From Takakia lepidozioides (lineage: Eukaryota; Plantae; Bryophyta): 64,000 nt of DNA. Both the position numbers and the translations under genes were made by a program. Position 1 is the first letter of the stretch. Every line of letters starts with the position of its first letter. Below the pieces are notes generated by a model. That model had not been told where the DNA came from, did not search any database, and was given only the letters and a program-made list of their open reading frames with translations. The stretch covers positions 42,904,001 through 42,968,000 of the forward strand of contig CM060733.1 in assembly GCA_030704615.1 (NCBI GenBank). The letters run 5' to 3'. Positions 1 through 64,000 of this stretch are shown piece after piece.

Positions 1-67
1 CCCTTAAACTGCAACAGGTGCCCACCCGTGTCACTATTAGATTAGTACTAGAGCCGTATAGTGTCAC

Positions 68-1616
68 GTGGAGGAGGTGCACATTGTGAGTGTCATTACG
101 GAGTTACCCAAGGGTTTTGAGGGGAGTACGGCTACAGGCAGTAACAGTGAGAGTGGGTTCACAAGACGAGGTATTCGGTTCAGACCACCTTCACCGCCAC
201 CCTTAATTACTGTAGAGTCAGACACAGACTCAGAGGCTTCATCAACAGGTGTGCACTTTCATTCGCCATTGTTGTGGGACGACATGGAGGAGATGTATGG
301 AGCTACCAAGGGGCCTTGTAGGTACTCTGGAGCTGTGGGCACAATCGAGTTGGATGACTTTATCCAGGAGTTCGACAGCTGGTGTGATTTGCAGCAGATG
401 CGCAATCCACAGCTATTCACCCCATTCATGGCGTGGAAAGGACTGTTCCAGCATTTGGAAGGCCCGCCTATGGACGATTACCACGAGTTCAGGCGAGGAC
501 ATGAAGCAGAGATTGAGGAGTGGAGGATGTATTGGTCACCTGACTACGTCTCCATTACTCGAGGCACGACGCGACCAGTAGCTGCATCAGTACCAATAGC
601 TCCCACTGCCAGCACTAGTAGTGGAGCAAGTAGTGCTGGTACTTCTGTAGGTGGTACCAGTTCAAAAGGTGCTACTACTCCTCCTGCCACTACTACAACA
701 CATGTGCCTAGATTCAACCCGGTGGTGGAGTTCTTCCAGGAGTTGTGGATGAACTACCAAGGTGTACGGACAGAGAAGCTGCGAAGTTTGCAAGACTTCC
801 AGTGCAAACCCAGTGAGAGCCTGCGAGAGGCGTACACTCCTATGAGGCGCTTGATAAGTGTGACCCAAGGGGTTACTGAAGCTCAGGCAATCCAGTTTTG
901 GTATGGAATTCTGGACAAGGAGCTCAAGAGAGGGTGCGAGATGCAACCTTGTTACAAGCAGCCCAACCCACATTAGCAGATGTGTTTCTGCTGGCTGAGC
1001 GGATTGAGCTCAACATGGTGGAGGAGCGAGTTGTCACCATTGGATTTGGCAAGGACATGCCTACACGAGGCGCAGCTGCCAGCCCACAGGCACAAGGTAC
1101 TGCCCAGCAGCGTGGTCAGGAGGGCAAGGTTTCCCAACCCAAGTTCCATGGAGCTTACAGGGGACCTCAGGTGCAGAGGCCCGTGGCATCTTTTGCAGGC
1201 CAACAGCAACCAGGGGTGATATGTTGGACATGTGGAGGACCCATGTCAAGAGAGATTGCCCAGAGAGTGTCAGAAGGCCGGCACAAGCACAGCATGCACA
1301 GTTGCAGTGTGGGCATTGTGGCAAGTATGGGCATGGAGATGCCCAGTGTTATGACTTGCATCCTGAGTTGCGCCCAGGGCAGTTCCAAGGGAACAATGGT
1401 GGCCGGGGGCGAGGTGGACCAGCCCAGAGAGGACGAGTTGGTCGGGCACGAGGTGCAGGCCAAGGGCAAGCTCAACATGGCCAAGGACGCGGAGGTCAGG
1501 GTGTTGATCAAGGCATGGCCAACCGGCTTCAGCAGCTAGAGCAGAGGCTCGCTGCCATGGCTATAGCTCAGGCGGTTACCGGCTCCCAGGCGGGATGGTC
1601 CACCTCCTGCTCCTGA
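68..1616 (+). pseudogene. gag with two zinc knuckles, split over three frames
   Basis: ORFs 68-976, 898-1539 and 1221-1616. Knuckles CWTCGGP/HVKRDC (across a frameshift near 1240) and CGHCGKYGHGDAQC, followed by an RG-rich tail. Confidence 0.8.
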
Positions 1617-2199
1617 GGGAGGAGATATGGGAGACATGGGATTTATGTGCGGAGCAGCACTACCACTAGAGCAGGTGGAGTCTGCTGCAGCCGTGACTCG
1701 AGGAGCAGCACGAGTTCCTGAACCACGAGGTGCAGAGGTGGAATTGGATCCACAGCGTGGGGAGGCAAGCCGTCAGGCGAGGCTTCCTCAGTCATTCACA
1801 TTGGCGGAGACTGTATCGACGCCATCCATGGCACCTAGTTCTCGCCCAACTGTTCCCGAGGCGGAGGTTACTATGCCATTGGGGAGAGCTACACATGCAA
1901 CATTGACTCCTGCTGCCAAGGCTAGTGCGGCCGGTGTGTTGTTGGGGGCAGCCACCTCTGTGTGTCAAGCCCCACTGTTCTCGGCAACCATGATTGCGAC
2001 GCCGGGAGTGAGACCAGCTGCAGTGTTCAGACTAGCGGCAATACTTTGTGAGAGTGGGGAGGTCACTTCATCTTCTGCGGGGTTAGTGGAAGGTGTAGTG
2101 GCAGAGGGATCCTCGGATTTGAGGGTCAAGACTGCCACGGCAGCGCCCTGGCAAGCTACAGCTGCCAGATTGACGAAGCTGCCAGCTAGACCAGCCTTT

Positions 2200-2640
2200 G
2201 AGCGCGCCACGGTGACACCTGGAGTTGTCTTGTTAGACAAACAGGGAGGCATTTTCACTTTGAGTGGACCGGCAGCAAGAGAGTACCGGCCACTGCGGGT
2301 CTTGTTGCACTCGGGAGCCCAGCCACTGATGTTGGGCAGAGCTGCTATTGCAGGTTTGGGCCTCATGGAGGCGGATATGGAGCCTTGTCCTTTCCAGATA
2401 CAGACATCTCTGGGAGGATCAGAGCAGGGCGCGGGGCATGAAACGGCATCAGTTGGCTATTAGACAGCAGCCGGATCATCCTGTAGATGGCTCAGTGATG
2501 CGAGCCAAAGCCATTGTGACAGACGCGGTCTCTTACGATGTCCTCGTTGGTGGAGCTGTGTTATACCCCATGGGCTTCACCCTGGACTTCTGGGAGGAGT
2601 TAGCATTCTACAGGCCTGGATGGCAGTCAGGGGATGGTCG
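2200..2640 (+). pseudogene. retropepsin-like aspartic protease domain
   Basis: RVLLHSGAQPL at ~2296-2328 (LLDSGA motif with catalytic D read as H, codon CAC at 2308) and YDVLVG at ~2534 after a frameshift. Confidence 0.7.
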
Positions 2641-3000
2641 CCGTGCACAGCTCCCTGTGACATTCATTGGGGGTATTGCAGCTGCCCAGCGGGGCAAGAT
2701 ACCAACACTAGCTGCCTTCACAGCTACAGTTAGCTGGCCTGGAGAGTTGCTGGAAGGCAATGCCCATGCAGAAGATGTGCCACCTCCAGCAGAGCAGGAT
2801 GACATACATGGTATGGCGGAGTTGCCTGCCATGGTTGCTCACAGCATGTGGGGTACGAGCAAGGATTGCAGCAAGGTTGCTGAGACGGGTTGGTGTAACA
2901 AGCCTGGGTAGAGGCTTTTGTACCGTCAGGAGAGGAGGAGAGTGCGGGTATTGCACCAGGACCACCTCAGTTGTCACCATTGGATACCACACCTATTGTG

Positions 3001-3990
3001 TGGCAGTATCCGAATGAAGGCATTTGCCTTCTGGACTTGTTTGGTGGGATCAGCACCGGATTGGCTGCTGTGCTACAGGCAGGTGTACGAGTTCGACGTT
3101 ACCTGTATGTGGAGAAGGATGAGACTACATGACTCGTCTCACTGCGCCATGTTGCTCGGATGCTGCAGCAGTACCCTGAGTTGTTGCCGGTGTCTGCAGT
3201 TCGTGGATATCAGCAGGCCTTGCCAGCAGACATTGCGTTGCTGGGGGCGCAGGATTTGGAGCGGGTTGGCTCCATTGATCTGGTAGTGGCAGGTTGGCCC
3301 TGCCAAGGGCATTCATCAGCCGGGCATGGCAATGGATTACTAGACTCGAGGACGGGTTTGTTTTGGGAGATGGTGCGGATTTTGCGCCACTTGCAGCTTC
3401 ATCAAGCTCCAACATACATCTTGGAGAATGTGCCGCTGATGGGTGATTCTCGGGCCAGGGTGATGGCCAGTGTGTATCAAGTCTGGTCATGGCTTGGGTC
3501 AGCAGTGTTGCTGGATGCAGCTGCAGTGGGGTCACGGGCTCATCGTCCACGACTATGGTGGACTAACTTGATGCCACCCGCACTGCTCAAGCGTGCACTT
3601 GATGGGGGTGCAACGGCCAGCACACCTCACCGTGGATGGCATTTTGGACACAGGAAGGCAGTCTCAACGTGTGAGACACGATGACCGTTCGCCTTTGGCA
3701 GTGGTCAACAGGGTGGGTCAACCACGAGCAGCATTATCTACCCTGCTCAGCTTCCCAGGATCCCATGCTTTTCGGGATGGTGGACCTGGCCTCCTGTGGG
3801 ATGCTCAGTTACAGCAGTTAGTGGAGCCTAATGCCGACGAGCGAGAGCGGGCTATGGGGTTTTCCACTGGGACCACGGCGGTGCCTTCTCTTTCTGAGGC
3901 ATCACGTCGTCAGGTGTTGGGGCAAGCAATGGATCTCAATTGCTTGACCTGGATTGTCAGCTTGGCTATGGCTGAGCAACGTAGAGTGCG
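3001..3990 (+). pseudogene. DNMT3-like DNA (cytosine-5) methyltransferase domain embedded in the Gypsy pol
   Basis: Motif I LDLFGGISTG (3031-3060), II YVEKD, IV GWPCQG (PC at 3298-3303), VI ILENV (ENV 3424-3432), VIII AHRPRLWWTNL (~3538-3570), IX/X ERERAMGF...RRQVLGQAMD (~3838-3935). Interrupted by TGA at 3130 and a frameshift in a G-run near 3605. Confidence 0.9.
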
Positions 3991-4421
3991 GAGTGCACTT
4001 CCCTTGACGGTCTCTCTGCCTACCGAGACGGTACAGGCAGCGAGTGGGGGCGAGCCGGTGAGGACCACGGGGTGTAGACATCCATGGCACACGTGGGAGG
4101 TGCTCGAGGTTCAGAGGGAGTTGGCAGCCAAGGCAGCTGTGATGGATGAGGTTGGGGATTCTTCTCGGGTTGAGGAGGTTCTCAATGATGAGATGATGGG
4201 GCACGATGAGCCTTGTCATTGACTGAGCAGGAAGGGGGTACTGCTCAAGAGGTTGCAGCATAGCAACCACGGGACGCGTCCTCTACCTCTAAGCCCACTG
4301 GACTTAAGGTTGCAGTTACGGAGGACAATTGGGAGCCTGACATTGGACCCATTGTCACGGAGGAGAGAGACGACGTATACGGCGGTTCCTGAGGGCTTAC
4401 AGGAATTGCTTTGCCTTCAAT

Positions 4422-5270
4422 TTGAAGGACTTGGGAGCACTGAAGGGTCAAGAGATCCGTATTGAGTTGGCCACTGACACGCCAATCTTTCGGAGACCCT
4501 ATAGATACAGTGACATGGAGAGGTCTTTGATTCAGATGAGGACTCAAGATCTCTGGGAGGCAGGTTTGGTGGAGCTCTCTGGTGGAGAGTATGCTTCAGC
4601 CACAGTGATGTCAGCTAAGAAGGATGTCTATGGCAATTGGACGGAGAGACGTATGTGCGGTGATTACCAGCCTGTAAATTGTCAGACCAAGTCCGATAGG
4701 TATGCCATGCCAACACCAGAGGAGATCTTTGATGCCATTGGGCATTCCAAGGTCTTTAGCACGTTGGATTTACGATCCGGATATCACCAGTTGCCGATCA
4801 AGGAGGCGGATAAGCAAAAGACGGCATTCTGGGGGATCAATGAGCACGGGAAGGATTGCCTATACCAGTGGCGGTTCTTACCATTTGGGCTTAAAAACGC
4901 TCCCGCTGAGTTTCAAAGAGTCATGGACAGGATTCTAGCAGGGGTGGAGTTTGCTCGGTGCTACATAGATGACATCATCATCTTTAGTGCTACGGTGGAG
5001 GAGCATGAGAGACACCTTCAGGGGGTATTTGAGCGCTTAAGGACGCACGGATTGAAGTTACATCCGGGCAAGTGCAAGTTTTTCCACAACCATATTGAGT
5101 ATCTGGGTCACATGATATATCCTGGAGGATTGGGGGTACAGCAGACTAAGGTAGAGTCCATTGCACAGGTTCCACGCCCCACGGATGTGAGCCAAGTTCG
5201 AGCTTTCATGGGGTTAGCAAACATTATAGACGGTTTGTTAAGGGATTTAGTGCCATTGCAAAGGCTCTAA
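4422..5270 (+). CDS. Gypsy reverse transcriptase
   Basis: RMCGDY, LDLRSGYHQ, KTAF, LPFGLKNAP, YIDD (4962-4973), KCKF, YLGH. Confidence 0.95.
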   Translation: MKDLGALKGQEIRIELATDTPIFRRPYRYSDMERSLIQMRTQDLWEAGLVELSGGEYASATVMSAKKDVYGNWTERRMCGDYQPVNCQTKSDRYAMPTPEEIFDAIGHSKVFSTLDLRSGYHQLPIKEADKQKTAFWGINEHGKDCLYQWRFLPFGLKNAPAEFQRVMDRILAGVEFARCYIDDIIIFSATVEEHERHLQGVFERLRTHGLKLHPGKCKFFHNHIEYLGHMIYPGGLGVQQTKVESIAQVPRPTDVSQVRAFMGLANIIDGLLRDLVPLQRL

Positions 5271-5389
5271 CCAAGCTGACCAAGGTGGACCAGGTGTGGC
5301 AGTGGGAAGATGAGCAAGAACAAGCTTTTCAAGAGCTCAAGGCGAGGTTGACCTCGGCGCCCATCTTGAGACGACCTATCAGGGGGCGT

Positions 5390-5760
5390 CCTTTAGCTGC
5401 ATACAGATTGGAGCATGCTGGGGCTTGGAGCGGTGCTCACACAGGTGGATGATGAGGGGAGAGAGTTCGTAGTGGCTTATGCTAGCCGCTCGAACAATGC
5501 TGCAGAGTCTAAGTATAGCTCATATGAGGGAGAATGCTTAGCTGCAGTGTGGGCCGTGGCACACTTTAGGTGCTATCTATACGGCAATCTCTTCACCCTT
5601 GTCACGGGTCACCAACCACTCAAGTGGTTGATGGAGTCAGACAAGCTTACGGGGAAGCTTGCACGGTGGGCACTCATCCTTCAAGAGTATGACTTTCAGG
5701 TGGTGCATCGACCGGGTTTGGTCAATCGCAATGCAGATGGGTTGAGTCGCAATCCATGCA
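5390..5760 (+). CDS. Gypsy RNase H domain
   Basis: TDWSMLGLGAVLTQ...VVAYASR...YSSYEGECLA...HQPLKW...RWAL.LQEYDF...ADGLSR. Confidence 0.9.
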
Positions 5761-5959
5761 CGAGCCAACAGGATGACACTGGAGCTCGGTGGCATGGTGA
5801 GACGGACGAGGAGATGGTGCCCGGATGGCATGCATCTGCATTTCTGTGTATCTTGGCAGCGGAAGGCCAGGTTGGACCTGCAACTGGAATGACTGTAGAT
5901 CAAGTGTCTGGGACCCTGAGGCCAGCAATGAGCAAGGTGGCGCCAAAGATATACATGAG

Positions 5960-7072
5960 GATTCAGTTGTGTTGGACTACCTTCGCACTGGAGACACGGT
6001 AGCCACTGTGACTGCCAAGGAGAGGGATCGGATCCTACAACGAGCCAAGAGGTTCAGGTGGGAGGGGACACACCTGCTCCGAGTGTGGGAGGATGGTCGA
6101 GTGAGGATTGTGCCTCACCCAACACAGCGGGCACGGTTAGTGCGGCATGCCCATGAGGAGTTGGGGCATTTTGGGGTGCGACGCACTCATAGTCTACTGC
6201 AGGGGCAGTATTGGCGGCGTGGTATGCACACAGAGGTGCAACAATTTGTGGCTAGGTGCATGGTGTGTGACAGGGTGCGTGCTTCATTCAACGCCCCTAC
6301 TCCACAATTGCACCCTCTTCCGATCATGGGATTGGGCTACAGGTGGAGTCTTGACTTCGCAGGGCCGTTGCCACTGACCATGCGCCACAACAAGTACGTG
6401 TTGGTGATGGTGGAGCACTTCTCCAAGTGGATTGAATTGGTTCCATTGCCTGATAAGGCTAGTGAGGGAGCTGCGTATGCATTCCTGGATTGTGTGCTTA
6501 GCCGATTCGGTGCTCCAGCTGAGGTACTCACGGACCAAGGGAGAGAGTTCTTGGGGGAGTTTCAGGCTTTGTGTGACAAGGCCTTGATAGACCACCGCAC
6601 CACTTCTCGGGATCATCCTGAGGCCGATGGCTTGGCAGAGAGAGTTGTTCAGACAGTAAAGAGGGGTTTGCGCAAGTATGGCTTGCAGAAGGGACACCTA
6701 GGAGATTGGGACCTTCAGTTACCCTGGTTAGCCATGGGCTACAGGTTCAGCAAGCAAGCATCACTTGCCTCCTTCTCACCATACTTTCTTCTCTTTGGCC
6801 GAGAGCCGGATTTGCCTACATCCATTCGCAGAGAAGCTGCTACAGTTCTTAACCTTGACGATCCGGACGTGTGGGCACGTGCATGTGAGCAGCGTGCAGA
6901 GTTGTTCAAGAGAGTCATGCCCATGGCTTTCGAGAACCTTGCCATTGCACAACACCGTGATACGTTGAGGTATGCTACCATACGTGGTGGGGCTATCGTC
7001 CTGGGGTTCGGAGATTCAACCCTGGTGACTATGTCTATCTGCAGCAGACTGCTCCTACGACCCTGGATGTGA
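5960..7072 (+). CDS. integrase (HHCC zinc finger plus DDE core)
   Basis: HEELGH...CMVC; WSLDFAGP, LTDQGREF, GLAERVVQTVK. Confidence 0.93.
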   Translation, partial: DSVVLDYLRTGDTVATVTAKERDRILQRAKRFRWEGTHLLRVWEDGRVRIVPHPTQRARLVRHAHEELGHFGVRRTHSLLQGQYWRRGMHTEVQQFVARCMVCDRVRASFNAPTPQLHPLPIMGLGYRWSLDFAGPLPLTMRHNKYVLVMVEHFSKWIELVPLPDKASEGAAYAFLDCVLSRFGAPAEVLTDQGREFLGEFQALCDKALIDHRTTSRDHPEADGLAERVVQTVKRGLRKYGLQKGHLGDWDLQLPWLAMGYRFSKQASLASFSPYFLLFGREPDLPTSIRREAATVLNLDDPDVWARACEQRAELFKRVMPMAFENLAIAQHRDTLRYATIRGGAIVLGFGDSTLVTMSICSRLLLRPWM

Positions 7073-7392
7073 CTGCAGGACGTGTTATTTTGAGGGTTCG
7101 AGAGGTCTTGCCCTCAGGCGTCTTGGTCTTGGAGGGTCGGGATGGCATAATTTGGAAGGACCATGTGCGTAATTGTGCGCTATGTCACCTTCCGAATGTC
7201 GATGGCAGGATTGACCCAAACCTGGCAGTGGTATCTGCAGGTTTGAGGTGCATGTTGTGTGGGTCTGCTAAAGGGGCAGCCACCATGCTGGTGTGTGATC
7301 GATGCTCTAGAGGTTGGCATATGGGATGCTTGACTCCACCTCTTGAGATGGTTCCGGATGGGGATTGGTTATGTCCACAATGCATTGGATAG
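7069..7392 (+). CDS. integrase C-terminal extension ending in a PHD finger
   Basis: CMLC-x11-CDRC-x4-HMGC-x14-CPQC is a C4HC3 PHD with LTPPL...P.GDW. The same frame extends upstream as GYRPGVRRFNPGDYVYL to a frameshift near 6990. Confidence 0.9.
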   Translation: MTAGRVILRVREVLPSGVLVLEGRDGIIWKDHVRNCALCHLPNVDGRIDPNLAVVSAGLRCMLCGSAKGAATMLVCDRCSRGWHMGCLTPPLEMVPDGDWLCPQCIG

Positions 7393-7650
7393 TGGGAGTG
7401 GATACAACCATGGAAGGCTAACAAGCAACGCAAGGCCCAGCTACAGGAGACCTTGAATACACGAAGTCCTGGCTCAAGTTCACAGATTGCAAGACGGCGA
7501 CTAACGATGGGCTACTCTTGTACCCGGCCTCTTGGTCTATAGAGTTTGAATACGATAGGGACAGTGATAGAGGACTTAGTACGGCTATGGCTATTACGTC
7601 TTGTAGCTATCTGGAGGTGGAGGGACCTATCCACCAGCTAGGGGGGCGAT

Positions 7651-7735
7651 TGTGGTAGACTACTTTATTGTGCATATATGTGTGGTGTGGTTTGGACAAC
7701 GATGTAGTTGTGTAGCGATATGTATGCGCACGACA
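7651..7735 (+). repeat. 85-bp TG...CA unit after the PPT (3' LTR, or the start of it)
   Basis: Begins TGTGGT and ends ACGACA (imperfect terminal inverted repeat). Near-identical copy at 8095-8179. Confidence 0.7.
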
Positions 7736-7737
7736 GC

Positions 7738-8093
7738 TGTCAAGTTAAATAAGCACAGTGTGAAAACAGCTAGCATAAAACTAGTTATTTGTATTTAACA
7801 CTTGGATTTAGGTCAAGTGTTAAATCAGGTGTCAAGTTTAGTTTGACACCTGGTCCGTCTTATCTTCACGAGAGCGGCAGTCGCGCAGCTCATCTCTCTC
7901 GAGTTGAGCCTGCGCGACCGAGCTCCTGCATCGTTTAGGTTTGAGTGTGCTTATGTAGGGGTACATGTTGTTGTGGGGTGGAGTCCCCATAGCTTGGGGT
8001 GCTCCTGGCTCGACTTCTGTTTCAATGAGTGATAGCGATGGATTTCATATTTCTTGTGTTGGGAGTGTGTGTCCTTTTTAGCTTTGTTTATCA
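7738..8093 (+). repeat. 356-bp hairpin-rich repeat, copy 1
   Basis: Near-identical reverse complement of 16452-16807. Confidence 0.9.
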
Positions 8094-8094
8094 T

Positions 8095-8179
8095 TGTGGT
8101 AGACTACTTTATTGTGCATATATGTGTGGTGTGGTTTGGACAGCGATGTAGTTGTGTAGCGATATGTATGCGCACGACA
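8095..8179 (+). repeat. second copy of the 85-bp unit
   Basis: Direct repeat of 7651-7735 with one visible mismatch (acaacg vs acagcg). Confidence 0.85.
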
Positions 8180-8312
8180 ATAGCATGGGCGACGACGATG
8201 AGGTGGAGGACAGTTCGGCGGAAATTGCACCTCCATCTGCAGAGTCTCTCCAAAAGGTGCGCAAACGGCACAAACCCACTGCGTATGAGGTGAGTTCTAC
8301 CCCTACTTCTGT

Positions 8313-9490
8313 TCATGTTCTATGGGCGTTGAATTCTCCTGAAACTGAAACTGGGATGCACATATCCATAAAGTTGTTCAATCGGATCTCGTAGTATAGA
8401 GGGCAGTAGAAGAAGAAGTGTTCTTCAGTTTCAATTTCCTTGCTGCGCCCTATGCAAGCTGGACATAGGCGGTCCTCCCGTTGCAGGTTTTCCCATCTGC
8501 CAGTCTCTATCCGTAGGTTGTGGGAACCCACCCTGAACTGCCCCAATGCCCTCAGGAGGGAAGGAGCTAAGGGTGCTGAAAGGTAATTTGGTCTCAAGAT
8601 TCTATCATCGCGGAGCACCAAGAATGTCTCTCGATAGAAGTGGAGCTTTGTTGTGAGATTGGGTAGCATCCAAGTTCTCTTCACATGTAATTCCATAAGC
8701 TCTCTCCGAATGAGTCTGTTGCGGTCATGTGTGGATGTGATGTCCACCTCATCTGGGTTCATTGGTAATAGGAAAGTAGTAGAAAGTCCGTTACGTTGAA
8801 ATAAACTGTCCACTCGAGCATACCAGGAGTTCCCGAAACCTGCAGCTTTGAGCCTCATAGATGTTGTGAGGGCCCTTGCCACTAGCCCTTTGGGTGAAGG
8901 GCCTACAATCTATTCCTCACAGATTGTAAGCCTGAACTGTGCCTCGGATTGCAATGGTACACATGCGAACTCTGCACCTAGGATCTGAGAGGGAGTTGTG
9001 CTCCTGGCGCCAAGCATTGCTTGGAGAAAAGATGACTGTAACGGTTCCAAAATCTTTTCCCACCAAGAGACAGGGACACCAGGTGCCCAGAACTCACAAC
9101 CATAGATGGTAGCAGGGCTGACGACGGTGTCAAACAGACACTTTTTGGTCGGGGGATGCCGCATATGTATTTGCTTGCATTTGGCGTGAAGGCGGACGGA
9201 GGCCGCCTTACCTTTAGTCAATCTGTCCAAGGCAGTGGTTGCAAAGTGAAACTTGGGGGAGTGGATAACCAGACCTAGGTACCGGTATGATTTGACAATC
9301 TCAATTTCTTGCTGGTTGAAGATGAATCTACGATCAGCCTGGCCATTGAAGACCATGATCTTGGTCTTGCTAAGATTGACTTGCATCCCAAAGTCTTTGC
9401 AGAACTGTTCCAAAATTTAGAGATGGCGTTGCAGAAAGACCGGGGATTGTGCCAAAAGGGCAACATCATCAGCGTAGAGGAGATGTGATT
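8313..9490 (-). mobile_element. 5'-truncated non-LTR retrotransposon, family B (RT C-terminus plus CCHC finger)
   Basis: LLYADDVA (~9458-9482), KTKIMVF, YRYLG, HNLRIETGRW...CPAC...ETEEHFFFYC. Confidence 0.85.
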
Positions 9491-9499
9491 GAAGTTAGG

Positions 9500-10640
9500 C
9501 AGAAATGTGCAGTGGTAGCAATCAACGACAGAGGAGAGGGAGGAAGTGATCTTAAGTGGCAATGGGGTAGCCAAGAGATCCCGTCCTCCCTTCCTACACT
9601 TACCTAGGCGTTGAGTTTTCCTCCAATTGTAATTGGGATGCACATATACGGAAAATTGTTCAAACTGGCAAGGGCAAAGCTCTGGGGCTCACTAAATTTT
9701 TCCACTGCAGAGGGGTCATCTCTGAGGTTAAGAAAACCATGCTTTGTTGCGTTATTAGACCTGCCTTGGAGTACGGATCTGCTATATGGGTTGATAACTC
9801 CAACCAGGCTAAGTCTCTAGAATCCATTCAAGTGGGGGTGCTTAAGGAGTATATGTCAGCATGGAGAAAACAGCCAATGTGGCTGTTCGGGGGTGAGTTT
9901 GGCATCCCATCCTTAAGCTCCTGACGAGATGAATTCAAGGTCAGATGGTGGGGTCAGCTGCAACATATGCCCAACACCAGATATCCTAAGTTGATCAACT
10001 CTAAATCTTGGAAACAGGACCGCCCTGTCAAACAGACTAAGTCCTGGCAGAAGAGAGTAGAAAATATTCTCAAGGACCTGGACCTGGATCCGCAAGTCTT
10101 GACCCTGCTGGATAAATCTGCCTTACAGGCTGTAGTGTCTGAAGCCATGTCTGTTGCCATGAGATTGTCTGATAAAAATGAAGTTAGGCAGAGAACTTCC
10201 CTGAACTTGTTTCCAGTCAGTGACATGGGGGTGGACATCTTGGATGACCTGAAGGGTCCACCCACTCTCGGCACTAGACTGAAATTTAAACTCAGGGCAG
10301 GAAGCCTACCTTTGAACAGCAAACAAAAGCAGATCGGAAAGGGAGAGTGCAATTGTCCGTTGTGTGGGCAATCTGAGGACAGTATTCATTTTCTGATGCG
10401 CTGTCGGGGTCTCTCACCAAAGAGACGCTCTCTTCAATTCTATCAAGGGAATTGTGCCTGTACCCCTGTTTACCAACTTTGAAAGACTCGAGGCTAAGCC
10501 AAAAGCCCAGGCCCTCCTGAGGCCTAGTTTTTGGGCAAATCACACACAGCAGATTGATGCTTGTGTGAAGGGATTTCTAGAGGATATCTGGAAAACCCGG
10601 ATCAATGCTTTATATGAAGGTAAGTCTTACTACCAACGTC
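9500..10640 (+). mobile_element. 5'-truncated LINE, family A
   Basis: High identity to the reverse complement of ~59650-60920; CPLCGQSEDSIHFL finger. Confidence 0.9.
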
Positions 10641-10679
10641 ATAGGGTCATTGTCTGACTCACTGCCCGGGGTGCTATCA

Positions 10680-11770
10680 CCATACAGACCACCGGATATC
10701 CAAGCTATCAATTGAATTGTGTCTGCACCTGTGTTTACAAACATTGAGAGTCTTTAGGCCTTTTGGGGCTCCGATGTTGGGCTCCGCCATACAGCCATTT
10801 GCTGATTGTGTGAATAGATGTCCACTCCCTATGTGCAAAACCCAGATGGATGTTCTGTTTCCTGGTAAGTGTGTATGATGGTACTGATGTGAACCCGCCC
10901 ACATTATGTTTCCTCACCAATGAATGGCCTTACATGTTATGAGGACATTCTGTCCCTCTCCTTTTCAGTTTTTGGCACTTGCGCTGCAGGGGAGTGGGTT
11001 TGAGGTCAGCCAATCCATAGTTGTGGTTGTGGGATCGTTTGTGCTCTGGTGACGTTGTGTTCAGTAGGACTACAGCTGATGCACCTTGTGTGTGGGATGT
11101 TTTTGGCAGCGGAAGGGGAGTGAAGCTGCAGCAAAGCACTCACAGCCACCACACAATGCCAACCAACACCAACCTTGGCACCCACCCCCTGCCGCATGGT
11201 CACAACGATCCCAGAAGATCAACAGCCAGAAAGACCTATGAGGAAAGCTGCCCACGTGTCTTCAACTGCAGCAGCAAAAAGAGGTTTAGTCATACGGATA
11301 AGAATAACATGAACTCTGGTGGTTGCAATGGTATAAACACACCTCCACGGAGCAAGCTAACTTACACCCTGCTCAAACCGTGCACACTACAACCTCCTGG
11401 CAAAAATAACCCTACTAAAAACCAGCCAGGCAAAGCAAGGAGCCATGAATGCATGCCTGGGGAACCACGTCCTGCTGTGATGATGGTGCCGGGGACAGCC
11501 CACTCATCTTGCTCACGCTTGAGGAAGTGTATCCATAAAGGAAACCAACCAAGTAAGTTTGCGGAGAGGGGCTGGGAACAACCATACCTTGGAGCCTGCC
11601 TCCTCATGCCGGGGGGGAAATCCGGAATGTTGCCGCCGTAGCACTATGGTCCTTGGCGCAGGACCCACCTTCTTCACAGACGACCCCACTGCCACTCCCT
11701 GTACATGTGGTCCCTGCAAAACATATAGTGCCAGCCTTGCGTGAGAGGGCATCCGGGGGGAACAAAACAA
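10680..11770 (-). pseudogene. possible degenerate KDZ/CxC-type transposase relic
   Basis: Scattered motif remnants (GPAPRTIV...GF; GLFLPGGCSVHG; LNVCKH) and short nucleotide matches to 59185-59250. Confidence 0.3.
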
Positions 11771-11791
11771 ACATATCTTTTGGGTTCGATG

Positions 11792-12460
11792 TCATGTTGC
11801 AGACAGTAAGGTTAGTTTCACCTGCATGGGCGCAGAAGTACTTCCCCCAACGACCCCATCCTCTCCCACATTCAAGCTGCCAGTCGGGGTCAGCTTCCGC
11901 GTGCTTGTGAAGACACGCACATCCTTGGAGCAAAACCAATCTTGGCAGTAGGGCCAGACTGTTTCTAAAAGGTACTCTGAATCGGGCCCCTCACTGATAT
12001 TGCTAGTGACATCAAACGACAATGGATGGACCATGTTCAAAGGGGAGTTCCCCCTCCCCTTGTGTGGTGAATCATCCACTAGGAGGGTGTTGGATTCGTT
12101 AAATCCAGAAAATTCCGACCACACCCTCGACAGTCTCTTCTGTAAGTTCTGTACGGCAGGCCCTTTTGTGGGGTGTGGCTCTGTCAAGGGGTCACACTCC
12201 TCTTGTGACCACACAAAGAGGGGAGAACCCTTGACCCCCTGCATCACCACTTTGAAGATGTCTGCAACATTCCCCTTGGAAGCACAGGACCATATCCTAA
12301 CGTAGAAATGTCGGAAGAGAAGGTTTAAAAACTCGCAGACCTGGGGCCTTGGGAAAACATACTTGTTGGTGGTCAACACCCATGGCCAATGACGCCTCGG
12401 GTTGGGCTGAAAGTTAGGAATAGAGTGGCACAGGATCCCGTTCAGGTCTAGAACAATTAG
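11792..12460 (-). pseudogene. FCP1/NIF-type HAD phosphatase domain (DLNG subtype)
   Basis: Extending ORF 11792-12379 upstream in frame gives LIVLDLNGILCH (from 12460), then RPQVCEFL...IWSCA...FVWSQEEC...KRLSRVW...NTLLVDDSPHK. Confidence 0.8.
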
Positions 12461-13332
12461 TTTCGACTATCTATGAAAGGAGCTTTTGAAGGGGTGTCAC
12501 GGGGTCTCACCTCAGTGGGTTGGGAGACAACAGTCACCCTGGAGGGCAAAGTTTCGGTCCCCCTGCAGCCTGGACCAGGCAAACTACCACCCTCTCCCCC
12601 TACAGCTTCCCCTTTTCCCTTGATAGAATGAGCAATGACCCCCCCCATCGTCCATGTCATCCCCACCAACTCGCTGGACCTCTCCCTCTTCAACGAGTGG
12701 ACCCTGCCCCCCACTGTGAATATCATCAACAACAGGCTGGACCTCTGTCACATCCCTACCCACTACAATTACTTCCTCCTTCTCAGGTACAATGGTCGCA
12801 GCAGGGGGGTCTTCCATAATGCCACCCGTCACACCCCCTTTTTGCCTCATCATGAGTTCCACTATCTTCTTCAGTTGTGCTTCCATTCCCCTCTCCCGCT
12901 CCGCAGAGAGAGCCGCAAGCCTCTCCAGGGCCCCGATGCGGGCTGCCATTGAGTTCCCCGCTCCCTACGCATACAAACACCCACCCGTACTGTTAAAAAC
13001 CAGAAGAAGAGGCCGAATGTGCAGGATTTCAGGCATTCAGAGATGGCTGGGTTTGGCATAACACCCCTCGTGTACCATGCGTGGGGCCCCACATACCCAC
13101 CAAATCTTAGTACAACAACAGATTCATGAATGGAAACCGGACTTCAAAACATACCTGGCTCAAAACAGACTCTGATGGGGTGCCAGTCGCATAGTTCTTT
13201 TGCTCCGCGCCGAGCTCGGACAGTGACGGGCTCCGCGCTTTGCGTCTTTTCTGTATTTGCCCATCCACACACGGTCAGTACAAAATGCCAGGAGCATATG
13301 GACAAAGCATTGCCCTGCATATCACATAACAA

Positions 13333-14252
13333 CTAATTCTGCACAAGCAATAAAACCCACTCGTGGGTGTCTCTTCCATCAGAACATGCCACAACGTAGG
13401 AGCAATGAGAAGGGGGTGAGGAGATTACCAAACGGGCTGCTTGGCCTGCAACTCCTGCCCGGCCCCAACGCGAGGGGTTCGTGACACAAGCACACGTTTG
13501 CTTCATCCCTTCAGCCTTTGCAAGTCCACGAGGGGACTCCCAGTAGGCAACAAGCTTATCCCAATAGGCGGGTTCAGTGTTCATTGGCCTCACACCAGTC
13601 TTTGCCCATTTATCTTTCAGTTTTGCTCTTTCTCTTTTCATTATCTTCCCACATTGCTTCACTATAAAATCACGATTGGCAGGGATAGGTCTGTACTCGT
13701 ACATTCCATTTATGCCCTCTATTATTGTTGACATGGCACTTTGGGACTGCTGGTCAATGTCTTGTACGCTTGAGTCAAGGTAACGCAATGCCAGGCCACA
13801 CAAATCACGCTGCCAGTGTTTCTTACCTTCGCAGCCAACATTGATGACTCCATTTCCATGCACCTCCACCTTGTGGCGCTTTAGCCCTGCAGCCACCCTT
13901 CCCTCTCTATCTCCTTCCCATTGTTTCATGGCATGGCGTCGTTCCTTCCTTAGCTCTGATGTCCGTTTCCTGCCCCCATGCTCTGGAGCAGCGCCGTCAT
14001 ACGTTGTGGGGGGTGACTGATGTGTGCCGGAGGGGGGAGGGCCGTATGGAGATGTGGGAGGCCCCCAACGCCAACTACAGCAGTCTGTTGTCTACTGCTA
14101 ATGCCTGACTCCCAGTATGCAATCAACTCGTCCAACTGTTCTCCACTCAAATCAGTCTGAGTTCCTTGGGAAACATAAATCCTGTCCCCTTGTGTGCACA
14201 AGCTAAGAGAAGAGACCTGCCCTTCAATTATGTCCTCATTTCCCCCAGCCAT
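13333..14252 (-). pseudogene. En/Spm TnpA-like (Transposase_24-like) protein fragment
   Basis: RAKLKDKW...RP...AYWDKLVAYWESP...KAEGMK...SRWGRAG resembles the TnpA/Ptta region. Confidence 0.55.
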
Positions 14253-16451
14253 ACAAGGAGTACATCCACAGATTTGTCTCTCATATAGACCAGCACAGGT
14301 TCTAGAAACAGAATTGTGGATCTTTCATGACACACTCACACTCTAAAAATTCCATAGATTTTTAGCAGAGTCCTAGATAGGTAGATATCCCCTTTCTGCA
14401 GCTATCCCCCCAAAAACTGAGTCAAACAGAGCCCATATGACAAAGATATGACCAATTAGGCTCTAAATCATTCGAATTAGATCAAAAAGGTTTTTTTTTT
14501 TTTTTTTAACACCAAAACGTTCTCGCCATTAAAAACTGTTACCATGTTATCTACGGGTTGATCTGTCGGATAAGTGATATCCACACTTGTGCCCTCCGTT
14601 CCCTGCAGTTTCCCGATTTTCCATCTGAACAGCCCGTCTCGAGTTCTCCACACATGGGCGGGTCTTGGGGAATTACGATGAATACAGTGGCACGCTGAAG
14701 CTCAACAGCAGGTAGACAATGTGTCCGTTAATGTAAAGAGCCTGGCAGATCAACAGTTTGAAATGATCAATGCTTCATCTCCTGTTATGCCATTCGCATC
14801 AGCCTGCCGTAGATTGTCTGTCAACCAATATCCGAGTTCAATTGTCCAAGCAGAAATCTACTAGAAATCTACCAACCGGCTACTGATTCCATAAATACTG
14901 GCAACTCCCATTCCGGATCTGTACTCAATGGATCAGTATAGAGTGGCTGCCCTTAGGGCGCGCTTCATCCCAACCAGGGTAATCTGCACTGAAGCCGAGA
15001 TGACACTTGAAGCGGCTGCTTCCACAATGCTCCCTCTTTGGTGCATTCATCGTGCTAATCTAGCACTGCCCAAACCACGCCACAACTCTCGTTGGTGCAG
15101 GAAGTATGGCTGCCGCATTGCAGGTCTCGGGTCAGGCTCTCCATATCCTAGGCGTGCATATTGCTGCTGATATTGGGGCTGCCTTCAAATTGACTGCCAA
15201 TAGGCCCGAACCTGTTTCATTAAAACCGAGACTGTCGAATTTCCGTCCAAAAAATGCTAGTGGGTATTTGCCATGACAGGCACCTGACAATGTATGAAAG
15301 CCCACCATAAAATCCGAATATCTTCAATCAGAAGTTGGAATTCGTAATGGCCTCCATTCTGGTCTGTTTCATCGCCCCTTTGGCCTGCTTCATGATCAGC
15401 TCCTACGCTAACTCAATTTTCCCACGGATTGTAATAGATCCAACTCTTTTCTTAGAGTTCAAGAGGGTTCAAAAGAGGGGCCTCTTCGGCTAGCTGACAA
15501 CAGGCATGTGCCCATTGATACTCCGGTCAAGAGTAACACCTGAAAAGCTGAATTTGGTAGATCCTAAGTACTTTACATTCCAGTTTTCTCGTTAAGTAAC
15601 CTGCAGTACTCATACATAATCGACTAACCGTAATAAGGAGCTTAAGGAAGTCCTGGTGGATCAGGAGGCGGGGGCGAGGGAGGTGATGGACAGCACCTTA
15701 ATTACGCACTTGCTAGAAAATCTAGCCTGACCCCGTCCATCCATTTGCTTGCTTCCTCGTGATGTGCAGCCAGACAACCTCACATCAACCAGCCCACAAC
15801 CACTCCTTCATGGTGGCTGGACTATAGTCGCACACCGACTTCCCAACCATTGCTAGTAACCATTCCACATGAAAGCCAACGACGGCACAATCTGCCTTCA
15901 TGCCAGCCTGTCCCTCCTCGCTGACCAAGAAAACCAACGATAGCCAGCCAACTTCTCAACTCGGCCTTTACTGATTGCACACCATGATATATGCCATGAA
16001 CAACTTCACCAAATCGTTTGTCATCAGTACCGATATACCATTGGCACGACGACTTGTAGACATGAGCCCATCAACCAGTCCAACACCTTGGCTGCTCACT
16101 ATGTGCAGGTCTGAAACCATCAGTCTGCTCAGGAATTACCTATAGCATGGTATTTTTATCTCTGCAGCTGAAGTCGAAGACCACGGTCCACCTACTCGCG
16201 TAACCAGCTGCACCTCCGTTTCTAACCACCAAGACAATGAAGGCTTGCATCCCAGCCTTGCGAGACAACAATAATGCTGATCGTTTCACCATGCTCGGCT
16301 CTCAATCTGCCGCTCAGCCAGTGACCGTTATAAAGGGAGAATACCCATGCACTTTTGTGTTACCGCTTTCAACACACACAAAATCCACAAGTGCTAAAAA
16401 CTAATTAAGCTCACATCTTGCACTCACAGATGCAAACTGATCTCTCTCGAG

Positions 16452-16807
16452 TGATAAACAAAGCTAAAAATGACACACACTCCCAACACAAGAAATATGA
16501 AATCCATCGCTATCACTCATTGAAACAGAAGTCGAGCCAGGAGCACCCCAAGCTATGGGGACTCCACCCCACAACAACCTGTACCCCTACATAAGCACAC
16601 TCAAACCTAAACGATGCAGGAGCTCGGTCGCGCAGGCTCAACTCGAGAGAGATGAGCCACGCGACCGCCGCTCTCGTGAAGATAAGGCCGTTCAGGTGTC
16701 AAACTAAACTTGACACCTGATTTAACACTTGACCTAAATCCAAGTGTTAAATACAAATAACTAGTTTTATGCTAGCTGTTTTCACACTGTGCTTATTTAA
16801 CTTGACA
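16452..16807 (-). repeat. 356-bp hairpin-rich repeat, copy 2 (inverted)
   Basis: tgataaacaaagc...atttaacttgaca is the reverse complement of 7738-8093. Confidence 0.9.
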
Positions 16808-17634
16808 CTATAGTCGCTTGTGTCAAAATCCAAACTGGAAGACCGCCCACTGCTCTGCCTTCCCTCTCGCACCGATGCCATCTGTACCACATTCAGTCGA
16901 GCCAGGCGGGGGCTCCTTCGCACCGCGGGGCTGGAATGTGCACAAGTGGGAGGAGGTGATGCTGCCTCGGCGGTCGACCGCTTCTTACTAGGCGTGGACA
17001 TAGACCATGACAAAGATGAAGACGAGCGAGGACATAGACCATGAGCAAGACAAAGACGAGCGAGGAAGACCAAGACATGCAAAGGAGGAAAGAAAGACAA
17101 GGAGGGGAGTGTGATCACGCACCCCCCGAGCTCAAGGTGAAGATCCGGCTGTTGTTGATTTCAAATATGAACACGTGTCGTGCATCCGACACTATGGCCT
17201 TTTCGACTTTGAGACGTTAAACCCTAAACCACTTACAGTCCTCCAGACAACTAGATGTAGTGATTCACACAACTGACATTTGGTTGGCCTGTTATGCAGG
17301 CTTGTTCTGTAATCTCCAGTGGACATCATACAGTTTCTTTGTTTCTTTCATTTTTTGTAATGCTTGAACAGTTCATATCCTCAATGTCTTATTGCGGTCC
17401 AGGCTTCAAGCAAATGAGAGGTAGTCCTGGTAGGATGGTCAATGTCCTTAAAAGCGGCCTTGTCTATTATCCATCCAAAAACTAAAGGTCTCATCTATCA
17501 TGGTTAATATATGCTTGGATAAGAAAATGACTCGGTATGTCTTCTTTTTCACAATCACGGGGAGGGTTACCTCGACTCACTAGCTGATCTCTTAGCACAA
17601 TTGACACCAAGCCCTTGACACGGTTTTCATGTGC

Positions 17635-17750
17635 ATGTCAGCATGCTCCAAAACAGCCAATGTGGCTGTTCGGGGCGAGTTTGGCATTCGTTCCTTAAGC
17701 TCCCGACGACATAAATTCAAGGTCAGATGGTGGGGCCAGTTGCAACAATG
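17635..17750 (+). mobile_element. short internal fragment of LINE family A
   Basis: Matches 9855-9965 and the reverse complement of ~60450-60560. Confidence 0.8.
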
Positions 17751-17899
17751 AACCGATATTAGCCTTGAGTAGTTCTCTGACTCTTTGTGGGCCCTTCTAT
17801 GGTTATTTGTTTGTTGTTCTACTCCTTGTGGCCCTTTAGGAATCCCACAGACGTGATACACATATCTCTTTCCTCACTTTCGGTCCTTCACTGACTACC

Positions 17900-18530
17900 A
17901 GAAATGTCACACCGTATGTCTGCATCTGAAACTTTTCACCTTTGAGACAACATTCTGGAGCACGCTCTGCTAGCTTCACATTGTCATGTATTCTGCAGGC
18001 ACCAAGTAAAGCCCTACACTAAAGCATCTGGTTTAATTGGCATTCTGTTGATGAAATTCTCCGCCTCATCCAAGCGCCCTGCACGGCCAAGAAGGTCAAC
18101 CATGCAGCCAAAATGTTTTCCTGTTGGAATGATTCTATTATCACACACAACAGATTGATGCTTGTGTGAAGGGTTTTCTAGAGGATATCTGGAAAACCCG
18201 GATTAATTCCTTATATGATGGTAAGTCTTACTACCACCGTCAGCCCCTGACGGAGGTAGGTTCTGTTCCTTTTGTTCCTGCTCAAACTGGGCGCAGGGTC
18301 AATGGCCACAAGGCTACGGCATACAACGTCTTATGAGTACAATCTATAATCTCTACTCATAGAATGGAAATAGTGTTGTCCTTCATCTACTAGGCCCATA
18401 TGGCTGCATGCAGACAAAACTGCAATGAGTGCAACATCATTTGGCTTCACCCCTTGCGGTTTCAAAACTTGGTTGAAAAGTTGCAGAGCATCTTTGCCAT
18501 GCCCTTGCTGAGAATATCCGAAGACCTGCT
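17900..18530 (-). pseudogene. PLS/E-class PPR pseudogene interrupted by a LINE tail
   Basis: GYSQQGHGKDAL...VKPND...VLSACSHMGLVDEG...SMSRDY, then HFGCMVDLLGRAGRLDEAENFI..MPIKP...LLGACRIH. Confidence 0.85.
18143..18342 (+). mobile_element. 3' tail of LINE family A
   Basis: Matches the reverse complement of 59545-59750. Flanked by TCTATTATC (18134-18142) and TCTATAATC (18343-18351), a probable TSD. Confidence 0.85.
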
Positions 18531-19096
18531 TGCCCTCTTCTACAGCTGGGCACAGGGAGTGTCGTTGAGGCTGAAAAGGGGAAATTTGACCAGGTCATAT
18601 CCGTTTGTGTTACTTCGAAGGTGTGGGCCAGCCTGCCAGAAGGTCAAAACAGGTGCATGCTGACATATGAAAGTCTGGCGTCGTGGAGATTGTTGGCTGT
18701 GAGGTGGGGATGGGGTTATCATCTTTCCTGGTAAATGAAGATATGATTGACATATCTCCTCTCCCATAAACTGTCACATTTCCTATAGGAAGTTCTTGTG
18801 ACGCCCTTGACATGCTGTTGATGTGAATGAAAGCAGGCTGCAGTAGCAACAATGGAGAATTCAGGGTGTTTGGATTGGGGCAGAGCATACCATGGAAGAG
18901 AACAAGGGGCCCAATAGTTCGTGCAGTTGGGGGAGTTGATGTATGTACTTCCCCACACGGCCTTTGCCTCTCTTCACCATCTGTACCGAAGGTGCATAGA
19001 TGGAACAAATCTCCAGTCTTTTGGTGTGCTCTTGTAATTTTGATATGCCCATAGACCCACTTCTCTCTCCTGTCTGTCTTGAGTTCCCCAACAAAA

Positions 19097-22000
19097 ATGA
19101 GTTCCCCTCGCCCATGCGGAGGACTTCCAATTAATCACCCCTATAGACAGAACAACCGGGATGACAGGTTGTGGGAAAGAGAAGTGGCACGTGCCCGAGC
19201 CCTTGGGCTTTCAAGGATGCCATGCCCATGTGAACGTTGTTTGGGCACTACAAGTAGATCTGAGGACGGTGTGCGCACACATCTCCTTCACCACAAAAGA
19301 CATGAAGCATTTCGGGTGTGGATTGGAGATGGACCTGCAGACGAAGACGATGCGGAGTGGGCACAATTGGACAATGCACACCCCCGAGGGAGCCATACAG
19401 ACAGGCCAGACGAGGACTATGTCATGGGTGCAGGACAGGAACCAGGCATGGATGGAGGGGTGGAGATTACTCGAATGTTGCAGGAAGCATTCCACATCAT
19501 GGACGATGCTGAAGAGGGGGACGGCGCTGCGACAACTGGGGATGGTGATGACGCAGGAAATGAAGGCATTCACGTGGGGGAAGGCGTGGAAGGAGGTGGA
19601 GATGGAAATGAGAATTCTGCACACATGACACTAGAAGAAGCATGTGTGCCACTGTACGAGGGATGCAAATCCACAAAGCTTGCTGCCAGCATGCTGTTGA
19701 TGAACCTGTGCACAACCCACGGTGTGTCAGACCATTTTGTGGACGAGTTGTTCTCTTTGCTTCGGCTGAACTTGCTTCCACAACCAAATGAAATGCCAAA
19801 AAGCTGTCACATGGCCAACAAAATGATTGGGAAGCTCGGCCTCAACTACGTGAAAATACATGCATGTCCAAAAACATGTACTTTTCAGAAGAGAGTACAA
19901 GGACGCTATGGAGTGCCCCAAATGCGGTGCAGCCCGATACCATGATGTGGGCAGGTTACAACAGCCAGCCAAGGTGTTGAGGCACTTTCCCCGCATCCCC
20001 CGTCTATTACGAATGTACAAATGCAAGACCATTAGTGAGCTCATGACTTGGCATTCCAGGAATGCCTCAAACGATGGTTTGGTAAGGCATGTCCCAGATT
20101 GGAAGCATATAGATGCAACTTGGCCCGATTTCGCCGAGGACCCACGCAATGTGCGATTGGCTGTATCTACGGATGGAGTAAACCCAAACGGATCAAAGAG
20201 TTGCACATGGTCCACATGGCCCGTGCAGTTGGTGGCATACAACCTGCCACCATGGTTGACAACAAAGAAATTCTTTGTCATGTTGTCTCTCTTGATTCCA
20301 GGCAAGGAGTCCGTGACAAATGCAAACATAGATGTGTATTTGCAACCATTGATTGAAGAGCTACAGGAACTATGGATTGGAGTTGAAGCTTACGACATTT
20401 TGAAACCAGTAGGGCAACGGAGTTTCACCCTCCGTGCCATACTCATGTGGTCAATCCACGATTTCCCCGCATATGGCCTTGTTGCGGGTTGCAAGACAAA
20501 GGGCTACAAAGGGTGCCCCATTTGTGGGCCCTATGTGGATTCACGGCACTCAAAGCCATTAGGGAAGACAATATACATGGGGCATCGACGTTACCTTGCA
20601 AGAAACCACCCCTACCAACGAGCAGGCCGGCACTTCAATGGATGTGTTGAAAAGAGAATGGCACCAAATGTTGTGACACCGGAGGAGACATTGCAATTTG
20701 CAAAGGAGAAAGAGGCGTTCATGGAGATTGGAGGGAGAGAAGGAAGTAGTGCGGATCCAGCCATGTCGCACGGGGTGAAGCGCCGGACAATCCTTTGGGA
20801 TTTGCCATACTGGAAGGTGCATGAATCCCCCCCCCCCCAATTCACTCACTTTCTTTCACATTGTGCTTCCTGGAATTACCTTTACTGTCAGGAGTCCTTC
20901 CACCAACTCCTAAGTCAGTGTAACTACTATGCAGTAGATGTTGAAGTCGTACACCTCACCGTGTAGAGGATCGTGCAGTTGTTGAAAGCAGAATGTAGTA
21001 ACATGGACAACTTCTGCCACATATTCTACTATTTTTGCCCATAGAACTTGGTCTCATGGGAGGACATTTGGCATTTCAGAACCTCTTGCAGCGGTACCTC
21101 CTGGACCCCATGCATTGTGAGAAGAACTTCTACGAGAACATTCTGAAGACTATCTTTGGGGAGAAGGATACGATAAACGTACAAAAGAACATGGAGATTG
21201 AAGGGAACGGTCACATCTGTGGCTAAGACCTGATCCAAATAGACCAGGCAAAGTGCTCATGCCAGCAGCATCATACGTCCTGACCAAATCAGAGCAAGAG
21301 GAATTTTTGAAGACATTGGGAGCCATGAAAGTGCCAACCGGATTCTCGGGTGCTTTCCAAAAGCATGCCATAAACAAGAAATGGTCGGGGATGAAGTCAC
21401 ATGATCTACACGTGATGATGCAGCAGATTTTGCCAGTGTGCATTCGGGGTACGATGGCGTCGGGTCCTCGAACAGCCATAATGCGTGTAAGTCGAGTGTT
21501 TAGGAAGATTTGTGCGAAGGTGTGGGATCCGAGGGACATTACATCGCTGCATGAGGATGTGGCTGTGACCCTATGTTTGCTGGAGAAAGAATTCCCTCCA
21601 TCATTCTTTGACGTCATGACGCACTTGCTAATGCATCTTGTAGAGGAGCTGCATGTGTGTGGGCCCGTAGCCAGCCGTTGGATGTACCCCATGGAGAGGT
21701 ACATCAAGGATCTGAAGGGGTATGTACGCAACATGGCACGGCCAGAGGGGAGTATGGCGGAGGGCTACATCCGCGACGAAGCCCTGGGCTTCATGACAGA
21801 GTATATGTCTTCATTTGATGCAATACAACGACGGGTGTGGGACGAGAACGAGGAAGAAGGAGTTGTAGGCGAGGTCCTAGAAGGTGGTGGAACAAAGCGT
21901 GCCATGAGCCCGCGCCTTCGGGATGTGGCACATGATTATGTACTGAACAACACAACAACCATGACACCATGGAGACAGTGGGTGTAAACTTTACATCCCT

Positions 22001-23155
22001 CCTGTGCTATTCTTAATGGTCTTTGTATGCATGAATTACATATATATTGTCACAAGTCATCAGCCACTATGGGAGTGGGATCGTGTACTAACAGGGTGCT
22101 TCAGACGACAACAGAGGGTGTTTCGTAGTTGGTGTTGTTGCTTGCAAGTGATCATGAAGTAGGCTGCATCACTACAATGTGCTTGAAAGGACACACTCTA
22201 CATGTGGCATGCATGTACAGTACGGTGTTGGTCAGGGGGACTGAGTTGCAGCTTCTATTTGGTTTCTGCCAGAAAATACGCAGCAGAGAAGGTCCGCCTG
22301 AAAACGGAACGGAGAGCATTTGCAAAAGCATGGTGGAGGGGCGGTCGTAGGCGCAGATCCCCGGTGGAGTACCCGACAACAATGGAGGAGCTGCAGCCCT
22401 TTACAGTGTGGGTCAGATCTGCAATTGCAGTGTACGCATCAGAGAACGACCCAGATGAGGGCATGGTGAGTCTGTCATTCCCCCCAGGGCTGATTGCCAC
22501 TTCGTACCGGTCAATGAAAGCATATGGCAATCACTATAGAGTGGACGATGCCAACACCAGCCTCCTGGTGACTTATGACAGCGGAGTGGCATCATTTTTT
22601 GAACAAGAGAGTAGGAGCTGTGCACGAGATCGGAATCCAATTTCATGCCATGTGCAATATGTAGGAGTGATCAAAGAGATCCTTAAACTAGACTATGGTC
22701 TTGTGAAGCCAATTCTATTCCGTTGTTCTTGGGTAAAAGCCAATATGGTAGGAGAGAATGCCACCATGAAACGGGATGAGTACGGGTTCCTCCTTGCTGA
22801 TTTCAGAAAAATGCTACCACAAGATGAAGAGCCATTCATCTTCCCATCGCAAGTTGAGCAAGTTTTCTTTTCAGATGACATCCATGCGCCGGGATGGAAG
22901 GTGGTTCTTCACAAGGACCCCCGGGCCAAACGAGTCATTGCCGACGTCCATGATCTGGACCTAGGGGAGAATGCCGACCACGAGGGTCTGAGGGAACCAC
23001 AAAATCTACCAGATACGGCCGAACCAGTCTCTTTGGAAGGAGCAGTTACCTTTAATGAGGAAGACATTCCAGGGTTGGTAATTACCGCCAGGCAAATTGC
23101 AGATGTGGGTAGTGAAGGGGAAGATTATTTGGATACGGATAGTGAGCCCAGCTGA
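19097..23155 (+). mobile_element. CACTA/En-Spm TnpD transposase gene (Transposase_21, DUF4218- and DUF4216-like regions), with introns and frameshifts
   Basis: CPCERC; IHACP; RNVRLAVSTDGVNP; STWPV; LIPG; DVYLQPLIEEL; IHDFPAYG; DPMHCEKN; GMKSHD; RWMYPMER; RPEGSMAEGY; DSGV...YVGVIKEI...FRCSWV...EPFIFPSQVEQVFF. Confidence 0.92.
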
Positions 23156-23749
23156 ATCTCAGTGTCCATTAAGCCAGCAGCTCATATACGAGAGCTATGC
23201 TAAGGACTCTTACTGTCCTTAGAACCCATTTTGTATAGTCCTGCTTATAAGCAAGGGCGAAACAGTTAATAGTATCGATAATGTATGGGTATGTGGTCAC
23301 TGATTATCTTGTGAACAAACCTTTTTTTGTTCTGCCCATATTGTTTCTGGCATGTGAGGAGAGGATCGTCTTCATGTACGGGAAGTAGACGTGAATGTGT
23401 GCATGCATTTTCTGGCCCATCTGCATGCTTTCCAAGAACAAAGACCAGTGGAATGGGGGGTGTCTCCAAAGGAGCAGGACCGAACGACACCTTTTTGTGC
23501 TTCCCTTGCTTTCCTTCTCACCGTTGTTCCATTCTCCCACCTGCCCAACAGCAGCACTCTCGAAGCAATAGCATGACATATGTTCGCACATGGTCTTCTT
23601 CACCAGTGAATGAGCTTTTATGCTACATGTACTGCCCCGTCCACATTAACGTTGATCCCTACAAGCACTTGGCAAGACACCCCAGAGCCGCAAATCCAGT
23701 AACCACCACAAACACATCTAACTGATTGTAGTGACACGAGAATAGCTCA

Positions 23750-26410
23750 CTTGTAGAGGAATTGAACCTCCAGCCAAATGAATGGCTCTGCCCCTTGTAG
23801 CACAAGTGCGATGCAAAAACAAGGTGAGTACAAAATGAAGAAGTACTTACGAGGTCCCCATCCCTGGGATGGGCTCCCACTTCTGCTCTGGAACTGTGCA
23901 GGCCTGAGTAGCACCAAATTGCATGAATCCTAAGCCTGAATGTCAAATGCAGGTTTATGTCGCGATGTAGCACGCCATCTTCTTACTTGTAGTTTCCAGT
24001 TTCACTGGTGTCACATTTGCCTTCAAGTCAACATCAAAATTAAGTCCACCTATGCGCAAATCGCAGAATCTCTCATGACACCATCTGCGTATCGAAAAAC
24101 TGGTTTGGCATGATATAATTGTAGTTCACAACCTTAATGAACGCTTTCAGCCTTTACCTCTCCGTGCGCTCCATCGTGCCTCCATCCAGCACATTCTGTA
24201 AATGTTGAATGACCAAGAACCCGATGTCACACCGTTATGAGAAGCCACTACGCGCGCTCACAGTATACGAAGGCCTTGCCGTGTCAGGATTTGCATTCCC
24301 ACGTCCCGCCATGTCCGACGCAGCACTTGCATCCTTGCCAGACAGGCCAGGTGGAGGCAGCATGTGTTAAAATATCTATTCCCCCAAGGCCACATTTTGT
24401 TTACCTCTTTTTGTGAAAGCCACGTCAGCAAATGTGCTGCCGAGTCATGGGTGCAATGAATGCGCAGTGGTTCATGGAGTCGTTGAATCGACTACATATT
24501 CACTTTAATGAATAAATATCTCTATTCCATTAATCGAATTAGGAATGAAAATTTGTAGTCGCATGTGCAGTAATTACAACCACTTGCAATTTTGGCTTTT
24601 TCAAATTTTGTCTGTTTCGACTCTCCAGTAGTCCCGTTTACTACCAAGTGGTTCCCGGAGTTGTCGTGGACATGCAGTCGATTCGAAAAAGACACGAATG
24701 CTTCTAGTGCCTGAGCCGAACACAATGCAAACAGCATTGAAATTCGCTTGAGCACTGTCGGCCATAAAACCAGCGAAATTTGGGGATGGGACACCATGAG
24801 ATGCCATCACGCGAATGAGACATCTCCACATAAGCTGCTGCAACTCCGCATCCTCCGATTGCATGTCACACACTGCAATAGACATGACTCGCTGGTAGAA
24901 AGGATCGTAAACATGGCACGCCATTGTTGTCCAATCTTTCACTCGTTTGACGTTATCAAACATAAGGAAACAGTTCTGCAGATCGTCATCTTTTTGCATG
25001 CGCTTGACAAGGCTCACTCCGCTGCCCTCCCCTGCTGTCGACATTTTGAAATTATACACTTTGTTGGATCTTTGACTTGGGAACACGCTGTCTTGAATGT
25101 AGTCGTACATGCTTCGAGATTTCAATTCCAAAATGTTATCAATATACCCTCTGTTTGCAGAGCCCATCCTCAATGCATTCACCTGGTTTCTAATGTTTGG
25201 TGAGCTCAAGGTTGAGAAGTGATCCATAACATTGTCCAAGGCATGCCCGTCCAGCTTCTTGCCCACAGAGTCCCCTACACTTAGAATATGGCTTTCCAGG
25301 AAACTCTTGCTTGCTCCAAGCACAATTGCGGAGGTGGTGGCTGTTGGATTGCTCTCATACTCCTGTCTTATCAATTTGGACATTGTTTGAACACTCTCCC
25401 TGCAATCCCCCTTCGCCACAGGATGGTTGTGGAATCCGAAATGTACACAGGCTCTAGTCATGTTTTTCAAACGGTGAACAACATAGTACTTGCGTGCTGC
25501 ACACACTGCCAGACATAAAGACGCTTGTTTGCAGAACTTGCAAACGAAAGTGTTGGAACTTGGAGGTGCCTCACCGGGTTTGAATGGATTTTCGGCGACA
25601 CCCTCTCACTCGCACTGGTTGTGAACCTTGAACCGTTGGAAATGCCTACAATTCAAATTCTCGCACATGAGGTGCCCATTCCACAGGCTTGTCCGGAAGA
25701 CGAGGTTGTCATGACTTTGAATATTGGATGTCTTTGTTCTGCACCACGGGTGTCCATCTCCTCTCTTATCCATTCCCTGCATGAGGCTAGTAACGGGTCC
25801 ATCCTGCCCAGGTGGAGGTAGCTCGAAGACGACATCCCCATCATAAGCATTTGGCAGGAACTCCACACACTCAGTAGGGACTGTCTCCCAGTCAATCCCC
25901 CGCAATTCACTCTGGAAACCGGGCATTCCTCCCATTGACTTCAGTTTAGGAATGACACTGATGAGGTGTGTCACTTCCGGTTTGACGACAGGCGGTGTTT
26001 GCACATAAATTGGGATGTTGGGAATGTCCTCGGAGGAGGAGTCTGAGAACTCAACTATTGGGGTGGAAGTAGTGGTCTCCGCCTTCACGACGTTATTCAG
26101 AACCAGCTGTTACCGGGGAGACATACGAACCATTGGACTGCCGCCGAGGAGCTCCGATGACCCTGTATCTTCCTGGAGGCACTCTCCACTGACTCACAAG
26201 AGAATTATCATCGAATTTCTGAAATGAGTACTTGATCAACTTCCCATGCACATCGTAGACCTCTTTTTCGAGGAAAACAGTGCCAATCTGGTACTCGAAA
26301 CGCGTTTCCAGGAGATGCTCCTGCGCAATTGCGTAACCATTGGAATCAGTATCCTTCGAGAAAGAGACAGGCTTCTCCGTAGAGTAAAACTCCGCTTTAG
26401 CCAAACCCAT
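23750..26410 (-). mobile_element. Mutator-like DDE transposase pseudogene with N-terminal Zn-binding (WRKY/GCM-like) and C-terminal SWIM-like remnants
   Basis: ORFs 26093-26410, 25606-26088 and 24601-25506: CENLNC...CKFC...CAARK...HFGFHNHP; LMFDNVKRV...VCDMQSED...FMADSAQANFNAV; FCTHLVF near 23830. Confidence 0.65.
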
Positions 26411-27080
26411 GGTGGAGGACGACTAATTCCAAGGTAGAAGGAGCTCGAAAGTGGAGAGGCCCAAGACTCCCGTGGATATCTTTCATCAATACATGACAGA
26501 CTCCTTGAAGAACAGTTGTGTAAACAGTTGCTAAAACAGATGTGAAACAGTTATGTGCCTGCCCATACCTAGTGCAAAAGACGGCTAAGCCGGAAAATCT
26601 GGGATATGTAATGTTTTCAGGGCCCAGACATTGCATTCATAGCACGGCTGCCAGAATGAGTGCAGAACCAATGAGAAGTTCTGAACCGCCGGAATGCGAA
26701 AATCAACTTGCACATGTATGGACATCAAATCCAGGGTATGGCCATATAGACATAAGAGGTGACAGCGTCCAGTGCAGAATGCACAAATGTTTCTGTGCTA
26801 CGTGGACACGTGTGAGGTGAACCCATGCATAACCGTCGCGAGCGTTGCCACGCCTGCATCCCCTCGCACAACGTTTTTGGGCCGAGCAGACCCTCATTTT
26901 CAAGCTGGAGACTAGTAGGAGACTCAGTTCCCACCGAGAGAGCGGCAGGCGTAGAAGGCAGTTTTTTTTTTTCACCGCAGCGCGAGAGAGGAAGAGGGCG
27001 AGAGAGAGAATGAGAGGTCGCAAGCTCAAGTTGACGCTGCAAGAGATAGCAGAGGAGAGTTTGGCCCTGGAGCAGAACAC

Positions 27081-29590
27081 ATGACGGCGCAGGACCAGGT
27101 GGTCGGAGCTGCTGAAGGAGGGGATGAAATACCATCAAATAGCGACACAGAGGATATGGACACAGAGGAGCCCGACGCTGTTGCTAAGGAGCCCACGCCA
27201 AAGGGGAAGAGTGTTGTTGAGAAGGAGGCGACTCCATAGAGGAAGCAGGCTGCGCAGACCTCCATTGCCGCTGCAACCAAGGCTTCAGGGAGTGCACCCC
27301 CGAAAGCACCGCATGTTATGATCTTCCTTCCTGTATTCTGCTGCAGTTTGAAGGGCATGAAATTGCGTGCGCTGACGCATGCAATTTCATGCCCTGCATT
27401 ATTGTCTTTTTCCACTTCAGAGTGGAGTGATGGACATCAACGTGGGCTACACAACAGGGCCTTTGAGAGCACCTCCTGAAAATTGCGTGCGTCAACGCAC
27501 GCAGTTTCTGGAGGTGCTCTCAAAGCCACTTTCTGCACTCAACATCTCTAAATGGAGCCATCAATAGAGGGAGATGGGCTGCATTAAAGAGATCTAAAAG
27601 GTCGAATGTGTGAGCACAAGAAGATCGTCTTAAATCCACGAGAGACACTTCAGAGAACCCACCGAAATTATGTGCGTTGACACACACAATCTCTGGGTTA
27701 GTACTTAAGCACAGTCTCTTGCGTATGGGTCTCTCATTTCTGAAAACAATGCACATGCATAGTCTGTAGAGGCATAAAAAATGTGTGCGTCAATGCACTC
27801 AATTTGTGACATTGCTTTTACATGGAGATTTTTTCTATTTCATTGCAGGCAAAGAAAAGGAGAGGTGTTCCCCTGGAGATGGATGAAGACGAAGAGCACG
27901 AACTGGTTGTTGTAGAGGAGGAAGACGATGGCAGGCCATACCATGACAAGGCAAAAGATTTGTTGTCGTTCTCGAAAGTGAACTCTGCCCAAGTCATCAA
28001 GGCCATGGGCGTTCCTGGGGGTAAATTAATGATCCCACTGTGCAGGTTGATCTCCATGCCGTTCGTCCGACCAGCACTCACGAATGACATTGCAAAGCTG
28101 GAACAAGATTTTTGCCATGGCTACATAGAGGGTCAGTCTGTGTTTTACGTCTCGTTGGGAGACGCCAATGGCAGGGAAGTCTTAGTAGATGAGACCATTG
28201 TTGGAGGCCGGGATCCAATTTGGCGACGTATCAACGAGGAGTTTGAATCAAGCATTTGCAAGAGGCTTGTTACACAGGCATTCTCAGGCAAGATGTTCCA
28301 TGTCTGGGATGGCAACCACCGATTGCTAGCCTGGCAGAACATGATATTGAGGTATCATAGCACTGAGGAGGAGTGACACTATTGTGTGGCCTCCATGGTG
28401 CTGGATCCCAAGGGAAACATCACTGCGCTCTTGACAGCAATGCATGACGTGAACAAGTAAGTGTCTTTCCTGAAATAACTCGGTTCTTTCCCTCATGTGT
28501 TTGGGAGTCAAATCGGACATGTCATGACATACCACTGCTTGTGGCAGGGGAACTGAAACCGCCCATGTTACAACAAACCTGGTACACACCCTGTTCAGGA
28601 TCTAGAATATTGGCCAAATGCCCCTCAGCACATTCAAGAGCATCCTCAGTCCAGAAAGCTTCGTGAAATGCCAGACCTCCAAAACTTTGGACACATGGTA
28701 CAAGCTGACAAGGGGAGCATTCATGGAATACATGTACACGGTTAGTATATCATCACCTAACACTTCCATATTCTAGTACAATTCAAATTATTCTTCTATC
28801 TAATTTTGGATTGGTTTTTGTAGCAAGAGATAGCGGAGGCTGGGGAGAGGGCCAAAATAGAGTACTACTTCAAAACCCCCGAGGGGATAAGAACATCGAA
28901 AGGAGTGGCTGAAGCAATGAAGTTAAAGATGAATGAGACTCGGAAGAAGATCATGAGCGCCTTTGTGAAACAGCTGAGAATGGCAGACCCTGCCTTTGGG
29001 CCTCAATTCTTGAATGAGGTGAGGAACCACTGGAACAACAATACGAAGCCAGAGATGACACGGGAAAAGCTGCATCGTTTGTCAACTGCAGTGGTGGATT
29101 CCGAGCAGAAAGTGAAATGGTTGGAGATTTGGAATTCTGACTCAAAAGTGAAGGACACATATTGCTTCCCAAGGGGGGAAAGAGACAAAAATACTGGCCA
29201 CATCAGGCCATTCAGCGATCAAGTTTTCGATACATGGCTACACAAAGCCACGTACTGGAGCCAGGTAATGTTGTGGACTGCCATATGTTGAATTTACAAA
29301 AGAATCTTCCCTAGTATGGACTTTAACGTTTGTATTCTGTCTGTTCACAGATTGAAGCTCGTGCGAACCAGGTGCTGGAGAAGCAGCTACATGCTTACAA
29401 GATAACGATGACCTTGCCCGAAGATACTATGGAGGATTACTTGAGACAGTGGAAGGCGACAGCGTGGAGTAACTGTTTCTTCAGAGAGTTCGCCAAGGAG
29501 GGGGGCATATCCCAGACAAAAGAGTTTGAGCAGCAGTTCGGAGCCGAAGGAGCCATGAAAAGGGTCCTGTACTTGGTGGATGTGGCACGG
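27081..29590 (+). pseudogene. multi-exon gene with a ParB/Srx-like domain, 3'-truncated
   Basis: ORF 27822-28376 IPLCRL...VRPAL..DIAKL...FHVWDGNHRLLAW. Further exons 28905-29265 and 29351-29590 have GT-AG borders. Several premature stops. Confidence 0.6.
27359..27806. repeat. four copies of a ~30-bp palindrome, consensus GAAATTGCGTGCG-T(TG/CA)A-CGCACGCAATTTC
   Basis: Copies at 27359-27388, 27478-27508, 27664-27693 and ~27777-27806. Confidence 0.8.
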
Positions 29591-29689
29591 TTGTCCAAAA
29601 TTATGCAATTTTTACTAGACGGGGTTTTTTTTTTTTTTTTTGGAAAAAGTCAACGGACCCCCGCGGGCCCTTAAAGGTTAATGTGGGTG

Positions 29690-30700
29690 CATATATGAAT
29701 GGGAAAACGAGTGCTTTGGTAAGGCGAGTGATTGATACTAATTCGGTTGAACTAGATGTTGTGTCTCGAAATGCCTTAACTGTAGAATATACGCAACATG
29801 GGTGTGGGATTGAGACTTTCGATACTTATGAACAAATGGTGCGGTAAGGGTTTCAGCCCAACCACATCATGTCGGTTTTCATTTGCAATGTGTGGGCAAG
29901 TTGTGCGGCCTTCGAGAAGGGCAAAGATATCCATGATGACATCTTCAATTTTCTGAATCTTTCCATACTTGACATGTACCCCAAATGTGGGTGCCAACGA
30001 AGATGCAAATCGAGTGTTTGACACTATGGCTGAATTAGACATTGTGTCTTCGAGTGCCATGACTGTATGATATGCCCAACCGCGTGGATGTAGGATTGAA
30101 GCTTTGAAGATCTACAAGCCAATGGTGGTAAGGATTTCAGCTCAACCACATCATGCATGTTGGTTTGCATTTGTAACATGTTGACAAACTAGACGAACCT
30201 AGATAATGACATAAAAAAACTCCCACGATGACATTCTCAGAGCCGACATTGGACCACCTATCATTTTTAACCCTGGTCTGCTTGACATGTATGCCAAATG
30301 TGAGTGCAAAAAGGTGCAAAGTAAGTCGTTGACAATGTGGCTGAATTAGATGTTGCACGTTTGGGAGTACCATGACTATAGGATATACACAACATGGGTG
30401 TGTGGATCAAGGCTTGGATATCTACAAGGAAATGGCACGTTAAGGGCTTCAGCCCAACTTGCACATCATGTTGGGTTTCAGTTGTAATATAATGTGGCCC
30501 TCATTTGTAGTATGTGGGCAAGTTGGGCAGCCCTGGATAAGAGCAAAGATGTCCATGGTGACAGTGTTAAAGCTCGAATTGCACCACTTGTAATTTTGAA
30601 TCCTACCCCGCTTGACATTTATGCCAAATTTAGGTGCAATAAGGATGCAAAGCGAGTATTTGACAATATGGCTGAACCATATGTTATAGGAGCATGTTAG
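29690..30700 (+). pseudogene. highly degenerate PLS-class PPR pseudogene
   Basis: Repeated remnants DMYPKCG / DMYAKC / DIYAKF...DAKRVFDNMAE, GFQPNHI, A.EKGKDIH. Confidence 0.75.
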
Positions 30701-33700
30701 ATATATATTATAATTACACTATATAGCTAGAGAAGACAATGAGGAAGGCTGGAATGGCTAAGTGCATTTTGTGAATAGTAGTCTCATATTTAAGACTCAT
30801 TGATGTACCCAGAAGTGACACTTTGTATTCATCATTGCTTTGTTGTCTCAATTCATGACAAGCACAGTCAGAGTTTTTTTTATAATTCGGAAAATAGCAC
30901 GAGTGGCTACAGAGTTTTGCAAAAATTAGGCATATATTCTGTTCATCCATTCAAATTAGGACAGAATCATCCACATCCATACTTTCATCCATTCATATCA
31001 TCCATATTGGCAAATTCATCCATAATTTTTATTTTTATTTGGAGAAATTTGGCGATTTCATCCATGAATAAACATGGAATTTGCTACGGAATATTTTTTT
31101 TCTATTTTTTGAGGTCGCCATTTGGCAAAAATTCGCCAAACAAAAAACGCTCAGCACATGTCCTCTTGTGCTAGGTTTCTCATTGTTGTGCAATCAATAT
31201 GTGATTAAGTTTTTGTCTTTTTAATGTTTAATTTCCCTGTTTTCAAACCCAAACAAAATAGACATAGTGTGTGTCATTTGTAAAGCAATAGTGTGTTGCC
31301 TAAAGAAGCTACAAAAACAAAGCTTTATTTAGCTGTTGTACAATATAAACGTGCGAAGAAATCATCGAACCGAACTGATGCAAATATCAAATTCTCGACT
31401 GCTAACAAAATGAATATATCTGTAGAAAGACCATCGTGGTAATCTCGTTCCTTGCCATGAGCACCTACACTAATAGAAATCTCATATTTTACGACTCAGT
31501 CTACGACTGGAAACCAATCATTTCAAATAGAGAGAGAAGACTTCGGCCGAAACCGGCGTAATTAAGAGTCATTTCGTCTCACGACCTGCTCCCTTTTGGG
31601 GGTGGGCCCTATAATGTAAGCAAGCTAAGCCTGCATGTGTCTAGGGGTAACCAAGGGATAGGGGTACCGAGGGAGGTTGGATTCTAGTTGCCGCTTATTA
31701 GTGATAATTGTTGTGAGGGACCGGAGCGCTATGAGGTGGATTGCCTTGAAGCATTTATGGATAGGAGAGATAGATATACTAAAGGCTTTGTGTTTTGCGA
31801 TAATACCGGCATTGTGGATGCCACCTCTAGTTCCAGCAGTGATGACGTTTAGTGGGCCGGTGACCCAACCTTGTTGGCGAATTGCGAGAATGAGCTGGGC
31901 ATATTTCTATCATTTGTCCCCGTCCTTATGCGACTTGCAAGGTATGAGTGCCAACAGCTGCAAGTTGGTTTGGACAACCCAATGGAAACGGACATTACGT
32001 TAGTTGTATCAGATTATAGTCGTTCAGATGACTGGGTGTATTTTATTGGGGAGCAGCCAGTGTGTGGAGCCTTCAAATTGACTTTTGACCAAGGGTTAGT
32101 TGGGCTTGTGACCTTATATTGTCGAATATCTTGTGATCACGTGCATCCTGCAGAAACCACTTGAAATTATTTAATGTACTTTTTGATGCAACTATCAGAA
32201 GTTTATGTGATCTGGATTGCGGAAAGTTTAGAGTTTGTAGTCATATTTACTAACAACAGCCAATTTCATATCTTCTTTGGGCTCTTTCTAACCCACCTTT
32301 CTACGATCTTCTTTAGGTGGATCGGTTTGATTTACATTTCCTTTTACTTATAGGATTTTATTTCTCCACTTGTTATTAGTTTTCTGTGGCTTGCCCGTGT
32401 CACTACATAACCTAGGTGATAGTGTCCACTTCCAACCGAAAGAAGGCATGCCATGTGACGAAGAGACACTATAACTTACGTTTACTCCCAGAGGAGTCTT
32501 CTTTCTTTCTTGTATATTGTGCCCACCCTTGAGAAGGGGCAACACCCCCATGGGGAAGAGGCTCTCATTTATGCTAGTTCTGGCTGGCGTCATAATATAT
32601 ACATATACATATATATATATTTCTCTCTCATCTGAGTCTTCATGTCTATGTCCTAAAGGGCTCATATTTGTGAAGCACCTCGCATGAGCTATTTATGCTG
32701 CGTAAATCTCTTCTTAAAAAAAGATTGAGGTTATATTTAGTCAAAACTTGAGCATTACGCTCTGTAAGCCACTGGCCTCACTATATTCCACCAAATAAGG
32801 CCACGCAAAACGCGAAACACAAAGGATTTGTTTTTGAAATTCTTTATGGGTTTATAGAGGATCTAGCAATACTTTTCTCCATCTATACAAAACATGCTTC
32901 CTACATTCCTCCAATGTCCTTGGAAACAGTTTGCACACAATTTCCAAAGAAAACCTCCGGGCCGATCCCAGATTCTCCAAAAGGGCTGTCACTAACGACC
33001 TAATAACCCATAATGTGATAACCCAATGTTTTTTTCTTTTTTCTTTTCCTTTTTTTTATAGAGAAAGGGGAGGGAAAGGGAGGAAGCCGCTAGAACTTTA
33101 TTAGGGATTATTGAAGGGAATGGCTTCTCTTGAGACGCCTGTCTCCCTGTCTTTGTTGTTTGGTATCGAAGCCGTGTCTTCTTGGGTCCAGCCTCTATGG
33201 CACTCAGCGTAAGAGGTTATTTTTCCCTCTTTGTACCTTCCTGGATATTTACATCCACCCATTTTATAAAATTCTGAGGCCTCAGTCCCTCTTCTCTAAG
33301 AAAAAAAAAAGAACAAAAAGAACAAAAAAAGAAGGTTAGTTTTTTTAAGAAAAATTAAAACCCTTACAATGTTGGGTTAATGTAATAATGATTATTACCG
33401 TGGGACACAGGTGGGAATTATTTGAAATGAGTTTTGTTGTGGCGGTCCTTGTCAAGTTGAGAAAAAAGGTCACAAGAATTGCAGTGCACACTCCCAAGAC
33501 ACTCACAAACTAAGTTATACCCCACACAATGCCAACCTAACCGGAAGCCTAAGCGCAGCACAGCACTGCACGCTCCTCAAGAGCAGCCAGCCAGAGAGAC
33601 ACAGACACACACAGCCATCACACTCACCTGCTCTGCAACACACAACACACACGCCTCTGCTGCACGCAATATATCGGAAGGAGGGGGGAGGGCACGGTGG

Positions 33701-33742
33701 GTCTGCGTTGCTGTGCTGCTGTGGGGCCGCCTGCGAGCTGCC

Positions 33743-33772
33743 ATGAGGAGAGCAAAGAGGAGCTGGCGATAG
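33743..33772 (+). promoter_or_regulatory. short upstream ORF MRRAKRSWR* in the CCR4 copy 1 leader region
   Basis: gccATG context; counterpart MRRGKRSWQ* at 51599-51570. Confidence 0.5.
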
Positions 33773-34332
33773 GTCGAGGGTTGCCGTTGGCCCCGGCGCA
33801 GCCCCCGAGTGGCTATTCAACTCTGTGGCATTGCCCATCTTTGCTCTGCAAAAAACGGACTCGTGCCTGCTCCTGGACCCAGTCTCGGCCATAAAGCGGT
33901 CTGGAGGGTCTGCAGAAAGTGGCAGGGAGGCCTGGAGCTGTAGATAGTGCAGTCAGAGAGCCTGTGGAGACAAGTGCAGTTTCTTTTGGAGGATGATGGG
34001 AACAAGTCTTGCCATTTTGTGAATGGTGACAAGGTCCGATGTCCTCCGTACCTATGAAGAAGAAACAGAACGTGAGGATATGGAAGCAGGAGTTGGATAT
34101 TTCCAATCAATTTGTGGCATGAAGCAGCTGCAGGCGGGAAAAGTAAACCCTAGAAAATTCATGACGTAAAACCTGCACAAAAACTTTGGGATGGTTGCGG
34201 ATGGCAACCTAAGATAACTGTCAAGGAGGTGCAGGACAAGAGAGTTGGCGAGTGCGCAGAGAAAGTGGATTAAGTGGAGTCCTTGGGAGGAAAAAGTGGT
34301 GGCGCAAGGCTGGCGGGGGTGGGGAACGCCTG

Positions 34333-34479
34333 ATGGCGGATCCGCCCAGCGTTGGCCTACTGTTTGCTGCTTTGTGTTTGAAGCTTGATACACAGATAGT
34401 GACGCCAGAAAGGTTGTTCGCAACGATTTCAGCAATAGCTGGCCAGAGGATAGAGGACGCGGAGGGGGAAGCATGCTGA
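34333..34479 (+). promoter_or_regulatory. 48-aa upstream ORF overlapping the CCR4 start codon
   Basis: MADPPSVGLL...VTPER...AGQRIEDAEGEAC*; ends gcATGcTGA; conserved in the paralogue. Confidence 0.65.
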
Positions 34480-37400
34480 GCGTGTTACGGGTGCACCTGC
34501 CGTCCGACATTCCCATTGCGGGCTGCGAGTTGTCACCCTATGTGCTACTTCGCCGGCCTGACCTCTCCATCACAACCGACGACATCCCCGAGTCCTCACC
34601 TGTCGATGGTTACTACCTGCGCTGTAGATGGTACTCTTCTTCTCTTTCATATACGTAGCCTGCATTTACCCTCACCGCTTCTCTATGCCTTCTGGATTCC
34701 CTGCCCTTTAAACCACTTCACCGCACTTCTTCCCAGCCCATGTAGTATATAAGGGGTTCATTCCATCACCTAGACTGCGACTATGGGTGGGGGAGCCTGT
34801 AAATATTGCACTTTCACTAAGTCTAAAAAGTTGGAAAGACATGTCTTTGTAAGGACAGACTGTAGTTTTCCCCCTGAAAAGCAAGTGGAGGGTCAGGCAT
34901 TTAATTTCCAGGAGCTATTGGTTCCATTCTTGAAGCTTAACATCCACATGAGATGATATTGGGGGCTTGGGCATAAGTGCTTGACAAATGCTGTATGCTA
35001 TACTGTATGCTCAGGTATCGCATTCAGAGTGACCAGAGGATTGCAGTCTGCAGTGTCCACCCATCAGAGCCGGCCACTCTACAATGCTTGGGCTGTGTAA
35101 AGGCAAAGCTTGCGGTGGCCAAGAGCTACCACTGCACACCCAAATGCTTTTCAGATGCATGGCGACACCACCGGACCATGCATACGCGCGCGGCCAGTGC
35201 TGCGCGCGAGAATGGGGCTGAGGAGGATGATCCTGTATTTGCCCGCTTCAATACCAACTCAGGAACAATTCTTGGAGGTGCAGGTGGTGGGATAGGCTCC
35301 ATGGGCAGTGCTGTGCCACCACCTGTTGTGCTTAGCAATGGTTCTGCATTTGCTAGCCCTGCAAGAATCTCGTCATCCGATGGGAATGGGGAAACCTGGT
35401 ATGAAGTGGGGCGGGGGAAGACCTATACCCCGACAGCTGATGATGTAGGCCATGTGTTGAAGCTCGAGTGTGTTGCAGTCGATGCAAGCACTGGGCTGGG
35501 AATTACCCCAGCCAGTACGGTGCTAACATCTCGCGTCATCCCTGCTCCCTCCCCAACTCCCCGCCGCTTGATTTCAGTCAACTCCACGGATGGGGCTGCA
35601 GCAGTGGAGATGGAAGGGCGCATGGGAGTGCCGGGAACATTCACTGTTCTTTCATACAACGTGCTGGCAGACTTGTATGCCACAAGTGAGATGTACAGCT
35701 ACTGCCCACCATGGGCACTTTCATGGGCTTACCGAAGACAGAATCTGTTACGGGAGGTTGTGGGTTACCGAGCCGATATTTTGTGTCTCCAGGAGGTACC
35801 GTTCTACTTCATTCCTTGTGCAGCTCTGATTTGGCAATTTTCTTTTTGAAATGCTGGTCCTCAATTATAGGGCTCAGCTTGGGTGTTTGGTCAGCATCAT
35901 CTGGGTTACGAGAGATGGAAGGCAGATGGTCTTTAGGTCTTTTGATAATTTGCATCTTTCGTAGGTGGTTGTTTGGATGTAACCTCGTTGGTGTCTAAAA
36001 TAATGCAGGCTTAGCCCCGCTGCTCTACCTCTTGACAGTTGTCGTTTCTTTTTTCTCTTTCCTATTTTAGAAACTGGGAGATGGTAAGTTTGTTCTTTGT
36101 AGGGGAGATATTTCTTTAGGAGGAAGGATGGGGGCAGAAGGAAGTTGTGGCCAAAAATCTTAAAGTGGACAGTGTTGGGGTATTGGCAGGTGCAAAGTGA
36201 CCACTTTGAGGAATTCTTTGCTCCTGAGTTGGAAAAGCATGGCTATGCTGCTGTGTACAAGAAAAAAACCGCTGAGGTGAAGTGCTCTTTTCTCTGATGT
36301 TGTTGAGTCGAAGTCTTGATTTTCCTAATGAAGCCAACGACTAACTAGTATGGATATTTTTGTGCCTTGATATTCCATTCCTCCTCTTTTTGCATGTGAA
36401 TTGCAGTTTGAGCCTTGAGTATGGGCCTTCTGTTTTCATGTGCATGCTCGAAGCTGGGGGCCCAAGTTGAACCTCTATTATGTCTGTGTGTACTATGTGA
36501 GCATTAGGTTAAAGAGGCAATTTTTTAAAAAACTGAGGTATTATTTGGAAGGTGAAGTCGCTAATGAAAACTTTCAAAGACTGGGCTGAGGCAGACTAGT
36601 TGGGAGATAAACTCTCTTGGCAGTGAACAGAAGCTCAACACATCTGAAAGTTATAACGTATTGACCTGATTACAAGAACTAACGTATCAAAGTTTAGGTT
36701 CTGGATTTTGGTCTTCCTGATAGGAGTAATGGAATAGGTCTTCTGGAATACACCACAAACTCCCTAATGAATCCTGATTGCTCTCTCTCTCTTTCAATGA
36801 ATCCTCTCTTTGGTTGAGAAAGAAGTTCCTCACACAATGAATCCTCTCTTAAACTCTCTTTGGTTGACTGTTGCAGATGTATACAGGCACTGCTTATGCA
36901 ATTGATGGTTGTGCTACTTTTTTCCGACGCGACCGCTTCTCTTTAGTGAAAAAATACGAGGTATGTGCTCCCACCTCCTGCCAATACTCCAAGTCTTGCA
37001 TTTGGAAATTTGTCCAACCTACTTTCATGTCTATGATGAATTTTGATATAGTATCATACCCTTGAGTCATTGGATGCATCGAATTTGGATAGTGGAGAAG
37101 GATTAGGGAAATGGTAAGTTCTCTGCAAGAGAGAGCAATCTGGATTCATTGTGTAAGGAACTCCATTCTTTGAGGGTAGTGTCTCAAATAAGCCTTTGCA
37201 GTGCTGAGATGGTGTAGCCTTGTTGGCGAGCATACATATATTATTTCCTTTATGGACTCCAAGAATAGAATTTATGGACAGTCTATGCTTCAAACATAAC
37301 AGACTGACTCTCCTGTGGCTCTCCTTGTGCCAAACAATTCACATCAGCATAATGTAATCTAATACTCCAGAATCATGAGACCGGATCTGAGGATGAGTTA

Positions 37401-40400
37401 TTACATACCTGTATGTGTCCAGGTGGAGTTCAACAAAGCTGCGCAATCATTATCAGAGGCGCTTGTACCCTCTGCGTCGAAGAAGGCAGCTCTCAGTCGT
37501 CTCCTAAAGGTCTAGCCTCTCCACTTGAGCTGAGGCAGGCTCATCAATGTCTTAAAACCACTAGAGATAGATCTGCTAGCCTTGACAACTGCAGGGATCA
37601 TGAGTAGGAGTAAAGAGAGTGGGATCTTCAATAGGTCGTTGTGAGGGATACTGCATTTGCTATCGACAGTATAGCTGAGGCAATTATTATTGTGGGACAA
37701 AATGTATTTGGTTTAGGGTGGCTGTCTCTCCAAGTATGCGAGCTCTACATTTTCCCTCATAGTGCTAGCTTGCGGACAGAACCTAGTACAGCATCTCTCA
37801 TGCAGCACACCCTTTTGGCCTGTTTTTCATATTGTTGACCTGGCTCATCAATTAAGTTGTTTTGAATGCGGAGAGCTGATGTGGTTGTGGTTCATTCTGA
37901 TACAGGACAATGTAGCGTTGATAGTAGTGCTGGAGGCGCATGACACAGGAAATGGTGCCGATGCCTCACAAGCATCTGGCAAACGTCAGTTACTGTGTGT
38001 GGTGAGTGATGTCTTACCCTCTCTATCATCGTCTCTCACTTTCTCTCTGTCCACACTCAAATTCAGTTGGCATTGCAACCACACCCACATATTCACATCT
38101 GCGTAACGCAGAGGTGGAACCACTGATTAGAGTATGTAGCCAGATAAACAACAATTTCTTCGCCGAACTGTTGCGATTTCTGCAGAATTGGTACATGAAT
38201 TTGAGGCCAAGATTTATATACCCTGCAAGTCTAGGATCCCAGAGGGACTGATCAATGAGTACATTATCTGTCTCACATATTGTTTTTATGTTTTAGTCAT
38301 AGATATGCAAAATATCAATAATAAAGAAAGCACAGCCTATAGAATATGGTATTGGAGGTCCTGGAGCTGCAGAGACACCTGGTAAACTTCATGTAAGTTT
38401 CCATGTAGCTGAAAGAACAGGCATAGTGAGCTCACTGAATCAACAGGAACATCTGGTTGTATAGGTTTGTAAAGCAAAAGCTTGCAATTTATGAGATAAT
38501 TAGCAAACTTTGAGCCTTAACTGTTTGGCACATTCATGGGCAGGCTAACACCCACATCCATGCAAATCCGGAGCTCAAGGATGTCAAGCTCTGGCAGGTA
38601 TGTTGAAATTTATTCCATCTGCCGTTCCTGAGCTGCTTTAGCTAATCAGTTAAAAAAAAACAGTTGCCTCTGAGATAAGTCAGTTCTTTTGGGTGGAAAC
38701 ACTTTGTCTAGTGTAGAGGGGCCCTATCTGCATAGAAACTCTCAAAGAAGCTTTGAGTGATGCTGGTGCCATACCCTTGATGTGTGATCTACAATATATG
38801 CTTCCCCTTTGTGAATTTCATGTAGAAAGTTTCACTACAGGATCAAAATCATCAGCAGGGGGTTTGGGCTTATGAATAGCTCATTTGGTTAGCTGTGGCA
38901 AGTTGATACACCTGGTGCCTCTCCGGTGGTTGTAGTTGAAACACTACAATGAAACTCCAGTATCGTTTGTCTGATCGTAGGTTAGAGATGGACTTAAATC
39001 AGTTACTTCAGTAACATAGGACTTCAAATTAAAAGCAGATTCAATAGTCATATCCTTTTAGGATCGCCCAAGATTATCATTACAGACAAGGCCTTCACCG
39101 GCGTATTCACCTTCATGTAGGAGAGTTTGGAAGTAATTCGAGAACTCAGTGACAGTACTGCCAGTGAGCCTGCCCCATTTGTTTGTTCAGGGCCAGGTCA
39201 GGCAAGAAGGCTTAACCCATGAGTTTTATACCAACCTGTACCAACTTCACATGTAGCAATATATGTCACATGCTGCTCAAAGACAAGTGGATGAACCAGT
39301 TTGGCATGTCCTGTACAGGTACATACATTACTAAAGGGATTGGAGAAGATAGCAGCCAGTGCTGACATCCCCATGTTAGTTGCAGGCGACTTCAATTCTG
39401 TTCCTGGCAGGTCTGTGCTTCCATGCATCGCCCAACATTGTGCATGTTATCCTGCCAACCTTACTTTGAATGCATGGCGATAGAAATTTTGTCCAAATCA
39501 GCAAAAGTTGTCACCAAGACTTTCTGTAAGGGTGGGGGGTTTTCTGAGTGAGTTTTAGCTGGTTTCTCATAGTTGTGCAAGGTTCTTTTGGGACTTGATT
39601 CATGTCCTAATTCTTGGGATGTCTGGATGGAACTCCTTGAACATGGACATTGGTTATGTGGGGATTAGAGAAAGGAAATGCACATGTAGCAAAAGTGAGT
39701 GGCATCTGCGAAATGCCTAACCCCCCATTGTTTATGATATTGAGCAAGGCCAAGGCTCAGCTAATAAGGAAGGGTCACGCTGTACAGCAATATAAGTGCA
39801 GGAGTAGGTGGGTGATTACATGTTGCTGAGAATGTGAGCAATGGTGATCTGTGCTTGTAGCAGTGCCCCACATTCGTTGTTGGCAACGGGCAGGGTGGAT
39901 GCAGCGCATCCTGAGTTGGCGACTGATCCCCTGGGTATATTGCGCCCTGCAAGCAAGCTGTGCCATCAGTTACCTTTGGTTAGTCTGTCACTGGAAATAC
40001 TGCCCAGCTACTCTTGCGATGTTAGACCGATTCCTAACAAAAGATTGACTTTGTGTGCATTCTGATAGATATTTACCATTAACTCGCTTTGTTGTTTGGT
40101 TGTAGTCTGGGGGGAAGAGGTGATCGTAGCACAGACAATTTAACAAACCTGCATGGGTTGGCACATATGCAGGTGAGTGCCTACTCAGCATTTGCCAGAA
40201 TGCCGGGGGTGGGCCCGACTTTGGAGCGGCAGAGGCGGCGCATGGATGCTAACAGCAATGAGCCTCTCTTCACCAACTGCACTCGCGATTTTCTTGGCAC
40301 TCTCGACTACATCTTTTACACCGGTCAGTTTTTGCCTTGTCTGCACTGCTGCAATGAACCCTCCCTCTGCAGATTATACCTGACTTCACCTTATATCAGA

Positions 40401-40896
40401 TGATGCATTTCCTGTTTTTTCTCATTTCTCACTGACTTCTGCTCTGTGCCGTGCACCCAGTGTTTATAGTGTTTAAATGTTGAGGAGGGCACCTCAACAA
40501 TGCCTGATGCAAGAACTGTTAAAAATCTAGTTAATTTTACACGAGAACCTTTTCTAATCTTATCTCATAACCAGGAACAGTAATTTTTCAGAGTATCCCA
40601 TGAATTATGTTCCATATTTTCTTGAGTCCGATCATGGGTTTTGGGAAGAATACCTACGGTCCCTAACGTCACCACTGCCGGTTATGCTGGTTATGTAAGT
40701 TATGCTGGTTGCTAACTTGGGCTCAACATGGTCGGGTGGATGTGGAGCAGCTGACTCGCTGGCAGTTGAATCACTGTTGGAGCTGCTGGAGGAGGAGGGA
40801 CTGCGCAAGGACACAGCTTTGCCCTCCCCGGAATGGTCATCTGACCACATTGCCTTGCTGGCAGAGTTCCGTTGTAAGCCACGCACGCGCCGCTAG
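34473..40896 (+). CDS. CCR4: CCR4 deadenylase (plant CCR4-1/2 type, EEP domain), copy 1, 616 aa
   Basis: Exons 34473-34630, 35015-35795, 36190-36276, 36877-36960, 37423-37509, 37906-38001, 38544-38597, 39319-39410, 39864-39978, 40173-40323, 40751-40896 (1851 nt, all GT-AG). Motifs MLSVLRVHLPSDIP, SYNVLAD, LCLQE, ANTHI, AGDFN, TLDYIF, SSDH. Confidence 0.96.
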
Positions 40897-43800
40897 GAGT
40901 AACTGTATCTGTGTTTCTATGTTCGGTTTGTTTTAGTTTGCATCACACCATCCAGCTGAGTGTTACCTTCTGATCGCCCCTATTTCCCTCTTCCCAGTCA
41001 ATGAGCTGGATTGTAGCATCTGTGTTTATCTTAGTGCTTGCCCATGATGTAGAAAAGGAAGGTGCGATCAGCAGTAAGAAAAGTTGCAACAACACCTCAC
41101 GCTTTTGCCCCTTGTTAAACCTCTCTGGTACCATCTGTCAGCGTGCTCCTTTCTCGGTGACATAGTAGGTTCAGGGACTTAAACCCTGTGTCTTACATGC
41201 ACAATACCATCCTCCAGAGCACAGTGTGGCTACATGATTCGTTACATGATACTTAATTTGGAAAGAAAGGGCTTAGTTCAGTCTGTCTTTCCACTGGCGC
41301 TCAGGTAAAAGTGTGAGCTCGCGCATCTGTACATTTTGTCAGGTAGGCAAACTTGGGTGTTTCCGAAATTGAAGTAATCTGCTTGTGATAAGTGCCGCGG
41401 TTGTGCCAAATAATGTTGCTAAACAGATGGCTCTCTTTTCCGAGGGTCTTTCAACTTTCAAATTGTTATTGAAGGAGCGGCTCCTTGGATTATGTTTTTG
41501 CAACTTTTTGTGTTTCATAACAGTTTACATATGGTCCCTGTGGAGATTTTGGGAAAACAAAAAAAATCACCGTCAGCCACGTGGAACCTCTTAGCCATTG
41601 ACATGGGACCATGTGGACAAATCTGCTAGCTCTGGCAATCGGTTAAGGCCGGGTACCACCCACTTACTCGTTTTGGGGAGGTGGCGCACTTGACCTCCTC
41701 TCCCTGTCTCCACATTAGCTTCTCACAGGCAGCATCTGATCCAACACAAAGTCATGTGGCGAGAATAACGAGGTAGCAGGGTTAGAAAAGTAGCTATGTA
41801 ATAGATGGCACGTCTTAGTAGGTCCACGTAGGCAAGAAGTCAGACTTTCCACTATTGGCGTTTTCTGGCGAATTTTTCAATTTTTGCCCTCGCATAATTC
41901 CTTTGCAGGTCGAAATCTGGCGATTATTCACCACAAAGAAAACCACAGTGTGGCAGCATAACAATGTGTAAATTTTGGGGTTAACTGCCGTAGCCCTACA
42001 GCTTTTTCATCCCTTGACTGCAAAATTTGCAGCCTTACCCACCGTTTTACTTGTTACTAACACTGTGTAAGATCAATAGAACTTAATTGTCTAACCATGA
42101 TCCTAACTCTATTGGTTTACCTCCGCCTCTAATTTCATGCTTTCTTTCCAGTAAGAATTGGAGAAAAAAAAAGTGAAATCTAATAACCATTTTGTGAGCA
42201 TGAAAATATTCTGCAAACCTTTGCAAAAAAGACAACCACACAAATTCTGAAGTGGCTAATCCAATTGAAACCTTGCATAATAGTATATCTCATGATGTTG
42301 GGCAGCCTTTCCTAATGTTTTAGATTTTTTGTACAAGATTTGGGCATACCTCCTTTGTAGTGACCAGGAGGGGTTCAGCACTTTGCCACCTTTTCTATTT
42401 TAAGAAAAATTGGTTTGTTGTGTAAAGACGGAAGGGTCCCAAGTAGGGAAGGTCCTCACAAATTTTTGTTTGAATCAATCCATGTATTTACAATGGGCCA
42501 CCCATTCCATGCAAGAAACCCCAATCCACTTCGCTCTTCTCATGCTCATCTCTCTTACCTACCAAACAGAGTTGTTTGAATCGAAGTAAACAATCTAGTA
42601 GAGCAGAATCATCCTGTAGATGCTACATGTTATAGCTTGGGATTGAGTTGAGAATCCTCTTGGTTGAAGTGAAACCAAGAGGCCACTGGATAGCCAACAA
42701 GAAATTTACAGATTACAAGCATTTTCAAAAGCAGAATTTAAGCAGCAACTTATTTGGTACCATCTTCCCCTGGGAATACTTAATCATGATTATTTAGTGG
42801 CACAGATTTCCTAGTGAGGGCTAGCCTTCAACCATTCACACAATCTGGGTCATACAGCAGTTATTAATTATCCCCTCTATTCCTTTCAATGTCCTTTGGA
42901 TATCTCTTGTATCTCTTGTATCAATGTCTCATGGAGTGCCCAGAGCAGTGATTCTCAAGGCCATACACACATTATTAAGTGATCTTGGTTAACAAGTGGG
43001 GAAAAGAAGGGAATTTTTTGACCAGCAATTTACACAGCCCATTGGTGAAAGAAAGGAGGACTTACAAATGCGGCGACACAAATGGAATCGGATGATAGGA
43101 AGATACCAGATACCTTCCACCTGGTGCCACAATCTCTTCTGAGTGTGTGGGCGCCCGACCCAAGACCATGACAAGCAGTCCTATGACCCTTCTATTTGTG
43201 CATTATCAATTGCGCACACATTCTGATTGTGTGAAACGGTCTGCATGGTCCAATAAACCCAGGTTTAAGAGTGGACCTAACTCTGGCAACAACAGTATGT
43301 AACAAAAGAACTTTTGGAATACCAACAAACACTTCTACCCCAAATTCAAAAACTGTCAAGAAACTTTACCTACATCCTTGTGCAGAAGTAAAACCTGATT
43401 TCCTTATTGCCACTAACTCCTCCAACCAAAACTGTTCCTCATTGCCTAGAATGAAGCATCTTAGCTACGTGTACCTCCCACCTACCATAAAAGATATGTA
43501 TGTGTTGCACTCAATGATAGTGACAGCATACCAGGATAAACGTGATCAAGGAGCTGGTTCTTTGCATGATATTCAGGACAGACCCTCAGAACAGAGACCA
43601 TATATTTTAGCAACATACACAGCTGGGAGCCTTTATCACAAGCAAATTACTTCCAATTTTGGACAGACCCAATTTTCGCCTACCTAACAAAATGTACAGA
43701 TCCATTTGAGATCACTTTTTGACTGACTCCCATGACAGGACGAGGTGATCTAAATCCTTTTCTTTCGTAAATTCAGTATCATGTGACTAAAATCGTGTAG

Positions 43801-44260
43801 CCACACTTCATGTCAGGGACTGGGTAACTTGGAGGATGCTTACCTGCAAGTACGACACAGGGTTAAGACCCTGAACCTCCTCTGCCACCAAGCAGAATGG
43901 CCATCAGATGTTACCAAAGAGGTTTAACAAGGGGCAAAGCGGGGGAAGGTTGTAGCTTTCCTTGTTGTTGCTGTTGCCCACATCTTCTTTTTCTAAATCT
44001 ATGGCAAGCTTCAAGATAAACACCACAGGTGGTGGCACCCCGCGGGGATGCTCCCAGCGAAAGCGAACCAGTACCTACTCTCAGCATTGGATGTCTTGGC
44101 TCTTGAACGATGAAGAACGAAGCAAAATGCAATCCAGCTCATTGAAATGGAAGAGAGGAGGAAGGGGTGATTGGGGGCCATGGCATGACTCAGCTGGACT
44201 GCTGTATAAGAAGTGAGGAAAAATAGGACAAATGGAATATGAGAACACACATAGACACTC

Positions 44261-47200
44261 CTAGCGGCGTGTGCGCGGCTTACAACGGAACTCTGCCAGC
44301 AAGGCAATGTGGTCAGACGACCATTCAGGCGAGGGCAAAGCTGTGTTCCTGCGAAGGCTCTCCTCCTCCAGCAGCTCCAAAAGTGATTCTACTGCCAGTG
44401 AGTCGGCTGCTCCACACCCGCCCCAAAACCGTAAGTTAACGACATTGCCTGACTGCATAACCTGCATAGCAAGTGGGCTACTTGGCCAATGTGCATTTAA
44501 ACTGCAGACAAAGGCTAATGTTCAGTACAGCAGTACATACAAGGGTGCAACATGGCAGCAAAAGCCAAAAGGTTAAATCTGACCAGTGTAAAAGATGTAG
44601 TCGAGAGTGCCGAGAAAATCACGGGTGCAGTTGGTGAAGAGAGGCTCATTGCTGTTTGCATCCATGCGGCGCCTCTGCCGCTCGAAATTGGGGCCCACCC
44701 CCGGCATCCTGGCAAATGCTGAGTAGGCACTCACCTGCACCCATGTATGTTTGTAAATAGTCAATCTTCACACCAAGACTCGAGTGGTATTTGGGTAATA
44801 GCACACAATCAACAGTACAGTCAAATAAGCTTTTAAAGACCAATAAATCATTGTAGCTCACCTTTTAACAAATCATACTACTACATTTAAGGCACACGGT
44901 AAAAAGCGACCCTTGCATGATCTAACTCTACCAGTATGGAAAAAATCATGGCCCTAAGAAAAGCTCTCAGTCAAAAACCTTGTCAGGAAAGAGTTGAACA
45001 TTGGACAAGTAGTTGGGGGAACACTTGCAGTTGGGGACTAACCAAAGGTAACTGATGGCAGAGCTTGCTTGCAGGGCGTAGTATACCCAGCGGGTCAGTC
45101 GCCAGCTCGGGATGCGCTGCATCCACTCTCCCTGTTGCCAACAATGAATGTGGGGCACTGCCAAAACGACAGATCACCATAGCTCTCAGTCGAACTGACT
45201 CTTAAGCACCCATCTTTTCCTCTGCTTGAAGAGCTATCAATCACAACCAGACCCTTCCCTATCAGCAACTCAGCCTTGGGGTTGCTCGCCATCATAAACA
45301 ATGTGGACAAGGGACAAGGTCACTGTGAAACAGTAGGTATATTGGGACTTGGTTTGGTACATTTCCAAGCACCTACCCACTTAGATACAGGAGAATTACT
45401 CATCTCTGCACCCACATAAACCATGGCTACCTTTGAGCACCTAAATCCAGACTTCCAAAACATGTTGTTAAAACGCCACATTCCTGTCTACCTCTCAACG
45501 AAATTCACAGCAAATCTCCTATGAAAATATGAATGGTCAAAGATATATCTATACATGTGAGCATATGGAAGGTAATAGACTTCTGATGCTGTAATGGTGT
45601 TCCTCGAGGGGTGCACGAGTTTTACATCCAAGGATAATAACAGACTGACAAGATAGTCTATCAGTGGATCCGAAAGATTTCGTGAAAACACCCAACCTGC
45701 TCAAATACTAACACATCTGTGAGAACCAGCTTAATCTTGTCAATACCTCCCCACACCCACTCCCACACAAGTTAGTGATCCGTTGATTTGAACTACAATC
45801 AAGGTACACATATGAGTGGGTATAGGGAGGCACCAACCTGCCAGGGACAGAGTTGAAGTCGCCTGCAACTAACATAGGGATGTCTGCACTGGCTGCGATC
45901 TTCTCAAGTCCTTTTAATAATGTGTGTACCTAACCAGCACAAACCACAGTCGTTGCTCATGCATTGGACCCTTATCACAATTTGACATTTGTTCAGAGGC
46001 AGAAAGGAAATGCACCACCTATGGGGAAGATGTTTGCACCAGGTTAGTCTTAAACCAGTTTGTAAGACTTCCTGCCTTGCCTGCCCATGAGCCAGCAAGT
46101 GGAGAACATATCGCCCCAGCAATTAGTATTGTCTTTCCAAATCGTTCATGAATAGAGTTCGCCAATAGGTTCCTAAGACATTTTCTATCCTCCACAACAA
46201 GAGGGAGATACCTGCAAGGCTTCATGTACAATGTAAATATCTTATAAACAGACATGGATATCTACTATACTTTGCTTCCAGGACCCAATACTTTTAAAGC
46301 ACCCAATGTCCATGTCCCACCATACAATCTGAGACAAGGTTGAAGGACTTCAAGCTATTTTCTCATCATAGGCCTGTGAATGAGGTGGGGTTAGTACAGC
46401 TTAGTAAGTCATTTGGCACCTGAACAACCCCTGTTGTTGGTTCTGTCCCCCAGGTCAAACAGACCATGTGGAATGTGTACAGGGAAAGTCTGTATTGAGA
46501 GCATGCATATGGAGGATATAGCATTAGCTCTCTTCAAGCTCCATGTGACAGACTTCGTATCTAAACTAGAACAGGCTGTCTGTAGCAGTTTGTCCTTTGG
46601 CAGAAAATCACCAGACTTCGACCTAATGGGTCGGCTACTTGTACAATGGAATTATGGGGGGTACAAATCGAAAAATTCACCAGAAAGCGCCAGTAGTTGA
46701 GTTTCAGGAGCCTGATTTTTTCTATGTGGACCTGTCCAAATGTGCCACCTGTTATATATAGCCGCTTTTCTAACCCTGCCGCCTCGTTAATCTCGGAACA
46801 TGGGCGCTGGGTAGAATTTACATGTGGCCCTTGTGGGGATTTTGTCAAAACAAGACACTAGTCTGTAGTGCCTGACTTTCAGACACTACACATAGCAACC
46901 ACTCCAAAGAACAAGCAAGCTAACAACATTTACCTGGCCTGCCTGATACTCCTTGACAGATGCAGAAAGACTCTACCAGACAATATACAATTAACCACTG
47001 CTCTTTCCTAGCGACAACAAGGCACAACATATCTTCATTAGAAAGCAAGCGTTTAGAAACCCACAGCAACTTCAGAAAGCAAAGGTGAAGTATGTCATCA
47101 TACCTGCCAGAGCTTAACGTCCTTGAGCTCTGGATTTGCATGGATGTGGGTGTTAGCCTGCATATAACCAAAAATGGCAAAAGTTTGGTAAGTGTCCAAG

Positions 47201-50200
47201 AAACTACAAGCTCTTTCCTACACATCTAAACAACCTAAGGCTCCATAAGCTCCGTTTTTCTTTTCTATATGCTGTTGAATTAAGTGTTATGCCAAAGCTC
47301 CAAATCCATCTAAGCCTCATCCATCAGCACTGCCATTACAGCCTTCTACCTGATAAATGTGGCTGTGGCTACATTGCAATCACTGCCACTGACACTACAG
47401 CCGAAAGAAAGAGAATGGGAGAGTGAAAGACACCACTCACAACACACAGTAGCTGGCGTTTGCTAGACGCTTGTGAGACGTCCACACCATTCCCTGTATC
47501 GCGCGACTCCAGCACCACTATCAATGCCACATTGTCCTGCAACAGCCAAAACGTCTTTATATTCAAAACGAATTTTTGGGCTAACTAGGTTCACCATATT
47601 TTCAAAAACAGGTGCAAAGAGAGTGCTGCTTGAGGATATTACGACAGTACTACTAGGTTCTGCCCCATTCAGGATGTTCCTCACATGCTCCACCTAGCAG
47701 TAAAAGTTAAGTTTGGTGTGCTCCCCAGAGGTCCCTAACCTGGATGAAATACAAAAAGTTACAGAGAGCTATGGAATATTCAGCTCCCAATCCACTAAAA
47801 CTGTAACAAGAAAACCCCATGACAATGATTGGAAGATACACTGAGGTCCTGCTACCCCTTCCAAGGGGAGTGGTCTACTGGTAGATGCTGGTTTCACCTT
47901 TGTTTAGGAGACCTGACCCTAGCAAGTGAATGGACCAGGAAATATGGCGGATCTAGCTCTAATGGATGCAAGAAAATTGGTGAGCCTGCCGTGAAGTAGA
48001 AGTTATAGACCTTCAGCAGACGACTGAGAGCTGCCTTCTTGGACGCAGAGGGTATGAGTGCCTCTGACAATGACTGTGCAGCTTTGTTGAACTCCACCTG
48101 GAAACATGAAGGTAGGTCCTTAGACCATGTCTCAGATTTCTGGTGATTCTGTTCACTTTTTGCCCTGTGAAAAAAAGAAAAGTTCCTTGACCTCCTCAAT
48201 CATCAATGCCAACCTCTAAATACGGGCCCAGACCAACCGCATCTTTGCCACAGAGAATATTATGGGCCTCATATGCTTCAAACTTGACACTTTGACTTGC
48301 CTGAAGCTTTCCTCAGTGCCACATAACAGACAACAGGCAGGCATATGTGTGCTAGCGGACGTTGCAGAACTATCTGGGAAATGCGAAACCTACTACGAGG
48401 GAATAACCCTCTACTGTAAGCTCCTCATTCATTGCACTGGTTCAGCATTCTCCACTCTCTTTCTACCTCGTCTCTCTCTCTCTACCCTCCCTTGTCTGCT
48501 TCCCCTTCCCCATTCTTGAGCCCAAGATAATCAATGCCACCTAGAACTTAGTCTAATAAAGAAAACCCAGAAGCAAACAAATTAGAGAAATTCTGTGTGC
48601 AAGATGTGTGGAAACTTCACATGTGATTTGAAGGAGGGAACAACCCATCTACCTCATATTTTTTAACTAAAGAGAAGCGATCCCGTCGGAAAAAAGTAGC
48701 ACAGCCATCAATTGCATAAGCAGTGCCTGTATACATCTGCAATAGTCAACCAAAGGCTAACTACAATAAGGGACAAAATTGACCCAACATACAACAGGAC
48801 CCACTTGCAGTTTAAACTTTAACTTTAACAGGCTTCTTCTTTGACCAAGGTTAAGGATTCAATCACTTTATTAGTGTTGGGATTACTTTAACATTGACGA
48901 GTCCATCTCTCAGATTGCCGCATACCCCCGTGGTTCCAACAGTTCAAATTACAGCCTTGCCTTCAAATATCTTCAGTAAAAGAAACTTTGTTACCTTTGG
49001 AGGCTAGCACCCCTTTATTATGCAACGAAGAGAATGCATTTCAACTTGGCCACCCGGAAAAGCACTGAAAGTACAAGGCCTATATCATGGCAAACAGGGT
49101 AGCAAAGCCATCATCTCAGAGGGCTTCTCCTGTCTACTGAGAGGCCTTTCTAAAACCAACCCATGGCCATACATGAGGCAAAAGCATGACTTGAACTCCA
49201 TGAACATGAGCAAATGAGCACTTCACCTCGGCAGTTTTTTTCTTATACACAGCAGCATAGCCATGCTTTTCCAACTCAGGAGCAAAGAACTCCTCGAAGT
49301 GATCACTTTGCACCTGAAAAAACAGCATAACAGTGTGCACATAATTATCAAATCTCCAAGATTTCTTTGTGCCTCTTCCCTTTATAGCTACATTCCAGAG
49401 AACCTGATTATTCCAATATGATAGTTGTCTCCATGCAAAACCTATCAGCTGAGCAAGCTGAGTTCTATAACTGAGCAAGCCACTAGCAAATAACAAAGCT
49501 GAGCTTTATAACTCAACCCGCTGGGAAAACAACACCTGGCATTTCCCAGAGGAAAAAGTACAACAGTACCTCCTGGAGACACAAAATATCAGCTCGATAA
49601 CCCACAACCTCTCGTAGCAGATTTTGCCTTCGGTATGCCCATGAGAGTGCCCATGGAGGGCAGTAGCTGTACATCTCACTCGTGGCATACAGATCAGCTA
49701 GCACATTGTATGAAAGCACAGTGAATGTTCCTGGCATTGCCATGCGCCCTGCCATCTCCACTGCTGAGGCCCCATCCATGGGGTTGACTGGAATCAGCCG
49801 GCGAGGAGTTGGGGAGGGAGCAGGGATGACACGTGATGTTAGCACTGTACTGGCAGGGGCAATCCCAAGCCCAGTGCTTGCGTCGACCGCAACACACTCG
49901 AGCTTCAATATGTGGCCTACATCATCAGCTGTAGGGGTGTAGGCCTTGCCCTGTCCCACTTCGTGCCAGGTTTCCCCATTCCCGTGGTCAGATGACGAGA
50001 TTCTTGCAGGGCTGGATGTAGAGCCATTGCTGAGAATGACAGGTGCAGCGCTGCTTATTGGTCCTGCCCCGGCAGCTGGCCCTCCAATAATTGTTCCGGA
50101 GCCTGAATTGAAGCGACCAAATATTGGGTCATCTTCCTCAGCCCCATTTTCACGTGCAGCACTAGCTGCACGTGCATGCATGTTCCTGTGGTGTCGCCAT

Positions 50201-50940
50201 GCGTCTGCAAAGCATTTAGGTGAGCAGTGGTAGCTCTTGGCAACTGCCAACTTTGCTTTCACACAGCCCAAGCATTGCAACGTGGCCGGCTCTGATGGAT
50301 GGACACTGCAGATTGCGATCCTCTTGTCACTGTGACTGCGGTACCTGCCCATTACACATAAATCCCATACATTGCCTAAGCATCCAATATCCCCTCACTC
50401 ATGTGCTCAGTTTCCACAATGGCTAGCACCAACAGCTGCTGACAAGAGTTAATGGCCGACCACCCACTTCCCTTTTGGAAAAAAAAGTTAACCTGTCCTA
50501 TAAAAGACCTGTCTTTCAAACTATCTCATCCCACAGCTATGCACCACCCATGTGCCCCGGCGACTTGAATCATGACCCATAAACATGTCACTGCAAGGAA
50601 TGGGACCTCCACTGAAGAGGATCAAAGGGGAAAAAGGAGGAGATAAGTCCTCGCATTGTGCAAAAGACAAGGAATGAGAGTGAATGACAGTAAGTGCGTA
50701 AAAATTCAAGCATAGCGCGGGAGACAGGAAACAAATTCAAGGGAAAGGACAGACGGACAGACCAGGAGGGAAAGGGAAGTACCATCTACAGCGAAGGTAG
50801 TAGCCATCGACAGGTGAGGACTCCGGGATGTCATCGGTGGTGATGGAGAGGTCAGGTCGGCGAAGTAGCACATAGGGTGATAACTCGCAGCCCGCAATGG
50901 GAATATCGGACGGCAGGTGCACGCGTAACACGCTCAGCAT
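44261..50940 (-). CDS. CCR4: CCR4 deadenylase, copy 2, 614 aa
   Basis: Exons 50940-50783, 50344-49570, 49313-49227, 48736-48653, 48097-48011, 47536-47441, 47157-47104, 45929-45838, 45157-45043, 44734-44584, 44406-44261 (1845 nt). Same motifs and intron positions as copy 1. Confidence 0.96.
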
Positions 50941-51083
50941 GCTTCCCCCTCCGCGTCCTCTACCCTCTGGCCAGCAGCTCCTGCTGCAATGGTTGCGCAA
51001 AATCTTTCTGGCGTCACTTTGTGTGTGTCAGGCTTAAGAAAAAAAGCATACAGCAGTAGGCAAACACTAGGCGGATCCGCCAT
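50934..51083 (-). promoter_or_regulatory. 49-aa upstream ORF overlapping the CCR4 copy 2 start codon
   Basis: MADPPSVCLLLYAFFLKPDTHKVTPERFCATIAAGAAGQRVEDAEGEAC*. Confidence 0.65.
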
Positions 51084-51569
51084 CAGACGTTCCCCACCCC
51101 CGCCAGCCTTGCGCCACCACTCTTGCCTCCCGGCAGTCCACTTACTCCACTTCCTCTCCGCAGTAGCAAACTTGCTTCCCTGCCCTTCCGTGACAGTTAT
51201 CTAAGATTTTCTGTGTCACAAATAATTCTTAGGGTTAAAACCTTGGTGGGTGTAGCTCCTTTACTAAAATTGGTTGGAGAAGTCCGAGTGCCCGTTGCTG
51301 TGACCTCAAGGTGTGTCTGAACATATACACAGACAGTGTGAAATCTGCGTATTGCTGTAATAACAAAATGGGAAGGCTTGCTGCTCTCATCCTCCAACAG
51401 ATACTTCGGTGGCTCAAGCTTTCCGACTGCAATACAGGTTCTCTGTTTCTTCTGCAGACACCTCTTTATGGCTGACAGTGGGTCGAAGCGCAGGCAGGAG
51501 TCCGTTTGCTGCAGAGGCAAGATGGGCAATGCCACCGAGTTGAATAGCCACCCCAACGACAACCCTCGA

Positions 51570-51599
51570 CTATTGCCAGCTCCTCTTTCCTCTCCTCAT
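51570..51599 (-). promoter_or_regulatory. short upstream ORF MRRGKRSWQ*
   Basis: Counterpart of 33743-33772. Confidence 0.5.
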
Positions 51600-52821
51600 G
51601 GCAGTTCGGAGGCGGCTCCACAGCAGCACAGCAACGGTGCGACCGCTGCACTCCTGCCGACCCACCGATATTGCAGCAGTATGCGTGTTTGCGGGTTGTG
51701 TTGCAGGGCAGGTGAGCAGACTGTGCGCTGTCGCTTGCTGTTGCCTGCAACTGCTTTGCCTTCCGCTTCTCTTCACATTCTCTCTCTTTTCTCTTTTGGG
51801 TTTTCTGCTTCTTATTCTGTTCTCCTGATATTACAAGTTCGATGATCCGCCCTATTATAATCCATTCACCTTCACAAAAGGATAAAGAAACCCATGGTAA
51901 TCTGTAAGAACACTGAGGTGTGAACAGTACAAAAGCCATGTACACCTAGACTCCATGCAGTCAAAATAAGGTGGCCATTTGGGTTGCAAAGCTGTGCATG
52001 TTTTCATAAGATTTGAACTTGCCCAGTGCATAGACAATGCATTTGACTGTTGAGACTATTGCTCCATAAATTTGGTGATGGGGTATAACGCTGTCACGGG
52101 TAACTTAAGAGATTTTATACAAGACATGGCAGCAGAAGCACTTGGGTTAGGTTTACTTTTTGGAACTACAGTAACGGATTTGTGGCGGGATTATCCTTTC
52201 TTCCTATCAATCTCTTTCTGGAATTTCATGTCTTTTAAGTGTCAGATCTTGTCATGCAAAACAGATTTGAAAACAGAAACAATTTCACAAATTGGTGAAT
52301 TTGCAGGGAACGCCCTTCATTCTGAGGCGCGCACATTCCACATCCAGTACCAACAACGATGTTCATAAGGTTGTCCAGTCTGATTATGACTGATGATCCA
52401 TTCAGCCTGAATTCTAGTGGTTTACAATAAGGAGGAATCAGTTTCAAAGCCTCAGCAGGTCTTGTGGGAAGTTCTGGGAATATTTGGCAACATGCTGCAC
52501 GACTTGAATGGTCACCAGGTACTAGAAAGCAATCACCCTAACAACCCAACCTTGAGGACTCTCACTTCAATGTATTTGACTAGCCCCTTACATGGATTTT
52601 CTTTGTGCAGATTCTTTCACAATTCTAACTCCGCTGCAAAAAGGTCTTTTGAGATATCAATGCTGCAGTTCCATTATTAGCCTTGCATTGTGCTGATCAC
52701 CATGGACAACTGACATGCAGTGATACTGATTATCACACTCCATTAACTTCACTCTTTGCTTGTGACCTCATCTGCTGTCATGCAGCATATGGTTCACTTT
52801 CTACAATGCATTTTGCTTGTC

Positions 52822-54510
52822 TTACCAGGAACCCCTATAAGAAGAAACCCTCTCTTGGAAGGGGTGAAAGCAGTTGGTGTTCCGTGCAGACAACTGCTCA
52901 CCCAACTATTGAGATGAACTTGGTGGCAGTATGACAGTCAACACAGTGAATGTTCCTCATGATGTGGGTTGGTGGCCAGGGGATGTGCTGATAAGCCTGA
53001 AAACAATTTGCCAGTTTGCAAAGAGAAAACGACTTTCCTTGCTCCTCCACATCAAACAATACAAACTGCATATCAGTGTCTCCCGCCATCCTGCATCTGG
53101 CCAGACAATCTCTTCAGTTCAGCTGGAGTTCCTCAATCTTTGGCTGCAATATGCCTTCTCCACCGAATGTATACACCCAGTTATCAACCTCATTACTTTT
53201 CTGATACCCCTTTCCTCCAGACTCTGTTGTCCCACCTGCTAGCAACAGCACCTTGTGTAATTTTGCCAAACGCTCTGGTAGCTGCATGTTGCCATGAAAT
53301 CTGCAGGCCACCAGCAGGCCTCATACTGGAGCATCTGGTTTCAGGGGCATTTCATTCATGAAGCCCTCTCCCTCATCCGACTGCCCTGCACGGCCCACCG
53401 TGCAGACAAAATGCTCCACTATGGGATTGAGGCAAGCTTAACTCAGACTCAAAGTGATCACAGCCATCACCACTAAGCGCACCTGATCACATGCAGAGAG
53501 AAGAAATGGAAAGGTAGTGGGTCGACTTCAAGCCTTCCACTTGAATTCTTTACAAAAGTAGCAGGGCCTTGCTACACACACCCAAGCTGACCATATGCTG
53601 CAATCAACGAATTTCTACGAGACCATTGTGCGATGCTGTTGCAGATGTGCTTCGTCTTTGCTCCCATATTTGAAATATACGTTGCCGAGGGTATTCTCCA
53701 TATTGCTATATTCCTCCAAATTACTATATGCGTGACATATTACATATATGTATGGACCTCTTTGCCCTTATTTAGGGCAGCTAGTCTGGCACACACTTTG
53801 AGAACACAAATAAACATGTTGCGTGACACACCTGTCCCATATCATTTGCTGAAACATCTAGAACGCTTCCCTAACCCTGTCATGATAAGAGCATATCCTG
53901 CCATGATCGCACTCCCTGAGACCACATTTGGCACAGTGGGTACTGTTGAATGCTCATAGTTCCTGCTCCCAAACTTGGGATGCATATTGACAAGGCTATT
54001 CTTCAGATTTCACAAGGAGGCAATTCCAGCTTTCATGATGTCGGCAAGGACCTCTTAGCCATTTCCAGAGTTTCTAGGCTGGCACCATTTAGAACAACTG
54101 AAACCCAAGCGAACGTGACTCTGTGGGTCATACCTTCCCATTACATTTGCAATGGAGAGACAGCTTTCTTTCCACAACCATCCTGAGCATATTCTGACAG
54201 TCATGGGGATGTGAGGACACTACACAAGACCAGACAACTGACAAGGGCACTGCATGTTGTGAAACAACGAGGTGGTTTAGCAGACCCGATTCTTATGTGT
54301 CTATCTTGCAGGAGTGCACAAAAATTAAGGACCTAAATGGGAAAGCAGTAGCGCATGTGCATTATCTGAAGTGGATTCAAGGCAAACCTAATCTGCTGAA
54401 TGGCCTCGTGAACATGTCTGCCAAATTTGGGGGTGTGGTTTTCGAATCCCATGGGGTGGATGTTGCTTCACTCTCACGGTGCCTGCTAAAAGCAGTTTGT
54501 GGTGGAGGTG
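52822..54510 (-). pseudogene. PLS-E-DYW PPR pseudogene
   Basis: LVNMHPKFG, MIAGYAL, SHMVSLG, remnants of the E domain, and FVLFDVEE...CVDCHTATKFIS...FHPF...GSW*. Many stops and frameshifts. Confidence 0.8.
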
Positions 54511-57500
54511 CCTGACTCAAACAAATGTGGTTGTTCACCCTGCCATCCTGCACACCTCAAAACTTGCGAGTTACAATCCTCTAGACATCATATATCTCGA
54601 AGCTCCTGGGTAACTGAAAGAAACATCTCCTCTTAATACATTAACAGGGTTACTGCAGGAACCTAGTTTGAGAATAACTGTCCGAATTTTATCTGTTTGG
54701 CTTGGAACCCTGAAAGAAAAATAGACTTGGCAAATAGAGTAGTACTATATCATCCCTGCTGCAGACATGCCATGAAATGGTACGGAGTACTACCCAGACT
54801 CAAGTCAAAGGATATACGAGGAGATGCACCTCAGAGCAATCTTCTCCACTCAATGTTTTCTACTGGTGAGGCTAAGCAAAGCAGCTTAAAAGCGTCAGAG
54901 GAGAGAGATCCAACGAGAATTGTAATAAGAAAAATGCAGCCATATTTTCTGCCTGCAGCTCTATGGTGTACAGCAACATTAGAACAATCTTTAGATTATG
55001 CTCGGCCTCTTCTTGGATGCATTTTCGCAATGGAGAGCAAACTCGTCATGGAATATAAGCAACTGCAAATACAACGAAGTCAAGAAGACATTATCATTCC
55101 TGCTTCAGTAACTGACGCCCTTGACAAACAAGTCCTAGATGAAGATTACCTTACGTGACCAAACATGTCGTTCCACCACTGCGATATGTCTGGGAGACCC
55201 TCAACCATTGTATCAGGGCGAGGAGCAGTTCAGGGGCAAAATCTGCAGACTTGGTTGAGGGTCAACTGCCATCTGAGCTGTTCTTTGCTCATTGCTGCAC
55301 CTGGGTGCAAGAACTGCAAGGATGTGAGAGAATTACCAGTTTCCAATTGGCTTAGTCTCAAGTGAACGGCGTTGCCTCTTTAACATAATCCTTCAGCAGC
55401 TACAGATCTGGGTAGAATGCTAGTGTAGGCTTTCCATAACACTCATCTCCCTCTCTAGTTTCTCTCTCTCTCTCTCCATGCCCCAGACCTTTCAAACTTG
55501 TTCGGATTGGGGACTAGAGAAGTGCTGATTGTATACCTGCCCTTTCCACAAATCTGGGTAGGAACTCCGAAACAGGGTAGATATCGTTGTCAAAGCGTAG
55601 CTCATAGATCATAGCCGCAAACAGTCAATACTGGGTGCAGAGTTTTCCTTCGCCTCTGCGCGAGTCTGGACATAACTCTCAACCTGAAGGAAAATCTGGT
55701 GGGTGTTTCCGCACAGAATCCATGTAAACAGGGACCTCTCTCTCTCCAGCCATGAAGAGAAGAGAAATACCTCAATAAGCTCAATATCTTTCAGGAGATC
55801 CTGAAGCAGGTGATGGAACCCACACAACGCGTGGCCATTACATTCACATTCCTCTCCTTTCTTGTGTGTCCGTAATGTGAAATTCTTCGACCGTAAATAA
55901 TATTCCGAAGGACCGTGTGGACTCGAGACAGGATCGTCGCTGTTTAAAGAAACGCAAAGACTTGCATGTCGACACCTTTAATCTGTTTGGTTAGAGACAT
56001 CATAGGGGCATGTGACAATATGGCCACAAGCCAGCTGCTTTGGACAGACCCACCTCCTACAAAACCGATCGTAGAGTTCATTCATGCATCTGCAAGACAG
56101 TAAGGTTGATCTGTAGACCGAACAAGCCCGGCGCTGCTGCCGTACATGAAAATATCATCTGCTGTGCCGAATGCATCACCTCAGAGGGAGGAGTTAGACA
56201 GCTGTCTTACCGTAGGTATCATTGGTCCAGTGGATGAGCTCGGCAGAATCTACAGAGACTTCCAGTACGGGACTGAGAAGGAAAGGCCAATATCCCGTAT
56301 GCGACCTGAGTGGGCCACACAAGTCATCACACTCCCTTGCCACAAAGCTGGCTAATTCGTTTGCAATGAAGTCAGCACCAAGGCAGGCAGCAATGAAGAC
56401 AAGCAAAGCAAGCGCTAAAAGTGAGCACAAAGTTGACAGGGTCTTCCATTGTGACACAATCGCATTAATTCCCCTTTGAGCCGGAAATGCTCAGTTATCA
56501 AAATTCCCAAGACACGTCTGACTTGGCAAGTCAAAAGGCGCAATGACAAGACTGGATTGCATGTGCAGTCGTGCAGAGATCACGTTTGCTGTATGCAGTG
56601 TGATGTTGGTCTGATGCGAGAGCTTTCACCAAAAGCAGCCCCTCCTGCAGGCCACCATGGCCTGATCCGGAGTTCAAATTCCCGTATGCCACACCAGAAG
56701 CCAGAAGTGTACTTTTGCCAGAATTGGAACAAGAGAGGAGGAAGAAGATGATGAGTGTAAAATGAGGCAAAGGAGTTTCTCCGCTTCATCTTCTTTGTTT
56801 TGTTGCAGAGAACAGGCCAGGATGCGATGCTTGAAGCACGTGAAGGGTTGTCAAGGATGATTCAGGGCAGAGCTGGAATGACACGTAATGACATATGAAG
56901 CTCACGTCCATCTGTCATTGTGGGCCATGTCAGCTGTGCACACTCAAACACACACTCTTTTCTCCCTCTCTCCACATGGCTGTCTCACTCGCGTTTGCAA
57001 GACCCAACTAATTACTTGAGTGACTGGCTCATGTGCATTTATTAGTTTCTCTCCTCACTGTCACCATTAGTCCCCAATCCGTCTCTGTCTGCGCAGCGGA
57101 CCTTGTGAAGTGAAAATGCGAAGCGGTAGCTAGCTGACGATCTCGAAGCTTTCTTCCATATTCATATTTTTACCGCCTTCCTTGTAATTTCATTCGTTTC
57201 TCTCTGTTCCAGGTGTAGTCTACAGCAAGAAAGCCAATGCAAGAAAGAGGCAGAAGGCCTGAGATTCTTGAGAGACTTATGGATGGCTTCTCAGACTAGG
57301 CAGCAAGCACCCAGTATGTCCTTGTTCCTGGCTGCATGCATCACCCATGACAGAATTGGAAGAAGTGGTTCAGTTTGAACACACACATGGCCACAGATGG
57401 CCAGGGAGTTGTGCCTCCCCAGGGCCTTTCCCCTGATGCAGACCTGCAGGTTCTATTATTCGTAGCGGGACGCCTTTACTAAGCGGTAGGGCGGGGTTGT

Positions 57501-57825
57501 TGCATGCTGCACATGGTGGGACTGATGAAGTGGGCAGAGCAAGATAATGAGGTAATCGCTGCCCAGCATTGTTCATTTTCTCAGCAAACAATGGCCCAAT
57601 GGTCGAGAGATATTCAGCAGCTATGGACGTTGCATGAAAGAGTTTGAAATTATGACAGTTCAGGGAGAAGTACTTCTCTTTAGAAACAAGATTTTCTTTT
57701 GCATTAAAACGGGACATGCACGTGAGTATGTTATGTGGAGGATCTTGTGTGTAGCTTTTCCATGTGCGGGATGGTTTGGATTAATGAGTGGTAAATTCCA
57801 GTGTCTTACTATTTCCAAATTATGA

Positions 57826-58074
57826 GGCTGAGCCAAAAGCCCAGGCCCTTTTGGGGCCTAGTTATTGGGCAAACCACACACAGCAGATTGATGCTTGTGT
57901 GAAGGGATTTCTAGAGGAGATCTTGAAAACTCGAATTAATTGTCTGTTCCAAGGTAAGTCATACTACCTGCGTCAGCCCATGACAGGTAGTTTCTGTCCC
58001 TTTGTGTTCCGTCCAAATGGGGGCAGGGTCAATGGCCACAAGGCTACGGCAAACAGCGTCTTATGAGAACATTC
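57826..58074 (+). mobile_element. 3' tail of LINE family A with a 14-bp TSD
   Basis: TTTCCAAATTATGA at 57812-57825 and 58075-58088; the insert matches the LINE 3' end. Confidence 0.92.
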
Positions 58075-58145
58075 TTTCCAAATTATGATAGACTGGGTAG
58101 ACTTCTGCTCATGTTCGGTTCTACCGGAAACCGGATCTAACCAGA

Positions 58146-59520
58146 TTGGCACAGAGAGACTTGTATGAGAGAGCCTGTAATGCAGCAAAAGTGGCAGAGA
58201 TGGAAGGGGACGCCCAAGTGCAGGCAGCTGTGGCGGCAGGCGGTGGCCCTCCTCCAGCGACCTCCAAAGAGCCAATGCACTTCAATCCATGGTCTCTTAA
58301 ATTCAGCAATGCGGGACTGGAGGTTGCTTATTGCCGAAAAGTCAACACCAACTGTGACAATTACGATTACATTCCTGTAATCTTCAAGTTGGTCTTGTCC
58401 ATGCCCCACGTACTGCAGATTTTTAAGGAAATGCGAACAAGGGTTGATTGGGAGGTGTGTTCTGATTGATGTTCTCCTATTTCTCCACCTCCAGGGTCTT
58501 CTTTGGTGGGTTTTGTAAGAGTTTGAGATCCATGGGATCAATTCAGGTCACTGAAACACAAAATCAATTGGTATCTTTGAAAAGGGTGTCCTTGTCCTAT
58601 GGAAGATTGTTGATGCTGGTGGAGACCAGGACGCAAAGCTGTTTTGTGTGTGTATGTGTGTGAGTGAGAGACAGCTTGCATGCTCACTGATTTAGTGTTT
58701 CCCTTGCTGGGCTTTGGCTGTAGTGGACGGCTGCTGTGCCACCTGGTCAGCCAGTGATTTCTGCGGGTCAACTATGGCACATGTGTGTGGCTGGCTTGTG
58801 TGTTGTCTTCCTGGCCATTCAATTGGGTGCCTCAAAATGGTATGTTGGAGGGACAGGGATTCCTCCTATGTTTTCACTTCTAAATCAACCAATGAGGCCC
58901 TGGTAATTGCTGACTTCTCATCTAGCATTTATGTCTTGTATGGCTGGTGTGCACTTTTGCATGAGTGTCAGGATTTTCTTCTACACATTCGCTTCTAAGT
59001 CTTTTCACCAATTGGAAATAAGGCTGAACTTGAGAACTTTTGTGAGAGCATTGCTGTTATTTGACTGTCCTGAAGTGATTGCTTGAAGGTACCGAAGTCA
59101 TCGAGGCAGGACACTGTGGTGGGTTGTCTTTGCACTGTGGGTGTGCGAGAGCATCAAACTACACTTCAACACCTCTGTAACATCTCAATCCCACTCCCCT
59201 GCATCCTCTATTAGGGTGATAAGGGAGGAGAAAGAGTGCAGATGTCCTCATTTTCAGGTTTCCTAATTCTGACACAAGTCATTGGCTACAGTAGAACCAG
59301 CCATGAGAGCAATGTGCATTACTTGACCATGTAGAAGGTGTACACATATACTGCAGTATGCTGCTGCTACAGGGCCTAGCACAAGATATCATGGATTAGT
59401 TTGCCATCCAATGTCTGTTCATTCACCATGGACTACCACTCTCCTTGCCTTACCAACAGAAATGTGCGAGCAGAAAAGGCAAATTTTCAATACCTTGACA
59501 GGATTAAGTAATCCAAGAGT
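58146..59520 (+). pseudogene. possible degenerate KDZ/CxC-type transposase relic
   Basis: FCVCMC...D...LGF; GWLVCC..H..G.LK...SYVF...IYVLY..C; TEMCEQ near 59457-59474. Confidence 0.35.
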
Positions 59521-60056
59521 GGAGTTTAGCCATATTCAAGGACAGATTGTACTCATAAGACGTTGTTTGCCGTAGCCTTGTGGCCATTGACCCCGCGCCC
59601 AGTTTGAGCGGGAACAAAAGGGACAGAACCTACCTCTGTCAGGGGCTGACGTTGGTAGTAAGACTTACCTCCATATAAAGAATTAATCCGGGTTTTCCAG
59701 ATATCCTCTAGAAATCCCTTCACGCAAGCATCAATCTGCTGTGTGTGATTTGCCCAAAAACTAGGCCCTCAGGAGGGCCTGGGCTTTTGGCTCAGCCTCG
59801 AGACTTTCAAAGTTGGTAAACAGGGGTACAGGCACAATTCCCTTAATAGATTTGAAGAGAGCGTCTCTTTGGTGAGAGAACCCCGGACAGTGTATCAGAA
59901 AATGAATACTGTCTTCAGATTGCCCACACAACGGGCAATTGCACTCTCCCTTTCCTCTCTGCTTCTGTTTGCTGTTCAAAGGTAGGCTTCCTGCCCTGAG
60001 TTTAAATTTCAGTCTAGTGCCGAGAGTGGGTAGACCCTTGAGGTCATCAAGATGTC

Positions 60057-60345
60057 CCCCATGTAGACTGGAAACAAGTTCAGGGAAGCCTAACTTCATT
60101 TTCATCAGACAATCTCATGGCAACAGACATGGCTGAGGACACTACACTCTAAGTCAGATTTATTGAGGATCCAGGTCCAAGATGACCTCCCCCATGTCAC
60201 AGACTGGAAACAAGTTCAGGGAAGTTTTCTGCCTAACTTCATTTTCATCAGACAATCTCATGGCAACAGACATGGCTGAGGACACTACAGCCTCTAAGTC
60301 AGATTTATACAGCAGGGTCAAGACTTGCGGATCCAGGTCCAGGTC
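60057..60345. repeat. internal tandem duplication in the LINE
   Basis: ~60057-60178 is a deleted copy of ~60190-60340 (agactggaaacaagttcagggaag...gacactaca...ggatccaggtcc). Confidence 0.85.
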
Positions 60346-63300
60346 CTTGAGGATCTCTTCTACTCTCTTCTGCCAGGACTTAGCCTGTTTGACAGGGCGG
60401 TCCTCCAAGATATAGAGTCGATTAATTTAGGATATCTGGTGTTGGGCATATGTTGCAGCTGACCCCACCATCTGACCTTGAATTCATCTCGTCGGGAGCT
60501 TAAGGACGGAATGCCAAACTCACCCCGAACAGCCACATTGGCTGTTTTGGAGCATGCTGACATACACTCCTTAAGCACCCCCACTTGAATGGATTCTAGA
60601 GACTTAGCCTGGTTGGAGTTATCAACCCATATAGCAGATCCGTACTCCAAGGCAGGTCTAATAACGCGACAAAGCATGGTTTTCTTAACCTCAGAGTTGA
60701 CCCCTCTGCAGTGGAAAAATTTAGTGAGCCCCAGAGCTTTGCCCTTGCCAGTTTGAACAACTTTCCGGATATGTGCATCCCAATTACAATTGGAGGAGAA
60801 CTCAACGCCCAGGTAAGTGTAGGAAGGGAGGACCGGGATCTCTTGGCTACCCCACTGCCACTTAAGATCACTTCCTCCCTCTCCTCTGTCATTGAATGCT
60901 ACCACTGCACATTTGCTGACATTAGCCTCTAGCCCCCAAAGATCAAAGTATCTCTTCGCGCAATCAATCAACTCCTGGAGATTGGTTGGAGTCTCCCCTA
61001 TGCCTGCGAAGTCATCCGCAAACATAAGGGCTGGTATGGTGGTATCACCCACCCTTAACCCAAATCCCTCACTTTCCACATCCTCGAGGAGTTGATTGAT
61101 GAAAACATTGAAGAGCAGTGGGGAGAGAGTACATCCTTGAGCTACACCTTGGTCTATGTCAAAGAAGTTGGACTTCTGTCCGTTAACAGTGACACAGCTT
61201 TTGGTGTGAGCATACAAGTTGTGGACAACTCTCCACAACTTTCCCTTGATCCCACAAGACCAGAGGCGGAACCATAGGCCATCCCTCCACACTGTGTCAT
61301 AAGCCTTTTTGACATCCAGGAAAAAGACATAAGTGGGTTCCCTTCTTTTTCCTTCCCTGGATAATCTGGCTTAGAGTGAAGATATGATCCACACAGCCCC
61401 TGTTTCGCCGAAAGCCAGCTTGGCCTTCGTGGAAACAACCTCTGGACTCCAGATCAACCTCGAGACGAGTACTTATAACTCTGCAGAATGTCTTGCCAAC
61501 AGCATGGAGGAGCGTGATGCCACGGTAGTTCCCCGGTTCTTCTCTGTCACCCTTCTTGTATAGATTGACAATGACCCCCTGTCGCCAGCGAAAGGGGATC
61601 ATTTCAGTCTTCCAGATAAGGTTAAAGAGGAGAACTAGGGCCTCTATCATGGGATCGCCACCGTGCTTGATAAGCTCGTTGACAATACCATCAGGTCCAC
61701 CAGCTTTATATCCATTTAAATGTTCAATTGCTTCCACAATCTCAGAAGAACTAATGGGAGCATTATAAGCCATTGAAATATACTCCAGTTCATCAGGGCT
61801 GTTTTGAATCATAGGAACAGTTTTTCCAACTGTGTCCCTCCATTCAGCAGAAGACCCCTCACTGTTAGACCTAGAAGTTCTGCCAAGGATACTGTAGTGA
61901 GTTTCAAAGGTTTTGACAATGTCAACCGATGAAGTCACCACTTTACCTTTAGTAGTCTTCAGCGCTTGTACTTGCTGACTTTTTTTCGGTTTGTACAAAC
62001 GTTGAAGGGCCAACCAGAATTTCTTGTCATTACCACCATGGTGGTTTGAGTTTATTTCACTGTATAACTTGTCCCAGTATAATTTCTTCTGAGACCTAAC
62101 AAGCTGATTGATATCTTTACGGAGCTGGTAGTACCTCGCCCACAATTCTCTGTTGGTTTCCAAATTGCAGCACTCTTTATAGAGGGCTCGTCTCTCAGCT
62201 ATCTTGAGTTTAATCTCATTAGTCCACCAATTAACTGCTCTACCGCAGACAATTAGTTTCCTCCCAATGATCTTGTCAGCCACGGAGGAAACGAAACTCT
62301 CCCAAGAGTCCACTGCTCTTTCGACTTCATTTCTTGCGTTAACAGAGCGTGACTGAAGTTCTTGGAGCGATTGGACAAAATGAGGGAGAGCCTCTTGCAA
62401 GGCCTGGACATACTCAGCCTTGACCTCCTCATTGTGGAATTTTCTATGCGCCACTTCCGAATCGAACGTTTCACAGATCTCTTGGTGGTGGGAAAACACC
62501 TTTTGATCTCAGTCCAAACCAGGAAGTGGTCAGAGGTACCAATATCAGTTCTGTCGATCAACACATTGGCACACTGGGGGAACAAAATTTTGTCCATTAT
62601 GATATAGTCCACAATGGAACGTTCCCCAGTTTGGGGTTTCTCACGAGTCCACTGCACTTGGTCACCTCTTGTCCTGTTATTCAAGGTCAAAAGCTGAAGC
62701 TCTTCTAGACAGTTAATTAACCGTCTGCCATTAGAATTCAGCTCGTCCTCACCAAAAGGTCCAATGATATCGTCCTGATGGATCCCTTTGCCCACCCGGG
62801 CATTGAAGTCCCCAATAGTACCACCTGACCTTTGGCAAGGAACGAAGCACAGTCCAGCTTTACATCTTCGAAGGCCTTGTCTGCGTCAGCACTAAGGGTC
62901 CCCTCTGTGGGCATGTAAACACAACCAACAAAGAGGTCCTTTGTACTCATGCCGCCCTTCAAATTCAGTTTTAGCCAGATACTATGCTCGTACCTCAAAC
63001 CCTTGTTGATAATTTCACAATTATCAAACAAGAAATCACGGACAAAGAATCCAACCCCTTTTTGACCGCGTTTGGCAGAGGCTGCCTTGAGAGTACACAT
63101 CTTACCTGCCCATTTATAACCAATGACATCTCCAACCAGTTTATCCGACGTTTCCCATGTTTCTTGCCCAGCACAGATATGAATATCATTAGTCCGAAGA
63201 ACTTGTCCCACTTCAAGTTGTTTCCTTTGGTTGGTCAACCCTGAGAAGTTGAAAGTGGCCAGCCGCAAGCCAGCCCTTTGCGTGTGAATTGTTTGTCGTC

Positions 63301-63357
63301 TAGGTAGCTTGTGATTGCTCCTGGACGGCCAACCGTTCTGTAAAGGGGGGGACAGTT

Positions 63358-63730
63358 ACCCCATGTGTAGATTTTGCTCGTCTTGTGTAAACTTTGAGAA
63401 TTGGTAAACCATTCAGGGTACCAAATCTTTCAGTTACACGACGCACAGGCTCCGCACACATAGGGGCAGATTGTCCGTCAGACTGCTTGGGGACAATTAC
63501 CCCGTGTATAGATTTTGCTCGTCTTGTGTAGACTTTGAGGATTGGTAAACCATTTAGAGTACCAAATCCTTCAGTTACACGACGTTCAGGCTCTGCACAC
63601 TTAGGGACAGATTGTCCACTACCCATGTATAGAATTTGTTCGCCTTGTGTAAACCTTGAGGATTGGTAAACCATTCAGAGTACCAAATCCTTCAGATTCA
63701 GGACGTTCAGGTTCCGTACACTTAGGAGCA
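63358..63730 (-). repeat. three tandem 120-141 bp coding repeats upstream of LINE ORF2
   Basis: P.C.EP.R...E.FGTLNGLPILKVYTRR..S.HG occurs three times. Confidence 0.88.
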
Positions 63731-64000
63731 TCTTGTCCTTCTGGCTGTTTGGATTCAACCTCATCCAGAGCATCAAACCGATTAGAAACTCTCAAGTTGA
63801 AGTTGTTGCCCTTGGTTGTCTTCCTAGAGCGCCCCATTGAATCACCAATGTCTAAGACCGCTCTCCAGCCAGTCAAGGGACAAACTTCTTTGAGATTGAA
63901 TTGATGCGGGACTCTATTAGAAGCACTTTTGGTCATGTTATCAAGTCTCGAGATGGTACCATTAGCCATGAAATCCAAGCCTAAGCTAGAGCATGTAGTT

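Follow-up and report, generated by a model that had tools for sequence, protein, structure and literature searches.

A DNMT3-like cytosine methyltransferase carried by a Ty3/Gypsy retrotransposon family of the moss Takakia lepidozioides and other bryophytes

The window analysed here, a stretch of 64,000 nucleotides of the Takakia lepidozioides genome (contig CM060733.1, positions 42,904,001 to 42,968,000), contains on its + strand a Ty3/Gypsy retrotransposon whose 5' end falls outside the window. Using tblastn of Marchantia P0010 and of P0404 together with motif inspection, we delimited a gag region at 284-1590 with two zinc-knuckle-like motifs (1222-1239 and 1308-1349), which is interrupted by frame changes and had no significant match in the Pfam scan of the window pieces, and an aspartic protease region at 2221-2848 (motif at 2299-2322). 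The active-site aspartate of the protease, present as LLDSGA in relatives, is lost in the window copy, and a frame change lies near 2430. Downstream follow a DNMT3-like C5 cytosine methyltransferase (3019-3979), a stop codon in the context TAG CAA CCA (4261-4269), a Ty3/Gypsy-type reverse transcriptase (RT; 4341-5270, PF00078, E 1.7e-31, YIDD at 4962-4973) with 4ol8 and the Ty3-G polyprotein as best PDB matches (E about 3e-40), RNase H (5397-5750, PF17917, E 4.3e-33), an integrase (6101-6985, PF00665, PF17921 and motifs) with an HHCC finger and D-D-E residues at 6347, 6527 and 6629, and, 3' of the integrase, a PHD finger (7249-7383, PF00628, E 1.8e-11) whose best PDB matches are the PHDs of CHD4, PHF12 and KDM5B/KDM5A. 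The order protease-RT-RNase H-integrase, the Ty3-like RT, the DDE integrase and, in sister loci, a short target duplication are those of Ty3/Gypsy, and likening to the published description of Klebsormidium elements makes this an element of the KnitGypsy-Dnmt3 kind. Contigs of the same family differ from the window copy by indels at 930, 1239, 1576, 4357, 5222, 5394, 5910 and 6988, among others; the window copy is dead at many sites beyond the methyltransferase.

Other features share the window. Two CCR4-like deadenylase genes, at 33809-40912 (+) and 44245-51551 (-), are arranged as an extended inverted duplication, many segments of which are 81-95% alike; in a comparison of this single gene restricted to best matches, the exon at 34977-35846 matched Marchantia paleacea at 78%, Sphagnum at 75% and Calypogeia at 74%, and vascular plants at 70% or less among the named matches, which places the host among the bryophytes. 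Degenerate repeats spaced by about 300 nt (29763-30686) look PPR-gene-like by eye, as ORFs at 19055-23152 (+) are by eye reminiscent of a CACTA-type transposase. At 60363-63355 (-) lies a LINE-like element whose ORFs resemble an endonuclease and an RT, and near-identical LINE-related fragments lie at 8316-10641, 17631-18345 and 57824-60914. Flanked by transposon fragments, a 224-aa ORF at 11795-12466 (-) begins with LIVLDLNGIL and resembles phosphatases of the FCP1/NIF type.

The sequence-only reading of this DNA had described an intronless C5 methyltransferase with DNMT3 affinity between protease and RT, and each of these points held. Motifs I (LDLFGGISTG, 3031-3060), II (YLYVEKD, 3100-3120), IV (GWPCQ, 3292-3306), VI (ILENV, 3418-3432), VIII (AHRPRLWWTNL, 3538-3570), IX (ERERAMG, 3839-3859) and X (RRQVLGQAMD, 3905-3934) occur in canonical order on the + strand without introns. 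The segment 3133-3681 matched PF00145 with an E value of 3.4e-14 and 53.4 bits (cut-off 22), so that the absence of any C5-methyltransferase hit, named beforehand as a refutation, was not seen. As also reported before, the catalytic Cys is present in this copy, and the frame is broken by a stop at 3130-3132 and a frame change at 3604-3607. When compared with PDB sequences, the window piece matched DNMT3A best (E 7e-6), followed by M.HhaI (4e-4) and DRM2 (0.8); a profile built from 23 relatives gave DNMT3A at 7e-16, DRM at 4e-9 and M.HaeIII at 2e-6, with DNMT2 far lower than DNMT3A. The predicted fold of the intact relative P0001 (pLDDT 87.6) resembled DNMT3A in Foldseek (E 4e-19), and 35 of 35 among the matches listed were DNMT3. 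A DRM-type enzyme was rejected, as the motifs run canonically from I to X and are not circularly permuted. The domain is thus DNMT3-like by sequence, profile and fold. It should be noted that phage enzymes are also close to the profile (227 records, best E 1e-15 among the matches listed) and that virus-rich clusters ranked at the top of a protein-atlas search with the domain. Because of these phage enzymes, and because our tree was built without host DNMT3, we state its descent as DNMT3-like and not as host capture. SAM-dependent methylation of cytosine in DNA is the predicted activity.

The same reading had placed the methyltransferase inside pol. The domain does precede RT in the element, but a conserved stop codon divides the two. 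This stop lies exactly 96 codons past motif X in 39 of the 72 motif-X matches (loci and window together), and RT continues in the same frame across it in 32 of the 47 copies with an RT anchor. When readable distinct copies were collected with a pattern that itself demanded the CAAC context and a subsequent ATG or GTG, 44 of 45 had a stop before the CAA-type sequence (TAG 33, TAA 11) and none had CAG or CAA at that codon; for comparison, no column of the methyltransferase alignment exceeded 28% stops. In the window, TAG CAA CCA at 4261, in a frame running into RT, fits exactly the plant-virus readthrough motif UAG-CAR-YYA, as given in the partial text of PMC3542737. Most metagenome copies read TAG CAA CCC, one base from that consensus, and have an ATG three codons later, which the window copy lacks. 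No special RNA fold was detected downstream of the stop (z -0.11 and -0.45). Intact P0404 terminates 92 codons and Marchantia P0010 94 codons beyond motif X; P0036, P0181, P0183 and P0341 continue past the methyltransferase into RT. Given the conserved stop, the main product is probably gag-protease-DNMT, and RT-integrase-PHD would be made by readthrough.

The 3' end of the element has an unusual repeat order, since a polypurine-tract-like G run (7640-7648), found at the same position in sister loci, is followed directly by a first copy of repeat B (7649-7735, 99% identical to 8093-8179), by repeat A (7738-8093, TG...CA) and by the terminal copy of B (8093-8179), with the element terminus CA at 8179. 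The arrangement A-coding-B-A-B was found in three metagenome loci (L019, L060 and L062, the last being the same locus as L064), and in L008 likewise up to the contig end. L016, L042 and L078 have the form A-coding-B; these copies may be assembly collapses, later recombinants or dead ends. A plain layout with two LTRs flanking the coding region was not encountered among these loci, which had A-coding-B-A-B or A-coding-B. The B/A joint is a palindrome, GACA-GC-TGTC (7732-7741 in the window), which is a candidate internal attachment site; it recurs in L008 and L029, with variants in other loci, and the A-to-B joint of L060 has about 20 additional bases, as expected of end-joined circles. All five independent elements in which both ends could be read had a 4-bp target duplication, a count that omits L019 (decayed 5' end) and L064 (same locus as L062); three of the five were matched by script and the other two were read directly from the sequence. 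The repeat junctions and the 4-bp duplications suggest that a circular cDNA may have been integrated via an internal site. Split direct repeats are also a mark of DIRS/Ngaro elements, and the window element has them; membership in that group was rejected on account of the rve integrase and the target duplications, and no match to a tyrosine recombinase was obtained in the 12 + strand pieces scanned.

A second copy of repeat A, 97% identical to the first, lies on the - strand at 16440-16807 and is probably the 5' terminus of a further element that has been truncated; the sequence beyond it had no match among the metagenome loci. This copy is followed by a primer-binding-site-like sequence of 12 nt complementary to a site inside A (7892-7903 in the window element), whereas random 12-mers matched in 0 of 20,000 cases. 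Complements to A of 9-11 nt, differing in sequence, follow the 5' A in only 6 of 12 loci. Such pairing of the sequence after A with the inside of A resembles self-priming of the Tf1 type. Repeat A of the metagenome family (5996-6334 in L062) contains a hairpin, one arm of which is identical to the stretch following the 5' A, and this hairpin could possibly act as a switch for self-priming.

Relatives of the element were found in land plants and algae. Among 50 protein matches to the methyltransferase piece, 14 came from Marchantia (gene models of two annotation versions, which possibly overlap), 4 from Calypogeia, 2 from Sphagnum and 4 from Closterium, which supports an occurrence in land plants. 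Copies stand unlabelled in the Marchantia gene models Mp4g09160, Mp8g17980 and Mp2g26090. A metagenome scan confirmed 160 stretches, of which 80 were kept as loci and 64 are distinct; together with the bryophyte gene models, these copies show that sister elements do carry the domain; a lack of it in them had been named as a refutation by the sequence-only reading. In the 80 loci, all recruited by the methyltransferase and many on contigs that stop early, the downstream counts were 58 for RT, 41 for RNase H, 35 for integrase and 23 for a PHD finger, and protease lay upstream in 47. The main metagenome family resembles the Sphagnum protein P0027 by eye. L065, L067, L073, L074 and L080 represent subfamilies that are further removed (40-50% identity); a 900-nt internal duplication is present in L065 and L067, and about 3 kb separate DNMT and RT in L073, L074 and L080. 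Exact peptide patterns, which are sensitive to close relatives only, detected no close relative in IMG/VR or in prokaryote genomes.

With the methyltransferase profile, 492 clusters were retrieved at an E value of 1e-30 or below, and two domain orders were seen among 198 proteins, protease-DNMT-RT and RT-RNase H-DNMT-integrase-PHD. The named carriers of the latter are the chlorophytes Chromochloris, Haematococcus and Hariotina, and P0043, P0185, P0288, P0370 and others form a large group of uninterrupted polyproteins with the methyltransferase between RNase H and integrase, plus a PHD finger. We found no mention of this group in the papers covered. A quick tree with 97 rows grouped the window copy with Marchantia, Calypogeia and Sphagnum in one clade of 15 rows (SH-aLRT 100). 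The 63 rows with the methyltransferase after RT formed one clade both in the DNMT tree (support 0.79) and in the RT tree (0.87), and DNMT and RT distances were correlated (rho 0.52). The chlorophyte relatives have a methyltransferase of the same clade placed after RNase H. A single ancient capture fits these trees, which were built without host DNMT3 and, because they also lack DNMT-less Gypsy outgroups, do not prove it.

Comparison of the window methyltransferase with 68 loci gave pS 0.71, pN 0.20 and a dN/dS of about 0.11 (60 unsaturated pairs), a rough value because dS between window and loci approaches saturation. The corresponding dN/dS for RT was about 0.09 (12 of 47 pairs unsaturated). 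Differences between window and loci at the three codon positions were 0.30, 0.17 and 0.52. Within the metagenome loci, omega at low dS, among decayed copies, was 0.58-0.71 for DNMT and thus higher than for RT (0.37-0.55), and at dS above 1 it was 0.25 for DNMT and 0.17 for RT. The catalytic Cys is retained in 53 of 56 distinct copies. The methyltransferase is under purifying selection as a family trait, and a dN/dS near 1 across the family, which would have spoken against the earlier proposal, was not found.

The element family is abundant. The best-matching sequencing run contained 82,146 contig records over window positions 1-8200, a count made without a single-copy baseline, and the summed depth over the methyltransferase (0.76-1.08 million) was similar to that over RT (0.95-1.14 million), with no dip at the methyltransferase. 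None of the 15 contig joints listed, of 108, bypasses this domain. In a run labelled as another organism, a single contig covers 2714-7657 with 276 differences; in what may, as a guess, be an RNA run, 28 of 30 bins were covered and 3289-3836 was uncovered, a result that we weigh neither way. The ratio of observed to expected CpG was 0.50 for the element, 0.47 for the remainder of the window and 0.45 for the window LINE. CpG depletion as a mark of self-methylation was therefore rejected: the element is no more depleted than its surroundings or the LINE, and carries no self-methylation footprint.

Several systems combine a retrotransposon with a DNA methyltransferase. KnitGypsy-Dnmt3 of Klebsormidium nitens, as described in the partial text of PMC5890265, carries DNMT3 in the Gypsy pol ORF, with DIRS-like repeats and Ka/Ks under 0.2, in a species with 33 DNMT genes in all; its domain gave no methylation in yeast, a result judged inconclusive by the authors. 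That 2018 report viewed Gypsy-DNMT3 as captured within the lineage of Klebsormidium, without settling what it does there; neither Marchantia nor Sphagnum is in its species table, and PMC12344493, in the text available, restates the claim. The elements described here share with KnitGypsy-Dnmt3 the intronless DNMT3-type domain with unrearranged motifs, the purifying selection and the A-coding-B-A-B repeats. They differ by the land-plant host, by the abundance of the family and by the conserved stop, the Klebsormidium domain lying in one ORF with RT and RNase H. A PHD finger, a priming mode, a target duplication and a circle model are not named in the published KnitGypsy-Dnmt3 description, with which the comparison was made by text. 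SymbioDIRS-Dnmt3 and SymbioLINE-Dnmt of Symbiodinium are likewise retrotransposons with a C5 DNMT, the former with split repeats and de novo CG methylation in yeast (PMC5890265, partial text); DIRS elements, however, use a tyrosine recombinase, whereas the window element has a DDE integrase, a Ty3-like RT and 4-bp target duplications. The EpiLTRs and DAM-LTRs (bioRxiv 10.64898/2026.05.21.726589, partial text) are also Gypsy-like and combine a DNA methyltransferase with a chromatin reader, but with a DNMT4-sister enzyme, an adenine methylase and a chromodomain; that preprint mentions "streptophytes (Gypsy-DNMT3)" and names no land plants in the part available. The host enzymes PpDNMT3b and MpDNMT3b belong to the same class but are encoded outside retrotransposons, and host DNMT3 performs de novo CG/CHH methylation in moss (PMC6453930 and 10.1101/2021.02.12.428880, partial texts). 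Chlamydomonas Gypsy-7a_cRei has a PHD finger in its Gypsy polyprotein, and a methyltransferase is absent from its domains as listed in the available part of PMC9940879. Element-borne DNMTs are unmentioned in the partial texts of PMC5784723, PMC10952607, PMC12885004, PMC6453930 and a Marchantia 4mC preprint, and no description of a land-plant Gypsy-DNMT3 was found in the literature covered, which lay outside subscription journals and Repbase. What is new here is the conserved stop after the methyltransferase, the circular-cDNA integration suggested by the ends, and the chlorophyte relatives with the methyltransferase after RNase H.

The identity of the domain and its conservation across the family are almost certain. 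These observations are compatible with a mechanism that we regard as reasonably probable in its main outline, in which the methyltransferase would be packed into the particle at gag level and would methylate the cDNA before integration. The first frame would yield gag, protease and methyltransferase, the enzyme being likely loaded into the particle in amounts similar to those of gag, and RT-RNase H-integrase-PHD would arise by readthrough of UAG-CAA, so that the methyltransferase would exceed RT. The true LTR would be B+A, bounded by the purine tract and the primer site; priming would be independent of tRNA and would rely on pairing of the stretch that follows the 5' A with a site within A. 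A two-LTR cDNA circle could then be opened by integrase at the internal CA-nn-TG, giving A-coding-B-A-B, and the PHD finger may recognise histone H3 tails at the insertion target. Methylation of the new cDNA before integration would likely make the new copy resemble host DNA or dampen it. A more comprehensive proposal, of one ancient DNMT3-PHD Gypsy lineage across chlorophytes, charophytes and bryophytes in which bryophytes combine gag-level methyltransferase, methylation of the cDNA circle and insertion through the palindrome, is put forward tentatively and is less probable as a whole.

For the readthrough step only, RT-integrase might instead be produced from its own start codon or from a spliced or subgenomic RNA, with the methyltransferase still ending the first frame. 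The ATG after the stop in most metagenome copies and the lack of a stimulatory structure speak for this route, which we consider somewhat unlikely given that the window keeps TAG CAA CCA exactly without that ATG and that the frame is so often maintained across the stop. It is likewise unlikely, and slightly more so, that the enzyme is active inside the nucleus, where it would methylate integrated copies or target chromatin and not particle cDNA, as self-silencing that limits copy number and benefits the host. Purifying selection leaves the substrate unnamed, the element also encodes a chromatin-reading PHD finger, and host benefit is among the options in the available text of PMC5890265; fusion with gag and protease nevertheless favours particle loading, and the high abundance in the best-matching run fits strong self-limitation poorly.

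Quite improbable is a domain kept for nucleic-acid binding or protection, or for methylation of the element RNA, and not for DNA methylation. The negative yeast result with the Klebsormidium domain and the lack of additional CpG loss agree with such a role, but conserved SAM-binding and catalytic residues, a DNMT2 score far under that of DNMT3A and the CG methylation obtained in yeast with DIRS-encoded DNMT3 domains (PMC5890265, partial text) argue against it. Finally, a host DNMT3/DRM gene could have entered a single element just once, by insertion or as a processed copy, which the intronless and broken state of the domain in the window might evoke. This explanation is refuted by the sister elements and retains next to no likelihood, as dozens of copies and three named bryophyte genera have the domain in the same place with the same spacing, the DNMT and RT trees are concordant, and the motif order is canonical, unlike that of DRM.

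The conserved stop makes a concrete prediction about the dosage of the enzyme, and the end structure predicts an integrase that inserts a circle, a route which, to our knowledge, was rejected for retroviruses. If the more comprehensive proposal is true, it would be a replication route undescribed for integrase-type elements in the literature examined. Surveys of bryophytes may have included such elements among host DNMT3 genes and so overstate the number of these genes, and, with copies standing unlabelled among the gene models of Marchantia, a genetic model plant would be usable for the question of a transposon-borne silencing enzyme.

Follow-up and report, generated by a model that had tools for sequence, protein, structure and literature searches.

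We report a dead copy of what is probably a two-gene Mutator-type DNA transposon, in which a transposase is paired with a divergent, spliced helper gene for a ParB-type, methylase-like protein. The copy lies in a 64,000-nucleotide stretch of the Takakia lepidozioides genome (contig CM060733.1, positions 42,904,001 to 42,968,000, forward strand), hereafter the window. A sequence-only reading had proposed a two-gene DNA transposon with a ParB-like accessory protein at 23750-29590. This proposal is supported, since the fold is predicted and the linkage of the two genes recurs elsewhere, with the limit corrected to 24710.

The two genes are divergent and decayed

The two genes lie head-to-head, with start codons at 26410 (minus strand) and 27081 (plus strand), and the 670-bp spacer between them (26411-27080) is, judged from its sequence, likely to be a shared bidirectional promoter. 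Both are decayed: the plus-strand gene carries in-frame stops (TAG 27237-39, TGA 28374-76 and TAG 28603-05), and the minus-strand gene a frameshift near 26100 and a TGA at 25606-08. Comparison of the window copy with four relatives, from which third codon positions differ by 0.63-0.69 and second positions by 0.33-0.43, points to past selection. The plus-strand gene is cut short near 29590, as first read, and this break was placed within intron 5 (29575-29650) because exon 5 of the relatives ends at the same codon (~29575). A 1404-nt contig from run X1, which is possibly the source sample, covers 29500-30903 with 0 differences; the intron-5 break is therefore not an assembly error. We conclude that: i) the copy is dead, with both genes broken and no function of its own in the window, and ii) it was cut twice: a CACTA element inserted at 24709, and a deletion broke it within intron 5. 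The first reading was silent on the CACTA insertion, on the spliced structure and on the four palindromes in intron 1.

The minus-strand gene is a Mutator-like transposase remnant

The minus-strand gene (24710-26410) is a MULE transposase pseudogene that retains the 5′ half, i.e., a Cys/His-rich region and the first part of the DDE domain. Its assignment as Mutator-like was borne out by the ESM Atlas, where the first hit scored 0.94 and carried PF10551 (MULE) on 61% of the cluster members, and the MULE clan was common to all of the ten best family hits. It shares 39-48% identity with its relatives (tblastn), and its first 105 codons have no match in any of them. A Pfam search of this copy's own minus-gene ORFs gave no match. 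The relatives keep a CxFHW motif just beyond the break point, and their C-terminal transposase parts have no match in the window at E 0.05.

The remnant ends at 24710 because the terminus of a CACTA/EnSpm element cuts the MULE gene. The lower bound of 23750 given earlier does not hold: transposase homology ends at 24712, and 23750-24709 is not Mutator sequence. The CACTA/EnSpm element, a neighbor outside the gene pair, occupies 19055-24709 (plus strand; Pfam Transposase_21, DUF4218 and DUF4216), with its TnpD gene at 19055-23155 (plus strand; Pfam). Its right terminus (24705-24709) begins on the minus strand at 24709 and breaks off the MULE gene there. Deep contigs continue from the TnpD end into 23421-23785; the left terminus was not found, and no read cover was obtained for 9000-17500. 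Both ends of the two-gene element are lost in the window, where no terminal inverted repeats (TIRs) or target-site duplications (TSDs) were detected. Neither TIRs nor 8-10-bp TSDs were found among the 5 longest inverted pairs at each of 4 old, decayed loci, and the limits of the two-gene element are therefore unproven.

The helper gene codes for a domain with a predicted ParB/Srx fold

The plus-strand helper gene is spliced, and five exons remain in the window. Exon 1 (27081-27315, with an approximate 3′ end and a tentative splice donor) contains the first stop and codes for an acidic, low-complexity N-terminus. Exon 2 (27849-28456), which carries the second stop, codes for the ParB/Srx-fold domain, with the elements IPLCR, VRP, WDGNHR (28305-28322) and a terminal N; the WDGNHRL motif noted earlier was found at 28305-28325. 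Exon 3 (28548-28740), with the third stop, and exon 4 (28824-29264) code for a conserved middle region. Exon 5 (29351-29575) is the last one before the break. Exon 3 is supported by tblastn matches in relatives (up to 49% identity), and exons 4 and 5 by matches in relatives and by splice sites; splice sites also delimit exon 2.

The ParB/Srx fold suggested earlier is predicted for the exon-2 domain. The model built from an 88-row alignment reached a pLDDT of 89.3, against 35 with a 2-row alignment. A structural search with VIA (48,161 chains) returned 14 matches, the first 12 of which we take, by title or by known fold, to be of ParB/Srx type. The best was KorB (Z 7.5, rmsd 2.7, 90 aligned residues, below the tool's caution level of Z 8), and further matches were PadC (Z 7.3), a serine kinase (7.0) and sulfiredoxin (6.5). 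Foldseek ranked Noc, Srx, PadC and ParB at the top, with a best E of 0.011 and none reaching E 0.001. In ParB/Srx proteins the DGxHR-type nucleotide-binding motif is accompanied by an upstream Arg and a downstream Asn. The conserved columns of the 88-row alignment (R74 85%, G155 90%, N156 100%, H157 90%, R158 79% and N202 89%) fit this pattern, with a (D/E)GNHR motif, R74 upstream and N202 downstream.

Sequence searches gave little. None of the 88 alignment members matched a ParB Pfam family at E 0.5 (3 gave a weak DndB match, best E 0.066), a Pfam search on the window's own helper ORFs returned nothing useful, and P0001, P0156 and A2 as queries retrieved no relevant PDB sequence. A word-index search for exon-2 relatives yielded 0 of 1481 longer candidates and 1 of 143 of near length, and no helper relative was present among 55 candidate stretches of viral contigs or 61 of prokaryote contigs. 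The nearest relatives are at most 53% identical to the window copy. A homodimer prediction for the relative P0012 (residues 70-305) scored 0.00, which is evidence neither way.

The lost tail is likely to be a DNA-methyltransferase-like domain

The C-terminal domain that is missing here was sought in relatives, which carry a beta-class N6/N4 DNA-methyltransferase-like domain. The full-length Riccia relative P0156 (1207 aa) matched PF01555 with E 5e-5, at 23.7 bits versus a cut-off of 26.7 bits, and the profile of alignment A3 retrieved beta-class methylases from the PDB (5hek, E 0.0017). In A3 the tail has a permuted order, with motif IV first and the SAM-binding motif near the C-terminus. With a profile made from Riccia and Adiantum only, the exon that follows the ParB gene in L040-43, L010/11 and L037 ranked first among 288 frames; a wider, partly circular profile found the exon in 9 of the 22 clusters of metagenome loci. 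The nearest named Atlas clusters were phage ParB_N + N6_N4_Mtase proteins (0.82-0.83), which serve as leads only, the query not being the window's ParB exon. No methyltransferase profile matched the window, from which this domain and the later exons are absent. The tail is thus known from relatives, that of the window lineage itself being unseen, and on the relatives' sequences the lost tail of this copy is likely to be a DNA-methyltransferase-like domain.

Active enzymes have DPPY, SPPY or NPPY as motif IV (PMC8885841). The catalytic (D/N/S)PP(Y/F/W) was present in 0 of the 18 rows of A3: Riccia has DLPT, DLPS, DMPS or DMPT, Adiantum DVPF or DFPI, and the loci DCPV, EVPS, EVPR or EVFS, the nearest to the catalytic form being DVPF in one Adiantum protein. 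Judged from these motifs, it is doubtful that intact copies would still transfer methyl groups.

Intron 1 carries lineage-specific palindromes

Intron 1 of the window copy contains four CpG-rich palindromes of ~29-30 bp (at 27360, 27480, 27665 and 27778; repeat family D9, 27349-27806). Their arms are 70-77% alike, and the spacers between them are 22-34% alike versus a background of 24%. In two related clades the corresponding position is occupied by palindromes of a different sequence, particular to each clade. A pattern derived from L010 matched the other 7 clade-1 loci 28 times in 14,241 bp upstream and 0 times in 56,350 bp elsewhere, and one derived from L025 matched the other 10 clade-2 loci 33 times in 17,690 bp upstream and 22 times in 119,546 bp elsewhere; the loci behind these counts are related, and binomial p-values on them overstate the case. 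Neither pattern had upstream matches across clades. From this distribution, we slightly favor the palindromes as candidate binding sites to which the helper may bind.

The same two-gene MULE could instead carry palindromes that are self-amplifying intron filler, with a helper that does something else, such as acting as a nucleotide-dependent transposition scaffold whose methylase fold is dead. In clade 1, tandem amplification has copied entire 50-63-bp units, as it would with filler, with flanks 0.42-0.74 alike in L010, L012 and L020, and motif IV is non-canonical in every copy aligned. However, recurrence is confined to the palindrome in the window array and 6 of the 7 clade-2 arrays, where spacers are near background, and each of three lineages fills this position with a palindrome of its own. 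Red-algal elements also have inverted-repeat arrays beside ParB-domain genes, as a preprint describes (bioRxiv 2025.02.11.637652). We consider the filler reading improbable.

The pairing of the two genes recurs at independent loci

The linkage of the two genes is also found elsewhere. Of the 8 independent loci whose upstream flank reaches 8 kb or more, 3 have head-to-head pairs (L008/24, L028/39 and L037), and these fall in three branches of the ParB tree, on which the MULE label does not cluster. MULE identity follows ParB identity only partly (L007 versus L037: 70% for ParB, 38% for MULE).

The two genes could also be unrelated abundant repeats that ended up in divergent orientation fortuitously, within a transposon graveyard. 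The MULE is missing from 4 of the 8 long-flank loci, the distance is variable (about 2 kb here versus 4-6.6 kb in relatives), and no termini shared between loci were found. Yet the 3 independent upstream MULEs and that of the window are all divergent, in three separate ParB branches, and a downstream MULE occurs at one independent locus only (L007/L026), once L022/23, which is the L028 locus with its ParB segment inverted, is discounted. A chance arrangement is quite improbable, and a two-gene MULE with this helper is quite probable.

In a further reading, the helper is a CACTA gene that takes the place of TnpA behind TnpD, and the MULE is the intruder. This is very improbable, and a CACTA-borne family was rejected. 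TnpD does lie upstream of the helper in the window, in the same orientation, and it immediately precedes the helper in L009 and L040-43; ParB-domain and methylase genes are also described on red-algal EnSpm/Plavaka elements (bioRxiv 2025.02.11.637652). However, L009 and L043 trace back to a single orthologous event (88.5% over 5.6 kb) in which the ParB exon is cut and its upstream part lost. In the window, the CACTA terminus that disrupts the MULE points left, so that both MULE and helper lie to its right and the helper is outside the CACTA termini. Pfam searches of 150 of the 161 ORFs of at least 100 aa in the 22 loci revealed no DNA transposase besides the L009/L043 TnpD.

A model for the helper

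The two-gene MULE reading builds directly on the gene layout, the stops, both breaks, the predicted ParB fold, the methylase-like tail of the relatives, the recurring pairing and the intron-1 palindromes. In an intact element, both genes would be transcribed out of the spacer, and the helper would recognize the CpG-rich palindromes of its own first intron, probably via the middle region. Bacterial ParB loads at parS and spreads from it. By analogy, the ParB domain of the helper would bind a nucleotide triphosphate, and the protein would load and spread along the element. The methylase-like domain might then bind, flip or modify bases there, and the element would escape silencing by host cytosine methylation in the manner of VANC. 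Such an anti-silencing role, which leans on this analogy, is conceivable at somewhat less than even chances. It is unlikely, at present, that the broadest form of the model holds, in which spore-bearing land plants would host a widespread Mutator lineage with a ParB/parS-style self-system: NTP-driven clamp loading on clade-specific intronic CpG palindromes, spreading, a divergent amino-methyltransferase acting against silencing (4mC/6mA writing or CpG shielding), and co-evolution of protein and site between clades. If true, this would be a natural, site-loaded device that spreads DNA marks in plants. The three candidate target palindromes, one per lineage, open the self-binding idea to direct cross-clade testing.

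Comparison with known systems

The helper had been called uncharacterized. This stands for the present family and not wholly for the type of protein, since one study describes ParB plus DNA-methyltransferase-like fusions as helpers on algal transposons (PMC12477816), and a preprint gives a precedent for transposon-borne ParB/methylase cassettes (bioRxiv 2025.02.11.637652). No report of a land-plant MULE with such a helper was found in the literature, subscription journals and Repbase lying outside the search. Within the reach of these searches, the occurrence on a land-plant Mutator and the clade-specific sites are new. The algal ParB-plus-methylase helpers are still hypothetical in function, and the present family adds land plants and a Mutator partner to them.

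In Sola1-1_Ec32 of Ectocarpus, one protein of ~1100 aa combines a ParB-like domain with an N4C/N6A methyltransferase, is encoded on the strand opposite the DNA transposase, and is suggested to bind the element that encodes it and to modify it (PMC12477816). Compared by description, the present family is from land plants and Mutator-type, its motif IV is non-canonical and its sites lie in intron 1. Red-algal Plavaka (EnSpm) and Chondrus Mutator elements, with their PAG2/PAG3, likewise carry a ParB-like domain and a PF01555 methylase, with inverted-repeat arrays beside the ParB gene, and this cassette is described as moving between superfamilies, Mutator included (bioRxiv 2025.02.11.637652). In those elements, separate genes join ParB to a 2OG oxygenase and the methylase to a SET domain, whereas in the present family one protein contains both ParB and the methylase-like domain.

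Amino-methyltransferases of prokaryotic, beta-class type are known in eukaryotes from Marchantia (DN4MT1) and bdelloid rotifers (N4CMT), as active host enzymes that keep (T)SPPY, and the term ParB is absent from both papers (bioRxiv 2021.02.12.428880, PMC8885841). The present family lacks SPPY, and identity with DN4MT1, which has TSPPY, was rejected on the motif. A chlorophyte ParB-HTH Dam clade (PMC4738411) was set aside by its description, being group-2 DpnM-related versus the permuted tail here. The phage ParB_N + N6_N4_Mtase fusions and ParB-Tls loci, as far as described, have the same domain order and a beta-class methylase (PMC4738411). The plant protein differs from the phage fusions in its long middle region and its introns.

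To our knowledge, VANC has neither a ParB nor a methylase domain. It is nevertheless the model for the role we infer, being the accessory protein of the Arabidopsis VANDAL MULEs that targets family-specific repeats of its own element; anti-silencing has been demonstrated for VANC and is by analogy ascribed to the present helper (PMC5735166). According to the preprint on red algae, VANDAL/VANC is the only case in which self-protection from silencing has experimental proof (bioRxiv 2025.02.11.637652).

Layout and decay of the plus-strand gene

The DNA of the window carries many repeats and is of the spliced plant type. The head-to-head starts described in the sequence-only reading, 26410 (minus strand) and 27081 (plus strand), were found again in the sequence, as was the WDGNHRL motif of the plus-strand gene (28305-28325). 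The named relatives of this gene belong to Riccia sorocarpa and to two species of Adiantum, which makes a spore-bearing land plant the likely host. The gene is spliced and has five plus-strand exons in the window: exon 1 starts at 27081 and has an uncertain 3′ end; exons 2 (27849-28456), 3 (28548-28740) and 4 (28824-29264) are flanked by GT-AG sites; and exon 5 runs from 29351 to about 29575. Exons 2 to 5 are matched by the relatives with their order kept, and the gene contains three stops. Since exon 5 of the relatives ends at the same codon, the truncation reported previously is placed in intron 5; a contig from sequencing run X1, possibly the source sample, reads across this break with 0 differences. 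Degenerate ~310-bp repeats lie directly after it (29690-30700), and their translation, we presume, resembles PPR motifs.

The exon 2 domain has a predicted ParB/Srx fold

When 1.84 billion representatives were searched with a profile, 801 matches were obtained at E 0.001. A model built from an 88-row alignment reached a pLDDT of 89.3, and its comparison with 48,161 chains by the structure search VIA returned 14 matches at Z of 2 or more. The first 12 are of ParB/Srx type, an assignment that we assume for the untitled entries. The best was KorB (Z 7.5; rmsd 2.7, 90 aligned), and others were PadC (7.3), a serine kinase (7.0) and sulfiredoxin (6.5). The Foldseek ranking agreed with VIA, and no Foldseek match in PDB and BFVD reached E 0.001; none of the 88 alignment members matched the ParB Pfam families. 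The predicted model and its 12 top matches support the ParB/Srx fold proposed for the WDGNHRL domain. Conserved in the alignment are a (D/E)GNHR motif, an Arg upstream of it and a terminal Asn. Between lineages, differences are more frequent at third than at second codon positions, which argues that selection acted on the domain as long as the elements were alive; the close pair of metagenome loci L010/L019 showed no such excess.

Relatives carry a methyltransferase-like tail

The sequence-only reading held that any further domains would be missing from the truncated gene. They are absent from this truncated copy, and in the relatives (Riccia, Adiantum and metagenome loci, none from the window's own lineage) they correspond to a predicted methylase-like tail. 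In the 1207-aa Riccia protein P0156 the ParB domain is followed by a long middle region, and the C-terminus matches PF01555 below the cut-off (E 5e-5). Its C-terminal end is common to thirteen Riccia proteins, and a profile of these ends matched beta-class adenine methylases in the PDB (5hek, E 0.0017; CcrM, E 0.37); in the ESM Atlas, the nearest named clusters are phage ParB_N + N6_N4_Mtase proteins, with scores that offer only a lead. With a profile built solely from Riccia and Adiantum, the top rank went, in L040-43, L010/11 and L037, to the exon that lies downstream of the ParB gene. Active enzymes carry DPPY, SPPY or NPPY at motif IV, according to the accessible text of PMC8885841. None of the 18 rows of the tail alignment has a canonical motif IV, so methyltransferase activity is doubtful.

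The minus-strand gene is probably interrupted by a CACTA element

The nearest ESM Atlas clusters to the minus-strand open frame 24604-25605 are Mutator-like (MULE) transposases (first match 0.94, with PF10551 on 61% of its cluster members); Pfam gave no direct match to the window's copy. Homology to the relatives stops at 24712. Past this codon their transposases continue into a CxFHW motif, whereas the window switches to a sequence whose minus strand opens with CACTA at 24709. This pentamer occurs 59 times in the 64,000 nucleotides (about one per 1,100 bp), and we estimate the chance of finding it at the break as ~1 in 100 for a 10-bp span. Pfam places a CACTA TnpD gene at 19055-23155. We read this as a CACTA element inserted into the MULE gene; neither the left CACTA terminus nor the MULE 3′ half was found in the window. 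The lower bound of 23750 previously given for the transposase is therefore not retained: with homology ending where the CACTA start abuts and TnpD nearby, 23750-24709 is most likely CACTA sequence.

The element (19055-24709) is represented by near-identical, deep contigs in runs X1-X3 (in X3, depth 2447 vs 44-45 on unique flank), which suggests many copies, although depth does not equal copy number. Minus-strand frames in 11792-14091 are possibly its cargo; they include a NIF/FCP1-like phosphatase (PF03031, E 8e-13) and a frame at 13333-14091 that has no Pfam match and looks TnpA-like.

Elsewhere in the window, 62-7400 is a Gypsy-like retrotransposon, with reverse transcriptase (RT) and integrase labels assigned from motifs alone; the RT-like frame is preceded by a C5 cytosine methyltransferase frame (3133-3681; PF00145, E 3e-14), and the integrase-like one is followed by a PHD finger (6961-7389). 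The segments 7649-8179 and 16452-16807, with a 356-nt inverted copy (97%) and 87-nt direct repeats, are possibly LTR pieces. A CCR4/PDE12-like gene is present as two inverted copies (33800-40900, with PF03372, and 44200-51550), 81-95% alike in blocks.

Linkage of the two genes

The survey covered 47 metagenome loci (22 clusters, 19 after merging orthologous pairs), and counting was limited to eight independent loci with 8 kb or more upstream. A divergent MULE was present in three (L008/24; L028/39, inverted in L022/23; L037), a downstream, same-strand MULE in one (L007/26), and none in four (L006, L010/11, L013-18, L046/47). Each of the three divergent pairs belongs to a separate branch of the ParB tree, and the window occupies a fourth. 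MULE presence is not clustered on this tree, identity between MULEs follows that between ParB domains only in part (Spearman 0.43, 36 non-independent pairs), and no TIR or TSD was found in the window or among the five longest inverted pairs of each of four old, decayed loci. Hence the proposed linkage recurs elsewhere and is supported but not proven. In L009 and L040-43, TnpD lies directly upstream and cuts the ParB exon, as one event. L022/L023 (7868-12104) and L028 are orthologous, with the ParB-gene segment inverted.

Intron 1 palindromes differ between lineages

Intron 1 of the plus-strand gene contains four ~29-bp palindromes. Four of the six window matches to their 12-bp core fall in this intron; 0-4 were expected window-wide (20 resamples). 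Two related lineages have different palindromes in the same slot. In clade 1, the L010-derived pattern had 28 upstream matches in 14,241 bp vs 0 in 56,350 bp elsewhere, and in clade 2 the L025-derived pattern had 33 in 17,690 bp vs 22 in 119,546 bp; p-values of these counts are too strong because some loci are orthologous or close kin. The former was present in 5/7 other clade-1 loci, L009 and L043 having lost the region, and the latter in 9/10 other clade-2 loci. The upstream regions of either clade gave no match to the other clade's pattern, and the window pattern matched none of 21 loci scanned. L028 has further clade-2-like palindromic repeats at 14016-14534, downstream of its methylase-like exons.

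Outside the search pattern the window arms are 70-77% alike and the spacers 22-34% (background 24%); spacers were also near background in 6/7 clade-2 arrays, and clade 1 amplified whole units. In all cores the main variation is CG to TG/CA, which would be expected from methylated-CpG decay.

Proposed working and known systems

Layout, decay, predicted fold, the methylase-like tail of relatives, recurrent pairing and lineage-specific palindromes are shown by the data. The pair is real, dead and broken in two places, and it likely derives from a two-gene Mutator element that carried a ParB + methylase-like helper. Bacterial ParB/parS systems work by nucleotide-dependent loading and spreading. 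Both genes could be expressed from one shared promoter, and the helper may recognise the intron 1 palindromes, load and spread in a comparable nucleotide-dependent manner, and, on the model of VANC as presented in the available part of PMC5735166, protect the element from host 5mC by shielding or marking it.

We found no literature on a land-plant MULE with a ParB-methylase helper, although plant members may sit in supplements of the cited papers; the accessible text of PMC12730594 lacks the term ParB. According to the available sections of PMC4738411, methylases linked to ParB occur in phage loci and in algae; those of bioRxiv 2025.02.11.637652 report Plavaka and Mutator elements that carry inverted-repeat arrays together with ParB-oxygenase and methylase-SET genes. 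In the accessible part of PMC12477816, which also refers to comparable proteins of green and red algae, the Ectocarpus Sola element has a 1104-aa ParB + N4C/N6A methyltransferase gene opposite its transposase, as in the window's family. The kind of helper is already known from algae; what is new, as far as our searches show, is that it accompanies a Mutator element in land plants, that its catalytic motif is altered and that the intron palindromes differ from lineage to lineage.
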